A DNA stretch of 64,000 nucleotides from an uncultured Methanosarcinales archaeon. GTDB lineage: Archaea > Nanobdellota > Nanobdellia > Woesearchaeales > GW2011-AR9. Each line of letters opens with the position of its first letter. Within the stretch, counting starts at the first letter, position 1. The stretch is from positions 319,585-383,584 of the forward strand of contig CAYFJV010000002.1 of NCBI GenBank assembly GCA_964343575.1, in the 5' to 3' direction. Position numbers and translations under genes: made by a program. The notes under the pieces are model-generated. The model ran no database searches. It was not told the origin of the DNA and worked only from the letters and a program-made list of their open reading frames with translations. Below are positions 1 through 64,000 of this stretch, one piece after another.

Positions 1-771
1 GTTTTGGATTCCAAGGTGTTCTGCAAACTTCCCAGAGATAAAAGCCACAATAGGTTTTGGGAAAGGATTATTTTGTTCTTTTCTTTCAATGAGCCACTCT
101 GCGAGTTGTTCTTCGCTGGTCCCACCAATCTCTCCGAAGAGGACGATTGCTTGAGTTTGCTGATCTTGTTCAAAGTCTTTAATGATATCTAGAAAAGTGC
201 TTCCCATAAGCACATCGCTTCCAATACTTACTATGGTAGATTGACCAAGTCCTGCTTGTGTGAGTACTAATGAGGTTTCACAAGACATCCCCCCGCTTCG
301 AGAGATGACTCCAACAGAGCCGAGTTTAAGTGCTCGTTTTGATTTTCCACTTACAATTGGGCCACACTTTGATTTTTCTACAGAATAAACTCCTGCAGAA
401 GTTGCGCCAACTATTCTAGATCCTTTCTTCCTAGCAAGTGCAATACAATGAGCCATATCGTGGATAGGGATGTTTTCTGTGATTATATTGATGAGCCCAA
501 TGCCTGCTTCAATTGCTTCTACGATCGCTCCTTTTGCAAAACGAGGAGGGACCATGACTACGGAACAATTAATCTCTCCAACTTTTTCTTGGGCTTCTTT
601 TATTGAGTTAAACACAGGAACACCCTCTACTTCTTGCCCACCTTTTCCAGGAGTCACTCCGGCAACAAGCTTTGATCCAGATGCGAGCATATCAATAGTT
701 GATCTGTTTCCTTGCTTCCCAGTAATTCCTTGAATGAGGAAAGTTGTATCTTCCTTGATGAGGATACTCAT
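1..771 (-). CDS. sucD: Succinyl-CoA synthetase alpha-type / citrate-CoA ligase CoA-binding subunit (3' end outside window)
   Basis: Manual translation MSILIKEDTTFLIQGITGKQG...VAGVTPGKGGQEVEGVPVFNS...GVISRSGG...FGEIGG. Its ATG overlaps the stop of the upstream gene (ATGA). Confidence 0.85.
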   Translation of the reverse strand, partial: MSILIKEDTTFLIQGITGKQGNRSTIDMLASGSKLVAGVTPGKGGQEVEGVPVFNSIKEAQEKVGEINCSVVMVPPRFAKGAIVEAIEAGIGLINIITENIPIHDMAHCIALARKKGSRIVGATSAGVYSVEKSKCGPIVSGKSKRALKLGSVGVISRSGGMSCETSLVLTQAGLGQSTIVSIGSDVLMGSTFLDIIKDFEQDQQTQAIVLFGEIGGTSEEQLAEWLIERKEQNNPFPKPIVAFISGKFAEHLGIQN

Positions 772-1979
772 GCTCTTTGCACCCCTTTCTTTTCTTTATA
801 CTTATTAGAGAGCTCAACCATAATCTCAACTGCCTTAGTCATTGGAGTTTTCTCATCGTAGTAGTGGATGTCAAGTTTATGCGTTTGTTTAACTTCAGCT
901 AGCATTATTTTTGCTTCTTCGTCATGTGGCCCGGCTCTTCTAATCACTACTGGAAAATCTGGTTTGAGCTCAATAAGAATATCTGCGACCCCGTTTAGGG
1001 TTTCTTTGATATTAGTAAAGTTTGCAATGGCCCCTGCAACTAATAGGCCAGAGAGCTTTTCTTTGCTTAGAACTATCCTTGTTAACTTTTGGACCTTCTC
1101 TCTTGAAGGATCTCCACTGTATTCTGTAAAATTTGCAGCTTTTCCACCAAGCTCCACAAGTGTGTCCATTAAAGTCATGGATGCCCCTCCTCCGCTGGTG
1201 AGCACTCCAATGTCGCCATCAAGGTCAAAGTAAGTCTTACCTGCAACTCCTTTTGGGTCTTCTTCATCGATCTTGTTGGCAGCAATTTCTCTTGCTTTTT
1301 TCTTTCTACTATTCACTCTCTTTGGAAACTTAATCTTTCTTCTATAACTGGCATCATCATCAAGCACAGCTACAGCATCAATTGCAAGAAGCTGGTTCTT
1401 CGTATTCACTACAAGGGGATTGATCTCCACCATTTTACAATCAAACTCTGTAAAGACCGAGTAAAGCTTGGAGATAATTTCTTTTAATTGTCCTTTTATT
1501 TCTTCTTTAAGCTGAATTTTGTTGAGTGTGTTGTTAATGTCCTCTTCACTTGGACCAGTGAGATAGTTGATCTCCTGAGTAAGAATTTTTTCTGGACTTT
1601 CTTTTTTGAGTTGCTCAATGTTTACTCCGCCCTCTTCGCTGAAGATGAGTAAAGGAATTCTTTTACTAGTATCAAAAAGAAGCCCAAGATAGAACTCTTT
1701 TTTGATGTCCACTTTTTCGTCAATGAGAATCTCAGTAATGGTTTCATTCAGGAATGTTTTGCCAAGAAATCTGTTTGCTTTTTCTTTTGCTTCTTCCTGA
1801 TTGTTTACAAAGTGGATGCCTCCTGCTTTCCCTCTCCCATTAGCTACTGTTTGTACTTTAAGCACTTTTTCAGAATGGAGGAGAGGAATATCTTGCGGAG
1901 AAGTTATAAGAATTCCACTATTACAAGGAATTTCTTTAGCTCTGAGGAGCTGTTTTGCTTCAAACTCTTTGAGTTTCAT
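768..1979 (-). CDS. ATP-grasp acyl-CoA synthetase beta subunit, ATP-citrate lyase/citryl-CoA synthetase-like
   Basis: MKLKEFEAK, GRGKAGG and EINPL (SucC-type ATP-grasp). The C-terminal GGGAS, ANFTEYSG, GAIANFT and RRAGP motifs resemble the ACL citrate-binding domain. Confidence 0.85.
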   Translation of the reverse strand: MKLKEFEAKQLLRAKEIPCNSGILITSPQDIPLLHSEKVLKVQTVANGRGKAGGIHFVNNQEEAKEKANRFLGKTFLNETITEILIDEKVDIKKEFYLGLLFDTSKRIPLLIFSEEGGVNIEQLKKESPEKILTQEINYLTGPSEEDINNTLNKIQLKEEIKGQLKEIISKLYSVFTEFDCKMVEINPLVVNTKNQLLAIDAVAVLDDDASYRRKIKFPKRVNSRKKKAREIAANKIDEEDPKGVAGKTYFDLDGDIGVLTSGGGASMTLMDTLVELGGKAANFTEYSGDPSREKVQKLTRIVLSKEKLSGLLVAGAIANFTNIKETLNGVADILIELKPDFPVVIRRAGPHDEEAKIMLAEVKQTHKLDIHYYDEKTPMTKAVEIMVELSNKYKEKKGVQRA

Positions 1980-2761
1980 TTTGTTATTTCTTTGCTCTCT
2001 TTTTCGTTTAAGTGGAGATCATAATAATGTTTTCTTGCAATTGAGAGGTTTTCATGTGATCCAATGTCAAACCAATGTTCTTTGAATGAGAATCCGTGCC
2101 CTCCAGAGTTTTCTACAACATGTTTGAACAAGTTTCCAGGAGCGTCTCCAAGTTCTTCTCTTTTTGCATTACGAATAAGTGGAAGATCATCTTTGTGGTA
2201 GAGATAACAAGCAGTTGCAGCTAAGGTGCTTTTTGGCTCTTCTGGTTTTTCTTGAAAGTCAATCACTTGAGAACCCTCTAAGATGCAAACACCAAATCGT
2301 TTCCTTACTGCATCAGGGTGCTCAAGGTCTCTAAGAGCAATAGCACTTTGTCCTTTCTCTTGAAAAAAGCTTATGAACTCTTGAAGGGAGAAGCCAAATA
2401 AATTATCTCCAGCAATGACTAAAAGATCGTCATTGATATTTGCTCTTTCTATTGTGAAGTGGATATCTCCTACTGCCCCTAACCTGTTCTCATTTGTGGT
2501 GGTCCCATCATTAAAGACAGTAATCTTTTTTGAAGACTTCATTCTCCCAAGATACCTTTCAACTTGATCAAAGAAGGTATGGTTTGTAGTCACAAATATT
2601 TCATCAATGGTGGCTATCTTCTCAAGTTTCTCAATAATGTGTTGAAGGATTGTTTTATCAGCAACAGTAACTAAGGGTTTGGCAAGGTTTTTTGTGAGTG
2701 GATAGAGCCTGGTTCCGTAACCAGCTGCTAGAACAAGTGCCTTCATACTTTTTGGACTCAA
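1976..2761 (-). CDS. NDP-sugar pyrophosphorylase (nucleotidyltransferase)
   Basis: MKALVLAAGYGTRLYPLT...KPL, EKP and WFDIG motifs. The probable start is MKALV, 5 codons into the ORF. Confidence 0.9.
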   Translation of the reverse strand: MSPKSMKALVLAAGYGTRLYPLTKNLAKPLVTVADKTILQHIIEKLEKIATIDEIFVTTNHTFFDQVERYLGRMKSSKKITVFNDGTTTNENRLGAVGDIHFTIERANINDDLLVIAGDNLFGFSLQEFISFFQEKGQSAIALRDLEHPDAVRKRFGVCILEGSQVIDFQEKPEEPKSTLAATACYLYHKDDLPLIRNAKREELGDAPGNLFKHVVENSGGHGFSFKEHWFDIGSHENLSIARKHYYDLHLNEKESKEITK

Positions 2762-2975
2762 GTTTTTGCTTAAAAAGCTTGTGAATGCAAGGTTTGACTA
2801 TTAGTAAGTGGTTTGGGGCTTTTTACTCCCTGTCTTTATTTTCTGTATTTTAATTGTGGGTTAGATTTTGCAGTTATAAAAGAGAGATTGTTTTAGTTGA
2901 TAGTGTCATTTTCAATGTGAGTAAAAGAATGTTAGTTCATTAAATTTAAATGGTTGAGCTTTCTCTTAACTCATT

Positions 2976-3284
2976 ATGGGAAGAGACAAAACAAAATTAG
3001 ATGCGGCGAAGCAACTATTTACAACTGGTCAAAGATATGATGTCAGAGACATCCGTTCGATCGCCAGGTTACTTGTAGGTGGGGAAGATAGGGTGTATAT
3101 TAGGCACAGGGGAGTGGAATCACTGCATGAGGCAGGAGAAAACTCAGTTGCTCTCTCGTTAGATGAGAGAATACCTGAATTTCCTTTTTCTGAACATTTT
3201 TCTCTTGATATTGGCTATGTTGATTCTTCGGAGTTCTTGACCTTTGGATATGATCGTTCAACAGGGTATGTATTTCAAGGGTAG
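2976..3284 (+). CDS. Hypothetical protein
   Basis: 102-aa ORF with an AT-rich TATA-like sequence upstream; no recognised motif. Confidence 0.5.
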   Translation: MGRDKTKLDAAKQLFTTGQRYDVRDIRSIARLLVGGEDRVYIRHRGVESLHEAGENSVALSLDERIPEFPFSEHFSLDIGYVDSSEFLTFGYDRSTGYVFQG

Positions 3285-3318
3285 TGTTGTTAAAGCCCGA
3301 GAAATATTAAAAGAAAGA

Positions 3319-3430
3319 TAGACAGCTTATCGCCCTTCCCATACAAAGTATAGTAACAAGCAATACGGAAGCGCGTTTAACTTCTGTGTTCGAAATGGGA
3401 ACAGGTGATCCACGCCCCTATGGCCGTCTA
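3319..3430 (-). rRNA. rrf: 5S rRNA (unlinked)
   Basis: Reverse complement TAGACGGCCATAG...CACCTGTTCCCATTTCGAACACAGAAGTTAA...GGGAA...GCTGTCTA. Typical 5S loop C sequence and paired termini. Confidence 0.92.
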
Positions 3431-3550
3431 AGAGGATATTTTTTGGTTTTGTTTATAAAGTTTTCTGTGCTTTTGTGGGAGAGATTCGGTCTTTTTGTTC
3501 TTCTTTTGCCTTTCATAAGCCTTATAAGTACTTTTGAAGGTTCTTTGTTT

Positions 3551-4342
3551 ATGAAAAAGAGGGTGATCATTGCAGATGTTGATGAAACTATTTGTGAGAC
3601 TACACAAACTGTAAGTCCCCATATGGCTAAATTGGTGGAATCTTTTATTTCTGCAGGCCATACTTTTGCTTTTATTAGTGGTACTAAAGAGAGTTACATG
3701 ACTGAGATGCTGAGCTCCCAACTACAAGGAAAACATTTCTTGCTTCCTTGTACAGGGATGCTTTGTATAGAAGCGGAAAGTGGTGAAAAGAAAACTGTTT
3801 ATGAGAATCTTCTTTCTGCTGCTGAACGTAAAGAGGTTATGGAGGCTCTTGAAGAGCTCGTTAGTTACTTTAACATTATTACTTTGACTACCAAGGAAGA
3901 TCAAATTCAAGATAGGGGGGCTCAAATTACTCTCTCTCCAATTGGTCGTAGTGCCCCAATTGAATTGAAGAAGAAATTAGATCCAGACGGAAGCAAAAGG
4001 AAGATTTGGGTAGCCCATCTTAAAACTCTTCTTGACCCCAAAAAATATGATATGACTATTGCTGGGACAACTTCAATTGACATTACCAGAAAAGGGTTAG
4101 ATAAGGGCTGGGGTATCAAGAATTTTTGTGAGCATTATGACATTGATTTGCAGGACGTTTTATTTATTGGGGATAAAACATACCCTGGGGGGAATGATTA
4201 TGCTGCAACACAAGTTGTAGATTTTATCTCTGTAAAAAACCCTGATGGGGCTTATGAAAAATTAAAGGAAGTTTTTAGTGGTGATTTTAGTTCTCTCTCA
4301 CCAGCTCTTGGAGTTTTCCCTGATCATAAAGTTGTTCAGTGA
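3551..4342 (+). CDS. HAD-IIB hydrolase, phosphomannomutase (PMM)-like
   Basis: ADVDETI (DxD), SPIGR and FIGDKTYPGGND motifs. The true start is probably ATG 3551, because the longer ORF overlaps the 5S rRNA. Confidence 0.85.
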   Translation: MKKRVIIADVDETICETTQTVSPHMAKLVESFISAGHTFAFISGTKESYMTEMLSSQLQGKHFLLPCTGMLCIEAESGEKKTVYENLLSAAERKEVMEALEELVSYFNIITLTTKEDQIQDRGAQITLSPIGRSAPIELKKKLDPDGSKRKIWVAHLKTLLDPKKYDMTIAGTTSIDITRKGLDKGWGIKNFCEHYDIDLQDVLFIGDKTYPGGNDYAATQVVDFISVKNPDGAYEKLKEVFSGDFSSLSPALGVFPDHKVVQ

Positions 4343-4601
4343 TATCGCAACCGCCAATGAATTGTTCGTTGATGTAAAGCTGGGGAATGGTTGGCCAATG
4401 AGCGTATTCTTTAATCCCTTGGCGAATGTTTGGATCGCTAAGCACGTTGAAGGATCCAAAGTCTATGTTTAAAAGTTTAAGGATGTTGACAACTCGCATA
4501 GAAAATCCGCACTCGGGAGCTTCTGGTGTTCCTTTCATAAAGAGAAATACTTTTTTGCTTTTGATCATGTTTGTTATTCTTTGTTTGAGTTCTTCATTCA
4601 T
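4287..4601 (-). CDS. grxD: Monothiol glutaredoxin (Grx4/GrxD, CGFS)
   Basis: FMKGTPEAPECGFS, WPTIPQLY and GGCD motifs; start MNEELK at 4601. Confidence 0.95.
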   Translation of the reverse strand: MNEELKQRITNMIKSKKVFLFMKGTPEAPECGFSMRVVNILKLLNIDFGSFNVLSDPNIRQGIKEYAHWPTIPQLYINEQFIGGCDITEQLYDQGKLQELVREN

Positions 4602-4628
4602 TTTGATCTCTCCTTTGTTTTCTTTTTT

Positions 4629-4761
4629 GAGTGTGTTCATCAGGCGAGAAGACCCGGGGCACTCTTGTTCGCCAGTAGCTTTTTTCTTGAGCAAGAAAAA
4701 AAGGGCCTCCAAGAGGATCGCTTCTTGTTTTCTTTGGCCCCGCAAATTGATGAACACACTC
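4629..4761. ncRNA. Structured intergenic element, copy 1 of 3 (putative ncRNA/cis-element)
   Basis: Perfect 14-bp closing inverted repeat GAGTGTGTTCATCA/TGATGAACACACTC around a CTCTTG...CAAGAG core shared with 12126-12249 and 48130-48260. Confidence 0.6.
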
Positions 4762-4774
4762 TTTTTTGAACAAG

Positions 4775-5029
4775 TTATTCTTCTCTTGTCTCAATCCCTA
4801 AGGCATGTACTTCTTCTTTAAGTTCTTCTTCTAAACACTTGTAAACCATTCTGTGTTGCTCAATGAGGGATTTGCCTTTGAAGAGCGGGCTGATGACAAC
4901 TGCTTTGATATGGATTTGATCTTTTCTTGGATCAAGGATCTCTACCTTTGCTCCAGGAAGTCCTTGCTCGATCTTCTTTTTGATCATCTCTAATTTTGCT
5001 AATCCTGACATAGGGTTTAGGAAGTGCAA
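4775..5029 (-). CDS. bolA: BolA/IbaG family protein
   Basis: HIKAVVISPLFKGKSLIEQHRMVY...EVHAL; adjacent to grxD. The start may be a downstream Met. Confidence 0.92.
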   Translation of the reverse strand: MHFLNPMSGLAKLEMIKKKIEQGLPGAKVEILDPRKDQIHIKAVVISPLFKGKSLIEQHRMVYKCLEEELKEEVHALGIETREE

Positions 5030-5065
5030 AAGGTTAAAAAGCTTGCCTTCCTGTTTTTAGAAATT

Positions 5066-6010
5066 ATGTTGGATAAAGAAACTGTTTTGAAGATCCGTAA
5101 GGCAGGAAAAATTGCAGCTCAAGTTCGCCGGGAAGGTGCTGCAAAGCTTGCAGTCCCTGGAGCTTCTTTTTTAGAGACCATGGATTATTGTGAGAAACGC
5201 ATTGTTGAGCTTGGCGGTCAAATTGCTTGGGCGCAGATGGCAGTAAATGATGTTGCTGCGCACTTTTGTCCCTTGGAAGATGATGCTAGTGTGGGTAATT
5301 CTGAAGATCTTCTTAAGATAGATATTGGCGTGCATTTGGATGGCTATATCGCTGATAACGCAATGACTGTTGCTGTTGGAGCGATGGAAAAAAACATTAA
5401 TGATCCAAACGGAGAGTATGCAGACTTGATTAAGGCTGCACAGAATGCGCTTCGTGCTGCTGCTAAGTTGGTTGAGCCTGGTCGGCAATTATGGGAATTA
5501 GGAGAAGCGCAATTTAGTGAAGCTGAAGCTCTTGGTTTTACAACTGTGAAAAATTTGTCTGGCCATACTATTGAACCTTATATTGTTCATGCGGGAGTAA
5601 GCATTCCTTCTTTTAACAATGGAGATAAGACTGAGCTTCGTGAGGGTTGGCAGATAGCAATTGAGCCTTTTGTTACCAATGGACAAGGTTTGATTCGAGA
5701 GAAACAACCAGGAACAATTTTTATGCAGCAACGAGATGGCGGAGTTCGTAGTCCTTATGCTAGGAAGATTTTGACAGATCTTCGTGACTTGAATGGTTTA
5801 CCTTTTACTACTCGTTGGATGACAAGAAAGTATGGTGGTGGAGCAAAGCTTGGGATGCGAGAGTTACTTCGCACAGGGATTGTAAAAAGCTATCCCCCTT
5901 TGGTAGAAGTTGGTAAGGGTATGGTTGCTCAGTTTGAACATTCCTTTATTGTTGGTGATGGAAAGGGCGCTGCGCAATGTTACACTCGGCATAAAGATGA
6001 TGCTTGGTAG
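5066..6010 (+). CDS. map: Methionine aminopeptidase type II
   Basis: AAHF, KIDIGVHLDGYIAD, NLSGH, AIEPF and AQFEH metal ligands; archaeal insertion present. Confidence 0.95.
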   Translation: MLDKETVLKIRKAGKIAAQVRREGAAKLAVPGASFLETMDYCEKRIVELGGQIAWAQMAVNDVAAHFCPLEDDASVGNSEDLLKIDIGVHLDGYIADNAMTVAVGAMEKNINDPNGEYADLIKAAQNALRAAAKLVEPGRQLWELGEAQFSEAEALGFTTVKNLSGHTIEPYIVHAGVSIPSFNNGDKTELREGWQIAIEPFVTNGQGLIREKQPGTIFMQQRDGGVRSPYARKILTDLRDLNGLPFTTRWMTRKYGGGAKLGMRELLRTGIVKSYPPLVEVGKGMVAQFEHSFIVGDGKGAAQCYTRHKDDAW

Positions 6011-6054
6011 GCTCAGCTTGAGTAATTTAAGAAAATAGAAAGTAAAGAAGAAAT

Positions 6055-7005
6055 CTACTTCAAAATAACTTCTGGGATTGGATTTGAGTAAAGCCTTTCT
6101 GTATAGATCTGAAACTGGTATCCTTCAATGTCTGATCCGAACTCATGCTCTAGCTGCTCAATTGCTTTAAGAAGATCATAATAATCTTTCCCGAAAAAAG
6201 TCATTTCAATATTCCAAGGACCAATCACTTTTCTAGTTTTCCCGTATTTGATATCTGCGTAGAGAAGTTTAGTTAGTTTAGCTTCGTGCTTTAGAAGATT
6301 GTTAAGTTTGATGAGCAGTACACACCAGAAATTGTGTCCAACTTTAAGTGCCTCATGCTTTGTTGCAAAACACTCTACAAAACGAGAATCTGTAAAACGA
6401 TTGATTTTTTGCCGAATAGTTTCTACAGACAGCCCAGTATCTTTTGCAAGGTTAACTAAAGAATTTGCTGGATCTTTGCTCAGTTCTCTTAAGAGCTTCT
6501 TGTCCCCTGCATTGAGCTTGATAAAAGTCATTTCTTTTCTTTTTTCTTTTTTGAGGTCTTTTGTAGTATAAGATTCTCCTTTGAGAACTCCTCGGTTGAT
6601 AAGCACTTCTTTTTTGATAATGTTACTTCCGAACTTGCCTTCAATATCATTAAGAAACTTTTCTAACTCTTGTACAGTTTTTGTTACAAAGGTGATACGA
6701 ACATTGTACTCTGGAAAAGCAGCACCTACCCAACGCACATTTGGATGTTTCTTTATGGCCTCAGCTAGTTTTGCTTTTACTTGAGGGAATTTGAAGATCT
6801 TAAGATAAATAACATATTTTGTAAAACCTAGTGCCTCGTAATTGAGAAGTAATTCGGTTCCAACGATGATGCCTTGTTTCTCAAGCTTTTGCTTGTTGTA
6901 TTTTGCAACGTGTCTTGGTGCTCCAATCTTTCTTGCCAGCTCAGATGTGCTTATTCGGCAATCACCTGAAAGAACTTCTAAGGTTTTTGCTAACTTTTGA
7001 TCCAT
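6055..7005 (-). CDS. Lrp/AsnC family regulator, tandem duplicated HTH-RAM
   Basis: Two HTH units (DCRISTSELARKIG; SLVNLAKDTGLSVETIRQKI); paralog of 9004-9972. Confidence 0.85.
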   Translation of the reverse strand: MDQKLAKTLEVLSGDCRISTSELARKIGAPRHVAKYNKQKLEKQGIIVGTELLLNYEALGFTKYVIYLKIFKFPQVKAKLAEAIKKHPNVRWVGAAFPEYNVRITFVTKTVQELEKFLNDIEGKFGSNIIKKEVLINRGVLKGESYTTKDLKKEKRKEMTFIKLNAGDKKLLRELSKDPANSLVNLAKDTGLSVETIRQKINRFTDSRFVECFATKHEALKVGHNFWCVLLIKLNNLLKHEAKLTKLLYADIKYGKTRKVIGPWNIEMTFFGKDYYDLLKAIEQLEHEFGSDIEGYQFQIYTERLYSNPIPEVILK

Positions 7006-7082
7006 AGCTCTCTAAAAATCAATTTAGTTTATAATTGTTTCTGTAGAATGAATATTCTGTTCCTTATATTTTCCTTTTGTTT

Positions 7083-7919
7083 TCATTTCCTGTGTGGAAG
7101 AAGACCTAAAAGTTCTCTTCTTGAATGAATAAGGTAATCTGGCCTGAGCTTTTCAAGGCGACTTCTTGCCCAAGGATTTTCTGGATCAGCGATGGCAACT
7201 ACATAGTTTCCTGCAACTCTAGCTTTTTTGACATCTTCTGGGGAATCTCCAACCACCAGGATTTGATCTGGTCTTAGATCTAGGTGTTCGTAGTGACCTA
7301 TGATCCAAGCAGTGTAGGCTGGACCTTTTCTGAATGTATCTCCTCGGTTCCCTAAGACAAATTCTAAGTGCGGCCCTAGGGTTGGGAAGCGCCTCACATT
7401 TGCTTCTAATCTTTTTTGTGGTACGCTTGAGCCAATTCCACAAGTGTAGCCTCTTTCCCTAAGAGTTCTCACTGTCTCTTCTGTATCATCAAAGAGTTGT
7501 ACGACACTGTCATCTACCAATTCGTTAAACCTTCGACTCCAAGCTGCTCTTCTTTCTGGGTCTTTAGAGATGAGCCCTCCTTCTGGGGCGGCTGATTCTC
7601 CAAAACAAGTGATGAAGATCTCCTCTAGGTGTGCTAACTGATCAAAACGGCTTTGCCCTCCAGTAACACCCGCATAGAGTACTTGGCAATAGGGGCTGTT
7701 ATTATTCTCTGACCTTCCGTTTTGGTTGCTTCTGAGTGCTTCAAGTTCTCTTCTGAGCCCAGGATAGTACTCTAGGGTCGCTTCAACAAATGCCCAAGGT
7801 TTGAGGCCTGGTGTTCTCAGAGCCATGCTGTTGGCAAGTGTCGCATCCCAATCAAATTGAACCACAGCGATATCTCTAAGTGAAGGTTTAGATATTACTC
7901 TTGGAATTATTGACGCCAC
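7083..7919 (-). CDS. HAD family phosphatase
   Basis: FDWDATL motif I and VVGDSPEDV motif IV. Confidence 0.85.
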   Translation of the reverse strand: MASIIPRVISKPSLRDIAVVQFDWDATLANSMALRTPGLKPWAFVEATLEYYPGLRRELEALRSNQNGRSENNNSPYCQVLYAGVTGGQSRFDQLAHLEEIFITCFGESAAPEGGLISKDPERRAAWSRRFNELVDDSVVQLFDDTEETVRTLRERGYTCGIGSSVPQKRLEANVRRFPTLGPHLEFVLGNRGDTFRKGPAYTAWIIGHYEHLDLRPDQILVVGDSPEDVKKARVAGNYVVAIADPENPWARSRLEKLRPDYLIHSRRELLGLLPHRK

Positions 7920-7970
7920 TTTGCTCTTTTATCTGGGCTTTTTTAAGAAATTTACTCTGATCTTGGGAAA

Positions 7971-8933
7971 TTAGAGGAGACTCTCCGCGCCGTGCTGTTG
8001 AATATGCTTGAGAGTTGCAGTAAGATAAGGTCTTCCTTCTTTTCCTTCTGCTCTTGCTCCGAATACTTTATCGTCCTTTGCACCACCTCTCCCAAAAAGG
8101 TACACTGGACCTTCTAAGCTACACATTCCACCTTGAGTTTCTTGGTAAGGTATGTCTGTTGGAATTAATGTAATCCCTGGCACTTCATCGTGTGGTTGAT
8201 ACTGCTTGAGAAGCTCCATTAAATCTCGGTTTTTTATGCGCCCTCTTCTCAGAACAACATTCACGGAGCCGAGTTCTGCTTCATCTACTAGGTGGATTCC
8301 TGGGACTCCGTTTTCTAAGATATGCTCTGTAAGATTTCCACCAACTTCTTCATCGGTTTCTCTTCTTAAGGCAAACCCAACAGCCCCATAAGGAAAATTT
8401 GGATTAGCAACCGCATTGGTCAAATCTCTCTCTTCAATCTCTCCTGCTGCGTAAGCTCCATGAATCTGACCATTTCTTTTTACTTGACCAACTAAGAAAA
8501 GACCTCCTGGAATTTCTCTTCTTCGAGAGAGTCTTATGGGCCCTTCTACCAGTGCAAGTCCAGAAACATTTGCTATTCTTGGACTCTTATTTTTGAGCTT
8601 GCTTGGCTCATAATGATGTCTCCCATGTAATTCTTGTAGTGCCCTTCCTACAAAACTTGGGGTTCTCATTACTGCTAGGTCTAATCTTGTTCCATCTTCA
8701 CTAGTTTCTATTATTGGAAAAGAGGTTCCCTTCCCATTCCATCCTTTGCTTGGCTTTCCTGCCGCTTGCCACTCTGCTTCTGTTGTTGGTGCTCTGGCAA
8801 AACCTTCTCTTTGATAGTGGGCGAGAACTTCTGGATCTACTGCAAGGGCATCTCCGGCCCTTCTTTTGAGCCTTTGTCCTTCAAGAACAATTGTACTTAT
8901 CTCTCTAATATTTGGGTAGATGATTCTTGCCAT
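7971..8933 (-). CDS. Hypothetical protein with degenerate NUDIX box
   Basis: AAGEIEE...ALRRETDEEVG resembles a NUDIX signature. Confidence 0.55.
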   Translation of the reverse strand: MARIIYPNIREISTIVLEGQRLKRRAGDALAVDPEVLAHYQREGFARAPTTEAEWQAAGKPSKGWNGKGTSFPIIETSEDGTRLDLAVMRTPSFVGRALQELHGRHHYEPSKLKNKSPRIANVSGLALVEGPIRLSRRREIPGGLFLVGQVKRNGQIHGAYAAGEIEERDLTNAVANPNFPYGAVGFALRRETDEEVGGNLTEHILENGVPGIHLVDEAELGSVNVVLRRGRIKNRDLMELLKQYQPHDEVPGITLIPTDIPYQETQGGMCSLEGPVYLFGRGGAKDDKVFGARAEGKEGRPYLTATLKHIQQHGAESLL

Positions 8934-9003
8934 TTGGGAAGTGTTCCAAGGGGGAGCTATTTAAGAAAGTTCTTGAGAAAGATGAAAAAAAAGGGTTTTG
9001 GGA

Positions 9004-9972
9004 TCACTCTTCCTCAACAAAGAGATTCTCATTTGGTAATCTAGAAGAGAAGAAACGCTCTTTATAGACAAGAAGTTCAATATCTTTGATGTCGCTGCCA
9101 AAGAGTTTTTCTACCTTCTCAATGTTCTCAATGAGCTCGTCAAAGTTTTTTCCAAAAAGTGTAGTTTCGATGTTCCATTTTCCAAACATTCTTCGTGTTC
9201 TTCCAAAACGAACGTCAGAGTAGAGAAGTGTTTTCAATTTGTCTTCATGTTTAGAAATGTTATCAAGATCAATAAGCACTACGCACCAAAAGTTATGTCC
9301 CACTTTTTTTGGCCAATGTCTCGTCAGAAACCCTTCTATAAGCCCGCTGTTCATATGGCGCTTCATCTTTTGCCGAATGGTTTCAATGGACATTCCAGTC
9401 TCTTTTGCAAGAGCAACCAGTGAACTTGTAGGACTTTTCTCTAGCGCCCAGAGGAGCGCTTTATCCCCTTTAGCCAACTTTACTTTTTGTTTAGCTTCAT
9501 CTTTCTTTTTCTCAGTGGAGAAAGCACTAGTATAATATGACTCTTTTTTGAGAAGTTTTCTCTCTAAGAGTACTTCTTTTGCTGCGATGTATTCTCCGAA
9601 TTCCTTCTCTACTCCTTCCAAAAATGCTTCTAGTTCAGCAAGCTCTTTCACAACAAGAGCAACTCTTAAGTTGAATTTAGGGAAGGGAGAGCCAAACCAA
9701 CGCACATTTGGGTTTTTCTCTATCTTTGCACAGATCTTTTCTTTGATCCTATCAAAGTGCATCATCTTTAGGTAAATCACATATTCAGAGTAACCTAATG
9801 CCTTAAAGTTGAGAATGAGTTCGTAACCTCTGATAATGCCATCTTTTTCAAGTTTGCTTCGATGGTATTTAGCAATATGTCTTGGTTGTCCAATTCGCTT
9901 GGCAAGCTCGGTTGTGCTAATTCTGCAATTGCCAGAGAGGATCTCCAAAGTTTTTAGCATCTTCTGCTCCAT
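9004..9972 (-). CDS. Lrp/AsnC family regulator, tandem duplicated HTH-RAM
   Basis: Same architecture as 6055-7005 with clear sequence similarity (CRIST.ELA, VGHNFWCV). Confidence 0.85.
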   Translation of the reverse strand: MEQKMLKTLEILSGNCRISTTELAKRIGQPRHIAKYHRSKLEKDGIIRGYELILNFKALGYSEYVIYLKMMHFDRIKEKICAKIEKNPNVRWFGSPFPKFNLRVALVVKELAELEAFLEGVEKEFGEYIAAKEVLLERKLLKKESYYTSAFSTEKKKDEAKQKVKLAKGDKALLWALEKSPTSSLVALAKETGMSIETIRQKMKRHMNSGLIEGFLTRHWPKKVGHNFWCVVLIDLDNISKHEDKLKTLLYSDVRFGRTRRMFGKWNIETTLFGKNFDELIENIEKVEKLFGSDIKDIELLVYKERFFSSRLPNENLFVEEE

Positions 9973-10180
9973 TGCACTCTAAATTTCAAAGATCCTTTAT
10001 AAACATTTCCCGAAAATGTTGGGGTTTTGTCTCCGTTTTCTTTTTCGAAGAAGAGAACTTTTGGTCTTTTTTTGTTCCAAAAGAACTAATTTTTCTGCCT
10101 GTCTGGCAAAGAAGGGAGAAATTATTTCAAGGCCACGGCAAGCCTGGGAAAGAATAAAAAAATAAAATATGTTTTTAGGT

Positions 10181-10426
10181 TTATTCTTCGATAGTTTCTT
10201 CTAAACTGTCAAGTTCTTCATCAACTTCGTCAATATCTGCATCTGTGTCAGCAAGAGTGTCATCAAGCTCTTCAAGTTCCTCTAGAGCTTCGTCAATCTC
10301 TTCTTCACTTACTTCTACTTCTTCAGCGACTTCTTCTGTGCTTTCTTCAACATCAACTGTTGTTTGACAAGCCATCAAAAAGAGAGCTGCAAAGAGTACA
10401 AGTGCGATAGCTAAGATCTTTTTCAT
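10181..10426 (-). CDS. Small acidic lipoprotein
   Basis: Signal peptide with lipobox-like LMAC, followed by a very Asp/Glu-rich tail. Confidence 0.7.
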   Translation of the reverse strand: MKKILAIALVLFAALFLMACQTTVDVEESTEEVAEEVEVSEEEIDEALEELEELDDTLADTDADIDEVDEELDSLEETIEE

Positions 10427-10611
10427 TTTTTCACCTCAGTCATTTTTTTCCGTATACTTGGAAGAATGTAATAAGCAAGCAGGGCGGTAAAGGCGAGCAC
10501 GAGCCAAAAAAGCAAAGGGTCCGTGATTTGCATTGCAAACAAAACTAGGTTGAAGACGAGTAGCACCGTTAGAATAACCGCAGCGATTTTGAGTGATTGT
10601 TGCTTTTTCAT
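10423..10611 (-). CDS. Small two-TM membrane protein
   Basis: Two hydrophobic segments; 4-nt overlaps with hisS and the next gene. Confidence 0.65.
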   Translation of the reverse strand: MKKQQSLKIAAVILTVLLVFNLVLFAMQITDPLLFWLVLAFTALLAYYILPSIRKKMTEVKK

Positions 10612-11894
10612 TTTTCTTTTTTTAGTATTTTTACTGCTTCTTTACTTGTGATCAGTTTCTCTTCACCACTGTTAAGGTCTCGGAGCAAGAGCTTCTTTTG
10701 TTTTGCTTCTTTTTCTCCGATGATTACTGCAAAGGGAATACCAAGAGCGTTTGCGTATTGTAGGTTTTTGCTCAGGCCTTTTTTCCCTAGTGCAAAGTCA
10801 GTGGCAATGCCAGCTTTTCTTAGCTCTTGTGCAATCTTGAGTGCCTTTGCGCTTTCTATGAGGGGAATTACAAGTACGCTGGCCGGAGTTTTTACTGCCT
10901 TATCTTTACTTTGTTTAAGTGCTTCAACTATGGGAACAAGTCCAAAACTTACTCCCACTGCAGGCACTTCTCGTTTTCCTCCAAGAAAACCACCTACCAT
11001 GTCATCGTAACGTCCCCCTCCTGCAATGGAAGAAGTAATTTTGCTCTCCTTAAGAAAGGCTTCAAGCACAGTTCCTGTGTAATAGGCCTGTCCCCTTGCT
11101 AAAGAAACATCAAACTTGTTGCTTTTTACCCCCATCTCTTTGAGATAAGAAAAGAGTTCTTCTAACTCTTTGAGCCCTTCTTTTCCTTCAGAGTTGGTTA
11201 TTTTTTTCTTCAGTTCTTTGATTGTTGTGGCTTTGCTTATGATCTCTAATACTTCTTTTGTTTGTTTTGTGCTGTAGCCTCTTTCTTCTAACTCTTTTGC
11301 AACACCTTTTTTCCCGATCTTATCTAACTTGTCAATCGCAATGACGGCTTCTTTTCTTTTTTTGATGCCAGCCTGATTAAGGATGCCATTGAGAACTTTT
11401 CGGTTGTTAATTTTAATTTCAAAGTTGAAGTTGAGTTCTCTGAACACTCCATCAAGAATGGCAATTTGTTCTGCTTCGGCGAGCATACTTTTTGTTCCAA
11501 TGGTATCTGCGTCACATTGCCAAAATTGTCTTGTTCTTCCTAGTTTAATTGGTCCGTCTCTAAAATTTGGGCCCATTTCATAGCGTTTGAAAGGCATTTT
11601 AATGGTTGGATTCATAGCAATGTATCTTGCAAGAGAAGTGGTAAGCTCGAATCTGAGCGCAAGCTTTCTTTTCCCTTGATCAGTAAATTGAAAGGTTTCT
11701 TTAAGTACGTCACTTCCTGCTCCTGCTCCGAACTTTGCAGCAAGGGTTTCGTATCTTTCGATGATAGGTGTCTCTAGGGGAGCGAAACCATACTTTTCAA
11801 AGGTTTTTGAGATGATATTTACTACTTTGTTTTTGAGTATTTTTTCTTCTGGACTAAAGTCTTTAACTCCTTTTGCTAATTGAAATTTTGCCAT
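10608..11894 (-). CDS. hisS: Histidyl-tRNA synthetase
   Basis: KGVKDF, LRFELT, RQFWQCDAD, ARGQAYYTG, GGGRYD; anticodon-binding domain. Confidence 0.97.
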   Translation of the reverse strand: MAKFQLAKGVKDFSPEEKILKNKVVNIISKTFEKYGFAPLETPIIERYETLAAKFGAGAGSDVLKETFQFTDQGKRKLALRFELTTSLARYIAMNPTIKMPFKRYEMGPNFRDGPIKLGRTRQFWQCDADTIGTKSMLAEAEQIAILDGVFRELNFNFEIKINNRKVLNGILNQAGIKKRKEAVIAIDKLDKIGKKGVAKELEERGYSTKQTKEVLEIISKATTIKELKKKITNSEGKEGLKELEELFSYLKEMGVKSNKFDVSLARGQAYYTGTVLEAFLKESKITSSIAGGGRYDDMVGGFLGGKREVPAVGVSFGLVPIVEALKQSKDKAVKTPASVLVIPLIESAKALKIAQELRKAGIATDFALGKKGLSKNLQYANALGIPFAVIIGEKEAKQKKLLLRDLNSGEEKLITSKEAVKILKKEK

Positions 11895-12125
11895 TTTGAA
11901 ATCTCCTTGAACATTTTATTGTTCTTTTGTCTCTTATAATTCTTTGTTTTTTGATGAAAGCCTCTTTAATCTAGCTAGCAATGCAGGAGAATCTTTAAGT
12001 TGACACTAGAAATGTTGAGAAGTTTAGTTGTTTGTTTGCCGATGATGAATACAATCAGCCCCGGTTTGTGTCATGCTAGGTAGGGGGCTTGTGTTTTATT
12101 TAAAGTTTTACTTGTGTTTTTATCC

Positions 12126-12249
12126 TTGGCGCTGGGCGGAGCGGGGCCAGAGGTACTCTTGTCCGCCGGTAGCTTTTCTTTCAGAAAAGGGCTCCCAAGA
12201 GCTTCGCTGCTTTCTTCTCATTTTCCCAGCAGAGACGCCAGCGCGCCAA
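12126..12249. ncRNA. Structured intergenic element, copy 2 of 3
   Basis: Closing stem TTGGCGC/GCGCCAA; core ACTCTTGTCCGCC...CTTTTC/GAAAAG...GGCTCCCAAGAG. Confidence 0.6.
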
Positions 12250-12269
12250 AGAAGTTAATTTAAGAAAAA

Positions 12270-12345
12270 TGGGGCGATCGGGGGGAATTGAACCCCCGTC
12301 TCCGGATCCACAGTCCGGAATAATAACCATTATACGACGATCGCC
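12270..12345 (-). tRNA. tRNA-His(GTG) with encoded G-1 and CCA
   Basis: Cloverleaf with anticodon arm CCGGA-CTGTGGA-TCCGG and 8-bp acceptor GGCGATCG/CGATCGCC followed by CCA. Confidence 0.95.
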
Positions 12346-12409
12346 ATGAAGTGATTGTTGTGGGCTTAGAGATCCAAGGTGCTTTAAAAAATTTCCTAAG
12401 AAGTAGTGC

Positions 12410-14041
12410 TTACATCATTCCAGAATGCATCGCATTGGGAGGGAGTTGGTGGTTGTGTGGGGTAGCTGTTTTGCTTGAACCTGCAAGAAGAATATCATCA
12501 ATTCTGAGGATCATCTCAGCAACTTCGGTCGCGCTTGCTAAAGCTTGAGTTTTAATTTTGAGTGGTTCAATAACACCCTCTTGCCAAGCATCCATGACAT
12601 CTCCCGTAAAGACATTGATCCCTGGCCATGGGAGCTGAGAAGCATTTAATTTTGTAAGCGTGTCAATGGGATCAATCCCTGCATTTTCTGCAAGGGTTCT
12701 TGGAATGATCTCAAGTGCTTTAGCAAAGGCCTGCACTGCTAATTGTTCTCTTCCTTGTAGACTTTGAGCATATTTGTTCAGCTCTCTTTGTAAGATGATT
12801 TCGGTAGCTCCCGCTCCAGCAAGCACTTTTCCTTCTTCGAAGGTGGCTGCAAGGTCTCCTAGCGCATCTTCCACCGCGCGAGCGATCTCTTCAACGCTAT
12901 GTTGGGTCGTTCCACAAAGAAGGAGGGTGAGCGCTTTAGGGTTAGGACAGTGCTCGATGTAGATGAATTCTTCGTCATCAGTTTTCTCTTCTCTCACACT
13001 TCCTGCTCTTCCTAGTTGTTCTTGGGTGATGTCTTTCCAGTTATTGATTATTTTTCCTTGGGTTGCCTTGGCAATTTTTTCCATATCACTTTTTCTTACT
13101 CTTCTTAGCGCAAGAATGCCTGCTTTTGCCAAAAAATGTTGTGCTAACTCATCAATTCCTTTTTGACAACAAACTACTGTTGCTCCACTTTGAATTATTT
13201 TTTCAACCATAGTCTTGAGCATACGTTCTTCTTGTTCGAGATAAAGGTTAAGCTGCTGTGGACTAGTAATTTGTATCTTGGCATCAATCTCAGTGTTTCT
13301 GATCTCAAGAGGAGTATTAAGTAAAGCAATTTTTGCATTCTCCACTTGTTTTGGCATTTCGGGGTGTACCCGTTCTTTGTCTAAGACAATTCCTTTGATG
13401 AGCTGACTTTTTGCTGTATCTTTTCCTACTCTTTTTTCAATTTTGATATTATTGAGATCAACTTTGTTCTCTCTTGCTATTGCTTGTACTGCATCAACAA
13501 GGAGTTTGGAAAGAACTTCTTTGTTTGCCTCTGCACCTTTTCCTGTCATTGCTGTACTGGCGATTTTTTTGAGTAGATTATTGTTGGGGTCATGAATGTT
13601 GTTTGTTTCTTGTGCAATTGTTCTGAGCACTTCTTGCGCCCTTTTTCCAGCTAAACGGTAGCCTTTTGCTATGATTGTTGGGTGAATCTCAAGATCAAGC
13701 AATTCTTCTGCTCTCTTGAGCAGTTCTCCTGCAATGACCACAGAAGTAGTAGTTCCATCACCAACACTTTTTTCCTGATTCTTAGCAAGTTCGACAAGCA
13801 TTTTTGCTGCAGGATGCTCGATTTGCATTTCTCTAAGAATAGTTACTCCGTCATTTGTCACTGTACTTTCTTGTGTGTTGGCATCGACAATCATTTTATC
13901 CATGCCTTTTGGACCCAGGGTGCTTCGCACAGCATCAGCTACAGCTCTTGCTGCTGCAATGTTGTTTCTTTGTGCATTTTTGCCACTGGTTTGTTTACTC
14001 TCTTCTGGCATAATAAAAATGGGTTGCATGGGTTGAGACAT
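12410..14041 (-). CDS. ths: Thermosome (group II chaperonin) subunit
   Basis: [33 protein letters not shown]. Confidence 0.97.
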
Positions 14042-14121
14042 ATGGTTCTTTTTGCCTATTTTTTATTTATAAAGCTTAAGTATTGAAGTTCTTTTATATG
14101 AGGAGTGTTTTCTCTTTGTTT

Positions 14122-14436
14122 ATGTTTGTTGGTGAAGGAGAGTGTTCTTTGGTTCGAAGGCTCCGAGAGGGAGTTCAAGAGAGAGTTCGGGAATGCGGGG
14201 AATGGGTTCTTGACAGATCTCAAAGAGTTGAGGATTTTGGAGAAAAACATCCCTTATTAGGAGGATTGGATGAACTTCTTATGCCGACTTCTCTTCTTCG
14301 TAGTGTCTACTTTGGGAGAGAAAGAGATATTGCTTTTGGCAGGGAAGGGCCTGCTTGGACAGCCCCCTTACTTTATGTTGGAGCAACGGGGATGGAAACG
14401 CTTCGTTTGGGCCTCTATGTTTCCCTCTTTTACTAA
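14122..14436 (+). CDS. Hypothetical protein
   Basis: ORF filling the gap between ths and the MBL gene; no motif. Confidence 0.4.
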   Translation: MFVGEGECSLVRRLREGVQERVRECGEWVLDRSQRVEDFGEKHPLLGGLDELLMPTSLLRSVYFGRERDIAFGREGPAWTAPLLYVGATGMETLRLGLYVSLFY

Positions 14437-14542
14437 TTCAATCTGCTCTCTCATTCTACTCTACTCATTCTACACATTCAACTACAATAATGCTTATTAA
14501 GCTTTTTTTGAATGGGGAATTGAGGGTTTGAGGATATAGCTT

Positions 14543-15349
14543 ATGGCACGTATTATTTTTCTTGGAACAGCAGGGAACACCGCAGTAGTTGGTAAAAACT
14601 TGCGAGCGTCTGGTGGGATTGTGGTGCAGCTTGGCGATTTGCAGTTCCATCTTGATCCTGGGCCGGGAGCTTTAAGTCAGGCAGGAAAGTATGGTGTTAA
14701 CCTGCGTAACACTACTGCCATTTTGGTTTCTCACAAACATCTTAATCATTGTAATGATCTTAATGTGCTTATTGACACGCTCACTTACTCTGGAATGGAG
14801 CGCCGTGGCGTTTTGGTTGCTGCCAAGTCAGTAGTGCAGCCAAGTGATGGGGAAAGACCAATCTTATTGCAGCATTTCCAGAAGATGCTTGAGAAAATTA
14901 TTGTTCTTGAAAAAGGAAGTAAAGTTGGTGTGGACTTGATCGAAATTCATGCGCTCAGTGCTCAGCATAGTGATCCCAGTGCTGTTGGCTTCAAGCTATT
15001 TTGTCCAAAATTTGTGATGAGTTATGTTGGTGATACTACTTTGCATGATGGCCTTGTGGAAGAACTTGCTGGAACTGATTTACTGGTTTTGAATGTTCCT
15101 TATCCTGGAAAAACAGGGAGGGGATTGAATTTAGATACTGATGCAGCACTTGAACTGATTATGAAAGTGCGACCTAAGATTGCGGTGCTCACCCATTTTG
15201 GTGTTGAGATGCTCAAAGCTGATCCGCTTCAGGAAGCTCGTCGTATTCAAAAAATAACAGGCGTGCAAACCATTGCAGCAAAAGATGGTCTAGTACTTGC
15301 TCCTGCTTCTTTTAGCACGCCAAAGAGCCCAGTGAAAGGGTATTACTAA
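14543..15349 (+). CDS. MBL-fold metallo-hydrolase
   Basis: FLGTAG, LDPGPG, SHKHLNH (HxHxDH variant), AQH, GDT, LTHFG. Confidence 0.9.
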   Translation: MARIIFLGTAGNTAVVGKNLRASGGIVVQLGDLQFHLDPGPGALSQAGKYGVNLRNTTAILVSHKHLNHCNDLNVLIDTLTYSGMERRGVLVAAKSVVQPSDGERPILLQHFQKMLEKIIVLEKGSKVGVDLIEIHALSAQHSDPSAVGFKLFCPKFVMSYVGDTTLHDGLVEELAGTDLLVLNVPYPGKTGRGLNLDTDAALELIMKVRPKIAVLTHFGVEMLKADPLQEARRIQKITGVQTIAAKDGLVLAPASFSTPKSPVKGYY

Positions 15350-15380
15350 GTTTGTTATTAATGTTCTTAGAATTGAGTTA

Positions 15381-16337
15381 TTAAACAAGCCCGATCGCCC
15401 AAACAAAACCAAGGCCAATAAAACAAGCAATGGCTAATGGTGGCATTGCCGGATAGAATTTCTTTTCTTGACTCGTAAAGAGCAAGGCAGCAAGGCCTGC
15501 AGTTGTAAACAGTGGAATAATCAACGCAGGAATCATACCAAACTCCTTGAAGACAACTCCTGCGAAGAAAAGTGGGAAAGAAATGTCTCCTCCACCAAGA
15601 ATCGCTGAGCGTAACTCTGCTTTTTCCCTCTTTGCTTTTGGTGGGGTCTTTTTGCTTTTACTTTTTGTTATTTTTGCTACAGTTTTGTTTGTAATTGTTT
15701 CTTGTTTTGTTGAAAATAAAATTTTACTTTTCCCCTCTTTACTCACACTGTAGGGTAGGGAAAGTCCAGCAAAAATGTTTGCTTGTGATTGCGCCTTTGC
15801 AAGTGTTACCATATGCTTTGATCTCCAGACAGCATACATATCATAAAGTGAAATCAAAATTAAGAGGATAACAATTGAGTTGAGATTAAAGATTGGAACA
15901 AAAAGTGCAGCAAGCCCGGCGTAGATGAAAGGTTCTGAAAGGTTGTGAATTATTGGATTTGGTTTGAATATTTTCCAGATACCTACAATAATTCCAATTG
16001 CTAATGAGATGAGTGCTGGAAGAAAAGCATCCATTGCTAAAGTAATACTAATTACTACTGCTAGCAAGAACCAAGCTCTCCAAATTTTGAAGGCCTTGAA
16101 CTTTATGAGTAGGAGAAGTATTCCTGTTCCGATGAGAAGGATGATTATTAGTGGAAGATAAGCAGTTTGTGGCTCAATGTCGGGCCTTTCCACAAAACTT
16201 GGTTCTTGAAAAACTGTTTCTCCTTGTTCTTCGCTGAGTACAGGATCAACATATTGCCCAACCACTGCAAGACCAATGAACTGGCTTACTAAAAAGATTG
16301 TGAGAAGAAGTAGGGTAATTTTTGTGCTGTGTTTCAT
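15381..16337 (-). CDS. Presenilin-family intramembrane aspartyl protease
   Basis: Multi-TM protein with catalytic YD (SLYDMYAVW), GxGD (LGGGD) and PAL-like (YPAMP) motifs. Confidence 0.92.
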   Translation of the reverse strand: MKHSTKITLLLLTIFLVSQFIGLAVVGQYVDPVLSEEQGETVFQEPSFVERPDIEPQTAYLPLIIILLIGTGILLLLIKFKAFKIWRAWFLLAVVISITLAMDAFLPALISLAIGIIVGIWKIFKPNPIIHNLSEPFIYAGLAALFVPIFNLNSIVILLILISLYDMYAVWRSKHMVTLAKAQSQANIFAGLSLPYSVSKEGKSKILFSTKQETITNKTVAKITKSKSKKTPPKAKREKAELRSAILGGGDISFPLFFAGVVFKEFGMIPALIIPLFTTAGLAALLFTSQEKKFYPAMPPLAIACFIGLGFVWAIGLV

Positions 16338-16367
16338 TTGTTCTTGCCTTGTTGTTGTCTACATTCA

Positions 16368-17483
16368 CTATTTGTTATTGTTGTTCTCTTTTTTCGCTGC
16401 CTGCTTTTGTTCTTTGAGAATTTTTTGTAGCTCTTTTTTATGTGGCATTTTTCCAAGGAAGGTTTCGATAACAATGATAGTTAAGGCAAGAATCATTGGC
16501 CCGATAAGTACCCCAAAAGCTCCAAAGAAGTAGATCCCTCCAAGCATGCCTACCAAGATAATCCCTGGATGGATTTTTGCTTTGTCACTAATGATCTTTG
16601 GTCGTAAAATGTTGTCGATTCCACTGATTACAAAGGTTCCATAGACAAGTAAGATGATTCCTTTTGCGATGAGAAAGCTTCCTCCTCCTTGCATCCCTTG
16701 TACAAAGAGAACTGCTGATGCCGGAAGCCATACAATCCCCGCCCCCCCATAAGGAATAAGTGCTAGGATTGCCATGACGATTCCCCAAAAGAAGGGTGAT
16801 GGTACGCCAAGGATCAAAAAACCTAGAGTTCCGAGCGCCCCTTGCACACCAGCAACGAGCACGTAACCGTAAATGATTCCTTTGGTTACCTCCCCTAGCC
16901 TGCACACAATGAGTTCGAAGTTCTTCTTTTGGATGCCAAGATAATAACCAATTCCCTTTATGAAAGCAGAACCATCCCTTAGAAAGTAAAAGAGAGTGAA
17001 TAAGAGAACGAAGAGGTTTACCATTAAGGTTGGTATACTTAATACTAACTCTGAGGTCTTTTTGATAAGATAGTTCGTGGCTCCACTACTTATTTTTTCA
17101 AGTTGGAATTTTACATTTGGATTATTAAGAAAGGTATCAAGATTTTGACAAAGTTGTCCTTGACAGTCTTCAGAAACGCTAAGAAAGTCATTATTTTTTA
17201 CGGCTAAATAAACAGTGTATGATTCTTCTGCTAGTTCTTTGACCATGAATGCCGATGGAAGAATGATTAATAGGAGAACTACAAGACAAATAATGAAGGC
17301 ACTTAAGTTTTCTCTGTTAGTTCTTTTCGTTAGACTTTTGTAAACAGGGTACAAACCGTAAGCTAATATCGCTGATAGAAAAAGGACGAGCATAAATGGT
17401 TGAATCACTAAGTAAGAAAGCACAGTGAGAATGATGAATAAGATGATAGGTATTGCTGATTGGAAATGATTTTTCTTATCCAT
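16368..17483 (-). CDS. AI-2E (PerM/UPF0118) family transporter
   Basis: Multi-TM protein with FYFLRDG, LIPYGG, DNILRP and GVLIGP. Confidence 0.92.
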   Translation of the reverse strand: MDKKNHFQSAIPIILFIILTVLSYLVIQPFMLVLFLSAILAYGLYPVYKSLTKRTNRENLSAFIICLVVLLLIILPSAFMVKELAEESYTVYLAVKNNDFLSVSEDCQGQLCQNLDTFLNNPNVKFQLEKISSGATNYLIKKTSELVLSIPTLMVNLFVLLFTLFYFLRDGSAFIKGIGYYLGIQKKNFELIVCRLGEVTKGIIYGYVLVAGVQGALGTLGFLILGVPSPFFWGIVMAILALIPYGGAGIVWLPASAVLFVQGMQGGGSFLIAKGIILLVYGTFVISGIDNILRPKIISDKAKIHPGIILVGMLGGIYFFGAFGVLIGPMILALTIIVIETFLGKMPHKKELQKILKEQKQAAKKENNNNK

Positions 17484-17647
17484 AGTTGAAAAACTATGCT
17501 TGTTTGTGTATATAAAGTTTTTTGCAAAGAGCGGCTTGTGAAAATTAAGACTGCTTTGTCCATTTCTTTTGCTTACACTCGCGAAAGCTTTAAATACGCA
17601 GTTTTGTTCTTTTCTTTGAGATTTTTATTGATAAAAAGAGGATTGAT

Positions 17648-19042
17648 GTGATGAAGCTATTTAGAAAGTTGCCTTTTGTAGTTCTTCTTTCATCCATCTT
17701 GGCTTCTTATTCTGCTTTTGCTGCAACGCCAACAGTTATTACAGACGGAGTTCATTGGCTCTTGACTTTTCAGTTTTTAGTTGATATTAAAATTCTTACT
17801 ACTACTTTGCATCCTATTGATGGAGCTGTGATGTGGATTGTGCTCATTGTTTTTGGACAACTTCTTTTTTGGCTCCTTTCTCGAATTGGTGCCCCTGATG
17901 CTGTGCAGTGGACAGTTTCTGTTGGTGTTCCTGTTGGAATAATGCCTTTTATTGCACAGCCTTCCATTATTGCTTTTGCAGTGTCCCTTGGATCTCTTGT
18001 CTCAGTGTCAATAGCTGCTCTTCCGATAATTGGTTTGGGTTTTGCTTATTTTAGCTTCAGAGAAGCTCCCGGCATACGTTTGGTGATATTCTCTTTGCTT
18101 GCTCTTTTTTTAGAGTTTCTCAAGGTAACAATTGGTGGTCTTGCTACGGGATCTTCAAGCCTTTCAAGTTATATCTCAGCAACTGCTCCTAAGACTTCTT
18201 ATTTCTCAGGCAAGACAATAGTTGATTTTATTGGCGCTGCTGAGGGACTTGCTGTAGTGCTTGCTATTGTTGCTCTCTACCAAACCATTCATTACATCCG
18301 TTATGGTGAAGCTTTTGAGGATGATCCAACTCGTATGCCAAGGGGTGCTGCGGGCTCTGCTTGGGGCGCTGCTAAAGGAGCTCATGGTGCTTATCGTGGT
18401 TGGAGACCTTGGGGAGAGAAAAAGAGGATAAAGAGAATTGCTCGTAAGCTTCGCCGCCGTGATAATCGTAAGGAAGGGAAGTTGATTAAGAAGATTGATG
18501 ACGGCCTTCGCTTAATGCTTCGTGATTTTCTTGTATTCAGAAAAAGGGGGCTTATTGATCCGGCAACTCATGGGAGCGTGATTAATATTGCAAAAGAGGT
18601 TGACGAGGCTTTCACTGAGGCCGCGAATCATTTTAACACAATCACAGCAGAACAGATGAGGGTAAACACTGGTTTGAATAAGTTGTTTGATCAGCTTAAC
18701 CTTGGTCCTCATGAGCAGCAAAAAATTCGGGCGGTTGAGGAGGAAGCTCTGCAAGAGCATATAAAGACAGGTATCGCTCTTCGAGATGCGCGAGATTATT
18801 TTAGAAGAATTCGCCAGAGTAAACAGTGGGGTTTCTTCGAATCTCTTAAGGCTGGCCATCTTGGTAAGGATGGCTTTGTACTTGAATCTGGTGGCCATCC
18901 CTTAAGTTTAGAAAGTCTTGAGTTCATAGGTGAGGCCTTAGAGAGAGATGAGATGAAAACAAGGGAGGCTAAAGCACATCAGCTTGGTGCTGAGGAAAAA
19001 CTTACTCAGTTGCTTGCTTTTGCAGGAAGTTTGGTTGAATAA
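17648..19042 (+). CDS. Multi-pass membrane protein with helical cytoplasmic tail
   Basis: Signal peptide, about 6 TM segments, basic linker and helical C-terminus. Confidence 0.75.
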   Translation: MMKLFRKLPFVVLLSSILASYSAFAATPTVITDGVHWLLTFQFLVDIKILTTTLHPIDGAVMWIVLIVFGQLLFWLLSRIGAPDAVQWTVSVGVPVGIMPFIAQPSIIAFAVSLGSLVSVSIAALPIIGLGFAYFSFREAPGIRLVIFSLLALFLEFLKVTIGGLATGSSSLSSYISATAPKTSYFSGKTIVDFIGAAEGLAVVLAIVALYQTIHYIRYGEAFEDDPTRMPRGAAGSAWGAAKGAHGAYRGWRPWGEKKRIKRIARKLRRRDNRKEGKLIKKIDDGLRLMLRDFLVFRKRGLIDPATHGSVINIAKEVDEAFTEAANHFNTITAEQMRVNTGLNKLFDQLNLGPHEQQKIRAVEEEALQEHIKTGIALRDARDYFRRIRQSKQWGFFESLKAGHLGKDGFVLESGGHPLSLESLEFIGEALERDEMKTREAKAHQLGAEEKLTQLLAFAGSLVE

Positions 19043-19105
19043 ACTCTTCTTTCTTTTTTCCACTCCCAAAAGCCTTATAAACAAAGTTTCTCTTCTTTTC
19101 TCATT

Positions 19106-20455
19106 ATGAAACAAAAGGGGTTGATGTTAGTAGTTCTTACTCTTTTGAGTGTTCCTTTAGCGCGAGCGAACATCTATACTACTATCATTAATGTTTTTGA
19201 TGCAATTATCAATGGGATCCCTGCTGCGCTTGGTATTGCTGCAGATCCTGTTACCAACTACCTTCGTTTGATGGTTGGTTTTATTGCCTTTGTTTTGTTT
19301 TTTGTTGCGCTTCTTCCTATCATTGGAAGAATAGCTACTGATGAGCATCGAGGAAGGGTGCAAGTGTGGGCAGGAAGCATTGCTTTTGCTTTAGCTGCAA
19401 TTTCTTACCATCGTTTTCCGGTTGCTGTTTTGCTCGCAGTTGGTGTTGGTTGGGCAACGGTTGTTTCTTTTGTGATCATTGGTCTTCCAACTTTAGGTTT
19501 TGTGTATGCTTTGCTGCGTTTTCCTAAGTCTGAAGAGTTGGAGCGTGAAGAATATCGTCCGATCGCTTTTGTGAAAGTGCTTGCTTGTTTTTTGATGGGC
19601 TGGGTTTTAGAAGGAATGAATGCAAGCGTTGCTGCTGTGCACGGATCTCCTGCTAGTACTCCTGTTACTGCTTCGATAAATCAGTTCATTGAGTTTGCCA
19701 TTGCTATTGTTGCTATCTTAGGAGCATATTATTTTATTCGTTTTATCACAGGTCCTGGTTTGACTGATGCGCAGCGTACTGCCCGACAGGAAAGGATGGA
19801 TGAGTTTTTTCAAGAAAGGAAAGATGCTCGGGATAAGAAAAGATATAAGGCAAGAGTTCGTAGGAGGAGAGCGAATTACCAACCTCTTGTTGAGCTTTTG
19901 TTGAGAACTAGGTCAGGGATCTCCAGTCTTTATAATCATGGTGTTATCCTTCAAAGGAGAGTTGGTAGAGGAGTTGTTGTTAGAACTGGTCCAAGGGGGG
20001 TTGATGTTCGTGTAATCCCATTTAATACAGGAGTTACAATCAGTGATTTGCAATTGCTTGGGAGAAACCTTCATAATCTTGCTGTTTTAGTAGAGCGCTC
20101 ACGATTAAGAGTTGAGACAATGGCCCAGCAGCAGAGTAGTCATATCCCTCATAGAGACTTCTTTCATAAAATTGAGGGAGAGTTGCAAGATGTTGCAGTG
20201 GAGATTGCAAGGGTTTTGGGGATTTCAGCAACAGTTGAGGCTGATGATGGAACCAAAACAATGGCAACTTATCCAAACCCTCTTTTTCTTGATGAAGTTG
20301 TTACTGGAATGGATGGAGTTAGAGGCAAACTCAATGATCGTATTGCTCAGTTAGAAGGGCTTATCCAAAGAGCTGAGCTCCATGAGCAAGAAGATTACAT
20401 TGGGGCCCGGCTTCAAAGGAATTATCGCCCTCACAGACCTTACGGCACACCTTAA
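19106..20455 (+). CDS. Multi-pass membrane protein with helical cytoplasmic tail
   Basis: Same architecture as the upstream gene. Confidence 0.75.
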   Translation: MKQKGLMLVVLTLLSVPLARANIYTTIINVFDAIINGIPAALGIAADPVTNYLRLMVGFIAFVLFFVALLPIIGRIATDEHRGRVQVWAGSIAFALAAISYHRFPVAVLLAVGVGWATVVSFVIIGLPTLGFVYALLRFPKSEELEREEYRPIAFVKVLACFLMGWVLEGMNASVAAVHGSPASTPVTASINQFIEFAIAIVAILGAYYFIRFITGPGLTDAQRTARQERMDEFFQERKDARDKKRYKARVRRRRANYQPLVELLLRTRSGISSLYNHGVILQRRVGRGVVVRTGPRGVDVRVIPFNTGVTISDLQLLGRNLHNLAVLVERSRLRVETMAQQQSSHIPHRDFFHKIEGELQDVAVEIARVLGISATVEADDGTKTMATYPNPLFLDEVVTGMDGVRGKLNDRIAQLEGLIQRAELHEQEDYIGARLQRNYRPHRPYGTP

Positions 20456-20498
20456 ACTTGCATGGAGAAGCATAGTTTGTAGGAGGTTTTTTATTATT

Positions 20499-21797
20499 CT
20501 ACTTCTTTCTTTTAATTTCCTTCAAACCGCCCATATAAGGTTGCAACACTTTTGGAATCTTTACTGTTCCTTCTTTGGTTTGAAAGTTTTCTAGAATTGC
20601 TGCAATTGGTCTCGTATCAGTCAATGCAGTATTGTTAAGCAAATGTACATAATCCTTTGTTTTCTTATCTTTACTAAGATACTTAGTGTTTAGAGTTACA
20701 GATTGATAGTTGGTACAGTTGCTGCAAGAGGTTACCTCTCGATATCTTCCCTTTTTGTCGTTTTGTGCAGGGAACCAAGCTTCAATGTCATACTGGATTG
20801 CTTGTTTGTTACCAATATCTCCCGTACAAATTTGTACTACCTGGAATGGTAAGCCTAAGTCTTCGAAGAGTTTTTCAGAGAGTTTTTGGAGCTCTTTGAA
20901 ATATTTTGGAGAGTCTTCTGGTTTACAGTAGACAATCTCTTCAACTTTATTGAACTCATGTACTCTAAAGATACCTTTATCATCTCTTCCATGGGTTCCC
21001 AACTCTTTTCTAAAGCAAGTGCTTACTCCAACAATTTTGTAGGGCAACTCTTCTTCTGGAATTACTTCATCTTTTTTGAGTGCAACAAGAGGATGCTCTG
21101 AAGTTGCTATTAAGTAAAGGTCCTCATCTTCGATTTTGTAAATGGTATCTTCAAAATCACTCATGTTCACGCCGCCTTCAAGAGCTGCACGATTAAGCAT
21201 GAAAGGAGTCTTAATTAAATTGAAACCGTTTTTGAGCAGTTGGTCGATTGCGTAACGTTGGAGAGCGAAACTGAGCAGCACGGCTTCGTTCTTTAGGTAA
21301 TAGAATCTTGCACCAGAATTCTTTGCTGCAGTATCAAGATCAATAAGGTCAAGCTCGAGACCTAACTCAATGTGATCTTTTATAGGGAAATTGAATTTTG
21401 GGATCTTTCCTACTTTTTTGAGTACCTTGTTTTCAGAATCATCTTTTCCACTTGGCACACTTTTGTCAAGGATGTTTCCTATTGTTCTGAGAAGTTTGTC
21501 TCTTTTCTCTTTGAGCTTGGCTACCTTTTCTTCTTGCACTTTCATCTCTTGGATGTGCGCCTTCATAGCTTTGATTTTTTCTTTTGCAAGCTTTTCGTTT
21601 TTTGCTTTTTTAGCCTTGTTTACTTCTTGGGAGATAGTATTTCTTTGCTGGCGCTGCTTTTCTACAACTTGCAGTTCTTTTCGCCACTGCTGGTCAGCTT
21701 TGAGCACTTGGTCTACAACTTTTGGATCGTGCCCTCTTCTTTTCTCTGAAGCTTTGACTTCTTCTGGCTGCTCTCGTAAGAATTTGATATCTAACAT
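20499..21797 (-). CDS. serS: Seryl-tRNA synthetase
   Basis: MLDIKF, LIATSEHPL, FRKE, GIFRVHEFNKVE, YDIEAW, EVTSCSNC. Confidence 0.97.
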   Translation of the reverse strand: MLDIKFLREQPEEVKASEKRRGHDPKVVDQVLKADQQWRKELQVVEKQRQQRNTISQEVNKAKKAKNEKLAKEKIKAMKAHIQEMKVQEEKVAKLKEKRDKLLRTIGNILDKSVPSGKDDSENKVLKKVGKIPKFNFPIKDHIELGLELDLIDLDTAAKNSGARFYYLKNEAVLLSFALQRYAIDQLLKNGFNLIKTPFMLNRAALEGGVNMSDFEDTIYKIEDEDLYLIATSEHPLVALKKDEVIPEEELPYKIVGVSTCFRKELGTHGRDDKGIFRVHEFNKVEEIVYCKPEDSPKYFKELQKLSEKLFEDLGLPFQVVQICTGDIGNKQAIQYDIEAWFPAQNDKKGRYREVTSCSNCTNYQSVTLNTKYLSKDKKTKDYVHLLNNTALTDTRPIAAILENFQTKEGTVKIPKVLQPYMGGLKEIKRKK

Positions 21798-21836
21798 TTC
21801 TTTGGGGGAGGGTGGTTTTGCTTATTTAAAGCTTGC

Positions 21837-22319
21837 TTATCTATTTGTGGACTGGCGGTAGCCAAAATCGAGTACTCGAATACTTACCCAAGAATCTAAG
21901 GCCCCTTCTTGACCAATTGCAGCAGTGTAAGCTTGTGTTTGTTGCTCATCAAAACCTTGGATCACTTGTCCTTCATCTTCTTGTGGAAGAGCAATGCTGA
22001 GATAATCACCTCTTTGTAATCTTACTGTATCTCCATTGATCCTTCTTTCTTTATCTCCTCTGCCAAAACTGGTTCCCCAAGTGCTTTCTAAATCTGTGTA
22101 GAATAAAAAAGGCTCTGCTCCACTTGGTGAGGGGAGTGAATGGATTCTACCGTGCTGTCTTGAAACAACTCCAGGAAGAATTGCTCGAATAGTATTACCT
22201 TTTAGTGAACCAATGCTGACTGGCAATTCATAAATGCCTCCTTGACTGGTATCTCTATCTCTATCTGCAGCATCGTAAATGATTACTTCTAGTTCAACAA
22301 AGGCTTTTTGTTTGGCCAT
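21837..22319 (-). CDS. FHA-domain protein
   Basis: IGS...VSRQHGRI...DLESTWGT matches the FHA G/SxxH/xGT pattern. Confidence 0.7.
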   Translation of the reverse strand: MAKQKAFVELEVIIYDAADRDRDTSQGGIYELPVSIGSLKGNTIRAILPGVVSRQHGRIHSLPSPSGAEPFLFYTDLESTWGTSFGRGDKERRINGDTVRLQRGDYLSIALPQEDEGQVIQGFDEQQTQAYTAAIGQEGALDSWVSIRVLDFGYRQSTNR

Positions 22320-22448
22320 CTCTTTGCTGGCTGCAGCTAGGTGATTTATATTAATTTCTGCTCTTGAGAAAGCATTGCTTGATCAATTCTTGTCGACAGA
22401 AAGCTATATAAAGCTCTTTTGGGTACTTTTTTGATAAAAAGAGGTACT

Positions 22449-23954
22449 ATGAAGACGAGACTTCGCTTAGTTTTTGTAACGTTAGTTCTTTCCTTTTTAG
22501 CGTTAGCCTCCACAAGTTTAGCTTATGATATGTGTTTTGATGAGGATCAGTGTGATCATTTGGGCGAAACTTATAGTTGTGATTTAGCAATTTATCTTTG
22601 TATAGAAACTGGTTTGGGAGATTTTGGTGATCCTGGTCAGGATGATACTCATGAGACCAGTTTTGATCCGCTTGATAACTCAACGAATGCTACTATTATT
22701 GGAAGCAATGTAACAGGTAATGAAACTCTTGTGGGTTCGGGAGATATTCTTCCTGAAGATGTTGAACTTCGCTTATCTTTACTTGAGTCAAGCGTTTTTT
22801 TACTGCAAGAAGACTTTGCAGCTCTTCAATTGGTTGATAGCGGACATGAAGCAGATCTTGCTGCGGTGCAAAGTGACATTGCCCAACTAGGAAATGATTT
22901 GCTTTTGCTCGATGGAAGTTTAAGCCAGGTGCGTAGTGATGTTTCTTCTCTTGAAAACTCGCTTGGTGGAAGTTTGGATTCTGCTCTTGCCGGTCTTGCT
23001 GCTGTTGAGAGTGACCTTGGCGATGCGCAAGCTGAACTTGCTGCTGTAGAAGAAGAACTTGAGCTTAAAGAGAAGCGGGCTGCTCTTGCTCAGAACGTGT
23101 TGCTAGTTATCATTTCTCTTTTGGTGTTTGTGGCTCTTACTTACTTTATCACTTCACATAATAAACTTCACTCTGATAGGCATATTCCCGATCATGTGCG
23201 TCAGTACATCACTAAGCACATTCGAAAAGGAGATAGTTATGATCAAATTCGTAAGAAATTGGTGGCAAGCGGTTGGCCAGAGGCTCAGGTTAGGAAGGCT
23301 TACGAGCTTACTTCACAAAAAAATTATTTTGATTACTTAAAATCGCAAGGGAAGGTAGCTTCTCATAAAGAATTCCATCCAACTGTGCCGCCAAACAATA
23401 AGAAAATTGTTGTCATTTCTTTGCTTTCAGTTGCCTTGTTGGCAGCTTTTGTTTTCTTTGTAAGTACCAGTACTGGAAATGCAATTGCAACCGGGCAGGA
23501 TTTGGCTGTGTCTGTTGAAGATGCTCTTGTTAACCAACTTGCCTTGAGTCCTTTTTACTCTTTAGTTGACTTCGGAGAAGTTTGTGTACAGGTTAATGAT
23601 GGAGATTATGCTGTCTCTTATGGGGTGATTAAAACTCCAATTGGACATAGTGTTCATGATGTGCTTGGGGGACAGTGCGACTGGCTTGTGGGAGGAGAGT
23701 ATGATTTTGCTTTGAAGTTTAGTAGTTATGATCGCTTTGCAAATTTAGTTGCTGATACGAGTTGTAGTAATATTCTCTTTCAACACGCCATTTATCCACC
23801 TGATTCTGGAATCCGTGGCGTCACTGTGCTTCCTTCAGCTTTAGTTGCTCCTGGTTTTGAGGCAGTTACGGGTGTTGATTACAGTTCTTATTGTCCTGCT
23901 TTGCTTGAGTGTCTTGGTGCTACTGAATTACAGACAGTAGGAATTTCTTGTTGA
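22449..23954 (+). CDS. Secreted/membrane-anchored protein with Cys-rich ends and coiled coil
   Basis: Signal peptide, Cys motif, heptad region, two TMs, internal 'LVASGW' helix and a TGNAIA motif. Confidence 0.75.
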   Translation: MKTRLRLVFVTLVLSFLALASTSLAYDMCFDEDQCDHLGETYSCDLAIYLCIETGLGDFGDPGQDDTHETSFDPLDNSTNATIIGSNVTGNETLVGSGDILPEDVELRLSLLESSVFLLQEDFAALQLVDSGHEADLAAVQSDIAQLGNDLLLLDGSLSQVRSDVSSLENSLGGSLDSALAGLAAVESDLGDAQAELAAVEEELELKEKRAALAQNVLLVIISLLVFVALTYFITSHNKLHSDRHIPDHVRQYITKHIRKGDSYDQIRKKLVASGWPEAQVRKAYELTSQKNYFDYLKSQGKVASHKEFHPTVPPNNKKIVVISLLSVALLAAFVFFVSTSTGNAIATGQDLAVSVEDALVNQLALSPFYSLVDFGEVCVQVNDGDYAVSYGVIKTPIGHSVHDVLGGQCDWLVGGEYDFALKFSSYDRFANLVADTSCSNILFQHAIYPPDSGIRGVTVLPSALVAPGFEAVTGVDYSSYCPALLECLGATELQTVGISC

Positions 23955-24047
23955 AGTTGAGTAGAATTTTAGCGATTGGTTGAGATGTTTGGAATTGTTT
24001 GTTAGGTGAGAGAGAGCACTATCTCTCTGTTGGAAAGAAGGAAAGGT

Positions 24048-24389
24048 TTACATGAGTGCTACGCGAAGTTCAAAATCAAAACGGCGCATAAACTCTTGAG
24101 CAATTGCTTCGTCTTTTTCTTTAAGCTGGAAGTATATGTCCTTACTAAAACAGTGTGCACAAAGGCTAAAGTCCTTGCTACATTGAATACAAGTACTTTC
24201 TCCTGCAAAGTTCATGGGATCAATCTCCTCTGCAAGGTCTGGTCTTGATTCTGCAACCATGGCTTTCATCTGTGTTACTAAACATTCAGGACAGATGGGA
24301 TTACTTATTATTTCTTCACACTCAATGCATCGGCAAAAAACACCAAGTCTACCTGTTTGTCCTCTCTCGAACAATGATGTCTCCATCAA
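24048..24389 (-). CDS. Cys-rich (four CxxC) putative zinc-binding protein
   Basis: CIEC, CPEC, CIQC, CAHC; strong GAGGAGGTGA RBS upstream. Confidence 0.75.
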   Translation of the reverse strand: MMETSLFERGQTGRLGVFCRCIECEEIISNPICPECLVTQMKAMVAESRPDLAEEIDPMNFAGESTCIQCSKDFSLCAHCFSKDIYFQLKEKDEAIAQEFMRRFDFELRVALM

Positions 24390-24634
24390 ATCACCTCCTC
24401 TTTGTTTTCTTCACTCCCCTCTCTGAACCTTTCTTTCTTGTTCTTTACTGGTTCTTAAGAAAAGGGGGGAAGAAAAGGTCTTGCTCTTTCTTTTTCAAGA
24501 AAGAGCTTAGTTAACATCACATGCACCTTCCCAGAAGAAAGTTTGCATCTTCTTGGGCTTTCGTTTCACTGTTAACTGATACATAATCAAGGGGTTGGTA
24601 AAACTTATATATATTGTTTATGTAATATCCATAT

Positions 24635-25138
24635 ATGGCCTATATACGAGTCAAAAAAATTTCCGGAAATGAATACGCCTATCTGGTAGAGAGTTTACAA
24701 ACAAGTTCTGGAACAAGGCAAAAAGTAAAACAGTATTTAGGTAAGGTTCATGCTTTTGATCAAGAGTTTAGTGAGGAGATTTTGTCTTCTGTTGAGTTTG
24801 TTGGACTGAAGAGTAAGAAAGCATTTCTTCATTCTTTGTTAGTCCCTTTCTTTGAAGCTTGTCAGTTTGAACAAAAAGAAGGAGAACTTGTCTTTGGAAA
24901 CCTTTTCTTTTGTCCTAAACAATTTTCTTTAAAGAAAAAAACAAAAACGGGAGTTGAGAAGGAGGCAATCCTTAAAGTGAAAGGAGGTTTTCTTTCTAGT
25001 TTTACTTTACAGCGCCTTTTGCAATTTAAGAAAGGAAAAGATTTGGAAAAAGATGCTGCTTTACTTGCTAAGTATTTCTTGGAGGCAGGTATTCCCATTA
25101 GCCAAGAACACTTTATTGCTTATTATCAGTTGCTTTAG
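24635..25138 (+). CDS. Hypothetical protein with transposase-like N-terminal DNA-binding motif
   Basis: MAYIRVKKISGNEYAYLVES...QKVKQYLGK; no DDE core visible. Confidence 0.6.
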   Translation: MAYIRVKKISGNEYAYLVESLQTSSGTRQKVKQYLGKVHAFDQEFSEEILSSVEFVGLKSKKAFLHSLLVPFFEACQFEQKEGELVFGNLFFCPKQFSLKKKTKTGVEKEAILKVKGGFLSSFTLQRLLQFKKGKDLEKDAALLAKYFLEAGIPISQEHFIAYYQLL

Positions 25139-25196
25139 TTTGCGACATTTGCGCTTGGCTTTGTAGCTAGATTTGAGACAATAGCTGTGTTTAAGG

Positions 25197-25298
25197 TTAG
25201 AAGTAGAGAAGAACCACAACAAGAAAGAACAGGAAGGCACCTTTGATCAGATTTGCATTACTTGGAAATTTGAACAAGCTCTTGTTTGCGGTTTCCAT
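25197..25298 (-). CDS. 33-aa hydrophobic peptide
   Basis: METANKSLFKFPSNANLIKGAFLFFLVVVLLYF*, downstream of a hairpin leader and a TATA-like box. Confidence 0.4.
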   Translation of the reverse strand: METANKSLFKFPSNANLIKGAFLFFLVVVLLYF

Positions 25299-25524
25299 TT
25301 TCTTGGCCTGATTTTGCTCCTTTTTTTGACTGAATGGAGATCGGGCTCCCTGAGGGGTGAGGGTGGTAGAAGCGAGAGCCCGAACGTTCCACTTCAGTGT
25401 AATATGGAAGGTAATGGTGAGCAAATATATAAATGTTACTATTTCGTATACTGGTGCGCAAAAAGTTGCAAGAACCAAACTAGTTTCATTTTATCAGAGA
25501 AGTTACTTTGTCGCTCTTTTTTTC

Positions 25525-27519
25525 TTATTGGGAGAAGAATTGCCTTATTTTCTCTAAAGGTTCTCTGTTTACTTGTAATCCTTCTTTTGGAAGCAAATCA
25601 AAGTAGTTTCTCCAGGCAAAACGTTCTCCAAGAAAAACGATAACTCCGCGATCTTTTGATGAGCGGATACAGCGTCCAGCAGATTGAATACACTTATTGA
25701 TGGCGGGAAAAATGTAAGCATAGTTCCAACCTTTTGAGAATTTTTTATCATAATAGTTGATGGTTTCTTTTGTTTTGAGGTTTGGTTTCCCAAGAGGAAT
25801 GCCTATCACCACGACAGCTTTGAGCACATCTCCTGGAAAATCGACCCCTTCAGCAAAGTTTGCTCCTGTAACTGCGAGAAGTATTCCTCCTGGGAATGCA
25901 TGTTGCTTGAATTTTTTGAGAAGTTCTTCTTTCTCTTCTTTAACCATATCTTGTTTTTCCCAAAAGAGTTTCTTTCTTTGAAAGCCTTGTTTTTCTTGCA
26001 TCCTTTTCTCAATAAAATAAGCAATCTTATCTCTCATATGGTAAGAAGGAAAGAATAAAGCAATGTTTCCTGGGACAGCCATGGCAATTTCTATACATTC
26101 ATCTGCAATGTTTTGGTACATCGTCTCTCCTCTTAGTGTGTACTTAGTACTTGTTTTTGGCAGAACTATACTTAGCTTATTCTCAGGAGGGAAGGGCGAA
26201 GGATAACTTTTCTCTAAAGCGTTTTTTATTCCTAGAAGATCTTTATACATACTTGTAGGTGTGAGTGTTCCGCTCATCAGAATTGCTCCATGAAGCTCTT
26301 CAAAAATCTCTGAACTTAGGATACTAGGATCCAGACAAATTGATTCTAAAGCAATGTAAGGAGCACCAACCTTTGAGATACGCTCAGCAATGATTCTTGC
26401 TGTGGCTCTATCTGCTGCTTGCCATTCTTTAAGAAAACTTCCAACTCCTCCAATGTAACTCTTTTTTTGTTTTTTGCGTATCTCTTCTGCAGCGACATTC
26501 AGTTGATTGATGATTTCATCATAATCTGCAATTACTTTTACTTTTTGTATAAAATTATCCTTTGTTACTAGTTTTTCTTGCTCTTTGGGATTAGCTTTGC
26601 TTTTGAAAGCATTTGGATTTGTTTTTGCTGAGTTATTTGCGGAGAATGCGGAGAGGCTTAACTTTGCCTGCCCCTTACTATCTCTTGGAAAGTCCGCTAG
26701 TTGTACAAGAGCAGTGTTGATCTCGTTAAGTAAGGGAATAAGGTCTGGAAAGTTGAATTTTTTGGCTTCTAGGATTGCGTTCTTGAGCATATTGCTAGTA
26801 AGTTGGCTGCTGAGCATGTTGGTTATTCTTTCAGGAAGGTTGTGGCCCTCATCAACAATAACAATACAATCTTCTTGCTCCACCTTTAACTTCTGTAAGA
26901 AAGCGCCACTTATCTTTGGGTTGAAAAGATAGTAATAATCACCAATGATTACGCTTGCTTTTTTAGCAAGAGAGATGGACATTTCATAAGAGCACATTTT
27001 TTCTTGTTTACAATGTTCTTGGAGCTCTTCGTTGTGCAGAGGACTCTTTTGTTTAAGCTGCACTAACTGGTATCTTGCCTCTACAGTAAGTTCTTTTTTT
27101 TTGTAGACATTGCTATAAAATTCACACTCCCCTTTCTTGACAATACTCTTACAGTACTCGTTGAATTCATTACCAAAGAGCCCAGCAACTTCTTGGTTAC
27201 ACATCCATTTTTTCCCAATAAGGTCTGCACACAAAATTTCTTTGCCATATACTTTTCTCATCTCTTTGAGTGTTTCAATAGCAATTTGGTGTTGCGTGTG
27301 TCGATTTGTCAGGAAGAAAACTTTCTTGTCATTTTCAATTGCGTAAGCTACTGCAACTGCTAGGGTGCTTGCAGTTTTCCCAAGACCGGTTGGTGCGTGA
27401 GCAATGAGGACTTGTTTGTTTTTAATGCAGTTGAAGGCATCTTCAATAAGCTCAGCTTGTCCTTCTCTAATTGTTTGGTGAGGAAAAAGAATTTGCTTTT
27501 CAATATCTGGACTGAGCAT
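25525..27519 (-). CDS. XPD/Rad3/DinG-family ATP-dependent helicase (Fe-S)
   Basis: HAPTGLGKT, Fe-S cysteines, VDEGHNL, MSGTL, EGVDF, QSAGRCIRS. Likely start MLSPD at 27519. Confidence 0.93.
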   Translation of the reverse strand: MLSPDIEKQILFPHQTIREGQAELIEDAFNCIKNKQVLIAHAPTGLGKTASTLAVAVAYAIENDKKVFFLTNRHTQHQIAIETLKEMRKVYGKEILCADLIGKKWMCNQEVAGLFGNEFNEYCKSIVKKGECEFYSNVYKKKELTVEARYQLVQLKQKSPLHNEELQEHCKQEKMCSYEMSISLAKKASVIIGDYYYLFNPKISGAFLQKLKVEQEDCIVIVDEGHNLPERITNMLSSQLTSNMLKNAILEAKKFNFPDLIPLLNEINTALVQLADFPRDSKGQAKLSLSAFSANNSAKTNPNAFKSKANPKEQEKLVTKDNFIQKVKVIADYDEIINQLNVAAEEIRKKQKKSYIGGVGSFLKEWQAADRATARIIAERISKVGAPYIALESICLDPSILSSEIFEELHGAILMSGTLTPTSMYKDLLGIKNALEKSYPSPFPPENKLSIVLPKTSTKYTLRGETMYQNIADECIEIAMAVPGNIALFFPSYHMRDKIAYFIEKRMQEKQGFQRKKLFWEKQDMVKEEKEELLKKFKQHAFPGGILLAVTGANFAEGVDFPGDVLKAVVVIGIPLGKPNLKTKETINYYDKKFSKGWNYAYIFPAINKCIQSAGRCIRSSKDRGVIVFLGERFAWRNYFDLLPKEGLQVNREPLEKIRQFFSQ

Positions 27520-27786
27520 CGATTTTTCTTGCTTTGATTGACTTTTATATCTTTTGTCAAGTTGTCTCTTGGTTCGCACAATTTCTTTCTCAAGAGTAGT
27601 AAACACGTATGTGTTGTATATACTTCTTTGCGGAGCGTTAAACAGAAGTTTTAAATACAAATTACCTCCTCAAAAGTATGTTTTAGAGAGGTTGCTTGGT
27701 AAACTATAAACCTTTAAATACAACTCTGGGGCAAACCTTCCTAGGTGATAGATGGAAGAAAGATGAAGTTTTGGGGTGGAATACTA

Positions 27787-28056
27787 ATGGCTAATAAACC
27801 AATTTTTGAAGTCTTTTTCCGAGAGAAACCTGCTATGATGTTAGTGGAATTGAAGAATGCAAATTCGCAAGTTTATGCATCTGTCTTGGCAAAACAAATT
27901 GACTGCACTTATTCTCATGTGGTAAAAATCTTGCAAGAGATGCAGCGTGCAGAGTTGATCAACTTTCGTAAAGAAGGAAGATTAAAGTTACTTGAGCTTA
28001 CTAATAAAGGTGAGGAGATCGCAAGTAACATTGAAAGCATACGAACTATGTTGTAG
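27787..28056 (+). CDS. Winged-HTH transcriptional regulator
   Basis: YASVLAKQIDCTYSHVVKIL...GRLKLLELTNKG. Confidence 0.85.
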   Translation: MANKPIFEVFFREKPAMMLVELKNANSQVYASVLAKQIDCTYSHVVKILQEMQRAELINFRKEGRLKLLELTNKGEEIASNIESIRTML

Positions 28057-28172
28057 TTCAATTTTTTTCTTTCTTAATTTTCTAGAAGTTATGTCTTAAT
28101 TGGTAAGTTTGCTAGCTTGTAAAAGAAGTAAGGCTGGCAGATGATGCTTTTCTGCCAGTTGAATTTTTATTG

Positions 28173-28388
28173 TCATCTATTTATACAAATGGAATGCTCG
28201 GTTCCAGGATTTCTACAAGTATCCTCAGTTGCTGCGATTCCGTCATCACAATCAAGGTCATCATAACAAGCGATTTGCTCAGCCACAATACCTCCAGTGA
28301 TCCCTCCTCCGCTGCTAATTAACACCGCAATTACTACTAAGACGGCAACTAAAGCCAATCCTAAGAAAAAAATCTTCCCATCACTCAT
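28173..28388 (-). CDS. Small Cys-rich surface protein
   Basis: N-terminal TM, ITGGIV motif, C-x4-C-D-D...T-x-D-x-C. Confidence 0.7.
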   Translation of the reverse strand: MSDGKIFFLGLALVAVLVVIAVLISSGGGITGGIVAEQIACYDDLDCDDGIAATEDTCRNPGTEHSICINR

Positions 28389-28539
28389 TCTTCTTACACC
28401 TCTTAGGCGCTCCAGCGGGCGCCTACGCAAATGTATATTTTTGTTAAACTATTTATACTTTTCGATACTAGCAAAAAGTAATAAAAAAAAATAATTTTTG
28501 GACTTTTTTCACAAGTCCCTCTTTTACCTTTCAGTATTC

Positions 28540-28992
28540 CTATTCAAGGTACATCTTTAGCCGCTTTCTGTCTAATTTCCAGTTTGCAGCTAGGATTCCC
28601 GTCTTTTGATAATACTTTATGAGGCGTCTTACCTTGGAATCGGTAAGGAGCAGCCCTCGTTTAGCGGTTTGATCTTTCTTATTTTTCTCTAAGTGTGCTT
28701 GGATAGCGACTAGTCTTTTGATAAGGTTAAGCAAATCTTCTGGCATTTCTTTTTCGAGTTTGTTCTCTTTAAGGATGCTCCCAAGTTTCTTCTTAGTGCT
28801 TACTTTTACACTTGGAATACCATACTTATCTCTTAGAATCATACCGATTTCGCTCATACTTTTCCCGGTTTTTCGGTACTTTACTACGAGTTTTTCAACT
28901 TCCTGAGCACTATAAGTTACCCATGCTGAGTTAGATTCACTAGGTTTAGAACTTCCTGATTTTCCCTTCTTACGGGAGTGCATTCTTGCCAT
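28540..28992 (-). CDS. rps15: 30S ribosomal protein S15 (uS15, archaeal)
   Basis: MARMHSRKKGKSGS, ILRDKYGIP, PEDL, SKVRRLIKYY. Confidence 0.97.
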   Translation of the reverse strand: MARMHSRKKGKSGSSKPSESNSAWVTYSAQEVEKLVVKYRKTGKSMSEIGMILRDKYGIPSVKVSTKKKLGSILKENKLEKEMPEDLLNLIKRLVAIQAHLEKNKKDQTAKRGLLLTDSKVRRLIKYYQKTGILAANWKLDRKRLKMYLE

Positions 28993-29142
28993 TGTTTTTT
29001 CCTCCAGTACAAACGAGCTTTCACCTGTTTGTCTCTTGTTGGAATGTTTTTAGAGGAGTTATTTATAAACTTTGTGCGTTCACTGTGTTGAGACCCAACC
29101 CAAAATTTTATAAAGATCTTAGCGTGATTTTGAGTTCATTAC

Positions 29143-29246
29143 AGCCCCGTGGTGTAGTGGACTATCATCGCGCTCTTTGGAGCCAGAGAAGTTTACTTTT
29201 TTGGTGGAGTGAAGCGTGGACCGCGGTTCGAATCCGCGCGGGGCTA
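29143..29246 (+). tRNA. tRNA-Gln(TTG) with 31-nt intron (29181-29211); integration target
   Basis: AGCCCCG/CGGGGCT acceptor and TTCGAAT T-loop. The intron sits at 37/38 with a bulge-helix-bulge (CTTT:GGAG helix; GGA and TGA bulges). Confidence 0.92.
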
Positions 29247-29285
29247 TACTCTAAAAGAGGTAATCGGGGGGTGTTGACCCCCTGG

Positions 29286-30368
29286 TTATTTCCTTTCAGT
29301 AATTGTTTTATATTTCCTTTTAACGTGTTTTAACTTCTCAAGGAAATCACTTACATCAGCAAAATAATTCCTGTATCCTTCTTTAATCTGTGCAAGCGAA
29401 TCTCCACTAACTAAAACAACATCATAATTATGTCTCCTACGATTAAGTCTTTCTGCATTGTTATATTGTTCTAATGCTTCCTTCTCCTGTTTTCTTGAGA
29501 AACCAGTGATGGTGATTTTCTTTGCACCTGTATCAAATTCTAGAAGGCAATAAAAAGGGTTTATTTTCCCATTTAGACTTTTAAAGGGTCTGACAGAATG
29601 TGCCCAAATTTGCATCCTGTCAATAACGTTTAAATTTTCTAAAAGATGAATTGCTTCCTTATAAAGTTCAATCTCATTATTTGGGCAGTTGGGTGGTAAG
29701 TTTCTATGTTCCCACCTTGCAAAGATGGCACTTATTAGCAGAAAGAATCTTCTCCAATCTTTAGAACCACCGCCGAATTTGATTGATTGATTTGTAAAAA
29801 AATCATGCATCTCTACTGCAGTAGCCCAGATATGTTGTAGTTTTGTCCTAATCTGGATTTCAATGAGTTTATCATTGTAGATGGATCTTTTTACGGTATC
29901 GCTTTGGTATTTGTATACTATGTGAATCCCTCGATAACCATCTGGTTTGGGATTTTTAATGTAGTCAGTAACACCTACACGAATATGTCGTAACTTACTT
30001 TTCAAAAAGGAGTCTAGCAATTGTTCACATTCAGATACAGTAGATACAACTGATCGACATCCACCAATGTCTTGCATTCTTGATAACTTTGTCCCACCAT
30101 GATCCTTTTTTTTTGAATCCTTTAGTTTTCTAATAATAGAAATAGAACGTTTCAAGCGTTTAACTGTAATTGATTTTGGATCAACTTTTAGTGATTCTCT
30201 TCGAAGCTTGTTCCGCAGGATTTGTAATGGGTAACTATGGCTTGCCCTCCAGTTGAACAAGACAATCATTGCCTTATTTCTCTTATCAAATGTTGATGTC
30301 TCACTTGCCAGTACGTCTCCTGCTTTGTCTGCTTTGCTTTTGGAATACTGGGGTTTTTCCCACTTCAT
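29286..30368 (-). CDS. RelA/SpoT-domain nucleotidyltransferase (small alarmone synthetase-like)
   Basis: RLKRxxSIxxK, MQDIGGCR, DYIKNPKPDGYRGIH, EIQIRTKLQHIWA. Confidence 0.92.
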   Translation of the reverse strand: MKWEKPQYSKSKADKAGDVLASETSTFDKRNKAMIVLFNWRASHSYPLQILRNKLRRESLKVDPKSITVKRLKRSISIIRKLKDSKKKDHGGTKLSRMQDIGGCRSVVSTVSECEQLLDSFLKSKLRHIRVGVTDYIKNPKPDGYRGIHIVYKYQSDTVKRSIYNDKLIEIQIRTKLQHIWATAVEMHDFFTNQSIKFGGGSKDWRRFFLLISAIFARWEHRNLPPNCPNNEIELYKEAIHLLENLNVIDRMQIWAHSVRPFKSLNGKINPFYCLLEFDTGAKKITITGFSRKQEKEALEQYNNAERLNRRRHNYDVVLVSGDSLAQIKEGYRNYFADVSDFLEKLKHVKRKYKTITERK

Positions 30369-30410
30369 ATGCGTAAAATGGTGATCACAATTATAAATCT
30401 ACTGTTTTTT

Positions 30411-30590
30411 CCATATTTCGGGACCAAATTTGAATATAAATCTGGTTTTCATCAGGAGATTGGGAAAATTTCGGGAGAATTACTTTCAACATATTATTAA
30501 AAATAGCTCATTTCTCCCATTAGAAATCTTGCCATATTTCGGGACTAAATTTGAATATAAATCTGGTTTTCATCAGGAGATTGGGAAAAT
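30411..30590. repeat. 59-bp direct repeat, two copies (30411-30469, 30532-30590)
   Basis: CCATATTTCGGGACYAAATTTGAATATAAATCTGGTTTTCATCAGGAGATTGGGAAAAT with one mismatch between copies. Confidence 0.92.
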
Positions 30591-30623
30591 ATGGTCCATA
30601 ATTTAGTGGGTGGTTAATAAAGA

Positions 30624-31445
30624 CTAGTTTGGATCTTGATTCTCAAGATATAAGGAATGAATTTCTTCACTGAATTCTTCTTCTCCTGAGTGAAGATAGT
30701 AGTAAAGTAAGACAATAGACTCTATATCTTCATTAGATGCGATACTTTGGTTAGATGAAAGGTTCTCTGTGATAAATTTAAAGCATTCTTTCAATGTTCT
30801 ATGTAAACTAATATCAGCAGAAAGCTCTAAGCCAATCAGAAAGAACCTTTTTATTAGTTTGGAAGACTTGAATTCTTCAGACAGTTTCAGCTTTTTTCTC
30901 CTGTTTAGGGAGTTGATAAAATGTTCTTCTGGATGTTTAAACACTTTTGAATCAATCTTATAGTTGGATAGTTCTGGATAACTTTCCTTCTTGAAAGCAT
31001 AGACTTTTATTGACATCCCTTGTAAAAAAAAATAAACAAAAGATTCTTCCTTTGGGAAGTGACCACTACCCAACCTGATGTCCGTACCTTCTTGTCTGTA
31101 AGTTAACTCTTCTTTCTTGAACTGTTTATGACAGTCACTAAGGATCTTGTTTACCTGAACAAGATTTCTTTCAATGAAGTACAAATATTCCTTAAAAATT
31201 TCTTCGTAGTTCGCCGAATAATGCCTGTTGTTTCTAACCTTGATGTAAGTAGAAACAGTCAGTTTTTGGTTTGTTTCTTTTTCTCCTTTTGTTGTTTTTC
31301 CCCTTAGTCTTTCAGATACATGGGTGCGTGATTTTTTCAACTCTTTCGCAATTTCTGTCGATGTTGCTTCTTTGAGCTTTATTATTTTGAAGAGAATTTG
31401 GCTGTGGATTTCGTTTTCTATTACTTCTTTCTGAACGAACACCAT
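30624..31445 (-). CDS. wHTH-containing protein (putative repressor)
   Basis: ATSTEIAKELKKSRTHVSERL near the N-terminus; divergent from the RHH operon. Confidence 0.7.
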   Translation of the reverse strand: MVFVQKEVIENEIHSQILFKIIKLKEATSTEIAKELKKSRTHVSERLRGKTTKGEKETNQKLTVSTYIKVRNNRHYSANYEEIFKEYLYFIERNLVQVNKILSDCHKQFKKEELTYRQEGTDIRLGSGHFPKEESFVYFFLQGMSIKVYAFKKESYPELSNYKIDSKVFKHPEEHFINSLNRRKKLKLSEEFKSSKLIKRFFLIGLELSADISLHRTLKECFKFITENLSSNQSIASNEDIESIVLLYYYLHSGEEEFSEEIHSLYLENQDPN

Positions 31446-31558
31446 TAACTAAAGTTGGACGCCACAATACTTAAACCTATCTTTCTCGGCGCCCACCTTT
31501 GCCAAAAAGTGTTAAAATAAAAAGGTTTATATATTTATTGTACCACCTTTAAACAAAA

Positions 31559-31711
31559 ATGGTACATAAAGAAATAAAATCAATTCGGTTGAGCATGGTG
31601 GCCTCTCCTGAGGAGATAGAGAAGATAGATTCCTTTTCTCGTCGAAGGGGTTTGTCTAGGAGCGCATTTCTAAGAAGTGCAGCATTAACTTTCATAGAGA
31701 GACAGTCATAA
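31559..31711 (+). CDS. Ribbon-helix-helix (CopG-like) protein, 50 aa
   Basis: Manual translation MVHKEIKSIRLSMVASPEEIEKIDSFSRRRGLSRSAFLRSAALTFIERQS; TATA upstream; stop overlaps the next ATG. Confidence 0.8.
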   Translation: MVHKEIKSIRLSMVASPEEIEKIDSFSRRRGLSRSAFLRSAALTFIERQS

Positions 31712-31932
31712 TGCCAGTTAACTTGACAAAGGAAGAATGGGATCATTTTCAGGAAATCACCAAGAAAGAGGACTTGTTAACTAAACAGAGTCTGATTTGG
31801 ATTTTCAAGAATTATGACTGGGACCCCAAAACAGGAGAGTTCACTCTATCAGAGACAAGAGGTAATAGTAAACATGGTGAACAACGAGAATTTTTGCAGA
31901 AGTTGTCAATCAAAGATTCCCTGTTGGTCTAA
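31711..31932 (+). CDS. Hypothetical protein
   Basis: ORF translationally coupled to the RHH gene. Confidence 0.5.
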   Translation: MPVNLTKEEWDHFQEITKKEDLLTKQSLIWIFKNYDWDPKTGEFTLSETRGNSKHGEQREFLQKLSIKDSLLV

Positions 31933-32014
31933 CTGCAATGCAGTCTATTGTTCTCCAAAGTGTAAACAATCAGCTTATCGTAAAAGAAATTTAGAATCAA
32001 AAAGAAAAAAGTGA
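31874..32014 (+). CDS. Small zinc-finger protein (CxxC...YCSxxC)
   Basis: MVNNENFCRSCQSK...YCSPKCKQSAYRKR. Confidence 0.65.
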   Translation: MVNNENFCRSCQSKIPCWSNCNAVYCSPKCKQSAYRKRNLESKRKK

Positions 32015-32205
32015 AACAAAAGATGTTCCAGACCAATTGTTTCTAAAAGGTATAACTATGAAAGATCAGAAATTGACTATCTACTTAAAACTTGTTGATT
32101 TCAACAATGTTGAAGAATTAGATTCTTTAGATGATTCTTGGTTTTTTTGGTATAAATCCAATAAGCGCTCTTCACATGAATTTTATCTTGAAGGAGGTTT
32201 AGAAG

Positions 32206-33966
32206 ATGGATAGACATACTGAGAATCTCCTGAATAAAGGAGTTAATACTAATGTTCCTGCTGCAATGCTTAGGTGCGTTCAAAAATGGATAGAGTTTCC
32301 TTCTTTCTCTCAATCTTCTCAAGGAAAAAGCAAATACAGTGATTATCAGATCGCAATAATAAATGAATATTTAGATTTCATTACAATCCCTGAAGCAGAA
32401 TCAAAGATAAAAGAATTGATTTTAACCATGAACCAATGGGGATTTAAGTGTAGCTGGGAGGATTTCTTGGAATTTGCTTCAAAGCATATGAATCGCCCAG
32501 AGGTGAAATCAGATGTTTTGAAAAACCCAATTGAAATAATCTTAAAAGAAACTTCAAAGAAAGTAGTCGAAGAAATTTCTGCACGTAAAGCAATAATTCT
32601 TACGAAGGGAGTTTCCTATGTGATTAATTCACAACCGACTTCTGGAAACCTGATGGTGAATGCGAAATCTGGGACTGGTAAAGATTTTGTTGTTAGGAAT
32701 ACTCTTTCAATATTTCCAAAAGAGAATTCATTAAGGAGAACAAGGATAACGCCTACTCTCTTTAATTATTGGCACAGGGGAGATAGAGAACCAAGTTGGA
32801 CTTGGGATGGAAAGAGTGTTTATCTAGAAGATATCAGTGAAGGCGTCCTTAACAGCCCGGTCTTTAAAGTAATGTCTTCTGGTGGTTCTAACACAACCCT
32901 TGTTATAAACCAAATAGCTTATGACATTCCAATAAACGGAAAACCTTCTTTAATCATAACTACCGCTGCTTCTAATCCAAACAATGAACTTCTGAGGAGA
33001 TTTCCAATAGTAAAACTTGACGAAACAGTTGACCAAACCAAGGCCATTGTTGCCAAGCAAGCAGAAGCAGCGAGTACAGGAGAATCTTTAGAGTATAATT
33101 CGCTTATCCCTAAAGAGTTGTTTAAACTAAGGAGGGTTGAGGTAATAATCCCTTTTGCTGAGAAGATTGTGGAACACCTTCCTTTGAGTATGGATGTGAT
33201 TATGAGAACTAGCTTTTCAAGGTTTCTTGATTACATCAAGAGCAGTGCTGCACTTCATCAGTTTGTAAGAAGTATTGATCATAAAGGAAGAATCATTGCT
33301 GAAGGAGAGGATTATAACCGAGCGAGGGAAGTCCTCTTGGCGACTAACTCTAATCAATCTATGATCCCCTTACCAAGAAATAAAGAAAAAGTTATTGAGC
33401 TGTGGAAGAAAGGAATCCTTGATTATGATAGATATTATTCTACTACAGAAGTTACATCTAAAGTTACCTGGGTCTCTGAGCGTCAAGCAAGAGTGTATCT
33501 AAATCAATTAACTGACATGAAATTTTTGCATTGTAAGCAAAAGAAATGCCAATATAGTTTTAGGCCAGTTAACCATTACAAATTGATTCAACAGGAAAAA
33601 TTAAACCTTCCCCTGTTTTTAGAATTAGAAAAACAAGGTTCTCTCTTAGATGAAGTAAATGAAGTAAATGAGCTAAAAAAGGATGGCATTGTGAATAATA
33701 CTCTAAAACCTTCATTTACTTCCAATACTTCAATATCTTCCAATACTTCATCTACTTCAAATACTGAATTCGCTTCTTCTTTTTGTGTTGATGAAGAAGA
33801 TGTTATCGAAACAAAAGAAGATTTAGCCTTCTCTTACTGTAAAGAGAACGGAGAAGTTCCCATTATGGAACTTCAAGAAAAATTTGGTCTTGAATCAGTT
33901 TCTAAACTTAGGAGTATCGGTAAATTGATGGAATCCAGATCTGGTTTCTTAAGGGTGGTAACATGA
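32206..33966 (+). CDS. P-loop (AAA+/MCM-like) ATPase, putative replication helicase, with C-terminal wHTH
   Basis: Walker A AKSGTGKD, Walker B VYLED, Arg-finger LLRRF; GGAGG RBS. Confidence 0.75.
   Translation: MDRHTENLLNKGVNTNVPAAMLRCVQKWIEFPSFSQSSQGKSKYSDYQIAIINEYLDFITIPEAESKIKELILTMNQWGFKCSWEDFLEFASKHMNRPEVKSDVLKNPIEIILKETSKKVVEEISARKAIILTKGVSYVINSQPTSGNLMVNAKSGTGKDFVVRNTLSIFPKENSLRRTRITPTLFNYWHRGDREPSWTWDGKSVYLEDISEGVLNSPVFKVMSSGGSNTTLVINQIAYDIPINGKPSLIITTAASNPNNELLRRFPIVKLDETVDQTKAIVAKQAEAASTGESLEYNSLIPKELFKLRRVEVIIPFAEKIVEHLPLSMDVIMRTSFSRFLDYIKSSAALHQFVRSIDHKGRIIAEGEDYNRAREVLLATNSNQSMIPLPRNKEKVIELWKKGILDYDRYYSTTEVTSKVTWVSERQARVYLNQLTDMKFLHCKQKKCQYSFRPVNHYKLIQQEKLNLPLFLELEKQGSLLDEVNEVNELKKDGIVNNTLKPSFTSNTSISSNTSSTSNTEFASSFCVDEEDVIETKEDLAFSYCKENGEVPIMELQEKFGLESVSKLRSIGKLMESRSGFLRVVT
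33651..33765. repeat. 9-bp periodic repeats in two orientations inside the ATPase gene
   Basis: (GAAGTAAAT)x2 at 33652-33669, then CTTC recurring every 9 nt six times from 33710. Confidence 0.75.
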
Positions 33967-34130
33967 GTGGCCAGTATTCTAGAAGGTGCAAGAGGTGTAG
34001 TGATGTTTACTCTACGCCAAGAAGGTTCAGCAAATTTTGTCTGAATTGTTGTAGGTGTACACAAGATCCAAGGAAGTATGGAGAAGTTAAAGACAAAAGG
34101 AGTGGTTTTTATGAATTGCATCAGTTGTAA
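33963..34130 (+). CDS. Small zinc-finger protein, 55 aa
   Basis: MSGQYSRRCKRCSD...KFCLNCCRC; ATGA overlap with the ATPase stop. Confidence 0.65.
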   Translation: MSGQYSRRCKRCSDVYSTPRRFSKFCLNCCRCTQDPRKYGEVKDKRSGFYELHQL

Positions 34131-34248
34131 TATTGAAAGATTAGAGCCAGTAATCTACAAGAACAAATATTGGTACTACTGTTTGGAATGTAATAGTTTG
34201 TTCCAAAAAGGAGAGAGTGGATTGAAGAAGAGGATAATGAAATGGTAG
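34111..34248 (+). CDS. Small zinc-ribbon protein, 45 aa
   Basis: MNCISCNI...WYYCLECNSLF; AGGAG upstream. Confidence 0.65.
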   Translation: MNCISCNIERLEPVIYKNKYWYYCLECNSLFQKGESGLKKRIMKW

Positions 34249-34598
34249 ATGAAAGACTAGAGATATTAGGGAGAAAACTCTCTACAGACGGAAGAAGTAA
34301 CACAAAGGTTCTTGAGATGCAAAATGGAAACCGGGAGGCAGTGCAGATTAAAACCAGAAAAAATATGATGAACATTTACCGTTCTCTTCTGAATCTTCAC
34401 CAAAAAAGAAAGAAAGGAGAGATAGTATATCTTGAAAAGGTTAGAAAGGAAGCTGGGATGGATAAAAATAGAGACGCATTTCGTCACGCCCTTTTTAATT
34501 TATGTTATATGAGGAAAAATCCTGTAATGATAAAAGCAAAAATTTCAAGGAACAAGGAAGGAAAAGTAAAGATTCTTCATGAATTAACGCCTAGATGA
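34242..34598 (+). CDS. Hypothetical basic protein
   Basis: ORF in the coupled operon, with a GAGGA RBS. Confidence 0.55.
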   Translation: MVDERLEILGRKLSTDGRSNTKVLEMQNGNREAVQIKTRKNMMNIYRSLLNLHQKRKKGEIVYLEKVRKEAGMDKNRDAFRHALFNLCYMRKNPVMIKAKISRNKEGKVKILHELTPR

Positions 34599-34637
34599 GC
34601 TAAAGCTCATAGGTTACCTACCCTTGGGAGGATTAGA

Positions 34638-34871
34638 ATGTCAGAAAAAGATTATAGAAAAACAGTTAGATTTAACCAAAAAGAACAAGCTGAGTTAGAA
34701 CTTCTCAAGAAAACATTTCATCTAGAAAAGGACTCCGAAGCAATAAAACTGGCTGTGGAGTGGGTAAACCATTACATCAAAAATGTCACAACAACCTTTT
34801 TTCCACCCTCCTTTGAAGTGGTACTCTTGAAGAAATTGAAAACTGAGAAGCTTGACCGAAAGGTTTTCTAG
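34638..34871 (+). CDS. RHH-like DNA-binding protein
   Basis: KTVRFNQKEQAELELLK...SEAIKLAV; GGAGG RBS. Confidence 0.65.
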   Translation: MSEKDYRKTVRFNQKEQAELELLKKTFHLEKDSEAIKLAVEWVNHYIKNVTTTFFPPSFEVVLLKKLKTEKLDRKVF

Positions 34872-34940
34872 CTTTTTTTCTTTGATTTTGTCACAAATTC
34901 TTCGTACTTTGTCTGCCAATTATTGAAGGAGAAGAAATTT

Positions 34941-36656
34941 TTATTGATTAAGCCCGGTTATCTTCTTTTTTAGTTCAATGAGACTTTTGTGTAGATTTGA
35001 GTGCCAATGCCTAAACTCAACTCCTCTCCAAGCACTTATTTTCTCTTGTCTTTTTATGGCTAGTTCTAGAAAATCATTTAGGTTAAGCCCAAAGTTTTTT
35101 TCAATAAAAGAATCGTATTTTCTTTGTTCTAAACTGTACAATAAAAGATATGAATCAAATTCTAAGAAATAATAAGCAGGGAATGATCTATATCTCTCAT
35201 CTTTTTCAGAAACAGAATCAATTAAAAAAATGACCTCTGCTAGTTGTTGTTGTTTTAACTTAGTTAGTGGTTCTTCTTTAGTAGTTCCTGGAAAGAGAAA
35301 CTCAAACAATTTTTTTGGTTCTTCTCCAAGTGACTTAAGGTACCAGATTTTTGCATTATAGATAAGTGGGACCATTTGATACGTGTTGTAGTATTTACTT
35401 GGATGAAATATGAAACTAATATCCTCATCTTCACAATTAACTTCCATAAGAGTAGAGAAAATAATCTCTGAAATGAGAATGTATGGGATGTTCAATATAG
35501 TTGTGTAGCCATTACCAATAGTTATTTCTTCAAACAGGAGAAGAAATCTAAAGTTCTCTTTAATCAAGGACGTTTTATTGTAACGTGCAAGACACTGAAA
35601 AATAACTCTTAAAGGTGTTATTTTATCTCTACAAGCTTCAAAGCAACCTAAGAACGAAGAAGGATCTCCCTTGAAATTTTTGATCAAATCTTTTATCTCT
35701 TTGTAAGCTTTACTAATTCTATCTTTTATGTTTATATCTAACTCAATTAGTTTATTTTCTTCTATCAATGATAAGATCTCTGATTCAAATCCTTCTAGTT
35801 CTGGCCCTTGAAATGATGGATCTGGGAGTTTTTCTACTTTTAGATCCAGCTTTGATGGAAATCTTTTTCCCTCCTCTGGGATTTTAGGTACTGTAAAGTC
35901 TTCTGAATTACTCTGAAACTGTGGTGTCTGTGAACCGTTAGTCAAATCGATAACTAGTTTAGTTGTCTCCTCACTAACTTTTTTGAAAGGAACATAATCT
36001 TCGGAAGAACCTTTCAGAACTTTAACAAGAGAGTGTGTAAAAAGCCCGTGCTCAACAACCCCATTTTCATGAGAGTACTCCTTTGAATCACAACCTGTAG
36101 CAATGGCTGAACCACTTCCTGGAGCAACTAATCTAATTAGTTCTCTCTTTGAAAATGATCTCAACTTAAACTTAGAAAGGTCTCTTCTCAAAGCACTGCC
36201 ACTCTTACAAGCGTCAAGAATTAGGAGTTTATGTTTTGATCTAATGAGCTCTACTGACTGTTTTAGTTCTGAAAGTTTTATTCCCGTCTCTTTTGCATAT
36301 GATGGATTAAAATTGTGTGGACAAATAAAACTATTATCTGCCCTCGGATTTTCGTCGTCAATTGTGATTCCATGTCCTGCGAAGAAAATAATAACATAAT
36401 CTTCCTCTCTAACATCTGTTCCAGATAAGTCTGTCAGTGCACAAAGAATATTTTCCTTGGTTGCTTGTTCATCACAAAGAATTTTATTGATTCCAGAATG
36501 GTAGTGCTTATAGGAAGAAAAAATAAGATTTGCATCTTTCGCACAGTAGTCTAACTGATAACCTGAACTCATGTTAGGATATTTGTTTACCCCTACGCAA
36601 AGTAGATGTATTCTACTACTCATCTCCTTTCCCTCCTCTGAAGGTGTAATCTCCAA
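34941..36656 (-). CDS. Caspase-family (peptidase C14) protein with unknown C-terminal domain
   Basis: VGVNKY, FFAGHG (His), ILDACKSG (Cys), HGLFT, QTP. Confidence 0.9.
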   Translation of the reverse strand: MEITPSEEGKEMSSRIHLLCVGVNKYPNMSSGYQLDYCAKDANLIFSSYKHYHSGINKILCDEQATKENILCALTDLSGTDVREEDYVIIFFAGHGITIDDENPRADNSFICPHNFNPSYAKETGIKLSELKQSVELIRSKHKLLILDACKSGSALRRDLSKFKLRSFSKRELIRLVAPGSGSAIATGCDSKEYSHENGVVEHGLFTHSLVKVLKGSSEDYVPFKKVSEETTKLVIDLTNGSQTPQFQSNSEDFTVPKIPEEGKRFPSKLDLKVEKLPDPSFQGPELEGFESEILSLIEENKLIELDINIKDRISKAYKEIKDLIKNFKGDPSSFLGCFEACRDKITPLRVIFQCLARYNKTSLIKENFRFLLLFEEITIGNGYTTILNIPYILISEIIFSTLMEVNCEDEDISFIFHPSKYYNTYQMVPLIYNAKIWYLKSLGEEPKKLFEFLFPGTTKEEPLTKLKQQQLAEVIFLIDSVSEKDERYRSFPAYYFLEFDSYLLLYSLEQRKYDSFIEKNFGLNLNDFLELAIKRQEKISAWRGVEFRHWHSNLHKSLIELKKKITGLNQ

Positions 36657-36775
36657 TAAGAATTTTGACTTCTTTTAGCATATGTGTTTATTCTTATTGT
36701 TGTTATTAAAGATTTCACTCCTGCACGATTATTAAGAAACATTTATATCTCTGGAAGTTATTACTTTGTAATAAC

Positions 36776-37366
36776 GTGGATGTTAAGAAGCTTTATGAAG
36801 AGAGGTTAAGGAATTACCTTGATCCTCCTTTTGAAGAGATAACTGGGAAGGTATTCAAGGTAGGGAATAGCCATGCCGTAATGATTAGAAAAGAAATTCT
36901 TCATAAACTAAAGATAGGGGTGGGAGATTCAGTGGTTGGTTCACTGTCCCCAGTAAGAGACTTCAAAGAAGAGGAAAAGATCTACGAAGATTTAAAGTAC
37001 AAAATTAGTCTGGGTGGTTTCTCTAAAGAAGAAACAATGAATTTCTGGTCTTTTCTTAATCTTTACTTTGAAGGTGTAAAGGAAATCCCCAAGAAGATAA
37101 CAAAAGATTATGACAAAATTAGAGGGTTCCTCGAAGAAGATGTTCTAGATGTTAACTTAGAGCCACCACTTAGTTCTCTTGTTCAAGGTTTGAAACAAGA
37201 TGGTACTCTAAGCAAGAAAGAGATTGATTTATTTTTATCGAAGGTGCTGAACTGGTTTTTAGATGGAAAGAAGAAAGAACTCATAGATTATTTTGATGAT
37301 GAGAAGAAGTGGAAAGGAAAACTCGAAGCAGTTATCAGTAAACACAAGGAGCTTATGAAAAAATAA
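36776..37366 (+). CDS. AbrB/MazE-like DNA-binding domain protein
   Basis: KVFKVGNSHAVMIRKEILHKLKIGVGDSV. Confidence 0.75.
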   Translation: MDVKKLYEERLRNYLDPPFEEITGKVFKVGNSHAVMIRKEILHKLKIGVGDSVVGSLSPVRDFKEEEKIYEDLKYKISLGGFSKEETMNFWSFLNLYFEGVKEIPKKITKDYDKIRGFLEEDVLDVNLEPPLSSLVQGLKQDGTLSKKEIDLFLSKVLNWFLDGKKKELIDYFDDEKKWKGKLEAVISKHKELMKK

Positions 37367-37367
37367 A

Positions 37368-38078
37368 ATGGATTGGAAGAAGGATACCGAAGCCCAGGAA
37401 CTTTGGTACGATAAGAAAAAGCGAGGAGAGAGGAATCCTGAGCTTAATTACCAGAAGTATATCACTCCAATGGAATGGGAGATCATTAAAAAATGGGTGA
37501 ATGACCTTCGTTCTCCTTCCATGAAAGAATTAATTTTTACTATTGCCTACCTTGGAATGAGAAGAGGAGAAGCTATAACTCTTAAAAGATCCAATTTCAA
37601 CAGTGATTTTTCTGCAGTAAGATTTTTCCTCTTGAAGAAAAGAAAAGGAAGACAACTCATTGAGAGAGTAGTTCCCAAAGTTTTACAGGAGAGGTTGGTA
37701 AAGTATAACCGGAAGTACAACCACAAGTATAGGAATGGGTATTTCTTCTTTCCTTATGGGAGTCAAAGTAAGAATGATCATATTCAGGGATCTAGCCTTG
37801 GGCATGCTTTCAAGAAGATGAGAAGAGAGACAGGTTTACTTGATAGCTACCATGTTGTTAACCAGAGAAACATGAAGAAGAAACTTTATCGAATTTCTCC
37901 TCACACTTTAAGACATTACTTTGCTTGGAGAGCTCATAAAAGTAGCAATCATAACATGAGAGCGGTTCAACAACTTTTGGGTCATGCTGACATCAGAACC
38001 ACTATGAAGTATGTTCATGCACTTGCAATGAAGGATGAAGAACTGGATATTGTGAACAAAGCTGCGGATATGCTGTAG
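37368..38078 (+). CDS. Tyrosine recombinase (catalytic domain only, Xer-like)
   Basis: GMRRGEA, PHTLRH, LLGH, TTMKY. Confidence 0.93.
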   Translation: MDWKKDTEAQELWYDKKKRGERNPELNYQKYITPMEWEIIKKWVNDLRSPSMKELIFTIAYLGMRRGEAITLKRSNFNSDFSAVRFFLLKKRKGRQLIERVVPKVLQERLVKYNRKYNHKYRNGYFFFPYGSQSKNDHIQGSSLGHAFKKMRRETGLLDSYHVVNQRNMKKKLYRISPHTLRHYFAWRAHKSSNHNMRAVQQLLGHADIRTTMKYVHALAMKDEELDIVNKAADML

Positions 38079-38148
38079 TTAAATTTTTTTACCGCTTTTT
38101 CAAAGTAAACTAAGAATCCTAAAATAAGGGAGACTTAAAAAAACATTC

Positions 38149-39081
38149 CTATTCTTCAATCTGTAAAATAAGCTCTTTGTATTTCTTTATAGCTTCAACA
38201 GCTTTATCTTTACTTTTATTACCTTTTTTATAACTCTCAACATTATCAATTAATCCAGATAGGAATGAATTGGCAACTAACCTTGAGTATGAAAGTTTAT
38301 TTCCAGATATTTTTTCGTATGACGCAACAATATATCTAAAGTAATCCGGAAAATCCCGAATGTATCGAGAGAACTCCTTAGCAATCTCTCCATATTCTGT
38401 ATTCCCATAATCAATAAAACCAGATATTTGTCCATCCTTAACCAAAACATTTTCGTGATGTGCATCATTATGAATAAATTGAAACTTAGCATTTTCTTTA
38501 ATATTAGTTTTATCAAATATTTCTTTAGCTTTTTTAGCTAAATTTTTGAATGTTTCAGGTACCTCTGCGTCATCAAGTATCTCTTTATATTCTTCCAGAG
38601 TTTCTGGATGCAACCCTGTTGATAGATCGATTTTTATTCCGCGCTTGATTGATTTCCTCTTTGATTTCTTTTTACCAATTTCTGCATGAAATCTACCTAG
38701 TGATCCACAAATACTTATCTTTTCTTCTTCTGATAAGCGATTCCAAACAGTCTTCAAAGTATCTCCTTCAATAAAATCATACCCGTACATTTCTGGTTTT
38801 TCAGAAAAAAAAGCAATTTTCGCAATAGGAATGGACAAATCTAAATTATTTAAGAACTGTGCAATCTTTACCTCAGTCAGTAGTGAGTTTTGTGGAGTAA
38901 ACTCCTTTTTTTCCAACTCTTTTTTAACAATATACCTGTCGCCCTCCAAGGTTTCAATGTAATAAGCATAGTTACAAGCTCCTTTTCCTATCAAAAAAAC
39001 TTTTGAAACATTTTTTCCTAAAATCTTCTTAATCTTATTTTTGATAGTTTCTTCCATTAACCCTTTAGAGAAGTTCTTCAT
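38149..39081 (-). CDS. Aminoglycoside phosphotransferase-family kinase
   Basis: IGKG, HNDAHHENVL (Brenner motif), IDYG. Confidence 0.88.
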   Translation of the reverse strand: MKNFSKGLMEETIKNKIKKILGKNVSKVFLIGKGACNYAYYIETLEGDRYIVKKELEKKEFTPQNSLLTEVKIAQFLNNLDLSIPIAKIAFFSEKPEMYGYDFIEGDTLKTVWNRLSEEEKISICGSLGRFHAEIGKKKSKRKSIKRGIKIDLSTGLHPETLEEYKEILDDAEVPETFKNLAKKAKEIFDKTNIKENAKFQFIHNDAHHENVLVKDGQISGFIDYGNTEYGEIAKEFSRYIRDFPDYFRYIVASYEKISGNKLSYSRLVANSFLSGLIDNVESYKKGNKSKDKAVEAIKKYKELILQIEE

Positions 39082-39269
39082 CCTTTAGTTGCCCCATATT
39101 ATCCTTTCTTTCATAACCGAAATAGAACGTTTTAACTTATAAAACTTCACTTCAAAAAAAGAATTCTTAGCGGTAAAAAACTTGTCGCTACGCTCCATTC
39201 AGGTATAAAGCCTGAAAAGCTTAACATTGTTCTATAAACTTTTTAAGTAACTATTTCACTTTTGTTTTT

Positions 39270-39644
39270 ATGGCGAGAAAAATCTCAGAGAGAGAGATCC
39301 TCAGACTTAGTGAGAATGAAATTCAGAAGATTGAGAGAGTTAACAAGTCCATTGAAAAAAAAGAAAATGCGATTGCAAGTAAGGAATCTCAGATGAAACT
39401 AAGGACCCTCTTTGAGAGAGCTCCGGAAGAGACATTAGCGTTCATTGTATATTGTATTTATATCGGTTCTGCAGGAATGCTTGGCTTCCTGTATATTATT
39501 ACCAAGTTTCAGGACACATTACTTTATACCTTGTTAATTCTTCTAGCCCTCCTAATGATTCTTCCCCTGTTCATTCTTCCAAAATTCAGTTTGAAGAAAT
39601 TTTTCCTATGGTTATCTGATTTACTATCTAAGAGAAGAAATTAG
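39270..39644 (+). CDS. Two-TM membrane protein
   Basis: Coiled N-terminus plus two hydrophobic helices. Confidence 0.65.
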   Translation: MARKISEREILRLSENEIQKIERVNKSIEKKENAIASKESQMKLRTLFERAPEETLAFIVYCIYIGSAGMLGFLYIITKFQDTLLYTLLILLALLMILPLFILPKFSLKKFFLWLSDLLSKRRN

Positions 39645-40609
39645 GCAGTTTGTTTCTTTGATGGTTCTAGTTCTCTAAAATTACTAATGAGGAAGTCGAT
39701 TTCTATGATTAGAGTCCAGATATAGCCTTTCAGCTCAAGTATTGAGCATTCATTCTTATTGTGTACTAGTGAATTTCTAACTTTTCTAATAGAATCAATT
39801 ACTTCTCTTCTTCCAGTTTTTTTGTGTTTTGAAGGAAAGTTGACTTCATTGAGTTTACTAACTGCATCTTTAAATCCAATTTTATCCTTCAACTTGGGAT
39901 TTATTGTAAAAAGCTGACTAAACACAAGTTTCTCGTAAGCTGCGTAAAGATGAAGTAGTGAACTTGTTAATAGGGAAAGAAGTTTATCTTTGATTTTTTC
40001 TGGTGATCCTAAACTAATCTCTTTCTGGAGTGATTCAATAAATATTTGGATTGCATGTTTAAAAGAAAGTGATGATGCTTCAAGGTACCAGTGTGCTCTT
40101 GGATTTAAATCCCGTTCTAGTGTTAAGGTAAATCTTCTCTTGATGTTGAAAATTTTTTCCCTTAGATCTGGATGGTTAACCTTAATATTTCTTTCAAATG
40201 AAACATATGAACTCTCAATGCTTTTGCTCAGAATATTGATCATCTCTTGATTATTTATAATTAGTTCATTTGCTTTATCAAAAAATATGTTAGTGATATC
40301 TATGACTTTGTTAACATTAGAACAAGAAATGTCTTTCACTTCTGAGATAAGTGTTTTAGTATCTTCTCTTCTTTTTTTGGCGAGCTCTTGAATGTTGGGT
40401 ATCTCTATTTTAGAAAGATGTGCTTTATAGTCTTGTAAGGTTCTTATTAATTCTTTCTTGCTCTCGAGTTTTGCAGTAGAGATTGAATGCCCCTGGTATG
40501 GTCTGAGATTCAGTTCCATTCCAATGCGACTTACGTTAATATAGATTAGATTCGTAAGTCTATTGTTCTTAATAAGGAAAGAAATAATTTTTATTGCTTC
40601 CAAATCCAT
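39641..40609 (-). CDS. Putative HEPN-domain protein
   Basis: C-terminal RNSLVH (Rx4H) preceded by AAYE. Confidence 0.6.
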   Translation of the reverse strand: MDLEAIKIISFLIKNNRLTNLIYINVSRIGMELNLRPYQGHSISTAKLESKKELIRTLQDYKAHLSKIEIPNIQELAKKRREDTKTLISEVKDISCSNVNKVIDITNIFFDKANELIINNQEMINILSKSIESSYVSFERNIKVNHPDLREKIFNIKRRFTLTLERDLNPRAHWYLEASSLSFKHAIQIFIESLQKEISLGSPEKIKDKLLSLLTSSLLHLYAAYEKLVFSQLFTINPKLKDKIGFKDAVSKLNEVNFPSKHKKTGRREVIDSIRKVRNSLVHNKNECSILELKGYIWTLIIEIDFLISNFRELEPSKKQTA

Positions 40610-40649
40610 ACCTATCTCTGTTTTTATTGATTTAAATACTTATGGGGGC

Positions 40650-41894
40650 TCAGATACTTTTAATCATTCTCAGGACCTTATTTGCTTTCCCAGACTCAAT
40701 ATTCTTTTTTGCCAGTTCCCTCATAATTATCTCCATCTGTTCGTTGACTTTCTCCATTTCTGCTCTATGCGCTTCATCTCTCAAGGTAATCTCTTCCTTT
40801 AGCTTAGAGATTTTTCTATCAAGCTCTGTTTTAGATATGTCAACGTAAAGGTCTTCGTGTTGGATTGTATCTTTCATTCCTAAAAATTCAGTATAATAGA
40901 TAATCATTCTTGACTTCACCCAGCCAAATCTGTACTTCAAAGCAGACTCAGAACGATATCTTGGGAGCCAGTAGCAAGCAGAACTATGTCGAAAATCATA
41001 CATTGAGATTCCGTTTTTGATCCAAGCAAGCTTTCTTTTTTCTTGTTTCCCCTTGTAAACTCCTTCTCCAACATTAAGTAATTTATAGCCCAACTTGGAA
41101 ATGTACTCATTTATCTTATGAGCTCTTTTTGTAAAAAGGAGATCGTCACCTTCAAACATTCTCCCATTGACATATTTTCTTAGAATCTCCGAACAGAGAA
41201 GGAGTTTTATCTTTCTTCCGAATGTCTTTGAAATGTCATCTCTTATATTTAACATGAAGTGACCTTTTTCATTGTCCCATTCTAAATCAGATAGTCTTGT
41301 GTTTAGTAGTTCTGTGGGAGATCTAATTCCCGAATCAAACATGAACATCATTATGACTTTGTAGTCAAATTTTGCGTGATCACAGAGCGTCTGAAGTTGT
41401 TCGATTGTAAAATAGTTGAATTTTGGTTTATAGTCTTCCCTAGCATCAATATCAATGGTGATGTCTTCAAGGATTTCTCCTTCTCTCTTGGAAGCTTTCA
41501 TTAACCAGTGCCAGAATGCTTTGAACGATTTTACATAAGTTCCAACAGCTCTATAAGTCCTTCCTGTACGTTTGGATATGAACTTCCCTTTCCTCATGCC
41601 GTTGAAGAAATTCATTAGCTCATCTTCTGTTACCTTTTTTACGCTGTTTTTAGAGCAGTACTCTTGAATTAGTAAAATTACTGAGTGAAGCTTAGACTTT
41701 TGATTTCTAAGCCTACCATAGCTTCTAGGGCCCTTTTTAGAGCCAAGGCCAATATTTTTCCCAAGCTCCATATCTTGTAGGTACCTGATAATCAATTCCC
41801 TATTCTCCTCAGAAAGACCTTTGAGGATCATCCCTTTGCTCTTCCAACTGTTGTAGTATCTTTCATGTTGGTGGGGATCGATTTTCTTGTTCAT
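40650..41894 (-). CDS. int: Tyrosine integrase of the island
   Basis: SGIRSPTEL, KT, YDFRHS, FGW...YY; lies just inside attR. Confidence 0.88.
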   Translation of the reverse strand: MNKKIDPHQHERYYNSWKSKGMILKGLSEENRELIIRYLQDMELGKNIGLGSKKGPRSYGRLRNQKSKLHSVILLIQEYCSKNSVKKVTEDELMNFFNGMRKGKFISKRTGRTYRAVGTYVKSFKAFWHWLMKASKREGEILEDITIDIDAREDYKPKFNYFTIEQLQTLCDHAKFDYKVIMMFMFDSGIRSPTELLNTRLSDLEWDNEKGHFMLNIRDDISKTFGRKIKLLLCSEILRKYVNGRMFEGDDLLFTKRAHKINEYISKLGYKLLNVGEGVYKGKQEKRKLAWIKNGISMYDFRHSSACYWLPRYRSESALKYRFGWVKSRMIIYYTEFLGMKDTIQHEDLYVDISKTELDRKISKLKEEITLRDEAHRAEMEKVNEQMEIIMRELAKKNIESGKANKVLRMIKSI

Positions 41895-41950
41895 TGATGT
41901 ATTTTTAGAAAAATGACTTCTTAAAACTTGTTGATACCCTTGATTTGGTG

Positions 41951-41967
41951 GAATCCGCGCGGGGCTA
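41951..41967 (+). repeat. attR (duplicated 3' end of tRNA-Gln)
   Basis: Identical to 29230-29246. Confidence 0.92.
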
Positions 41968-42051
41968 CTTTTTTTCTTCTACTGTTTTACCTATCCAGAA
42001 AGTAAATATTTAAGTACCTTCTTGGAAAACCGGCTTTTTGAGGTGAATCTT

Positions 42052-42135
42052 ATGGATGAATGTACGCAATGTCAGGTAGAAGTCAAAGAAGTCTGCAACT
42101 CCTGTAGCGCTTGTGGTTCTTGTTGCGAGTGTTAA
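42052..42135 (+). CDS. 27-aa Cys-rich metallothionein-like peptide
   Basis: MDECTQCQVEVKEVCNSCSACGSCCEC* (8 Cys); GAGGTGA RBS 5 nt before the ATG. Confidence 0.75.
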   Translation: MDECTQCQVEVKEVCNSCSACGSCCEC

Positions 42136-42211
42136 ACTTAATTTTTTCTTTTTCTCTTATTGATAATCTGTCTCAATAAGTATTATAAATAGTCTCTTTT
42201 ACAAGCTCTGT

Positions 42212-43168
42212 ATGAGAATAGCTTTTCTTGGAAAAGGAGGTAGTGGAAAAAGTACTCTAGCTGCTGCTTTTATCAAACATGTCTCTTCACAAAAGCAAAT
42301 TCTTGCAATTGATGCTGATGTTAACCAACATTTGGCTCCTTTACTTGAGATCACGCCAAGAAAAGAAAATTTGGGTGATTCTGTTGCTTTTATACAAAAA
42401 TATGTTCTTGGAAAAAGAAATGGTCTTGAAGCTAGTGAGGTTGTTGGAACACTCCCTCCAACAATGGATTCAACTTTTATTGTGCCAAAGGTCGGAGATC
42501 CATTTATTGATAAGTTTGCAGTCACCAAAGATAACATCTCTCTAATGCGCGTAGGAACTTATGAAGGTAAAGATATTGGTAGTGCTTGTTACCATAGCAA
42601 ATTAGCATCATTAGAATTATTTTTTCATTATCTTTTAGATAAAAGAAACGAGTATATTATTGTTGATTCAACTGCGGGGACAGATATTCTTGGGACTTCT
42701 TTGCATATGGCTTATGATGTGTTAGTATTTGTTATTGAACCAACTGCAAAGTCTGTACAAGTGTTTAAAGATTTTATAGAACGTTTCGATTCAACACGAG
42801 TTCGAGTTGTGGCACTTGGGAATAAAGTTGAAGATGGAGATGATAAAGAGTTCCTTAGGAAGAATGTTGGACATGAATATCTTCTTGGTTTTGTTCCTTA
42901 CTCAAAGAAGGTGCGGCGTTTTGAACAAGGAGACGAGCAAGCTTTTACAGATTTTGTAGCATCGAATAATGGGCTGTTTTCAAATGTTCTTGAAGATATT
43001 GGTTACCTAAAAAGAGATTGGGCAGAGTATCTCATACATCTTTCTAAAGTTCACAAAAAGACTTGTGAGAAATGGTATGATGAGTATTACAAAAAAAAGA
43101 TCTCTGAGCTTGTTGACAGCTCTTTTTCCTATGAGAAGGCAATGGAGATAAATAGAAATGACAATTGA
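42212..43168 (+). CDS. CooC/MinD-like P-loop ATPase
   Basis: MRIAFLGKGGSGKST, AIDAD, ACYH, VDSTAG, GNK. Confidence 0.85.
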   Translation: MRIAFLGKGGSGKSTLAAAFIKHVSSQKQILAIDADVNQHLAPLLEITPRKENLGDSVAFIQKYVLGKRNGLEASEVVGTLPPTMDSTFIVPKVGDPFIDKFAVTKDNISLMRVGTYEGKDIGSACYHSKLASLELFFHYLLDKRNEYIIVDSTAGTDILGTSLHMAYDVLVFVIEPTAKSVQVFKDFIERFDSTRVRVVALGNKVEDGDDKEFLRKNVGHEYLLGFVPYSKKVRRFEQGDEQAFTDFVASNNGLFSNVLEDIGYLKRDWAEYLIHLSKVHKKTCEKWYDEYYKKKISELVDSSFSYEKAMEINRNDN

Positions 43169-44792
43169 TACTCTTATTGATGCAATTGTTGTTACTGGAC
43201 CTCTTGGTTCTGGGAAGACTACCTTTGTAGGTGCGAGAGAAGGAAGTATAGTTCCTTACCTGCAAAGAACTCAACAAGCTGATGGTCTTACGCTCCTTGT
43301 AAATGAAGCTGCACTTGGTAACTCTGATGGAGCTTATCACACAGATGGGAGAAGACTCTCTGGTCTTGTTTCTGAAGGTCAGCTTAAGATGTTTGGTCAG
43401 AGTTGTGTTTGTTGTGATGGCGAAGAGACTTTTCGTCAAGCTTTAGGAGATCTTGGTGCCGGATCGAATCAGCGTGTTGTTATCGAGCCAACTGGCATTG
43501 CTAATGCAAACAATATTGTAGATGCGCTTCTGGACATAAGAGATGGAGATGCTCCTAAATTTAGAGTTGGTCATGTTCTTTATCTTATGCCTGTTAGAGG
43601 TTTTAGTAAGGTAGAAAAACACGATGGTATTCTTGCAGCAGATCATGTCGTTCTTACTTGGTTAACTGGAGATGCAGCTGAACAAGAAGAAGTTGCTGCG
43701 TATGTTCATGCAAAAAATCCAGATGCTACTATTCATTTGTTCACTGACGATTTTGATTATGGTGTTATAGATAGTTCTGAGCCATGGAGTAAAGAAGCTT
43801 TTAGAGCAAGAAGATTTGTATCAATCCCTGAAATGGGAAGATTTTCCTTCGCAGGAGTTGGTCAAGGCCATTTACTCGCGCCTCCTGGGGCAGTACACTC
43901 ACATGGTCATCATCACCACCATCATGATAGTTATGCTGTGGCTTCTTTTGAATTGAACCCTTACGAGGCAGTTACAGCTGAAGGAGACACTTCTGCCTTA
44001 AAAGAAGTTCTTGATCAATTAGCAGCAAGAGGAACAGAGAGAGTAAAAGGTTATGTGAGAATCAATAGAGAAGAAGTTATTCCTTTTGATGTTGTTCGAG
44101 GAGAAGTAGTTATTGGAGGGCGAGTTCAAGATCCACATACTATCTATGGGAATGGTTCTTTAGAAGTCATTGATAGACATTTGCCAGATGATTTAGCTGA
44201 GCTTGTTGAACCATTGACAGATGCAGCTAGAGATGCTGTTGCTTTACGGGGTGCATCTCTGGATGAAATGTCTGATCTTTTCAGAATCTATATGGATTCT
44301 AGAATTGAACAAAGTCCTTTGATGGGTGATGCAGACCAAAATTTTGTGCCCCAGAGTTATGAAGGTGTTGAAGTGGCTTTTAGTCTTGCAGAGCAGATCT
44401 GTAGGGAGCATAGGGAAAGTGATCCCCTCTCTGAGGCCCTTACTGCCTACGTTGATCTTTATAGGAACGGTGCAGCCCAAGCAACTGGACAAGACAATGA
44501 GTTTTTTATCAGAGCAACCTTTGGCATGAAAATCCTTAATGCACTCACAAAAAGTGAACCCCTCCTCAAGGATGCTTCTTTTGATCTTTGTCGGATCTCA
44601 GAAGAATATCTAACTGCCCTTGGTTCATTTAGTGGTAGTGACCTTGCACGTATTGAAGAAGGATCAGATCCGGAAGGCTACCGTTCTTACATGAGGAAAA
44701 TGGCAGCCGTAGCAAGAGAGCACTTATCTGGAGATTCTGACACATCTCTTTACAGTACAGCGATTGCAAACCTAGATGCACTTGGTTTTTAA
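43158..44792 (+). CDS. COG0523/CobW-family metallochaperone GTPase with His tract and extra C-terminal domain
   Basis: TGPLGSGKTT, VNE, CVCC, IEPTG, HSHGHHHHHH, RVKG. Confidence 0.85.
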   Translation: MTIDTLIDAIVVTGPLGSGKTTFVGAREGSIVPYLQRTQQADGLTLLVNEAALGNSDGAYHTDGRRLSGLVSEGQLKMFGQSCVCCDGEETFRQALGDLGAGSNQRVVIEPTGIANANNIVDALLDIRDGDAPKFRVGHVLYLMPVRGFSKVEKHDGILAADHVVLTWLTGDAAEQEEVAAYVHAKNPDATIHLFTDDFDYGVIDSSEPWSKEAFRARRFVSIPEMGRFSFAGVGQGHLLAPPGAVHSHGHHHHHHDSYAVASFELNPYEAVTAEGDTSALKEVLDQLAARGTERVKGYVRINREEVIPFDVVRGEVVIGGRVQDPHTIYGNGSLEVIDRHLPDDLAELVEPLTDAARDAVALRGASLDEMSDLFRIYMDSRIEQSPLMGDADQNFVPQSYEGVEVAFSLAEQICREHRESDPLSEALTAYVDLYRNGAAQATGQDNEFFIRATFGMKILNALTKSEPLLKDASFDLCRISEEYLTALGSFSGSDLARIEEGSDPEGYRSYMRKMAAVAREHLSGDSDTSLYSTAIANLDALGF

Positions 44793-44863
44793 TTCGTGCA
44801 GTGATCAAGAGTAGGGATTAGTTTTGGGAGTGTTCTTGAGGATAAAACATTGATAAGATTATT

Positions 44864-46258
44864 ATGACAACGCTCCAAGTACTTCCAAAGCAGAACAAAT
44901 TTGTTGAAGATTTTCTCTCAACAGTACCTTCACTAGATGATTCTCTTTTTACCTCTGGACCAACTCAGTTCTCCTCTCCAAATTCCTTTAGAGAGAACTG
45001 TCAAAAATTAAAGAAGGAGTTGGAATACTTTCCATTTCCTGTCACCATATTCTTTGCACATAAAGCAAATAAGTCTAAGGTCTTCGTCAATGAAGCTAAG
45101 GTAGCTGGGATAAATGTAGATGTCGCTTCTTACAGTGAACTAAGGAATGCTCTTTCAGTTGGATTTAGTGGAGAGAACATAGAATGTACTGGAATAAAAA
45201 ATGAGCAATTCATCGACTTAGCAATCAAAGAAAGTTGTCTTATTGTTGTTGATAGCATCTTCGAGCTTGACCTCATAAAAAAACTATCTGCTAACAGAGA
45301 AGTAAGACTGCTTTTACGAATCAGTGATCCTTTTGTAGGGTCGTATCACCGGCCAACACGTTTTGGTATACCTCGAGATACATTTTTAGAACTTTTGGAT
45401 AAAAAGGAACTTCAGAGATACAAGGTAGAAGGCCTTCATTTTCATTTCCATGATAATATTCCTAAGAATAAGTCTATGATGATAAAAGAACTGCTCTCTT
45501 TGTATAAAGGACTTTACAAACATAATTTCTTCCCAAATAAGATCAACATTGGTGGAGGGTACCGTTTCCCTTTAGTCAATGCTTTGGAATTGGAAAGCGT
45601 TTTTGAACAGATTGAACAAATAAACTTTGATGATTTGGCTTATGCAAACACTCTTTTTGGATTCGAAAGAGGAAGGAATGGAAGGCTAAGTAAAACACAA
45701 GTTGGTGAAAAACTCTCTCCATTAAGTCCATTTGAATTCATAAAAACATTAATTGACCATAACCAAGAAGAGAAACTTCTCATTGAAGATCTCCAACTCT
45801 CTTTATGTATCGAACCAGGTTATGCCTTATTAGAGAATTGTAGTGTTCTGGTCATGCGTGTTCTAGGGACAAAGAAGATTGGAAAGAACAAAAGTGCGGT
45901 CATTGTTGATGGTAACATGTATAATCTTTCAACCCAGATGAAAACATGGATAACTGATCCAATTTTGATATCAAGAAACAAAAGAGAACAGAGAGATGAG
46001 TCATTTGAAGGTTTTGTTATTGGTAATTTGTGTAAGGAAGATGATGTCCTGTTAGATAGAAAGATTCATTTTGAGAGAAGACCACAAAACGGAGATCTCT
46101 TAGTATTTTGTAATACTGCACCTTATTCTGGGAGTTTTGAAGATTCTGATCCCTGCCTCATGCCGAAAATTAGGAATTATGTTTTTACAACAAACGGTGA
46201 TGGAAGTTTTTTGATTCAAACAGAGAAAGAGTATTTGGAGGAGAGAAATGATAATTAA
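44864..46258 (+). CDS. Type III PLP decarboxylase (LysA/Y4yA-like)
   Basis: FAHKAN, DVAS..E, TRFG, GLHFH, NIGGG, EPG, GNLCKEDD, NTAPY. Confidence 0.88.
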   Translation: MTTLQVLPKQNKFVEDFLSTVPSLDDSLFTSGPTQFSSPNSFRENCQKLKKELEYFPFPVTIFFAHKANKSKVFVNEAKVAGINVDVASYSELRNALSVGFSGENIECTGIKNEQFIDLAIKESCLIVVDSIFELDLIKKLSANREVRLLLRISDPFVGSYHRPTRFGIPRDTFLELLDKKELQRYKVEGLHFHFHDNIPKNKSMMIKELLSLYKGLYKHNFFPNKINIGGGYRFPLVNALELESVFEQIEQINFDDLAYANTLFGFERGRNGRLSKTQVGEKLSPLSPFEFIKTLIDHNQEEKLLIEDLQLSLCIEPGYALLENCSVLVMRVLGTKKIGKNKSAVIVDGNMYNLSTQMKTWITDPILISRNKREQRDESFEGFVIGNLCKEDDVLLDRKIHFERRPQNGDLLVFCNTAPYSGSFEDSDPCLMPKIRNYVFTTNGDGSFLIQTEKEYLEERNDN

Positions 46259-47534
46259 GAGCATAACAGAAATGGTTGGAAATACGCCTCTTCTTGAAAT
46301 TCCACAATCAGTTCATGGAATTCCTAAATTACACCTTTACTGTAAACTTGAATACATGAATGCATTCGGCTCAATTAAAGATAGAATTGCATTGAATATG
46401 ATCAAAGATGAGATCGGGGAATGTAAAGATAAGAAAAAAACAATTTTAGAAGCGTCAAGTGGTAATACTGCAAAGGCCTTGGCATTACTCTCCTCTATTA
46501 ATGGACTAAAATTCAAGACAATTTCAAATAGGATTAAATCTCCAGAAATGAAAAAGCTCTTGTTACTCTCTGGGGCGAGCGTGGAAGAATTACCTGGCGC
46601 ATCAGAGTGTCCAGATCCAAACAATCCTGATGATTATATGGAAGTAGCCAAAAAACTGGCAGAAAGAAAGCCTGAAGAAATCTTTTACACCGACCAATAT
46701 TTTAACATAAAAAACCCTCAAGCACATAGGCAGACAGGTAAAGAGATTTGTAAAGATTTAGAACAGGTCGATTATCTTTTTACTTTTTTGGGGACTGCTG
46801 GTTCTTCAAGAGGTATTGGTTCAGTTTTAAAAAAAGAAAGAACTTCCAAAGTGATAGGCATAGTTGCGGAGAGAGGAAATTATATCCCTGGTGGAAGAAC
46901 GCGTGATGAAATGTGGGAAGTTGGTTTCTTTGAAAAATCTTTTTATGATGATGTGATCTCTGGAACGAGCAAAGAAGCTATCGGGGGTATGCTCTCTTTG
47001 ATTAGAAGATTAGGACTTCTTTGTGGTCCAACATCTGGTTTATCATACAAAAAAACAATTGATTATTTCAAGCAAAATCCTCCAAGAGAAGAGACAACTG
47101 CAGTTTTTATTGCTTGTGATAGGGTAGAACCTTATTTGTCATACACAGAAAAATATGTGCCAGATGTGCTGGGTGTTGGTTCATCAGGAAGGTTTTATGT
47201 AAACCATATTTGTGATGAGCAATGTAACGCTAGCGAGATTGATGCAGGAAGTCTAAAACCACACATTGAAGAGGTAACTATACTTGATATTAGAACAAGT
47301 AGGTCATTTGAAATGTACCATCTCCCAAACTCAATCAACATCCCTGAGAGTCAGCTTGACATTTTCTTTGAAAAGAGGATCCCCTTCTCTAAGGGCAGAA
47401 AATTAGTAGTTGTTTGCTCTCGAGGAGAAAAATCAAGGAAGCTTGCAAGTTTGTTAGTAAGTAAAGGCTATGATGCTGTCTCTTTGAAAAATGGTGTTTA
47501 TTCTTGGAGATTGGGTCAAAGTACTCTCTCCTAA
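46248..47534 (+). CDS. Cysteine synthase-like PLP enzyme fused to a rhodanese domain
   Basis: GNTPL, GSIKDR, EASSGNT, GTAG; C-terminal LDIR...HLPNSINIP...VVCSRGEKS. Confidence 0.9.
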   Translation: MIIKSITEMVGNTPLLEIPQSVHGIPKLHLYCKLEYMNAFGSIKDRIALNMIKDEIGECKDKKKTILEASSGNTAKALALLSSINGLKFKTISNRIKSPEMKKLLLLSGASVEELPGASECPDPNNPDDYMEVAKKLAERKPEEIFYTDQYFNIKNPQAHRQTGKEICKDLEQVDYLFTFLGTAGSSRGIGSVLKKERTSKVIGIVAERGNYIPGGRTRDEMWEVGFFEKSFYDDVISGTSKEAIGGMLSLIRRLGLLCGPTSGLSYKKTIDYFKQNPPREETTAVFIACDRVEPYLSYTEKYVPDVLGVGSSGRFYVNHICDEQCNASEIDAGSLKPHIEEVTILDIRTSRSFEMYHLPNSINIPESQLDIFFEKRIPFSKGRKLVVVCSRGEKSRKLASLLVSKGYDAVSLKNGVYSWRLGQSTLS

Positions 47535-47561
47535 AGAGAATGAGTAAAATACATTTAGAAA

Positions 47562-48071
47562 TTACTCCTTAAACAACTCAATTGCTTTCTTTACTTCTTC
47601 TTTAATTCCTTTCAGACAATCATACTGTTCTACTTCATCAACATTAACCCAAGCATGATCGGTAAACCCACCTTCTTCTAAAACAACATCTCCAGATTTG
47701 TACTTTGCAGCAAGTTTGACCATCATTACAGGAATGCCATCTGCTCTTACAAAAGCAACACTGGTGATATACTTGAAGTCGTCGTGTAGTTCAATGCCTG
47801 CTTCTTCACGAGTTTCTCTTTTCAAAAGATCTTCTAGTGCGCCTACGAAATCGTAAATATCTCCATTCATTCTTGTAGGGTTATTAAGATCAAGATCTTT
47901 CCATTCAAGTTTGCCACCTGGCGTTGCATACTTTCCTGGATGCGCTTTTTCTCTTTCATGTCTTTTGAGAATTAAACATCTTCCATCTTCTCTGTATACC
48001 AAGACGTTTGCTACAAAGTAAAAGAGCTTATTTTGTTTAGCATGTTCTGTAGAAATCTTTTCAGCTGGCAT
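47562..48071 (-). CDS. NUDIX hydrolase
   Basis: PGGKLE...LKRETREEAG. Confidence 0.9.
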   Translation of the reverse strand: MPAEKISTEHAKQNKLFYFVANVLVYREDGRCLILKRHEREKAHPGKYATPGGKLEWKDLDLNNPTRMNGDIYDFVGALEDLLKRETREEAGIELHDDFKYITSVAFVRADGIPVMMVKLAAKYKSGDVVLEEGGFTDHAWVNVDEVEQYDCLKGIKEEVKKAIELFKE

Positions 48072-48129
48072 GTTTTGCTTGAAGGTGTTTTTCTATTTAT
48101 GTTTTGTTGTTTCTTGGTTTTTTGTTTTA

Positions 48130-48260
48130 TTTGTGGCGCTTGGCCAGGCGGCTCCTTAAGAACTCTTGTCCGCTTTCCCTTTTCCTTAACAGGAAAAGAG
48201 CTTCCAAGAGCATGGTTGCTTGGTTCTGCTGTTGCCGCAACCAGGCAAGCGCGCCACAAA
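48130..48260. ncRNA. Structured intergenic element, copy 3 of 3
   Basis: Closing stem TTTGTGGCGC/GCGCCACAAA; core ACTCTTGTCCGCT...CTTTTCCT/AGGAAAAG...AGCTTCCAAGAG; TGGTTGC/GCAACCA hairpin. Confidence 0.6.
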
Positions 48261-48322
48261 GGTTGTTCTTAGGATTTGTTGTTGCCGAAACGCTTATATA
48301 CGGTAAAATGTGTTCTTGAAGC

Positions 48323-48664
48323 ATGGCTTTAGAGGATATAGCTGTGGTAGCAGCAGATGAGGTGCCCAGCCAAGTAAGTAACCTTTTCGAACCCATTGTC
48401 AATGTTATTGGTCCAATCCTTAGCACTATCAGTTGGCTTTTGGGGGGAATTTTTGGCTTGTACCTTCTTTTAGTATTTTTTAGAGTCTATTATGATCGTA
48501 AGCGTGTGAAGCTTCTTCAAGAGATTCACAAAGATGTTCATTTTTTACGTGAGCATGCGGTGGCAACACATTTGTCTGTACATGAGTTAAAGAAGGAGAA
48601 AAAAGTTGCTGCTGCTGGGAGAAACTTGGGTGGAAGAAAGAAAGCTAAAGCAAGAAAGCGCTGA
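48323..48664 (+). CDS. Small membrane protein
   Basis: One TM and a basic tail; TATA upstream. Confidence 0.7.
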   Translation: MALEDIAVVAADEVPSQVSNLFEPIVNVIGPILSTISWLLGGIFGLYLLLVFFRVYYDRKRVKLLQEIHKDVHFLREHAVATHLSVHELKKEKKVAAAGRNLGGRKKAKARKR

Positions 48665-48682
48665 ATTGGATTAGAAAAAAAG

Positions 48683-49828
48683 GTGAGGGATGTTTTTATG
48701 AAAATTACTATTAAGAAAGAGGTTTTTGAGCATTTTCATCCAGATTTGAAAGTAGCTTTTATTCTTATTGAAGGGATAGATAATGCGAGTAGGTTGGAAG
48801 AGTCTGTGCATTTGCTCAAAGAAGCCGAGCACCTTATTCGTTTGACTTTTAATAAAGAGAGCATTAAAACACACCATCTTGTTTCCCCTTGGGTTGCAGC
48901 GCAACAAGAGTTTGGTAGGAAAGCAAAACATTATCACACTTCAGTTGAGCGTTTGATGCGTGCGATTTTGCGTAAGAAAACCGTTGCCTCTCGTGATGTA
49001 GTAACTAACCTGGTGCGTTATACTTCTTTGAAACACTTAGTGCCAATGGCAGTGGATGATCCCGATAAGCTTGTTGGTCAGCTATCGTTTCATTTAGCTA
49101 ATGGAAAAGAAAGAATCTCTTTGTTGGAAGGAGTAAAAAAAGGTGCATTTGTTTATACTGATCAAGCTAAGAAGAAGAACTTGCTTGGAGCAAAGTTAGA
49201 TTATTGGAAATCTCCACGTACTAAACTGAGGTCAAGCAGCAAGCGGGCGCTTGTACACTTAGAAGCTTTGCCTCCTTTGAGCACAGGGAAATTTGCAGTT
49301 CTCTTGGCTGAGCTAGTTGATATCCTGAAGGAGTTTACTGGTGGGAAGGTAAAAGTTTTGATCCTTTCTCGTAGCAAGAACAGTGGTGAGTTTAGTTGGG
49401 TGAAGGTTGGCGCTGTGAAGAAAGTAGCTAAGCGTAAGAGGGTTAAAAGGAAAACTCTGAAGAGAAAGGCCCCTGCTAAGAAGGCGAAGCGAAAGCTTAC
49501 TAAGAAAAAAATAGTTAAGAAAAAGAGAGTAGCGAAGAGGAAAACTCCTAAGAAAAGAGTAAGCAGGCGTAAAGTGACTAAGCGTAAGCCAGCTAAAAGG
49601 AAGGTAAGCAGGAAGAGTCCAGCTAAGAGGAAAGTGAGTAAGAGGAGAGCTGTTAAACGTAAAACTACTAAGCGCAAGGCTCCTAAAAGGAAGACAAAGG
49701 CTAAGAAATCAAAGAAGCCTAAGAGAAGAAAGGTTGCTAAGCGTAAAAAGGTTGTGAAAAGAAAGCCGGCTCGAAAGAAGAAAGTTGTTCGTAGAAGAGC
49801 AAGGGCAGCTCCTAGGCCAAGACGCTAG
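48683..49828 (+). CDS. B3/4 (PheRS-beta editing-like) domain fused to a Lys/Arg-rich histone-H1-like tail
   Basis: PW...FG......TSVERLMR...VNL....SLKHLVP....D.D B3/4 pattern; the last ~140 aa are KR/AP-rich repeats. Confidence 0.8.
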   Translation: MRDVFMKITIKKEVFEHFHPDLKVAFILIEGIDNASRLEESVHLLKEAEHLIRLTFNKESIKTHHLVSPWVAAQQEFGRKAKHYHTSVERLMRAILRKKTVASRDVVTNLVRYTSLKHLVPMAVDDPDKLVGQLSFHLANGKERISLLEGVKKGAFVYTDQAKKKNLLGAKLDYWKSPRTKLRSSSKRALVHLEALPPLSTGKFAVLLAELVDILKEFTGGKVKVLILSRSKNSGEFSWVKVGAVKKVAKRKRVKRKTLKRKAPAKKAKRKLTKKKIVKKKRVAKRKTPKKRVSRRKVTKRKPAKRKVSRKSPAKRKVSKRRAVKRKTTKRKAPKRKTKAKKSKKPKRRKVAKRKKVVKRKPARKKKVVRRRARAAPRPRR

Positions 49829-49928
49829 TTTATTCTTTCTTTTATTTCTATTTATTTTTTCTCTAATCTCTCATTTTTGTTCTTAAGAAGAGAAGCTTTT
49901 AAAAAATCTCAAGCATCTCTCGTCTTCT

Positions 49929-51656
49929 ATGGATTTTAAACAGCAGTTAATTGATTTTTTAGTGGAGCAAAGTGGGATTTCTTCTGGTGAAGTTAGCAAT
50001 ATGCTTTCTGTGCCTCCAGATGCTAAACTTGGAGATTATGCCTTTCCATGTTTTAAATTAACTAAGGTACTTGAAAGTAAAAATCCTAAAGAAGCTGCAG
50101 AGAAACTAAAGGAAAAAGTTGATGCTTTGCTTCCAAAGTTTATTGAGAAGACGGCAGTTGCTGGCCCTTATTTGAATTTTTATTTGAAAACTGCTCTTTT
50201 TGCAGAGGAAGTTCTTAAGCAGATCTTTTCAGAGAGAAAAGAGTATGGCTGTAGTTCTGAAGGAGAAGGAAAGACTATCGTTGTTGATTTTTCTGCTCCT
50301 AACATTGCAAAACCATTCGGTATTGGCCATTTACGTTCAACTATTATTGGAAATGCTTTGATTAATGCTTACCGTCGTCTTGGCTATAAGGTGATTGGAA
50401 TTAATCATTTAGGTGACTGGGGAACACAGTTTGGGAAATTAATTGTTGCTTTTCAAAGATGGGGAGATAGAAGCAAGTTAGATGCAGACCCAATTTCCTA
50501 CTTACTTGAGTTATATGTTCGTTTTAATAAGGAAGCTAAAGAAGACGGAGGGGCCCTTGATGATGAAGCAAGAGCAGCTTTCAAAGATTTAGAAGATGGT
50601 AAAGAAGAAGCGGTTGCTCTTTGGAAAGAATTTAGCGATTTGAGTTTACGTGAATTCCAGCGAGTTTATGATTTGCTTGGTATTACTTTTGATTATGAGC
50701 AGGGCGAATCATTTTACAATGATAAGATGAAAGATGCCATTGCTCGTTTACAAAAGACGGCTCCAACTGAGATTTCCGAAGGGGCGCTTATCTTTAACCT
50801 TGAAGAGTACAAAATGACTCCAGTCCTCCTTCGAAAATCTAATGGAGCAACCACTTATCATACTCGTGATCTAGCAACAGCTTACTATCGTTTGGATACT
50901 TTTAACCCTGAAAAGGTAGTTTATGTGGTTGGTCACCCTCAGAAATTGCATTTCAAACAGTTGTTTAAGATGCTTGAGCTTTCTGGAGTAGATGTCTCTG
51001 GTTTTGTTCATGTTGATTTTGGATTAATCATGGCAGAGGATGGTTCTAAAATGTCCACACGAAAAGGAACACTTGTGCTTTTAGATGAAGTGCTCAATAA
51101 AGCAATCAGCTCTGTTAGGAAAGTAATTGAAGAGAAAAACCCTTCTCTTGCTGAGAAGGAAAAGGTTGCAAAAGAAGTTGGGCTTGGTGCAGTGGTCTTT
51201 AATGATCTAGGTGTTGATAGGGTTCGAGATATTAATTTTGATTGGAAGAAGATGCTCTCTTTTGAAGGGGAAAGTGGTCCTTACTTACAATACACACACG
51301 CCCGGGCTTGTAGTATTTTGCGAAAAGCAGGTTCTGTTGTAGGTGATGAAAAAAATAATGGAATAAAAGAAGTTGACTTTTCCTTCTTGGTTGGAGAGAA
51401 GGAAAAGGCTTTGCTGAGAGTTCTTTCTGATTACTCCTTTGCTTTACAAGAGATGGCGCGCAGCTATAAACCTCACCATGTAGCACAATATCTTATTCGT
51501 TTGGCTCAAGCTTTCAATGATTTTTACCAAGCTTGCAAGGTGATCTCTGACAATGAGAAGGAGATGCAAGCGCGGCTTGCTCTTGTAGATGCAACCCGTC
51601 AAGTATTAAGTAATGGCCTTACTGTGCTTGGTATTGCTTCTCCACAAGAGATGTAG
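49929..51656 (+). CDS. argS: Arginyl-tRNA synthetase
   Basis: DFSAPNIAKPFGIGHLRST, GDWGTQFG, KMSTRKG, GPYLQYTHAR. Confidence 0.97.
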   Translation: MDFKQQLIDFLVEQSGISSGEVSNMLSVPPDAKLGDYAFPCFKLTKVLESKNPKEAAEKLKEKVDALLPKFIEKTAVAGPYLNFYLKTALFAEEVLKQIFSERKEYGCSSEGEGKTIVVDFSAPNIAKPFGIGHLRSTIIGNALINAYRRLGYKVIGINHLGDWGTQFGKLIVAFQRWGDRSKLDADPISYLLELYVRFNKEAKEDGGALDDEARAAFKDLEDGKEEAVALWKEFSDLSLREFQRVYDLLGITFDYEQGESFYNDKMKDAIARLQKTAPTEISEGALIFNLEEYKMTPVLLRKSNGATTYHTRDLATAYYRLDTFNPEKVVYVVGHPQKLHFKQLFKMLELSGVDVSGFVHVDFGLIMAEDGSKMSTRKGTLVLLDEVLNKAISSVRKVIEEKNPSLAEKEKVAKEVGLGAVVFNDLGVDRVRDINFDWKKMLSFEGESGPYLQYTHARACSILRKAGSVVGDEKNNGIKEVDFSFLVGEKEKALLRVLSDYSFALQEMARSYKPHHVAQYLIRLAQAFNDFYQACKVISDNEKEMQARLALVDATRQVLSNGLTVLGIASPQEM

Positions 51657-51683
51657 GGCTTATTTCATTGAATTGGTGTTTGT

Positions 51684-52175
51684 ATGGCAAGCTATTCTCC
51701 TTTATGTCAATTAAATGGTGGTTGCATGGGCTGCTGTGGACATAATTTTCCTTCTGCAAAATCTGTTAAGCGTGCAATCAAACTCAACAGTTCTGAGTTT
51801 GAGAAGATGGCGCCTAAATCTCGTGAAGAATTTCTTGGCTTTAGGAATCGACGCTTTGCAAATGATCTTCGTGGTGGTGTTTGTCGTAACTTAATTGAAG
51901 GAGAGCTTAGCCTTGAAAATTCTGGCGGGGCAAAGAAGAAATGTATTCATTGTCCTTTACATCCTAGTTTGCATAAAGGGGATGATCTTCGTATTGGACA
52001 TTGTGATGTGGATTATCTTTGCAAGACCGCTCAGGTTTTTGCTGCTTGGGATAAGGGTTTGCAGAAAGAATTTATTGATTTTGTAACATCTCAAGGCTTG
52101 GATAATATTTCTTATTCACTTGCCATGGATGCTGGATCGCTTTTGCACCGGTTTTTGGAAAAGAAGTCTCTTTAG
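51684..52175 (+). CDS. Cys-cluster protein (YkgJ-like)
   Basis: CMGCCG...CRNL...CPLHP...C...C. Confidence 0.65.
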   Translation: MASYSPLCQLNGGCMGCCGHNFPSAKSVKRAIKLNSSEFEKMAPKSREEFLGFRNRRFANDLRGGVCRNLIEGELSLENSGGAKKKCIHCPLHPSLHKGDDLRIGHCDVDYLCKTAQVFAAWDKGLQKEFIDFVTSQGLDNISYSLAMDAGSLLHRFLEKKSL

Positions 52176-52538
52176 GAGATATCCGCTGAAGGTGAGTTCA
52201 AAGATTCCTTGGACGAGTGAAGTGATGAAAAGGATAAGTACTGTGGCGCTTGTAAGCTGCCCTTTGAGGATAAGAATACTCCCAATGATTCCAGAGATGA
52301 GAAAGGCAAGAATGTAATATATTGGAAGAACAAAAGTGATCTTACTGAAGTGGTGGTGCAAAAAGATAAAGATGATCAAGATGTTGTAAAAGAAAAAGAG
52401 TAGGGCAAGAAGAGAAACAATTATTGAATAGAAAGCAGGTGAGAGTTGTAAGTAAGAGAGGATGGCATCAACAATCCCTAAAATGGCCATTGCCACACTT
52501 ATACAAAGATAACTTGTGAGCAGAGCTCGCTTTTCCAT
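52116..52538 (-). CDS. Four-TM membrane protein
   Basis: Hydrophobic ORF starting MEKRALL. Confidence 0.65.
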   Translation of the reverse strand: MEKRALLTSYLCISVAMAILGIVDAILSYLQLSPAFYSIIVSLLALLFFFYNILIIFIFLHHHFSKITFVLPIYYILAFLISGIIGSILILKGQLTSATVLILFITSLVQGIFELTFSGYLLKRLLFQKPVQKRSSIHGK

Positions 52539-52640
52539 GAAAAAACTATTTTTCTTTAGTTTATATGCTTTGCTTCCTTTTGAAGCTTGAGACGGCGTTA
52601 GACCCAAAAAGTAATAAAGAGAAATTTCTTCTTTTTGCTT

Positions 52641-53297
52641 ATGAAGCTCATCTATGATTCGGAGCGGTTTTTGCCGATAGTAAGCCATCTGGAAAAAAAA
52701 GAGGTCAATGAAGAGGGAAGTAAGCTTTCTTTTGAACCTTTTCCACACACCCGTATCGTGCTTGATAAAAAACATGAGGAGATTATCTTTTTGAGCTCTC
52801 ATGTTCCTTGGATTTACAACAGGATCAAAAGCTATAGTATCGATCGTAAAAAACCAGGGCTTCTCTTTATTTCTAATAGGCCCATGTTGCATCAACAAGA
52901 AGTAATCAATAGGTTATTCTTGGATCACACTTTTCCACTAGAGCGAGTCATCTTTTTGGGGCAACATAGTTGGACAAAGGCAGAGCACGATTTTATGAAG
53001 AATAATAAGTTACAATTGTTTTCTATGAAAGAGATTACTCATGAGGGTCTTTTTGAAGTTTCTGAATCCGTTATGAGTATTGCAAAAGAGTTTACTGACC
53101 TCTATTTGTTTATAGATAGCCATGTTCTTGAATATCCTACCATTCGGGGAGGAAAGGCGGGCGGTATGACTGCCCGGGAGTTGATTTTCTTTTTGCAGCG
53201 TTTTAAGAAGTTGCATAACCTTCGTATGACTGAGTTACTGATCTCTCCACTTGATACTAAGGTTGCTATGAAGCTCCTGTCCGAGATACATCCTTGA
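52641..53297 (+). CDS. Degenerate arginase/ureohydrolase-fold protein
   Basis: VIFLG...E, LYLFIDSHVL, GGMTARELI. The metal ligands are largely lost. Confidence 0.65.
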   Translation: MKLIYDSERFLPIVSHLEKKEVNEEGSKLSFEPFPHTRIVLDKKHEEIIFLSSHVPWIYNRIKSYSIDRKKPGLLFISNRPMLHQQEVINRLFLDHTFPLERVIFLGQHSWTKAEHDFMKNNKLQLFSMKEITHEGLFEVSESVMSIAKEFTDLYLFIDSHVLEYPTIRGGKAGGMTARELIFFLQRFKKLHNLRMTELLISPLDTKVAMKLLSEIHP

Positions 53298-53364
53298 TCT
53301 ACACTTCTTTGGTCTGGTCACCAGAAGCTTTTTATAAGAAGAGAAGGGATGGTCACTTGCTTGT

Positions 53365-53439
53365 GGGTCCATAGCATAGTCTGGATAATGCGTCCGGCTT
53401 CGGACCGGAAGACCGGGGGTTCGAATCCTCCTGGGCCCA
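53365..53439 (+). tRNA. tRNA-Arg(TCG)
   Basis: GGGTCCA/TGGGCCC acceptor; anticodon arm TCCGG-CTTCGGA-CCGGA; GGTTCGAATCC. Confidence 0.95.
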
Positions 53440-53531
53440 CTTTTTTTCTTTGGATTTTTCTTTTTATGTTTGCTTTTGAGAAAGATTAATATATTTTTAG
53501 GCCCTTTTTCTTGTTGTAGGGGTGTTTTAAT

Positions 53532-54434
53532 TTGGAAAGAAAACTGTTTTTTGGACTTTTAATCTTTATACTTGCATTGTTTTTGCAAGGTTGTGGTGAT
53601 TCTGCACTTGCTGGTCAAGCGGTAACGGGCTCAGGGGATGTTTGTACATTGGGAGAGGTTGGCTACACCCGGCTTGCGTCAATTTGTACAAGTGAAACTG
53701 AGCTTGAAGTACATCGTTGTGTTGGTGGTGTTGGGACTCCAATCACAACTGCTGATTGCGCAGTTAATGACAAGGTTTGTGAGAATGGAAAATGTGTTGA
53801 AGCTCGTTGTACTGATACTGATGGTGGAGTGGACCCCTACACTGCAGGAACAATAAACTCCGTTGAAGGAGAGTATTCTGACTTTTGTCGTGATCATGAT
53901 GCGAGTTTTGTAAATGAGTACTCTTGTCAAAGCAATGGTTCGCTTGTATTTGATCAAATAGATTGTGGACTTGGTGAAATTTGTATGGATGGTGCCTGCG
54001 TAGACCTTCCTGAGAATGAGACTGGATTAAATGATTCCCAGGGGGGCGAGATGGGGCTATGTGGGTGTAGTACCCCAAGCCATGTTAATGTTGTATGTGA
54101 GAATGATGATTGGGTTGCCGGCCTTGATTTTGACTATTTCGATACACTTGGTGGGGGCTTAAGAAGTTCTGAAAATGCTGACGGAGCGTATTGTTCCTAT
54201 TCCAATGATCTGATCTCTGAGCAACTTACTATGGACTGCTCGGGATCAGATTGTGATGATTTCTGTAGTTCTCACCTTAGCGCAGATCTAGTCATGGAGA
54301 TTGAGGAAAATCTTAATAGCTGTGTCGATTACTTCACAGGCCAGTGTAATGGCCAGGTGACAATTGAGGGCTCTTATGGAGAGGGGGGCCCATCTATAGA
54401 AGATTGGTGGACCTCTTATGGTTTTTGCTCCTAA
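53532..54434 (+). CDS. Cys-rich lipoprotein/surface protein
   Basis: Lipobox LQGC, LAGQAV motif, CTDTDGG repeat and C..G.C modules. Confidence 0.8.
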   Translation: MERKLFFGLLIFILALFLQGCGDSALAGQAVTGSGDVCTLGEVGYTRLASICTSETELEVHRCVGGVGTPITTADCAVNDKVCENGKCVEARCTDTDGGVDPYTAGTINSVEGEYSDFCRDHDASFVNEYSCQSNGSLVFDQIDCGLGEICMDGACVDLPENETGLNDSQGGEMGLCGCSTPSHVNVVCENDDWVAGLDFDYFDTLGGGLRSSENADGAYCSYSNDLISEQLTMDCSGSDCDDFCSSHLSADLVMEIEENLNSCVDYFTGQCNGQVTIEGSYGEGGPSIEDWWTSYGFCS

Positions 54435-54517
54435 TTCCTTTTTCTTTTATTTTTATATTTCTTTTATGCTCTTTTGTTCTCACAAGCTTTATAAAGCACT
54501 GATTCTCTAGTTTTCTT

Positions 54518-55867
54518 ATGGTTCTTGAAAAGCTTGGCTCAAGTCTGCGAGGTACTTTGGACAAAATTACTAAGGCAATCTTTGTAGATGATAAACTCAT
54601 CAATGAACTGGTAAAAGATATCCAGCGAGCTCTTCTTCAATCAGATACTAATGTTAAGTTAGTTTTTGATTTGAGTAAAAAAATTAAGGAGAGAGCTAAA
54701 CAAGATCCAGTTGGTGGACTTACTAAGCGTGAGCAGCTTATCAATATTGTTTATGAAGAACTGACTGCCTTTCTGGGCAAAGAAAGTAGTGAAATCAAAG
54801 TTGAAAAAAAGCCAACGAAGATTATGCTTGTTGGTTTGTTTGGAAGTGGGAAAACCACTACTACTGGAAAGCTTGCAAAGTATTTCAAAAAACGTGGTTT
54901 AAAAGTTGCAGTAATGCAAACTGATACTTGGAGACCAGCAGCTTATGAACAGTTGAAGCAAATCTCTGAGAGCATTGGTGTTGAATTCTTAGGAGTCAAG
55001 GGAGAAAAAGACCCAGTATCCATCTATTTACATTTTGAAGAACAGCTTAACAGCTTTGATGTTGTTCTAGTAGATACCGCTGGACGTGATGCTCTCTCTG
55101 ACGAGTTAGTTTCTGAACTTAATGCTATGAACAATGCTGTTGCAGCGGATGAGCGTTTACTTGTTATTTCAGCAGATATTGGACAGGCTGCGCAAAAGCA
55201 AGCACAAATGTTTCATGAATCTTGTCATGTCACTGGTGTTATTGTTACAAAGTTGGAAGGTACCGCAAAAGGTGGTGGAGCTCTTTCAGCTTGTTCGGTT
55301 ACTGGAGCTCCGATTAAGTTTATTGGGGTTGGGGAGAAAGTTGATGATTTAGAGATCTTTCATCCAGAACGTTTTGTTGGACGGTTGCTTGGAATGGGAG
55401 ACATTGCAACACTTCTTGAGAAGGCGAAGGAAGCAATTTCTGAGGATCAAGCGCAAGACATGTCTGAGCGTATGCTAAAAGGTGATTTTAATTTGAATGA
55501 TTTGTATGAGCAGATGGCTTCTATGAAAAAGATGGGCTCTTTTGGAAAGATTATGGAAATGATCCCTGGGATGGGGAAATTAAAGTTACCAAAAGAAGCA
55601 CTTCAAGTTCAGGAGAAAAAGCTTGAAAAGTGGAAGTTTGCTATGGATTCAATGACTGCTGAAGAGAAGAAAAATCCAGATGTCTTTAATAGTTCTCGTA
55701 TCGATCGGGTGGCTGCTGGTAGTGGTTTGTCTGTGCGTGATATTCGAGAGCTCTTGAAGCAGTATCGTCAGAGTAAGAAAATGATGAAGATGTTCAAAGG
55801 CGGTGGCTCTGAGCAGGATGTTGCTAAGATGATGCAAAAAATGGGTCAAAAAGGAGTTAAATTTTAG
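54518..55867 (+). CDS. srp54: Signal recognition particle protein SRP54
   Basis: [27 protein letters not shown]; Met-rich M domain. Confidence 0.97.
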
Positions 55868-56364
55868 AAAACTAGGCCCGTCAAAACTCTTGCTCTTTTA
55901 TTGCTTATTTTTCCAAATTCTTCAACTAGCTTTCCCAAACACCCGGGGCTACTCTTTAGAGGATGGTAATGTCCTCCAGCGAAATCTACTCTTTCCCCAT
56001 CAAAAGAGTTTAGGAACTTGATCATTTCATCAAAACTGATTCCTACAGGAGCGATATCTCTTTCTCTTGTAAGAATGAAGTAGGGGCTTAGGCTTGGGTA
56101 TCTTCTGTGAAGAAGGGAGAAGGTTTCTACTACGTGTTTTTGTTCCTCTACAACAATAACTGGATTTCTTGTTTCTTCTAAATGAGAATGTAGTGCTGCT
56201 AAATAGGAGAAGTGGGTGAAGGGAATAACTCCTCTATGAAAGAGATAGAATGGATGAACTAGGACAGTTGCTTCTCCTGTTTGTGTTGGTTGATCCGAGA
56301 ATAGATAAACGCCTTGTTGCACTTCTCTTGGTTCTAAAATCAGTGAGGAGAGAGGAACACGCAT
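55864..56364 (-). CDS. Hypothetical protein (possible cysteine-hydrolase-like fold)
   Basis: VLVHP...FAGG...GCL pattern. Confidence 0.5.
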   Translation of the reverse strand: MRVPLSSLILEPREVQQGVYLFSDQPTQTGEATVLVHPFYLFHRGVIPFTHFSYLAALHSHLEETRNPVIVVEEQKHVVETFSLLHRRYPSLSPYFILTRERDIAPVGISFDEMIKFLNSFDGERVDFAGGHYHPLKSSPGCLGKLVEEFGKISNKRARVLTGLVF

Positions 56365-56400
56365 GAGCTCTTTTTTGTCTTGCCTATTTTTAAAAATTCC

Positions 56401-56574
56401 TTAGCTTTTGTGTTTATGGGGACGAATTACTTCTTCGGCTGGAACTTCCTCTCTAAACCCACAAGCTTTACAATATTTTACTAGAAACATTCCATCTGGA
56501 AATTTGTGCTGGCCCGTGTGTAATGCTTTTTTACACTCTGGGCAGAAATGAAGCCTGTCGAATTCTGTGTTCAT
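56401..56574 (-). CDS. 57-aa zinc-ribbon protein
   Basis: Manual translation MNTEFDRLHFCPECKK...KYCKACGFREE... Confidence 0.75.
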   Translation of the reverse strand: MNTEFDRLHFCPECKKALHTGQHKFPDGMFLVKYCKACGFREEVPAEEVIRPHKHKS

Positions 56575-56625
56575 GGCTTATTAGAATTATGAGCTTGGTG
56601 ATAAAGTTTTTGCTTGCGCTTTTTC

Positions 56626-57222
56626 TCACAATTCAATTATCTTTCCGGTCTTTCCTACATTCATTACTTTGGTCTTCCCGATAACTTCTTCAATACCATG
56701 GGTTTCATGAATGTGGCCACAGATGTGCACATCTGGTTGGAACTGCTCAATAGCTTTTCTCACACCAGAGCTTCCTGGAAACATTCCAAGGCCAATTATA
56801 CTCTCGCTTGGTTGGACATGTGTTACCATCACTTTCTTCTTGATTCCTTCTAAAGTATCATGACATTTTTTGAGAGTCTCAAAGAAGTCCTTTTCCTCAA
56901 GTTGATGTACTCCAACATCCGCATAACCGCAACCAAAAACAGCAACGTCACCAAATTTGAGTACGTAACCATGCAGACTTTTGATATCGTAGCGTTCAAC
57001 TAGAAAGTTTGTTTCAGCAAGTCCTTCATGGTTTCCTGGAATAACTGCTACTTCTAAACCCTCTTCTTTGAAGGGTCCGACTAAGCCATCAAGGTTTCCT
57101 TCATGGTCGGCAAGATCTCCGGCTAGCACTACAAGATCTACCTCTTGTTCTTTGCCCTTTTTAGCCATCTTTTGGATGAATCGCTTGTCTCCGTGGATGT
57201 CGCTGAGTGCTAGGATTTTCAT
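56626..57222 (-). CDS. Metallophosphoesterase (calcineurin-like)
   Basis: SDIHG, AGDL, PGNHE, CGHIHE. Confidence 0.93.
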   Translation of the reverse strand: MKILALSDIHGDKRFIQKMAKKGKEQEVDLVVLAGDLADHEGNLDGLVGPFKEEGLEVAVIPGNHEGLAETNFLVERYDIKSLHGYVLKFGDVAVFGCGYADVGVHQLEEKDFFETLKKCHDTLEGIKKKVMVTHVQPSESIIGLGMFPGSSGVRKAIEQFQPDVHICGHIHETHGIEEVIGKTKVMNVGKTGKIIEL

Positions 57223-57313
57223 GAATATCTAGAAGTGGGGCGTATTTAAAAGAATTATGTGCCGTAACCGGGTGGTGGCGAATTTTGAGAATTTCTGAGT
57301 GTGGATGGGATGC

Positions 57314-57871
57314 TTATCTGCTCTTGAGCTTAAGGTCAAGGACAAGGTCTTCAAGCTTTCGAAGGTCATACTTAATGCCATCAACTTTCTTTCGAATTTC
57401 CCCGTTTCTGATATCAAATTTGAGAAGTTCTCCATAGATGTTGTCAACCAGATCTTTGATTTTTTCTACTTCGCTGTGTTTTCCTTTCCCGGCAAGATAG
57501 ACTGCTTTTCTTACTAACTCTCCCGGAAGATCAGCAAGACCCAAAAGGTAATGGTTTGCGCTGACTTTAAGTTCTTTGAGTTCCCCTTCTTTGATGTAGA
57601 AATAATAAAGTAAGGCTTCAACATACTCTTGGATGGCAATTTTGTAAGAGCCCTCATAGAAGAGTTTTTGATCGTGCTTTGCAATAGCGTTTAGTGCTTG
57701 GCGTTCTGTTTCAATCTCTTTAAGAAGTTCTGCTGCTTTTTCTAGCTCATCTCTGTGGACTGCGTAGATAAGAAGCTTGCTGAGCTTGAGCACATCTCTA
57801 CTTTTTTTGATAAGCTCTTCACGCTTAGCATCGTAGTCCTTAATTTCATCTCGAAGTTTTGCAAAGTTCAT
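57314..57871 (-). CDS. Translin/TRAX-family RNase
   Basis: REELIKKSRD, QEYVEA, YLLGLADLPGELVR, RKKVD. Confidence 0.88.
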   Translation of the reverse strand: MNFAKLRDEIKDYDAKREELIKKSRDVLKLSKLLIYAVHRDELEKAAELLKEIETERQALNAIAKHDQKLFYEGSYKIAIQEYVEALLYYFYIKEGELKELKVSANHYLLGLADLPGELVRKAVYLAGKGKHSEVEKIKDLVDNIYGELLKFDIRNGEIRKKVDGIKYDLRKLEDLVLDLKLKSR

Positions 57872-58238
57872 TATTTTTTCTTCCTGTCTTAAATCCTTGG
57901 AGATCTTCATTATAGATTGCGCAATGTCCAGCGTGATCAAAGACTTCTACTTGTGAAAAGTCTCCTGGATGAAGTGCTTCGAATCTGTCTCCTTCTATGT
58001 GTATGCCCATCGTAAGGTACTCACAAGGTTTTTCTTGCTCACATACTTCTTCTGCCCAGCCCCTAAAGGTTACTTCTCCAATTCCAGAGTTGTATTCTCC
58101 TGTTTCATCAGTTGCGAGAATGTAAGGGTTGTCTCCAGTTAGCCCGATTTCATAAATCTCTGGGGGAGTGGTATCTCTTTCACAGCTAGCTCCGAAAAGG
58201 AGTAAAGTAAGGCCCATTCTTCTTGCAGCTTTTCTCAT
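57846..58238 (-). CDS. Putative lipoprotein
   Basis: Lipobox GASC followed by DTTPP. Confidence 0.6.
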   Translation of the reverse strand: MRKAARRMGLTLLLFGASCERDTTPPEIYEIGLTGDNPYILATDETGEYNSGIGEVTFRGWAEEVCEQEKPCEYLTMGIHIEGDRFEALHPGDFSQVEVFDHAGHCAIYNEDLQGFKTGRKNNELCKTSR

Positions 58239-58453
58239 ACTTTTCTTCTTGGGTTTAGTATTTTTATAAGCATTGCTAAAATTGAGGAAAATGCTTTGTT
58301 TTCCTTACATCCTGCACCACAAGATTTATATATGGTCCTTTAAAAATGGTCTCTAACAATTAGTTTGTTCGCTTGAAAGTTAAGTGAACCTTAAAAATAC
58401 CTCACAGCTTGCTGTAGTTGGGATTTTTGTTGTTTTATTTGGAGGATATTAAA

Positions 58454-58684
58454 ATGGAATCACACTCACGACCTTTAGATGCATTAAATGCAAACCGAGG
58501 AAAGATGGTTATTGTTCAACTTAAAAATGGTTTTTCTTACGTTGGAAAACTTAAGGCTTTTGACATCCACATCAATGTTGTTTTGGAAGAAGCAAAAGAA
58601 AGCAAAGATGGACAAATTACTAAGAACTTAGGAACCGTGTTCATTCGTGGTGATACTATTACCATTATTTCTCCAGCAGCTTAG
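58454..58684 (+). CDS. Sm-like archaeal protein (Lsm/SmAP1)
   Basis: RPLDAL, GKLKAFDIHINVVL, IRGD; upstream of rpl37e. Confidence 0.95.
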   Translation: MESHSRPLDALNANRGKMVIVQLKNGFSYVGKLKAFDIHINVVLEEAKESKDGQITKNLGTVFIRGDTITIISPAA

Positions 58685-58731
58685 GCTGTTTGGGGCTAAC
58701 ATTTATAAAAAACCTAATGGGCTGATTTATT

Positions 58732-58896
58732 ATGGGAAAAGGAACTGCAGCAATGGGAAAAAAGAGTGGGAAGACTTCTCACATTCAGTGTAGAAGGTGC
58801 TCTGCTCATGCGTATCACATTCGTAAAAAACGTTGCGCTTCTTGTGGTTACGGAGAAACCGCTACTGTTCGTAAGTACGCTTGGAATAAAAAGTAG
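58732..58896 (+). CDS. rpl37e: 50S ribosomal protein L37e
   Basis: MGKGTAAMGKKSGKTSHIQCRRCSAHAYHIRKKRCASCGYG (not in the ORF track). Confidence 0.95.
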   Translation: MGKGTAAMGKKSGKTSHIQCRRCSAHAYHIRKKRCASCGYGETATVRKYAWNKK

Positions 58897-58954
58897 ATTT
58901 GCTTCTTTCTTACTTTATTTTTAGTTAGTTCTTGGTTTAATTTTGCTTTTTAGT

Positions 58955-60091
58955 TTACTTCCTAGAATACAGTGCCCTAGCTTTCTCTACCAATTCTGGT
59001 TGGATGTAATGCTTTACCGTTACCGTTGAGCGTTCTTCCCAAACATTATGTTTTTTATTGTAGTGCTTATGGCCAAGTTCTTTGGCAATGTTTAGGAAAA
59101 GAGAATTTACTTCGGCTTTACTTGCTGATTTTCTTCCTTTGAGGAATTTTTTCACTTCTTCGGTAGCGTAGTGTGACCTTACAATGTGAGGGTAGAATTC
59201 TTCTCCACAATATTTGTGAAAGGCTTTCTTGAACTCCTTCTCTGGCAGAGGCCTGCCACTTTTGGTAGCAAAGACAAAATCATTTCTTTTTTTACTTCGC
59301 ATTAGCGCAGCTAATCTTTGTAGATATTTTGCTGGGAAGTGCTTGCTAATATTTTGTGGCACACCATCTTTGCCAATGAATTTGAATGTGGCAGTTTGCT
59401 TCTTTTTGTTAAGTGTGATGTCTTTTTTCTTGATAGTGGAAAGTCCTTTGTGTTGGTGTTGCTTGAAATAGATCTCATTACCAATTCGCATTTTGGTGTG
59501 CAGAAGAGTGTACATTGGAAGTGCCATGGGATCTTCATAGTTCTTAAGTGCAGAGTTCACAGATCGTTGAAGCTTTGGGTAATGCTTTGCAAAGTTGTGC
59601 ACTTTTCGATATTTTTTCTTAGTTGCCTTTGCCTTCTTTTCTTTACTGTAAAGGTAGGCAAAAGTTCCTCCCTTGTTCTGGTAAAGCACATCCCAATGAT
59701 CATGATTTGTTTGGTCATGCACGGTTAGTTTTTTTGCAAAAAGAGAATAGGCTGCATTAAGTGAAGTTCCATCTGGAAGGGTGGTGAGTCTTGCTCCCTT
59801 CGGGTTGCCTTGTGGGTCACGCATGCCTTTGAGAAATTGAGGATCTTTAGTGTCTCTTAGGTCGCTGAGCCGGTGATGCGCTTTGAATAACTTGATAACT
59901 TGCTGAGCTTCAGGAAGTTTTATTTTTGAGCGTTTCCAACCTTTGGCTGTCTTCTCATAAACTTTTAGATTTCTTGCTTTTATTCTCAATGTTCCAGAAG
60001 GAAGAGTTGTCTTGTTAGCCTTTTTTGCTGTGGCTTTTCTCTTGTTGTTTGTCCTTTGTCTTTTTACTTTGCTAAGAAGTTTTTTGAGCAT
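58955..60091 (-). CDS. DNA topoisomerase IB (compact bacterial/viral type)
   Basis: MRIGNEIY, GLSTI, FKFIGKDG, HIVRSHYA, ELGH, KHYIQP. Confidence 0.8.
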   Translation of the reverse strand: MLKKLLSKVKRQRTNNKRKATAKKANKTTLPSGTLRIKARNLKVYEKTAKGWKRSKIKLPEAQQVIKLFKAHHRLSDLRDTKDPQFLKGMRDPQGNPKGARLTTLPDGTSLNAAYSLFAKKLTVHDQTNHDHWDVLYQNKGGTFAYLYSKEKKAKATKKKYRKVHNFAKHYPKLQRSVNSALKNYEDPMALPMYTLLHTKMRIGNEIYFKQHQHKGLSTIKKKDITLNKKKQTATFKFIGKDGVPQNISKHFPAKYLQRLAALMRSKKRNDFVFATKSGRPLPEKEFKKAFHKYCGEEFYPHIVRSHYATEEVKKFLKGRKSASKAEVNSLFLNIAKELGHKHYNKKHNVWEERSTVTVKHYIQPELVEKARALYSRK

Positions 60092-60102
60092 TTTTATTAT
60101 TC

Positions 60103-60999
60103 TTATCTCTCTTTTTTGAGCTCTTCAAGGAGAAGAGAAGTTATATCCACCTTGCTCGTTTTGTTCTCAATGCTGTTTGTTGAGATGATTTCTTTAACTT
60201 TTGCTTTCTTGAGCTTTTTGAGCGCCCCTTCAGCATAAAGCCCATGCACACATATGGCAGTAACCTTTTTTGCTCCCAATTTTTTTGCTTTTTTAGCGGC
60301 TTCAATTACGGTGTGTCCTGTTGAGATGATATCATCTACAATAACCGCATGTTTTCCTTTCACATCAACTGATTTGATCATTCGCACCTCTACATGCCTT
60401 GAGCTGTGCCTTGTTTTGATAAAGAGGCTACAATCGCAGTCAATCTCTTTTGCAATAACTTCAGCCCATTGATAAGATTCACTGTCTGGCCCAATAATTA
60501 CTGGGTTTTTGATCTTCTTTTTGATGTATTGTCCCAAAAGTTTGTTAGCACTGAGTCGCTTTGCAGAGATGCTGAAGATCTCTTTCATGTTCTGGTACCT
60601 ATGCAGGTGTGGGTCAATAGTAATAATCTTGTTAAAAGAATTGTTGATGAGCTTTGCCATTACTTTACTTGAGACGCACTCTCCAGTATGAAATGCTTTG
60701 TCTTGGCGCATGTAGGCTAAGTAGGGCGCTACAAGAATAACTTTTTTTGCCCCCATTTGTTTGGCAGTTTCGGCAGCAAAAATAACTTTGAACAATGATG
60801 CGTTTGGTTTTGGTTGGAAGCTGTGCACAATTACTACTTTTTTTCCTTTGAGTGTATTTTTTTGTTTTGTTTGGAACTGCATGTAAATGTCGCCATCGGG
60901 AAACTGACTTACTTTGAGAGGAACGTATTTACCTTTAGTCTCTTTAGCAAGTTTCTTTGCTATACTTGTAGAATTACCGCAATCTGTGAAGTAAAGCAT
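60103..60999 (-). CDS. prs: Ribose-phosphate pyrophosphokinase
   Basis: FPDGD, PYLAYMRQDK, DPH, VDDIISTGHT. Confidence 0.95.
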   Translation of the reverse strand: MLYFTDCGNSTSIAKKLAKETKGKYVPLKVSQFPDGDIYMQFQTKQKNTLKGKKVVIVHSFQPKPNASLFKVIFAAETAKQMGAKKVILVAPYLAYMRQDKAFHTGECVSSKVMAKLINNSFNKIITIDPHLHRYQNMKEIFSISAKRLSANKLLGQYIKKKIKNPVIIGPDSESYQWAEVIAKEIDCDCSLFIKTRHSSRHVEVRMIKSVDVKGKHAVIVDDIISTGHTVIEAAKKAKKLGAKKVTAICVHGLYAEGALKKLKKAKVKEIISTNSIENKTSKVDITSLLLEELKKER

Positions 61000-61066
61000 A
61001 GTTTGCAATAAAGAAGTTTTGCTATATAAATCTGCTGAATGCTTGGTTAGAAACATGTAAAGAGAA

Positions 61067-61567
61067 TTATTGATTAGCTTTTATGAGTTTTCTGGTTTCT
61101 TTTTCTAAAGCTAACAGGGCTTTTAATATGTCTGAGAGCTCTCGAAGTTTCCAAAGTAGTTCATTCTTCTTTCTTTCTAGTTCTTGCCTTTGACTAGTCG
61201 TAGGGGTATCTCCCCCAAGGTTACGAAGATTTTCTTGCAGTTTTGCAGAGAGTCTAAAGATTTCTTGACCTATTTCTGCAATTTTTTCAACTGCTTTAAG
61301 ACTTTCTCTCTCTCTCTCTTCTAAAACAGGAAGTTCCCTCTCAATGATTATTACTAGACTTCTTAGCTTTTCTAGGTTCTCATGATTGAATTCTCTACTG
61401 AACACGCCGATCTTTTCTGCAAGGGTGGCTGGGTCGTAATGTCCGGCCCACCATATGACAAAGTCTATGGTTTGTCTTGTCTGTGCAAAAAGGTTATTTG
61501 TAAGATTTTCTTCTATCTGTTCTAGAGCAAGGGGATTTCCCTTAGTAAACCAATCTATAATTCCCAT
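61067..61567 (-). CDS. Coiled-coil hypothetical protein
   Basis: Heptad-rich 166-aa ORF. Confidence 0.6.
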   Translation of the reverse strand: MGIIDWFTKGNPLALEQIEENLTNNLFAQTRQTIDFVIWWAGHYDPATLAEKIGVFSREFNHENLEKLRSLVIIIERELPVLEERERESLKAVEKIAEIGQEIFRLSAKLQENLRNLGGDTPTTSQRQELERKKNELLWKLRELSDILKALLALEKETRKLIKANQ

Positions 61568-61655
61568 CTTCTACCCTTAGCTATACTTTTTGTTTATTTA
61601 AGTTTTGTTTTCTTCCTCGTAATATTTATATAAAACTGAGGGGTAGCTTTTGTTC

Positions 61656-63263
61656 ATGGGAAAGGAAGCTAAAAAATCTGATTCAGGTTCTCAGAAGATG
61701 TATCACTGGACTGATTTTACTGCAGAGAAAGTGATTCGTGAGAAAGGTGATAAAGGTAGTTACACTGTTGCAAGTGGCATCACTCCTTCTGGTGTGGTGC
61801 ACATTGGGAACTTTCGAGAAATCATGACTGTTGAGCTTGTCAAACGTGCTTTGGAGAAACGAGGGAAAAAAGTGCGCTTTATCTATTCTTGGGATGATTA
61901 TGATGTATTTAGAAAGGTACCTAAAGGTATGCCACAGCAAGAGATGCTTCAAGGACAGCTTCGAAGACCAATAGTGGATGTTCCAGATCCACATGGAAAA
62001 GAAGAGAGTTATGCAAGGTATCATGAGAAACAAATTGAAGAAGCGGTAAAGTTAGTCGGTATTGATCCAGAATTTATCTATCAAAGTAAAAGATATCGAT
62101 CAAGAGATTATGCAAAGGAGATGAAGTTTGCTTTAGATCATGCTGCAGAGATCAGAGAAATACTCAACCAGTTTCGTGAAAACCCTCTTGATGATTCTTG
62201 GCTTCCAATTGGAATTTTTTCTAAGAAGTTTGGAACCGATGTGGTTAGTAATGTTCGTTATGATGGAGAATGGTCAGTAAGTTATGATCTTGAAGATGGA
62301 ACAACAGAAACGGTTGATCTTCGTAAGGATGGTAATGTGAAACTGAAGTGGCGAGTGGATTGGCCAATGCGTTGGAACTTTGAACAAGTGGATTACGAGC
62401 CGGGAGGAAAAGACCATTCAACTGCAGGTGGAAGTTTTGATACAGGTAAACAAATTATTCAAAAGCTTTGGAAAAGAGATGCTCCAACTTATATCATGTA
62501 CGATTTTGTTCGAATCAAAGGCCAAGGTGGAAAGATCTCTAGCAGCAAAGGAAATGTTGTTACCCTCTATGATGTTTTGGAAGTTTATGAGCCTGAGATT
62601 GTGCGTTATCTTTTCGCAGGAACTCGTCCAAACAGAGAGTTTGCGATCTCTTTTGATGTAGACGTTATTGCAATGTATGAAGATTTTGATCGTTGTGAAC
62701 GAGTTTATTTCGGAGTTGAGAACGGAAAGATCAGTGATAAAGATCGCGAGAAATTGAAGGTAGCTTATGAGCTTAGTGCAGTTGGCGAAGTACCTAAGGA
62801 GATGCCTTATCAACCGAGCTTTCGTCATTTGACTACTATTTTGCAGATCAATGCTCTTGATGTTGATAAGACGGTTGGTTACTATGAGAAAGAACTTAAG
62901 AATGATTTTGATCGTAAGCGCTTAAGGACAAGGGCGACCTGTGCTGCTAATTGGCTTAAGAAATATGCTCCCAAAGATTTCACTTTTAGTGTTCAGGAAG
63001 AATGTAGCGTTGAACTTTCTGACTCTGAGATGAAATTATTCTCTGAGATTGCATCTAAGCTTGTTGAAAAGGAGTGGACAGACACTGCTTTGCATGAAGA
63101 GATGTACATTTTAGCTAAGAATAATGGTGTTCCAGTTAAAGATTTCTTTAGGCAGGCTTATCGGATTTTGGTTGGGAAGGAGAAAGGACCACGGTTAGCA
63201 TCTTTTATTTTAGAGATAGGAAGGGAGAGGGTTGCTGGCCTTTTAGAAAAAGCTGTTGCTTAG
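61656..63263 (+). CDS. lysS: Lysyl-tRNA synthetase, class I
   Basis: SGITPSGVVHIGNFRE, WRVDWPMRW, GKDH, KISSSKG, GPRL. Confidence 0.97.
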   Translation: MGKEAKKSDSGSQKMYHWTDFTAEKVIREKGDKGSYTVASGITPSGVVHIGNFREIMTVELVKRALEKRGKKVRFIYSWDDYDVFRKVPKGMPQQEMLQGQLRRPIVDVPDPHGKEESYARYHEKQIEEAVKLVGIDPEFIYQSKRYRSRDYAKEMKFALDHAAEIREILNQFRENPLDDSWLPIGIFSKKFGTDVVSNVRYDGEWSVSYDLEDGTTETVDLRKDGNVKLKWRVDWPMRWNFEQVDYEPGGKDHSTAGGSFDTGKQIIQKLWKRDAPTYIMYDFVRIKGQGGKISSSKGNVVTLYDVLEVYEPEIVRYLFAGTRPNREFAISFDVDVIAMYEDFDRCERVYFGVENGKISDKDREKLKVAYELSAVGEVPKEMPYQPSFRHLTTILQINALDVDKTVGYYEKELKNDFDRKRLRTRATCAANWLKKYAPKDFTFSVQEECSVELSDSEMKLFSEIASKLVEKEWTDTALHEEMYILAKNNGVPVKDFFRQAYRILVGKEKGPRLASFILEIGRERVAGLLEKAVA

Positions 63264-63285
63264 TTTTTTCTTTTAGAAAAGAAAG

Positions 63286-63411
63286 TGTGGACGGCAGGGT
63301 TCGAACCTGCGTAGGCACTAAGCCAATGGGTGTCTTCGCCAAGAAGACCTCAGAGATCTGAAATTTCTCGCCGCCTAAGCCCATCCCGTTTGACCACTCC
63401 GGCACGTCCAC
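63286..63411 (-). tRNA. tRNA-Leu(TAG) with 42-nt intron (63332-63373)
   Basis: GTGGACG/CGTCCAC acceptor, ATGGG-CTTAGG[intron]A-CCCAT anticodon arm, long variable arm, GGTTCGAACCC. Confidence 0.92.
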
Positions 63412-63594
63412 GCGAGCCTCGCGAGCGTGACGTTCAGTAATCTTCGATTACTCGCCACGTCCACATGGATAGTGAATTCCTCTTTGTTTCTTTTTTATAT
63501 CTTTTGGTCTTTTATAAGCTGGACTGTTTAGATGATTTGCTTTTAAAACAAATCCATAAGCTTTATAAAGCAAAAATCGGCAAGCCACCCTACA

Positions 63595-64000
63595 ATGAAA
63601 AGGACAATAATTTATCTTAGTCTTATCATGATCTTTGCTTTTTTTGTGAGCGCATGTACCATTACGGGCGCTGTTGTTAGTGAAGGTTGTGAAGCATTAG
63701 AAGGAAGCGAGCGTGATGTTTGTTATCTTGATCTTCTTCAGTGTAGTAGCATTGTTTCAGATGACTTGAGAGATGCTTGTGTTGGAGAAATGGCGCAGGT
63801 GACTGCCGATCTTAGCGTTTGTGAACTTATCCAGGATGAGAGTATCATGGGGCATTGCCAGCATGGTATTGCTTTGGCGCTTGCTGATGTGAGTATTTGT
63901 TCAGATATTACTGAAGAGTACTGGTCTGATAACTGTTATGCCAATTATGCAATGGAGCATGACGAAGGGAACCATTGTGCAGAAGTTTCACTTACTAGTC
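63595..64000 (+). CDS. Cys-repeat lipoprotein (partial)
   Basis: MKRTII...VSAC-TITGAVV followed by regularly spaced Cys; runs off the window. Confidence 0.75.
   Translation, partial: MKRTIIYLSLIMIFAFFVSACTITGAVVSEGCEALEGSERDVCYLDLLQCSSIVSDDLRDACVGEMAQVTADLSVCELIQDESIMGHCQHGIALALADVSICSDITEEYWSDNCYANYAMEHDEGNHCAEVSLTS

Follow-up and report, generated by a model that had tools for sequence, protein, structure and literature searches.

The closest described analogue of the repeats reported here, among the accounts available to us in excerpt, is bcr1 of the Bacillus cereus group, a MITE-like element of ~155 bp that is flanked by 5-bp direct repeats, is transcribed and carries compensatory changes (PMC3184786). 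According to the same excerpt, bacterial MITEs of the ERIC and Correia types can lie inside transcripts (PMC3184786). MITEs are also known from archaea, with Sulfolobus, Halobacterium, Haloquadratum and Desulfurococcus named in the part of the literature consulted, which describes MITEs as AT-rich (PMC10969869). For a Woesearchaea genome, the consulted sections of a census give ~105 MITEs per Mb as bulk counts and treat orphan elements as 'old' MITEs (PMC11602168). A published description of the family presented below, or of its orientation behavior, was not found, and the supplements of that census may already list it (PMC11602168).

We analyzed a 64,000-nt stretch of an archaeal contig (C2:319585-383584, hereafter the window) in which a first-pass annotation had described three copies of a candidate structured RNA. 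The three elements were found where it had placed them, all on the minus strand (Table 1). The layout it had read from them (CUCUUG, a 3x3 purine internal loop, a GCY:RGC helix, a 4-5-nt bulge, a U-run:A-run hairpin and CAAGAG) was correct in all three, as was the change from GCC:GGC to GCU:AGC. The 14-bp closing stem described for copy 1 was also present, though its outermost pairs are formed by flank bases that belong to the direct repeat TCAAAAAAG. The set of three, by contrast, had to be enlarged. A regular-expression search of the source genome (1.21 Mb in 6 contigs, 95%-complete, with C1 and C2 as the large contigs) gave four copies beyond those of the window, and a covariance model built from the seven-copy alignment (model R1) identified 17 copies with E values from 8.7e-28 to 3.4e-5, eight on C1 and nine on C2, which is well beyond chance. 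A second covariance model (R2) was rebuilt on all 17 copies.

Table 1. Elements, flanking repeats and neighboring genes in the window (positions count from its first letter)
Feature	Position	Strand	Evidence or remark
Copy 1, short variant, 130 bp	4631..4760	-	covariance model E 1.6e-21; P1-to-P1' core has the same limits
5' copy of 9-bp direct repeat TCAAAAAAG by copy 1	4761..4769	-	9/9, offsets 0,0
3' copy of 9-bp direct repeat TCAAAAAAG by copy 1	4622..4630	-	
Copy 2, subfamily A, P1-to-P1' core	12128..12247	-	covariance model E 8.7e-28
Copy 3, subfamily A, 163 bp between flanking repeats	48112..48274	-	covariance model E 3.6e-26; P1-to-P1' core 48135-48255
5' copy of 9-bp direct repeat AACAACAAA by copy 3	48275..48283	-	9/9
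3' copy of 9-bp direct repeat AACAACAAA by copy 3	48103..48111	-	
bolA-like gene, directly upstream of copy 1	4775..5029	-	PF01722, E 7.8e-16
Glutaredoxin gene (grx), directly downstream of copy 1	4287..4601	-	PF00462, E 8.8e-20; bolA partner in relatives
tRNA-His, upstream neighbor of copy 2	12270..12344	-	
hisS	10608..11894	-	start 233 nt downstream of copy 2; true start set by alignment with a relative
NUDIX gene, downstream of copy 3	47562..48071	-	PF00293, E 3.2e-11

Full-length copies measure 162-166 bp between flanking repeats and copy 1 measures 130 bp, which leaves no room for a transposase gene inside the element. The GC content of the copies is 0.44-0.61, compared to ~0.40 for the genome. 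The family comprises three subfamilies (A, B and C) and one short variant, copy 1 of the window. Subfamily A has eight copies, window copies 2 and 3 among them, with a P1 of the GGCGCGCUGGCG type; subfamily B has four copies with outer arms GGCTCTGTCCTAAGAGA; and subfamily C has four copies with outer arms (G)GCTCTGTAGAAAAAGTC. One subfamily A copy, C1:126749, bears B-type arms. The element body is an imperfect palindrome in which the outer arms are followed by P1, P2, an asymmetric A-rich internal loop and P3 (CUCUUG/CAAGAG), and inward from P3 by the 3x3 purine loop, P4, a bulge and the P5 hairpin; in copy 1, CTCTTG...CAAGAG spans 4662-4715. The best conserved part is the central core with its unpaired bases rather than the termini, the reverse of a typical MITE. 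A second module, a ~52-nt double hairpin (..AAGAAAT-loop-ATTTCTT.., then an A/T-run hairpin), is nested in three element copies (C2:57227-57308, C1:578955-579133 and C1:419184-419260), twice within P5, at separate places, and once within the 3' part, and stands alone at C1:22671 and C1:388451; four of its five occurrences share one genome-strand orientation.

In the 17-copy alignment, which was fitted to the model and hence leans towards it, 90.3% of cells were paired, compared to 39-49% when the 3' partners were slid; 22 of the 30 pairs had changed on both sides, and none of 500 shuffles reached the observed measures. Within subfamilies, and leaving out ten pairs without a clear paired consensus, double changes kept pairing in 31 cases and broke it in 3, while single changes kept it in 14 and broke it in 11. 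This excess of pair-keeping changes indicates that pairing in the hairpin is actively maintained. The first-pass claim of a real repeated family, with one common fold kept by compensatory changes, was thus borne out by both counts. The same asymmetric loops occur in all subfamilies, arguing against a separate birth of each by palindromization. Templated repair within the quasi-palindrome could also keep the arms complementary.

Maintained pairing raises the question of whether the copies are independently transcribed, trans-acting structured RNA genes with a GC-rich core that binds protein or is catalytic, riding in or domesticated from mobile DNA. We consider this unlikely. The stems co-vary around a core that is conserved, unpaired bases included, the copies are GC-rich for their genome, and subfamily A is without transposon ends, all of which would suit an RNA gene, as would the rate at which paired columns depart from the subfamily consensus, about half that of unpaired columns (0.12 vs 0.25 in subfamily A, 0.11 vs 0.24 in B). 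On the strand read by the first-pass annotation, G:U/U:G cells also outnumber A:C/C:A cells by 35 to 10, but 15 of these 35 come from three doubtful pairs. Folding energy, tried as a pointer to the functional strand, was equal on both strands with RNA and DNA parameters in a comparison of 16 copies that left out the disrupted plus-strand copy C1:419084; with RNA parameters, mean minimum free energies were -45.36 vs -45.30 kcal/mol and the top strand was more stable in 9 of the 16. Single-sequence folding z-scores for window copies 1-3 were uneven (-4.28, -0.45 and -2.83 for the top strand; -5.49, -0.47 and -4.08 for the bottom strand), so this type of folding neither proves nor orients the structure. 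Further against RNA genes, the element contains no conserved promoter, the adjoining TATA-like boxes are positioned as promoters of divergent neighbors in at least two cases, no Rfam family matches, and the family was not found outside the genus in the genomes searched (0 of 39 from other genera of the same family).

The first-pass annotation had not recognized a known family, and the Rfam searches agreed, with no match to any of the 17 copies. With Rfam 15 at gathering scores, a 5S rRNA and two tRNAs were matched in the window and the elements were not. Under permissive settings, the best score around copy 1 was 18.3 bits against a gathering score of 55, with all cut-offs at least 36, and 16 copy-bearing loci returned neighboring tRNAs only. 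Two tRNA genes on C1, of 127 nt (L020 2344-2470) and 112 nt (L018 2146-2257), lie ~1 kb or less from copies and probably carry introns. Several motif assignments were also rejected. A bulge-helix-bulge splice motif at the outer stem would have its bulges on the wrong sides. The K-turn layout is a 3-nt bulge plus tandem G.A, unlike the symmetric 3x3 loop found here. tRNA-like, split-tRNA and H/ACA readings failed on an absent T-loop and an ACA box that is not consistent.

Full-length copies have terminal inverted repeats starting GGCTCTGT, which the subfamily-specific outer inverted repeats have in common. Outer stems are perfect over 11-21 bp in subfamilies B and C and in copy 1, whose own ends AGTGTGTTCATCA / TGATGAACACAC serve as inverted repeats; in C1:548246 and C1:409375, the left end agrees with the right at 17 of 22 positions. 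The end words occur at no site in the assembly other than the copies. We also scanned for 9-bp flanking direct repeats at roughly symmetric offsets, using 272 mismatched upstream/downstream flank pairs as the null. Four of the 17 copies have repeats matching at 9/9 and three further copies at 8/9, compared to 2/272 and 21/272 null pairs, respectively. The four perfect repeats are AACAACAAA, TCTTCTTCC, GTTAAGAAG and TCAAAAAAG, of which AACAACAAA is the weakest because it is of low complexity. Six of the seven good repeats sit 18-22 nt outside P1, giving elements of 162-166 bp, while that of copy 1 is at offset 0, giving a 130-bp element with TCAAAAAAG directly at both ends. Outer inverted repeats are absent in seven of the eight subfamily A copies, and a convincing flanking repeat is likewise absent in seven of the eight, though not the same seven. 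Among the window copies of this subfamily, the outer arms of copy 3 are degenerate and those of copy 2 not recognizable; copy 2 has no recognizable flanking repeat, its best match in the scan being 7/9.

Among relatives, all 11 family-level loci with a grx ortholog have bolA as its upstream neighbor, and in 10 of these the two genes are separated by anything from an overlap to ~40 nt (tblastn coordinates). Here the spacer is 173 nt, of which the element accounts for 130, the duplicate of the 9-bp repeat for 9 and ordinary spacer for the remaining ~34. Judged by these spacings, copy 1 is an insertion that split a conserved bolA-grx pair. The eleventh locus (L082, G014:C1, 1804-2242) carries a 436-nt insert with two small back-to-back ORFs and no MITE, so this junction has been struck by insertions more than once; our impression is that the two ORFs resemble a toxin-antitoxin-type pair. 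At copy 2, which begins 22 nt downstream of tRNA-His, the spacer between tRNA-His and hisS is 375 nt, compared to 94 nt in the same-genus genome G002, where it contains no element. The 233 nt from copy 2 to hisS (window 11895-12127) have no counterpart in the 94-nt spacer of G002 and hold a GC-rich inverted repeat, AGCCCC...GGGGCT, around a 16-codon ORF.

A second same-genus genome, G001, has one diverged copy (E 1.8e-13; model R2 with thorough scoring). This copy is found downstream of the ortholog of C1:125424-126641; in the source genome, copy C1:126749 is instead upstream of that gene, and no relic was found in the source genome at the site matching the G001 copy. The closest relatives are ~63-72% identical in DNA. 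Taken together, the flanking repeats, the enlarged spacers and the G001 site show past mobility. The inverted pair C1:419084(+) / C1:421636(-) was considered as a composite transposon and rejected, as the interval, with a GNAT gene, a tRNA, an NFACT gene and two unknown ORFs, holds no obvious cargo.

Other searches for relatives found no further family member. With model R2 and thorough scoring, no copy was found in G002, G003, G012 or G029. Model R1 gave no match in 60 relatives, in a weak scan that missed the G001 copy later found with R2. Model R2 gave none in 39 other-genus genomes of the family and only two chance matches without the core in 150 order-level genomes; these wide scans scored 23-88 of several hundred first-look candidates per genome and are hence weak negatives. 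The covariance-model search proposed by the first-pass annotation has thus yielded 17 copies in this genome, one in a congener and none in the other genera searched. The element was in none of 30 metagenome loci around hisS relatives (best identity 68%). The core pattern had 14 matches in genome contigs, all in bacterial MAGs, with one partial fit to the model at E 0.085; as the matches do not fit the model, we attribute them to chance. In viral contigs, the core pattern and an end word had one match each and the model had none.

The copies are nearly uniform in orientation, 16 of the 17 lying on the minus, C-rich strand (7/8 on C1 and 9/9 on C2; two-sided binomial P ~3e-4). On the plus strand, G exceeds C in every 60-kb bin of C1 and C2, and T exceeds A in all but one, in bins averaged over plus- and minus-strand genes; third-codon GC skew is positive in plus-strand letters for genes of both strands. 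Cumulative G-C climbs monotonically over the 665 kb and 485 kb of C1 and C2, and the GC skew never changes sign. The sole orc1/cdc6 gene (C2:93430-93687) lies inside C2 without a skew switch there. Copy orientation follows the chromosome strand and is independent of neighboring genes. For many IS families, the part of PMC3971601 available to us documents an orientation that is biased with respect to replication.

Two alternatives take this orientation as their starting point. First, the family could be a hairpin element that moves or is fixed via single-stranded DNA at the replication fork, like IS200/IS605-type or REP-type elements, its orientation being the footprint of that process. Such an origin would agree with the 16 of 17 copies on one strand, with their independence of gene orientation, with the coinciding one-signed strand asymmetry genome-wide and with an element that is, as a whole, a hairpin with conserved extrahelical bases. 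To our knowledge, however, IS200/IS605 and REP elements have neither 9-bp target duplications nor terminal inverted repeats, and both are present here, while Y1 transposase and TnpB were not found in the assembly (PF01797 and PF07282, 0 matches); we therefore regard this origin as quite improbable. Second, the copies could be a host DNA signal for chromosome polarity, replication or segregation, an oriented site merely spread by transposition. The near-uniform orientation along both large contigs, the constant sign of the GC skew even around the single orc1/cdc6 gene, and the 4 of 17 copies that lie around this gene within C2:57-112 kb are compatible with such a role. The reading is nevertheless purely inferential and very unlikely, with just 17 unevenly spaced sites in 1.2 Mb, a single diverged copy among the two congeners searched, no copy in the other genera searched, and no binding protein known.

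Gene context was mixed. According to crude ORF calls, six of the 17 copies lie between divergent genes, six are tandem and co-oriented with their neighbors, five are tandem but anti-oriented, and no copy sits between convergent genes; the genes next to the copies are functionally unrelated. The placement upstream of a minus-strand gene that had been noted for the three window copies holds for those three and does not extend to the rest. This bears on the proposal that the element is a cis-regulatory RNA, such as a leader or processing signal, for the downstream same-strand gene, here grxD, hisS or NUDIX. Each of the window copies does precede a co-oriented gene, and copy 1, within bolA-grx, would be co-transcribed if the pair is an operon. 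Across the family, however, five of the 17 copies are antisense to both neighbors and six have divergent genes on either side, and position, sense and neighbor function vary among copies in a way that a cis-regulatory leader or riboswitch would not, so a gene-linked role does not fit. Nor do the equal energies of the two strands and the gene-independent orientation support a cis-regulatory RNA. Even within the window, copy 2 is 233 nt from hisS, the orthologous spacer of G002 lacks the element, and copy 3 is separated from the NUDIX start codon by a TATA-like box. We consider cis-regulation extremely improbable. Two different NUDIX genes (C1:421811-422338 and that of the window) each directly adjoin a subfamily A copy, which is probably a coincidence.

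TATA-like boxes were common next to the full-length copies. Five of the six with good repeats (C1:409375, C2:73983, C2:223895, C1:618046 and C1:548246, none of them in the window) have, upstream of the 5' repeat, a TATA-like hexamer whose start is 8-14 nt away, compared to a background of 4.5% of 73,211 intergenic positions; as the distance window was picked with the data in view, the nominal P of 1e-6 exaggerates the significance. At two copies at least, C1:409375 and C2:73983, ~27 nt separate the TATA-like box from the divergent neighbor's start codon, and the element borders that gene's promoter on its upstream side. These placements suggest that insertion favors promoter edges.

We propose that the family is probably a lineage-specific, non-autonomous DNA transposon of the MITE-like kind. 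Its transposase, absent from this assembly, would have been supplied in trans. By cutting the target with a 9-bp stagger, this enzyme would have produced the 9-bp target-site duplications; most insertions would be into intergenic DNA that bears promoters, and many within a few bases of a TATA box. The enzyme would be of the DDE type. IS5-family (IS903-group) and IS4-family elements have 9-bp target duplications and short terminal inverted repeats and would be possible mobilizers by duplication length, but such a transposase was not found in the genome; the families PF01609, PF13737, PF00872, PF01797 and PF07282 had no match in the 95%-complete assembly. Subfamily A copies, including window copies 2 and 3, may be older or immobilized, with decayed outer arms. 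We infer that the hairpin matters when single-stranded, whether as DNA at the replication fork or in transposition, or as read-through RNA, a state that would explain both the compensatory changes and the near-uniform strand orientation. The option of a non-autonomous mobile element, listed among others in the first-pass annotation, was therefore close to the mark, and the finding it had named as telling against a new RNA family, a MITE, is the one to which the terminal inverted repeats, the 9-bp duplications, the 17 copies and the bolA-grx insertion point.

Some observations stand against a MITE. The near-symmetric ends of a cut-and-paste element do not by themselves explain 16 of 17 copies on one strand, no transposase was found in the assembly, most subfamily A copies are without ends or repeats, the core is better conserved than the termini, and the copies are GC-rich. 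A more speculative version, to which we give little credence, has a polar element of hairpin form oriented by the replication fork, combining unusual or unidirectional replication, a single-stranded hairpin step and insertion at the upstream edge of TATA boxes. For annotation, the family illustrates how, in a tiny archaeal genome, covarying transposon copies can be mistaken for a 'new RNA', and its covariance model and end/target signature can be used to annotate such repeats in Woesearchaeota-type genomes. The one-strand orientation matching a GC skew of constant sign, and the TATA adjacency, are not explained by an ordinary MITE model; both results bear on the replication of uncultivated archaea and on the targeting of mobile DNA in compact genomes.

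The family has the size of a MITE, the lack of an internal transposase gene, terminal inverted repeats, a target-site duplication of fixed length and multiple copies at non-orthologous sites. An autonomous IS with the same ends was not found in this assembly; given the census class of 'old' orphan MITEs, a missing partner IS does not exclude membership. Like the archaeal MITEs described in the excerpts available to us, the family is non-autonomous, bounded by inverted repeats and intergenic, while its covariation, strand orientation and promoter-edge placement are not described for them in those excerpts (PMC10969869, PMC11602168), and its GC-rich copies differ from MITEs as AT-rich elements (PMC10969869, in the part consulted). 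With ERIC and Correia-type MITEs, as far as the consulted portion of PMC3184786 covers them, it shares an intergenic imperfect palindrome of ~100-160 bp, inverted-repeat ends and target duplications. Those elements differ in their TA-type targets and in RNA-level effects via RNase E or RNase III, and one-strand orientation and TATA-edge placement are not reported for them in that portion (PMC3184786). From bcr1, as excerpted, the family differs in several respects: bcr1 is bacterial, has 5-bp repeats, is transcribed and folds into a cruciform-like double stem-loop (PMC3184786), whereas the present family belongs to a DPANN-type archaeon, has 9-bp repeats, is known from DNA alone and forms one long hairpin. 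Within the scope of the same excerpt, the two nevertheless have in common a similar size, short flanking direct repeats, a distribution that varies between relatives and a stem kept paired by compensatory changes (PMC3184786).

Follow-up and report, generated by a model that had tools for sequence, protein, structure and literature searches.

The window, i.e. the whole stretch of 64,000 nucleotides analysed here, contains a 12.7-kb element integrated in an intron-containing tRNA-Gln gene of an archaeon that is likely a tiny symbiont of the DPANN type. We consider it an integrative plasmid, with a probability of roughly 0.65, which would be excised as a circle by its tyrosine integrase and replicated by an MCM-type helicase from mirrored 9-bp repeats lying inside the helicase gene. 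Among established classes the element is best read as integrative plasmid-like, a "cryptic integrated element".

The element and its integration site

The boundaries are given by the following features:

29143..29246, forward strand: tRNA-Gln(UUG), intact after integration (Rfam tRNA match, 41.4 bits)
29181..29211, forward strand: tRNA intron, 31 nt, at position 37/38, with bulge-helix-bulge pairing judged by eye
29230..29246, forward strand: attL core, 17 bp, beginning in the T-loop directly after TTC
41951..41967, forward strand: attR core; after it comes the T-rich trailer known from the tRNA-Gln of relatives
40650..41894, reverse strand: unsplit tyrosine integrase, 414 aa, starting 57 bp inside attR

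The initial annotation postulated a 12.7-kb integrative element in an intron-containing tRNA-Gln with a perfect 17-bp att pair, and the att pair, the tRNA calls and the base composition bear this out. The att core, GAATCCGCGCGGGGCTA, is present in two copies in the window and still in only two when three mismatches are allowed (shuffled sequences gave 0.01); the same two copies are the only ones across the 1.21-Mb genome. Removal of 29181-29211 from the tRNA leaves 73 nt, which ARAGORN calls Gln(ttg), and no other copy with the 5' end of this tRNA-Gln(UUG) was found in the genome. The Pro identity given by ARAGORN on the genome was rejected on the basis of the Rfam tRNA match and the call on the spliced form. 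The trailer is 75% T on the attR side and 25% T on the attL side; the tRNA-Gln trailers of relatives are 58-83% T at all 11 matched loci. The GC content of the element is 34.5% versus 39.6%, the two 12.7-kb segments of lowest GC in the genome both overlap it, and its tetranucleotide distance is larger than that of any of the 90 chromosome segments compared. The integrase would have joined attP to the T-loop end of the tRNA by recombination, which restored the tRNA and displaced its original trailer by 12.7 kb.

The integrase at attR, also annotated initially, is of the tyrosine type. Its homologues are 380-430 aa long with alignments covering at least 90%, and the closest members of its clade are likewise found at tRNA-Gln. 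An ENA contig (10,350 bp) has an integrase identical to it apart from a later start.

In G001, a genome of the same genus, the integration site is empty: the distance from the tRNA to the next conserved gene is 963 bp, compared with 19,452 bp here. The genomes with an empty site are of other species, and they also lack the 6-kb cluster that follows attR. Neither integrase nor helicase was found in any of 14 regions taken from relatives, and comparison of the element DNA with G001 and G002 gave no match of note, just pieces of 31-66 bp. The helicase is present in 1 of 121 relatives, a count which includes G000, and absent from the 120 relatives searched; in the phylum it is found in 10 of 401 genomes (G000 again included). 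The objection that relatives might carry these genes as a stable core has therefore failed, given the empty site in G001 and the absence of the helicase from 120/120 relatives. A shallow public run, X1, covering a small share of the region, yielded six short contig pieces over 27000-46000, four of them inside the element and none of the six spanning a junction.

The replication operon

The left part of the element contains a regulatory gene and, divergent from it, an operon around the helicase gene:

30624..31445, reverse strand: protein with N-terminal winged HTH, 273 aa (HTH_5 E 0.01, Lrs14 E 0.002)
31559..31711, forward strand: ribbon-helix-helix protein (CopG-type), 50 aa, first operon gene (RHH_1 E 5e-5)
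31711..32213, forward strand: three small overlapping ORFs, of 73 aa, 46 aa (Cys-rich, from 31874) and 51 aa (from 32058)
32206..33966, forward strand: MCM-type AAA+ ATPase, 586 aa, predicted to act as a self-loading helicase in replication (PF27228 as precomputed family)
33650..33676, forward strand: left repeat array, three units of 9 bp, ATGAAGTAA twice and one degenerate unit
33707..33769, reverse strand: right repeat array, opposed, six CTTC-core units at 9-bp spacing and one degenerate unit
33963..34871, forward strand: two Cys-rich micro-ORFs and ORFs of 118 and 77 aa, 3' of the helicase gene

The divergent wHTH/RHH pair of the initial annotation is present, the wHTH match being weak compared with that of the RHH protein. 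The wHTH protein is likely a repressor, and in several relatives a reverse-strand ORF is seen by eye at the position of its gene. The RHH protein is likely a copy-number regulator or an autorepressor. Coupling of the operon is indicated by start/stop overlaps at several junctions. The suggested zinc-finger micro-ORFs stood up in part: three ORFs are Cys-rich, with weak or no family matches, but the ORFs of 73 aa and of 51-58 aa do not qualify as zinc fingers. The small ORFs upstream of the helicase gave weak PHROG matches only, and the best family match downstream is a zinc ribbon at E 0.012. A promoter scan with a sigma-70 model, ill-suited to archaea, stayed at chance level.

The helicase-like ATPase of the first description proved to have, in its structure model (mean pLDDT 84) and structural matches, an MCM-type AAA+ fold at residues about 97-389 and a winged helix at about 389-465, followed by a linker and a small C-terminal domain; the linker is what the repeat arrays encode. 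The model thus gives an MCM-type AAA+ domain with a winged helix and neither MCM N-terminal domains nor a primase. The top matches of the structural search were MCM AAA+ domains (PfMCM-AAA, Z 18.5, rmsd 3.6, 260 residues aligned), with lower scores against Cch (Z 12.1) and SaPIbov1 Rep (Z 9.3); the top Foldseek matches were also MCM. A PDB sequence search gave weak winged-helix matches only. The about 95 residues upstream of the ATPase domain are helical and of low confidence in the model, and many homologues have almost no sequence in this place. The lysine, acidic pair and arginine positions of the ATPase are kept across 101 homologues. Canonical motifs are GK[ST] for Walker A and DE for Walker B; here they are GKD and ED, and helicase activity therefore remains predicted. 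Primase-type domains occur in 4 of 102 helicase matches. No primase family was matched by the 18 ORFs of the element (Pfam, PHROGs, NCBIfam) save for an E 0.008 match of a Cys-rich micro-ORF.

A candidate origin within the helicase gene

The two opposed 9-bp arrays span 33650-33769 and are separated by a 30-bp spacer of 70% AT, the element as a whole having 65.5% AT. The arrays were scored by an autocorrelation scan in which 75 distinct helicases were compared with a control region and with other periods. They are the top 9-bp inverted pair of the genome (22.5 versus 16.5 for the next). Of the 75 helicase relatives, 38 have corresponding arrays behind the winged helix and 37 have none that could be detected; the control region gave 0/75 and other repeat periods 0-2 of 75. 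Since they are found after the winged helix in half of the cases and never in the control, and lie entirely 3' of the stop codon in eight relatives, the arrays must be regarded as a feature of the DNA. The arrays of such candidate replicons sit in the helicase gene or just 3' of it.

The arrays are likely an origin of the SaPI style. It should be noted that several points count against this reading: arrays were undetectable in 37 of the 75 relatives, the comparable region of pRN1 showed no specific Rep binding in vitro (PMC4234260), the element's own arrays are within coding DNA, the AT excess of the spacer is slight, and the similarity of the repeats correlates only weakly with that of the winged helices (rho 0.14, kinship ignored). 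The initial annotation had missed the candidate origin.

Second recombinase and cargo

29286..30368, reverse strand: RelA/SpoT-type nucleotidyltransferase, 360 aa (Pfam E 1e-18; PADLOC PDC-S33 E 5e-111)
30408..30590, no strand: pair of direct repeats 5' of the RelA gene, each of 62 bp, 97% alike and spaced by 121 bp
34941..36656, reverse strand: caspase-domain protein, 571 aa (Peptidase_C14 E 5e-19; PADLOC caspase E 7e-11)
36776..37366, forward strand: protein with AbrB/MazE-like N-terminal domain, 196 aa (TIGR02609 E 4e-6, below its cut-off)
37368..38078, forward strand: second recombinase of the tyrosine type, 236 aa, consisting of just a catalytic domain, in which the catalytic R, K, H, R, H and Y are kept
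38149..39081, reverse strand: APH-family phosphotransferase, 310 aa, far under all resistance-gene cut-offs
39270..39644, forward strand: protein of 124 aa without a family match, containing two hydrophobic stretches
39641..40609, reverse strand: 322-aa protein with an RxxxxH-like motif and weak HEPN leads (Pfam E 0.05, Atlas 0.84)

The second recombinase and the cargo genes noticed initially are thus present. The recombinase gene is coupled to that of the AbrB/MazE-like protein; the recombinase is possibly a dimer resolvase. Four close homologues, without context, were found, and none in 300 genomes of the order or in viral contigs. The cargo appears from family matches to be partly defence-like. 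The RelA/SpoT-type protein matches the PADLOC defence candidate PDC-S33 over its full length and occurs in 6 of 76 genomes, G000 counted; the caspase-domain protein, with His and Cys motifs present, is possibly defence cargo too. Neither the 322-aa nor the 124-aa ORF had a named match of at least 0.9 in Atlas searches, and a simple repeat scan of the genome found no CRISPR array. That recognisable capsid and conjugation genes are lacking, as first stated, was upheld when the 18 ORFs were compared with Pfam, PHROGs and NCBIfam.

The model and its alternatives

The model proposes that after excision a helicase hexamer would bind the repeats via its winged helices and load itself as SaPI Reps do. 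As it has no primase of its own the replicon would borrow host primase and polymerase. The divergent wHTH and RHH proteins would silence the operon or set the copy number, the short second recombinase would resolve dimers, and the RelA/PDC-S33 protein, the caspase and perhaps the HEPN-like ORF might, as defence cargo, pay for carriage.

Att-flanked relatives at tRNA ends (L036, L040, L120, L170, L172) are known, as are four relative contigs with terminal repeats of 114-126 bp, apparently circular, two of them with an integrase. The helicase family is also found in tailed viruses carrying terminase and portal genes (L047, L048, L051) and on contigs with spindle-virus-like genes (L046, L050, L091), and it is therefore not a plasmid marker. 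The initial annotation left the choice between an integrative plasmid and a virus satellite; the evidence favours the former. Nothing in the element speaks for the latter: the second AAA+ ATPase and the capsid-like genes found in some relatives are missing. A satellite of the PICI or pSSVx type would use the same integrase and replicon and depend on a helper virus for its induction and packaging, which we consider unlikely. It would explain the SaPI-like layout and origin, spindle-virus satellites are known from nanohaloarchaea (bioRxiv 2025.02.15.638363), and a second AAA+ ATPase is present at 10 of the 35 helicase loci of at least 7 kb (7 of the 10 being profile seeds), with a phrog_5484 match in two of the four such ATPases scanned. 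However, profiles of the second ATPase (7 proteins) and of capsid-like proteins (5) found no match in the element, nor did terminase and capsid families among its ORFs. A possible helper, the 35-kb tailed-virus contig C3 with terminase, portal and major capsid genes, was binned with the genome, but it shares neither DNA nor protein similarity with the element and is linked to the host by binning alone.

The occurrence of the helicase in the viral contigs listed above would also fit a provirus which has lost its structural genes. This is quite improbable: the att pair is perfect, no broken genes were seen, relatives of 7-13 kb that lack capsid genes and have intact att pairs are found repeatedly, and in a quick tree, of low support and poorly resolved around it, the element's helicase stands apart from the viral sequences. 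A defence island stranded after a single integration, inherited with the chromosome only and with a silent or dead replicon, would agree with the lack of excision among the six pieces of run X1 and with all 12 genomes examined that have the closest integrases: no helicase lies in their 11-19 kb examined, and several of these loci are small cargo islets. We consider it very improbable, as the composition is unameliorated, the att pair unmutated, and catalytic residues and repeat arrays are intact.

Significance

Elements integrated in tRNA genes are ordinary in archaea, so that in itself the element adds a further example from a thinly sampled host group. The literature searched contained no paper on tRNA-integrated elements of Woesearchaeota, which Wu et al. 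2024 (Nat Microbiol 9:3362), on DPANN viruses and mobile elements, may cover, none on the helicase family, and no counterpart of the replicon type. A recent survey gives only 30 provirus regions for Thermoplasmatota and Nanobdellota together (PMC13573593).

What the element adds is its replicon: one 1.8-kb gene contains both a candidate origin of 120 bp and a candidate initiator. Because both lie in one gene and the repeat words differ between relatives, for instance in L066 and L077, binding and specificity are testable in vitro and culture of the host is not needed. If the replicon works, it would offer MCM-type self-loading in minimal form as a model and might serve as the backbone of vectors for DPANN archaea, for which no genetic tools are known. 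The element may also hint at a route for defence-type genes among Woesearchaeota-like archaea.

A wider hypothesis, which we find doubtful, is that a primase-less MCM-type helicase with mirrored 9-bp repeats, often about 6+3 units, is a portable archaeal counterpart of SaPI Rep/ori which drives a wide, undescribed DPANN mobilome of integrative plasmids, satellites, and spindle-like and tailed viruses, and that the tailed virus from the bin of the host has the present element as its satellite. If so, the element parasitises the virus of a parasitic archaeon.

Comparison with known systems

Canonical MCM has an N-terminal zinc-finger/OB tier. The helicase shares its AAA+ type (Z 18.5) but not this tier. 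The best named BFVD structural match, above the MCMs, is ORF A460 of the Sulfolobus virus SSVK1 (E 3.5e-14), and unnamed viral proteins are matched too; the identity to A460 is 14%, however, and A460 belongs to a complete spindle-shaped virus.

With the SaPI/PICI islands the element shares a predicted MCM-type ATPase with C-terminal winged helix, opposed repeats at the end of rep, and an integrase. Divergent regulators are present in SaPIs and PICIs as in the element. Rep2-type proteins of these islands are described as self-loading MCM-type ATPases with a C-terminal winged helix, and the origin as lying where the helicase gene ends, with 6-12 short repeats arranged in two sets of opposite orientation (PMC9371898; bioRxiv 10.64898/2026.10.17.759575). 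The element differs in its archaeal host, in lacking a primase gene, whether 5' of rep or fused with it, in arrays inside the reading frame with a strict 9-bp period, and in the lack of a clearly AT-rich core between the repeat sets (70% versus 65.5% AT). Packaging and helper-interference genes were not found in it, and the structural similarity is distant (Z 9.3).

In the pRN1 family and the satellite pSSVx of Sulfolobales a small repressor gene likewise heads the operon containing the replication protein, and the pRN1 family has an essential inverted structure of ~100 bp at the 3' end of the Rep gene, conserved in shape over sequence (PMC4234260). The pRN1 Rep is, in contrast, a primpol-SF3 fusion, and the origin, interpreted as a stem-loop, lies 3' of the gene (PMC4234260). 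pSSVx is reported to carry a viral AAA+ ATPase; the element has none, and no major capsid homologue either. As in archaeal elements with type II integrases, the integrase gene is whole after integration, and unsplit type II integrases are described for the pT26-2 family in Methanococcales (PMC6972569). The pT26-2 plasmids are also archaeal and tRNA-integrating, and their replication modules, MCM or MCM-like, can be exchanged, but these plasmids have different hosts and are defined by a core gene set (PMC6972569).

The cryptic integrated elements (CIE) of Thaumarchaeota are found in another host group. Their helicases are described as host-type MCM or primpol-SF3 fusions, whereas that of the element is a short AAA+/winged-helix protein, and the available sections of the CIE study mention no repeat origin (PMC6563490). 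The element shares with them the tyrosine integrase, insertion at a tRNA 3' end (intron-containing genes too), a size below 20 kb and a replication helicase; in both the target is restored at the tRNA 3' end and the site is empty in relatives, here of other species. Recognisable virion and conjugation genes are likewise lacking from both, the integrase lies between direct-repeat att sites, and the thaumarchaeal att sites are short with a median of 17 bp (Krupovic et al. 2019, PMC6563490).

Integration site and borders

The element is bounded by a 17-bp direct repeat, the att core:

29230-29246, left copy of the att core
41951-41967, right copy of the att core

A third copy is absent from the window when up to 3 mismatches are allowed (0.01 expected) and from the whole 1.21-Mb genome. 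Rfam recognises a tRNA whose 3' end is formed by the left copy, and removal of a 31-nt intron (29181-29211) yields tRNA-Gln(UUG), the sole copy with this 5' end found in the genome. The perfect att pair at an intron-containing tRNA-Gln proposed in the initial annotation is thereby confirmed, and so is the integrase at attR; in most relatives the integrase lies directly after the tRNA. The repeat starts in the T-loop, directly 3' of TTC, as does the att of the related locus L036. In the relatives L018, L019, L024, L027 and L028 the introns of tRNA-Gln(UUG) vary, being in the D-arm, the anticodon, the T-arm or missing. The GC content of the element is 34.5% against a background of 39.6%, and its tetranucleotide profile is more distant from the chromosome than all 90 windows compared.

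Fourteen tRNA-Gln regions were taken from relatives, and none of them contains an integrase or the helicase. The tRNA-end pattern could be matched in 11 (the other 3 were excluded from the trailer count), and in each of these 11 the core occurs once and precedes a trailer rich in T (58-83%). In the element-bearing genome the T content is 75% after attR and 25% after attL, which is expected if integration displaced the trailer. The distance from the tRNA to the next conserved gene is 963 bp in the same-genus genome G001 versus 19,452 bp here, a difference which includes a 6-kb cluster 3' of attR. The first gene of this cluster is also absent from 40 of 40 relatives, so gene content alone is insufficient to define the right border, which is set by the att copy, the trailer and the GC content. 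The cluster (42212-48071; CooC/MinD-like ATPase, CobW, PLP decarboxylase, cysteine-synthase-like and NUDIX-like genes) is not found at the G001 site and was acquired separately at this location.

The reading of the initial annotation would have failed had relatives carried the same genes as a stable core with no empty site. This is not the case: the G001 site is empty, and among 121 genomes searched the helicase is found in this one only, being absent from the 120 others. A profile finds it in 10 of 401 genomes of the phylum, this one included.

The helicase and its relatives

The "helicase-like ATPase" of the initial annotation is, in an AlphaFold model (pLDDT 84), an MCM-type AAA+ ATPase with a winged helix. 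The best structural match is to MCM AAA+ domains (Z 18.5, rmsd 3.6, 260 residues), followed by RavA (Z 15.1), Cch (Z 12.1) and SaPIbov1 Rep (Z 9.3); residues about 389-465 match a winged helix (structure comparison; Foldseek), and the protein is too short on the N-terminal side for the N-terminal tier of MCM. Close homologues number 101, almost all of them tagged PF27228; among named viral proteins SSVK1 A460 matches best. Throughout the family the arginine positions are kept, as are the GKD of Walker A and the ED of Walker B, which argues that the unusual Walker letters of this predicted helicase are a family trait and not decay. Primase-type domains occur in 4 of 102 helicase search hits; no primase was found among the genes of the element.

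A tyrosine recombinase is present in 14 of the 23 helicase loci of at least 10 kb (profile seeds counted in), and five loci (L036, L040, L120, L170, L172) have att pairs that lie at tRNA ends with a spacing of 7-13 kb. Terminal repeats of 114-126 bp on four helicase contigs (L035, L082, L093, L116) suggest that these are circles; L093 carries a serine resolvase, a helicase fused to a primpol and an integrase 40% identical to that of the element. The helicase is also used by tailed viruses (L047, L048, L051; terminase and portal). In L046, L050 and L091 it is accompanied by a second ATPase and small hydrophobic capsid-like genes (L046:6364-7353 and L050:3632-4431, both paired; L091:5100-5721), which gave no Pfam match and, for the two scanned, no PHROG match. 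These loci resemble spindle-shaped viruses and may infect DPANN archaea.

A candidate origin in the helicase gene

The helicase gene (32206-33966, forward strand) contains two repeat arrays separated by a 30-bp spacer:

33650-33676, left array, three 9-bp units
33707-33769, right array, six to seven opposed units

This is the top 9-bp inverted pair genome-wide (score 22.5 vs 16.5 for the next; 11 pairs in total). Helicase loci in which the 3' end is complete (91) were collapsed to 75 at 80% identity, and a pair was counted if no more than 450 bp separated it from the end of the winged helix; a stretch of the same length from the ATPase domain served as control. Such pairs were found in 38 of the 75 distinct loci and in 0 of 75 control stretches; periods of 6, 7, 10, 11 and 12 gave none and period 8 gave 2. 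The stop codon is spanned by 10 of the pairs, and another eight lie entirely downstream of it, which means that the pattern does not reflect a repeated peptide. The repeat words vary between relatives, the longer array often having about 6 units, and there is a weak correlation between the similarity of the repeats and the identity of the winged helices (rho 0.14, p 0.013; partial 0.15, with the kinship of the relatives left in).

According to PMC9371898 and bioRxiv 10.64898/2026.10.17.759575, SaPI origins have 6-12 opposed repeats 3' of rep, bound by the winged helix of Rep. By analogy the arrays are a candidate origin. Against this reading, the spacer is barely AT-rich, the 9-bp scan does not detect arrays in half of the relatives, and the Rep of pRN1 failed to bind the comparable region of that plasmid in vitro (PMC4234260). 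A replicon made of this helicase and in-gene repeats was not found described in the literature searched, which covers papers on DPANN mobile elements incompletely.

Mosaic composition and cargo

The integrase (414 aa; 40650-41894, reverse strand) has Woesearchaeota and Nanoarchaeota records as its nearest named matches, which suggests that the host is a DPANN archaeon of the Woesearchaeota type. It is present in 17 of 301 genomes of the order, this one included. Neighbouring genes were examined in 12 of the other 16, and none has the helicase nearby; they include a PrgI/VirB4-like ATPase (three cases), a weak rolling-circle Rep (one) and a TIR-NACHT-TPR gene (one). Three of the examined integrases are located at tRNA-Gln. 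In these neighbourhoods the integrase travels without the helicase, and the element is therefore a mosaic in which an integrase of a tRNA-Gln clade is joined to a replicon that is shared widely. PrgI-fused VirB4/TraG-type ATPases adjoin the same clade at L164:7710-10688, L169:8029-11154 and L179:630-3518, which are candidate conjugative elements of this archaeal order; at L164:515-3411 two integrases of the clade are adjacent and convergent. Three att copies at tRNA-Gln in L163 (1525, 6465, 9750) mark insertions in tandem, one of which carries a TIR-NACHT-TPR gene.

Cargo genes, as initially annotated, are present. The RelA/SpoT protein aligns along its whole length with the defence candidate PDC-S33 and is patchily distributed (6 of 76 genomes, this one included); caspase and APH-family domains are clear matches, and a 322-aa ORF gave weak HEPN leads only. 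Upstream of the RelA gene is a 62-bp direct repeat (30408-30469 and 30529-30590, 97% identical, 121 bp apart) which was not found elsewhere in the genome.

Other candidate mobile DNA is binned with this genome. Contig C3 (34,939 bp; L181, L182) is a near-whole tailed-virus genome, with genes for terminase, portal, protease, major capsid, tail, Cas4-like nuclease and methylase. It has no integrase match, no terminal repeat and no detectable DNA or protein similarity to the element; it is a candidate virus of the present archaeon, unless it was misbinned. Two more tyrosine recombinases with small ORFs at the start of the 18.5-kb contig C4 (283-3564; L183) are probably part of another mobile element. 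A second low-GC stretch (contig C2:436000-450000) has a recombinase at one edge; an att pair was looked for there and not found.

Comparison with known systems

The initial annotation left the choice between an integrative plasmid and a virus satellite. It is an integrated element, and by gene content it is not a satellite of the pSSVx/SRCE type. Better satellite candidates are L032, L057 and L093, integrase and helicase elements with a second AAA+ ATPase (L032:12751-13539, L057:12641-13495, L093:9631-10518), in which a custom profile found no capsid-like gene. In the loose sense given in PMC6563490, the element qualifies as a cryptic integrated element. Its predicted mode of replication resembles that of the SaPIs, but membership in that group is excluded because the primase, the AT-rich core and the packaging genes are missing.

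Follow-up and report, generated by a model that had tools for sequence, protein, structure and literature searches.

We identified a four-gene operon (42212-47534) in a 64,000-nucleotide window, the whole stretch of DNA analysed, that probably encodes a metal-starvation pathway; we put the probability of this reading at about 0.6. Beta-substitution of O-phosphoserine (OPS), followed by decarboxylation, would yield a ligand of the aminoethyl-thiol or aminoethyl-amine type, with both substrates and product being what we infer. The two-enzyme core of the operon, a PLP decarboxylase and a synthase fused to a rhodanese domain, is widespread, uncharacterised, and not special to the host lineage. Literature searches found no published description of the module, in agreement with the original prediction that the pathway is undescribed.

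The original prediction described five co-oriented, partly overlapping genes as a single cluster. All five open reading frames were present on the + strand, and their coordinates and domain assignments held, but they do not form one cluster. Four of them are one operon: a CooC-like MinD/SIMIBI ATPase (42212-43168, 318 amino acids), a COG0523/G3E GTPase (43158-44792, 544 amino acids), a Y4yA family fold-type III PLP decarboxylase (44864-46258, 464 amino acids), and a fold-type II PLP beta-replacement enzyme fused to a rhodanese domain and resembling aspergillomarasmine A (AMA) synthetase (46248-47534, 428 amino acids). The ATPase and GTPase genes overlap by 11 nt, as do the decarboxylase and synthase genes, and 71 nt separate the GTPase gene from the decarboxylase gene. 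The fifth gene, for a Cys-rich peptide, ends 76 nt before the ATPase gene and is outside the operon, because an operator and a TATA box (42158-42190) stand between the two; it is a separate, lineage-resident gene. A domain scan of the 24 window proteins found no NIS synthetase, as had been stated, and the operon has no transporter, neither exporter nor binding-protein importer. At 41951-41967 on the + strand, 17 bp repeat the 3' end of a tRNA gene (29143-29246) and mark the right-hand end of an adjacent integrated element. The peptide gene and the operon are just beyond that end, and cargo of the integrase element was ruled out as an origin of the operon, which is outside the att repeat.

The synthase contains the Pfam domains PALP and rhodanese. 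Its best PDB matches, by sequence and by fold, were 8H4Q and 8H4H, structures of AMA synthetase that include an OPS complex. The layout is that of AMA synthetase and of Fusarium poae Fda4, a fold-II PLP domain with a C-terminal rhodanese-like domain. The PLP lysine K44, the S-S-G-N-T loop (S70-T74), and R217, which aligns with an Arg that AMA synthetase and CysM both have, were found in 121 of 121 family sequences. The rhodanese Cys390, also shared with AMA synthetase, and loop Cys121 were each present in 119 of 121. The synthase differs from the two fungal enzymes in its 26-27% identity to AMA synthetase, in this extra, essentially invariant loop Cys, and in being tied to a fold-III decarboxylase and usually to a desulfurase and a metal NTPase as well. 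Scores were 149 bits for the CysK/CysM family TIGR01136 (cut-off 344) and 140.6 bits for the SbnA family TIGR03945 (cut-off 350). The synthase family formed its own clade against CysK/CysM-like outgroups (SH-aLRT 100) in a tree that did not include the AMA synthetase sequence. On the family profile, plain CysK scored 157 bits versus 156 bits for AMA synthetase. A predicted complex of synthase and ATPase scored 0.00 and was counted neither way.

In the decarboxylase, both fold-III Pfam domains were found, and the PLP lysine (K67), the catalytic Cys (C390), and the E-P-G motif (E317-G319) were invariant in 42 of 42 sequences. It scored 101.8 bits for LysA (TIGR01048, cut-off 297.9). In contrast, all 4 NCBI-named Y4yA proteins scored 306-395 bits on the module decarboxylase profile, and the decarboxylase grouped with them, apart from LysA (FastTree support 94, 26-29% identity). 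On sequence grounds, then, it is a Y4yA family enzyme and not an ordinary LysA. The best named NCBIfam matches of the two enzymes were nevertheless cysKM and lysA, which would suit an ordinary CysK and LysA adjoining metal genes by chance. However, both matches are far below cut-off, both enzymes fall in separate clades, a true LysA (372 bits) is encoded elsewhere in the genome, and the pairing of the two enzymes is nearly obligate. The sequences already refute this explanation, and we give it almost no weight. The original prediction had proposed that ordinary enzymes which do not co-occur elsewhere would undo it, and had called for phylogenies; its expectation was borne out on both points.

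The decarboxylase gene was beside the synthase gene in 112 of 124 loci selected by the synthase, from many phyla, and 8 of the 12 exceptions were loci shorter than 10 kb. Archaeal loci picked by the decarboxylase carried the synthase in 9 of 9 cases. Co-occurrence thus held for these two genes but not for all five originally grouped, since the peptide was in none of the 134 other module loci and the extended COG0523 GTPase is an accessory in few. The module is patchy in this lineage (9 of 400 genomes of the order) and common in Streptomyces and Nocardia. A search of viral contigs gave 19 pattern matches, none related. Class V cysteine desulfurase was the commonest third gene (90 of 133 module loci). 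Full-length copies (n = 83) were 77 SufS-like and 6 IscS-like, so this slot is filled from two subfamilies, and the Cys of the active-site region was kept in 76 of the 77 SufS-like copies. This operon has no desulfurase gene, and neither has any of the 9 archaeal module loci, of which three are on contigs shorter than 10 kb. A metal marker gene (Fur, ZnuA, ZnuB, COG0523, or a ribosomal paralogue) was found in 39 of 108 module loci of at least 10 kb versus 1 of 16 ordinary CysK-like loci, with marker HMMs built from module neighbours, many kin and two duplicates among the loci, and a small control set. The other 69 of the 108 carry no zinc marker.

Upstream of the operon is a putative Fur/Zur-type operator, a 21-bp palindrome at 42158-42178 that ends 4 nt before a TATA-like box (42183-42190, + strand) and covers the expected BRE position. 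The box, presumed to serve the operon, is 21 nt upstream of the ATPase ATG, with similar spacing in loci L188 and L189, and the transcript is probably leaderless. The palindrome was obtained de novo from 93 upstream regions of relatives with the window left out (log-likelihood 170 versus 21-23 in three shuffles). With a matrix from six archaeal relatives, in all of which the operator is likewise placed ahead of a TATA-like box, the site at 42158 was the second best of the 1.21-Mb genome (22.1 bits; maximum of 21.4 in 20 shuffled genomes). The top three sites precede a Fur-family gene (C2:34234-34593), this operon, and a ZIP transporter gene, the first two genes having the two best sites; the ZIP transporter site (16.7 bits) is within the chance range and not significant by itself. 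A palindrome common to a regulator gene, the operon, and a zinc-uptake gene is what a Zur regulon would show. The best NCBIfam matches of the regulator were PerR-like, all below cut-off (PerR 49.8 bits, Zur 26 bits), and no ZnuA was found in the genome. In Streptomyces and Nocardia, such a palindrome is missing from many of the upstream regions. An earlier pattern search gave 3 matches versus 2.2 expected, with a pattern fitted after the site had been viewed, and so was no test. A sigma-70 promoter scan was at chance (14 versus 15.4), as expected for an archaeon. The operon is apparently induced by metal shortage, most likely of zinc, and the metal-related setting originally proposed is in this respect upheld by operator and neighbour genes.

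In the pathway that we favour, a Fur-family repressor would sit over the BRE/TATA region and leave when metal is scarce. The CysK-fold domain would then take the phosphate off OPS on PLP, and a nucleophile would join the beta carbon. This step is modelled by analogy on AMA synthetase, Fda4, and SbnA, all of which condense OPS, the first two by beta-replacement, according to PMC12751119. The Y4yA enzyme would strip the alpha-carboxyl from the serine-derived arm to leave an aminoethyl arm, and repeat rounds could lengthen the molecule. No match above cut-off to PdxS, CysE, or SerK was found in the genome (95% complete), and the sole class V enzyme is NifS-like; therefore, no OPS source is visible in this genome. 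No transporter for a ligand was found in it either. Since the operon has neither exporter nor binding-protein importer, the ligand may act inside the cell.

More than one nucleophile could serve. We slightly favour sulfur, to which the somewhat larger part of our estimate is tentatively assigned: a cysteine desulfurase (in this genome the housekeeping NifS encoded elsewhere) would load rhodanese Cys390 with a persulfide, and a cysteamine-, thialysine-, or lanthionamine-type ligand would result. Cys390 is no proof of sulfur transfer, because AMA synthetase has this Cys as well but works with nitrogen nucleophiles. Alternatively, and with the smaller part of the same estimate, the synthase could join OPS to Asp, Glu, Ala, or an amine, and decarboxylation would create an ethylenediamine unit in an aminopolycarboxylate chelator of the AMA/EDDS type, with the rhodanese domain a relic or put to other use. 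AMA synthetase is the top fold match, with the same two domains and shared N94-R/K95 and P-x-P-N-D loop features, and both characterised fungal relatives take nitrogen nucleophiles (PMC12751119). The decarboxylase-synthase pair also persists without the desulfurase in 24 loci of at least 10 kb, and a family-5 peptide/nickel ABC importer is encoded in eight actinobacterial loci. However, a nitrogen nucleophile leaves unexplained both the desulfurase, from two subfamilies, in most loci and loop Cys121, which AMA synthetase does not have, and the module has no conserved exporter.

Two groups of known clusters resemble the module in part. One consists of actinomycete aminopolycarboxylate clusters, which we take to be of the EDDS/EDHA type. 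Like the module, these pair a cysteine-synthase-family enzyme with a Y4yA/DAP-decarboxylase-like enzyme (a layout also seen in PMC13206832), and there is a shared link to zinc, EDDS being zinc-repressed (PMC7586795), which also speaks for nitrogen. Unlike the module, they carry an ornithine cyclodeaminase and a MATE exporter, and their synthase has no rhodanese domain and reached only 92 bits on the module synthase profile. The other group is the staphyloferrin B branch (SbnI/SbnA/SbnB, SbnH) together with the rhizobial y4yB-y4yA-y4xP-y4xO-y4xN-y4xM cluster, called enigmatic in PMC3973906. In both, a CysK-like enzyme adjoins a fold-III decarboxylase, and it is with Y4yA that the module decarboxylase belongs; in all 4 plasmid loci inspected, Y4yA relatives adjoined SbnA-like genes and an oxidoreductase gene. 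A SerK/SbnI-like gene occurs in a few modules (L194, identical to L019, and L118). In contrast to these clusters, the module is without a NIS synthetase, an SbnB/octopine-dehydrogenase oxidoreductase, or an MFS exporter, and no conserved oxidoreductase, SbnB-like enzyme, or NIS synthetase was among the conserved module neighbour clusters scanned. The staphyloferrin B comparison drawn in the original prediction therefore survives as analogy only: the synthase, rhodanese-fused unlike SbnA, scores far under the SbnA cut-off and resembles AMA synthetase more closely.

Regulons for zinc starvation often include zinc-free back-ups, and lanthionine is a structural analogue of diaminopimelate. The module could accordingly be a back-up of primary metabolism during zinc shortage, in which OPS and persulfide or cysteine give cysteine or lanthionine and the LysA-like enzyme converts lanthionine into thialysine or a polyamine analogue, which would take over from what a zinc-dependent route normally makes. 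As a back-up would suggest, 11 of 133 loci are flanked by ribosomal paralogues and the genome contains no ordinary CysK. However, the genome has a polyamine-type decarboxylase besides its true LysA, the module is patchy, and tailoring methyltransferases are present in 46 of 133 loci. A literature search on a link between lanthionine, thialysine, and DAP decarboxylase found nothing, and we regard this explanation as improbable.

The two NTPases could each be assigned to a family. The ATPase matched CbiA in Pfam, and its only PDB sequence match was the nickel-insertion ATPase CooC1 (3KJE, E 2e-14), with which it shares a deviant Walker A, the SIMIBI fold, and the position of the metal motif. It is about 65 residues longer than CooC1 and differs in its metal motif, with Cys-x-His in place of Cys-x-Cys; all 45 sequences compared have both C126 and H128. 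Its gene is in 49 of 133 module loci, and close paralogues are encoded outside the module too. The GTPase matched cobW (PF02492, E 2e-13) and, like YjiA and CobW, has a Walker A, a CxCC motif (C83-V-C-C86), and a His tract (8 His). YjiA was the top Foldseek match (E 3e-9) of its structure model (pLDDT 83), aligned over 375 columns with high rmsd. CobW_C had no Pfam match, although the model contains a matching alpha/beta domain. Unlike YjiA and CobW, the GTPase ends in an extra all-helical domain of about 180 residues (approximately 362-544) without a family match; a wide structure search returned designed helical repeats only (Z 9-11, uninformative), and an atlas search gave no usable match. 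The extended GTPase adjoins the decarboxylase in L186, L190, L193, and L097, and had only 7 representatives at E <= 1e-30 among 1.84 billion. Three full-length matches were dropped as independent evidence because they were already in the query alignment.

In the part of our scheme that we hold least firmly, these NTPases would handle metal, loading or unloading the ligand or a client. They could instead act with the two PLP enzymes in maturation or modification, either assembling a cofactor that contains sulfur or altering a protein or tRNA target, with no free ligand. All four families (CooC, COG0523, rhodanese, desulfurase) are of the maturation type, the module has no transporter, and in 21 Nocardia-type loci an unrelated HMA-domain protein replaces the ATPase, never alongside it. 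However, the neighbour clusters of 125 loci include no conserved client gene, and Streptomyces modules are without any such partner; we consider this, too, to be rather unlikely.

If the favoured pathway is correct, the product would be a new small-molecule metal ligand, made by a host-dependent DPANN archaeon for itself and controlled by a Fur-family repressor on an archaeal promoter. It would give a first function to the large Y4yA decarboxylase branch and to prokaryotic AMA-synthetase-like enzymes, and a candidate partner to CooC-like and COG0523 NTPases. A more specific and doubtful proposal is a sulfur counterpart of diaminopropionate/ethylenediamine metallophore logic: the rhodanese-fused synthase would thiolate phosphoserine with a desulfurase-derived persulfide, and decarboxylation by the Y4yA enzyme would then yield a new zinc ligand of the aminoethyl-thiol type. 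Hundreds of species, ranging from Streptomyces through CPR bacteria to DPANN archaea, would make this ligand, which might buffer zinc within the cell. In reduced genomes the CooC-like ATPase or extended COG0523 GTPase may supply the missing phosphoserine or activation step. The same core occurs in cultured Streptomyces and so is directly testable.

The Cys peptide gene (42052-42135, + strand, 27 residues) has its own putative signals: an SD-like GAGGTGA (42040-42046), a TATA-like box (42009-42016), and a T-rich tract downstream (42142-42157). Homologues were found in 10 of 113 genomes of the family, in unrelated contexts; these contexts and the absence from other module loci ruled out a role as module precursor or member. 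The literature search found no description of the peptide family, which is apparently unannotated in these archaea. Its 11 members are 27-31 residues long, and third-codon-position differences numbered 673, versus 250 and 261 at the other positions. The nearest kinds are bacterial metallothioneins and archaeal zinc-finger micro-proteins, which the peptide resembles in its very small size, 30% Cys content, and conserved Cys spacing. Unlike metallothioneins, none of the 11 members matched a Pfam metallothionein family, and weak zinc-ribbon matches occurred in single members only. All 8 Cys were invariant in 11 of 11 members, which is suggestive, though only suggestive, of metal binding.

The operon at 42212-47534, which encodes a CooC-like ATPase, an extended COG0523 GTPase, a Y4yA-family decarboxylase and a CysK-fold/rhodanese synthase, is a real, intact copy of a widespread uncharacterised module. 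The window spans C2:319585-383584 of a 1.21-Mb genome that is 95% complete, and the S15 protein in the window is archaeal. Two genomes of the same order have module proteins with sequences identical to Ca. Woesearchaeota records, so the window's genome is probably woesearchaeal. The original prediction had read these 4 genes and a 27-aa, 8-Cys peptide as one metal-acquisition or small-molecule biosynthetic cluster. All 5 ORFs were borne out when sequence and domains were read again, with strand, overlaps and domains in agreement.

The synthase scored below the CysK/CysM and SbnA cut-offs in a family-model search and formed its own clade in a tree with 17 CysK/CysM-like outgroups, so the phylogeny proposed as a check set it apart from CysK/CysM. 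Its top PDB match was aspergillomarasmine A (AMA) synthetase, both by sequence (E 6e-32) and by fold (E 7e-29); with the family profile, plain CysK tied with AMA synthetase in score. The PLP residues and R217 were conserved in 121 of 121 family sequences, and the loop Cys121 and rhodanese Cys390 in 119 of 121. The decarboxylase, which retains K67 and C390, was likewise determined not to be an ordinary LysA: it fell below the LysA cut-off, clustered with NCBI-named Y4yA proteins, and the genome has its own true LysA elsewhere. According to PMC12751119, AMA synthase, Fda4 and SbnA each catalyse the condensation of O-phosphoserine with amino acids. By analogy, the module would resemble the O-phosphoserine beta-replacement and decarboxylase step of known metallophore pathways, while being a member of none.

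Synthase alignment searches gave at least 593 relatives in at least 601 pattern matches from species genomes and at least 584 in at least 596 from metagenomes; 80 loci were kept from the matches listed in each. The family loci were L016-L139 (n = 124) and the ordinary CysK-like controls L140-L175, with L144 and L169 in neither set. Hosts among the matches listed included Streptomyces, Nocardia, Actinoplanes, Bdellovibrionota, Patescibacteria, Clostridia, Melainabacteria and Woesearchaeota. The decarboxylase was found in 112 of the 124 synthase-selected loci (among the matches listed), and co-occurrence across genomes was thereby upheld for the enzyme pair. This two-enzyme core is widespread and is the centre of the module. 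Accessory genes were counted in 133 loci, the 124 (among the matches listed) plus 9 archaeal decarboxylase-selected loci, a set that includes much kinship and 2 duplicate pairs (L023 = L190, L019 = L194). A class V desulfurase was present in 90, the CooC-like ATPase in 49 and a methyltransferase in 46; an unrelated HMA-domain protein filled the ATPase slot in 21 and was never present together with the ATPase. This slot protein (L047:7315-8574 and 20 more Nocardia-type loci) is about 420 aa long, its sole recognised domain being C-terminal and HMA/CopP-like. In 2 actinobacterial-type loci, metallothionein-like Cys-rich ORFs lie directly behind the synthase on the opposite strand (L111:7342-7548, L112:11321-11518).

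Distribution in the window's order is patchy. The decarboxylase occurred in 9 of 400 genomes of the order, and no full-length synthase orthologue was found among 60 same-order relatives. The 9 archaeal loci all had the synthase, at least 6 had the ATPase, and none had the desulfurase. In a class-level sample the count was 2 of 300 genomes, one of them with a close copy in another order (56% and 62% identity). The extended GTPase adjoins the decarboxylase in L186, L190, L193 and the bacterial-looking contig L097, and the window's four-gene order is repeated in L190 and L193. Of 5 genomes tested, 4 also had CooC-like paralogues outside the module.

Among 83 full-length module desulfurases, 77 were SufS-like and 6 IscS-like. 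Because one slot is filled from 2 subfamilies, these sequences suggest that selection acts on persulfide supply and not on a specific lyase; the 6 IscS-like copies form one clade and thus reflect a single replacement event. A NifS-NifU pair on contig C1 of the window's genome could supply persulfide to the operon. In the 4 plasmid loci viewed, Y4yA is accompanied by an oxidoreductase and by a gene of the SbnA-like or cysteine-synthase-family type, whereas the module studied here has no conserved oxidoreductase and usually carries a desulfurase. A compact trio of SbnA, an FAD/NAD(P)-binding protein and Y4yA recurs on plasmids of Sulfitobacter and Chondrinema (L253, L256) and is another uncharacterised Y4yA module.

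The operon is apparently metal-regulated, judging from a 21-bp Fur/Zur-type operator at 42158-42178. With the window left out, a set of 113 upstream regions from relatives, cut to 93 by removal of near-duplicates, gave a palindromic motif with a log-likelihood of 170, compared to 21-23 in shuffles; this motif resembles the Zur box. The general matrix ranked the window site seventh in the genome (15.1 bits). A matrix built from 6 archaeal sites (3 archaeal loci had none) placed the top sites before a Fur-family gene (C2:34213-34593; 22.7 bits), the operon (22.1) and a gene for a ZIP transporter (C2:132125-133207; 16.7), behind which lies a small His/Asp-rich ORF of secreted or lipoprotein-like type. 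Shuffled genomes reached a maximum of 21.4 bits, with a mean of 1.7 sites at 16 bits or more. The 3 sites make up a putative mini-regulon. The box lies a few bases ahead of a TATA-like box in the window and in the 6 archaeal relatives that supplied the matrix. Fur-family genes flank 4 and ZnuA 2 of the 9 archaeal loci, and 39 of the 108 long module loci had zinc markers, versus 1 of 16 controls (among the matches listed plus archaeal loci), as scored by HMMs that are biased in favour of the test set. From these neighbours we infer zinc as the operon's metal; the regulator is placed in the Fur family and not typed as Zur.

Inclusion of the peptide (42052-42135) in the cluster did not hold. The peptide gene precedes the operator, has a TATA-like box and a T-rich tail of its own, was absent from all 134 other module loci, and has homologues near which no operator was found. 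Ten of 113 family genomes carry homologues that have the full set of 8 Cys and an SD-like motif, in 10 different contexts; a profile search of 400 order genomes found 3, one a longer ORF. Changes concentrate at third codon positions, and the peptide is a real, separate gene whose place beside the operon may reflect chance or a loose gathering of metal genes. The family (also L216-L225, L228 and L229; 27-31 aa, C-x2-C-x7-C-x2-C-x2-C-x2-C-C-x-C) is free-standing in woesearchaeal genomes, apparently unannotated, and a candidate micro-metallothionein or zinc-finger micro-protein.

A second copy of the 3' 17 bp of a tRNA gene (29143-29246) lies at 41951-41967, and the two mark the limits of a 12.7-kb integrase element (29143-41967) in which GC falls to 32-36%. 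It carries 2 tyrosine recombinases, a caspase-domain protein, a RelA/SpoT-domain protein, an APH-family phosphotransferase and unknown ORFs; outside it, past the repeat, are the peptide, the operon and a NUDIX gene. In the same-genus genome G001, about 660 bp separate the tRNA from the next gene that the two genomes share, and the peptide, operon and NUDIX genes were not found there. Given this repeat layout and G001 lacking these genes, the operon is a variable islet in a tRNA hot spot, likely gained rather than lost. ARAGORN called an intron-containing Pro(tgg) tRNA, whereas at the syntenic position G001 and G021 have Gln(ttg); the intron may therefore be non-canonical.

The window's genome gave no ZnuA and no above-cut-off match to PdxS, CysE, SerC or SerK, vitamin B6 salvage was represented by a weak ribokinase-family match only, and the operon has no transporter. 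A host may supply the substrate and PLP, or an unrecognised step may fall to one of the NTPases. The literature searched yielded no description of the module or peptide; coverage of chemistry journals (AMA, EDDS, EDHA) was thin, and a description may exist there. Elsewhere in the genome, C1:630382-636378 is by inspection a provirus-like stretch with methyltransferase-like, ParB, terminase-like and portal-like ORFs, including the genome's sole ParB-domain gene. Within the window, 48683-49828 encodes a B3/4-domain protein whose long C-terminal tail is rich in Lys/Arg and resembles histone H1, and the protein's relatives align with the first ~233 residues only.
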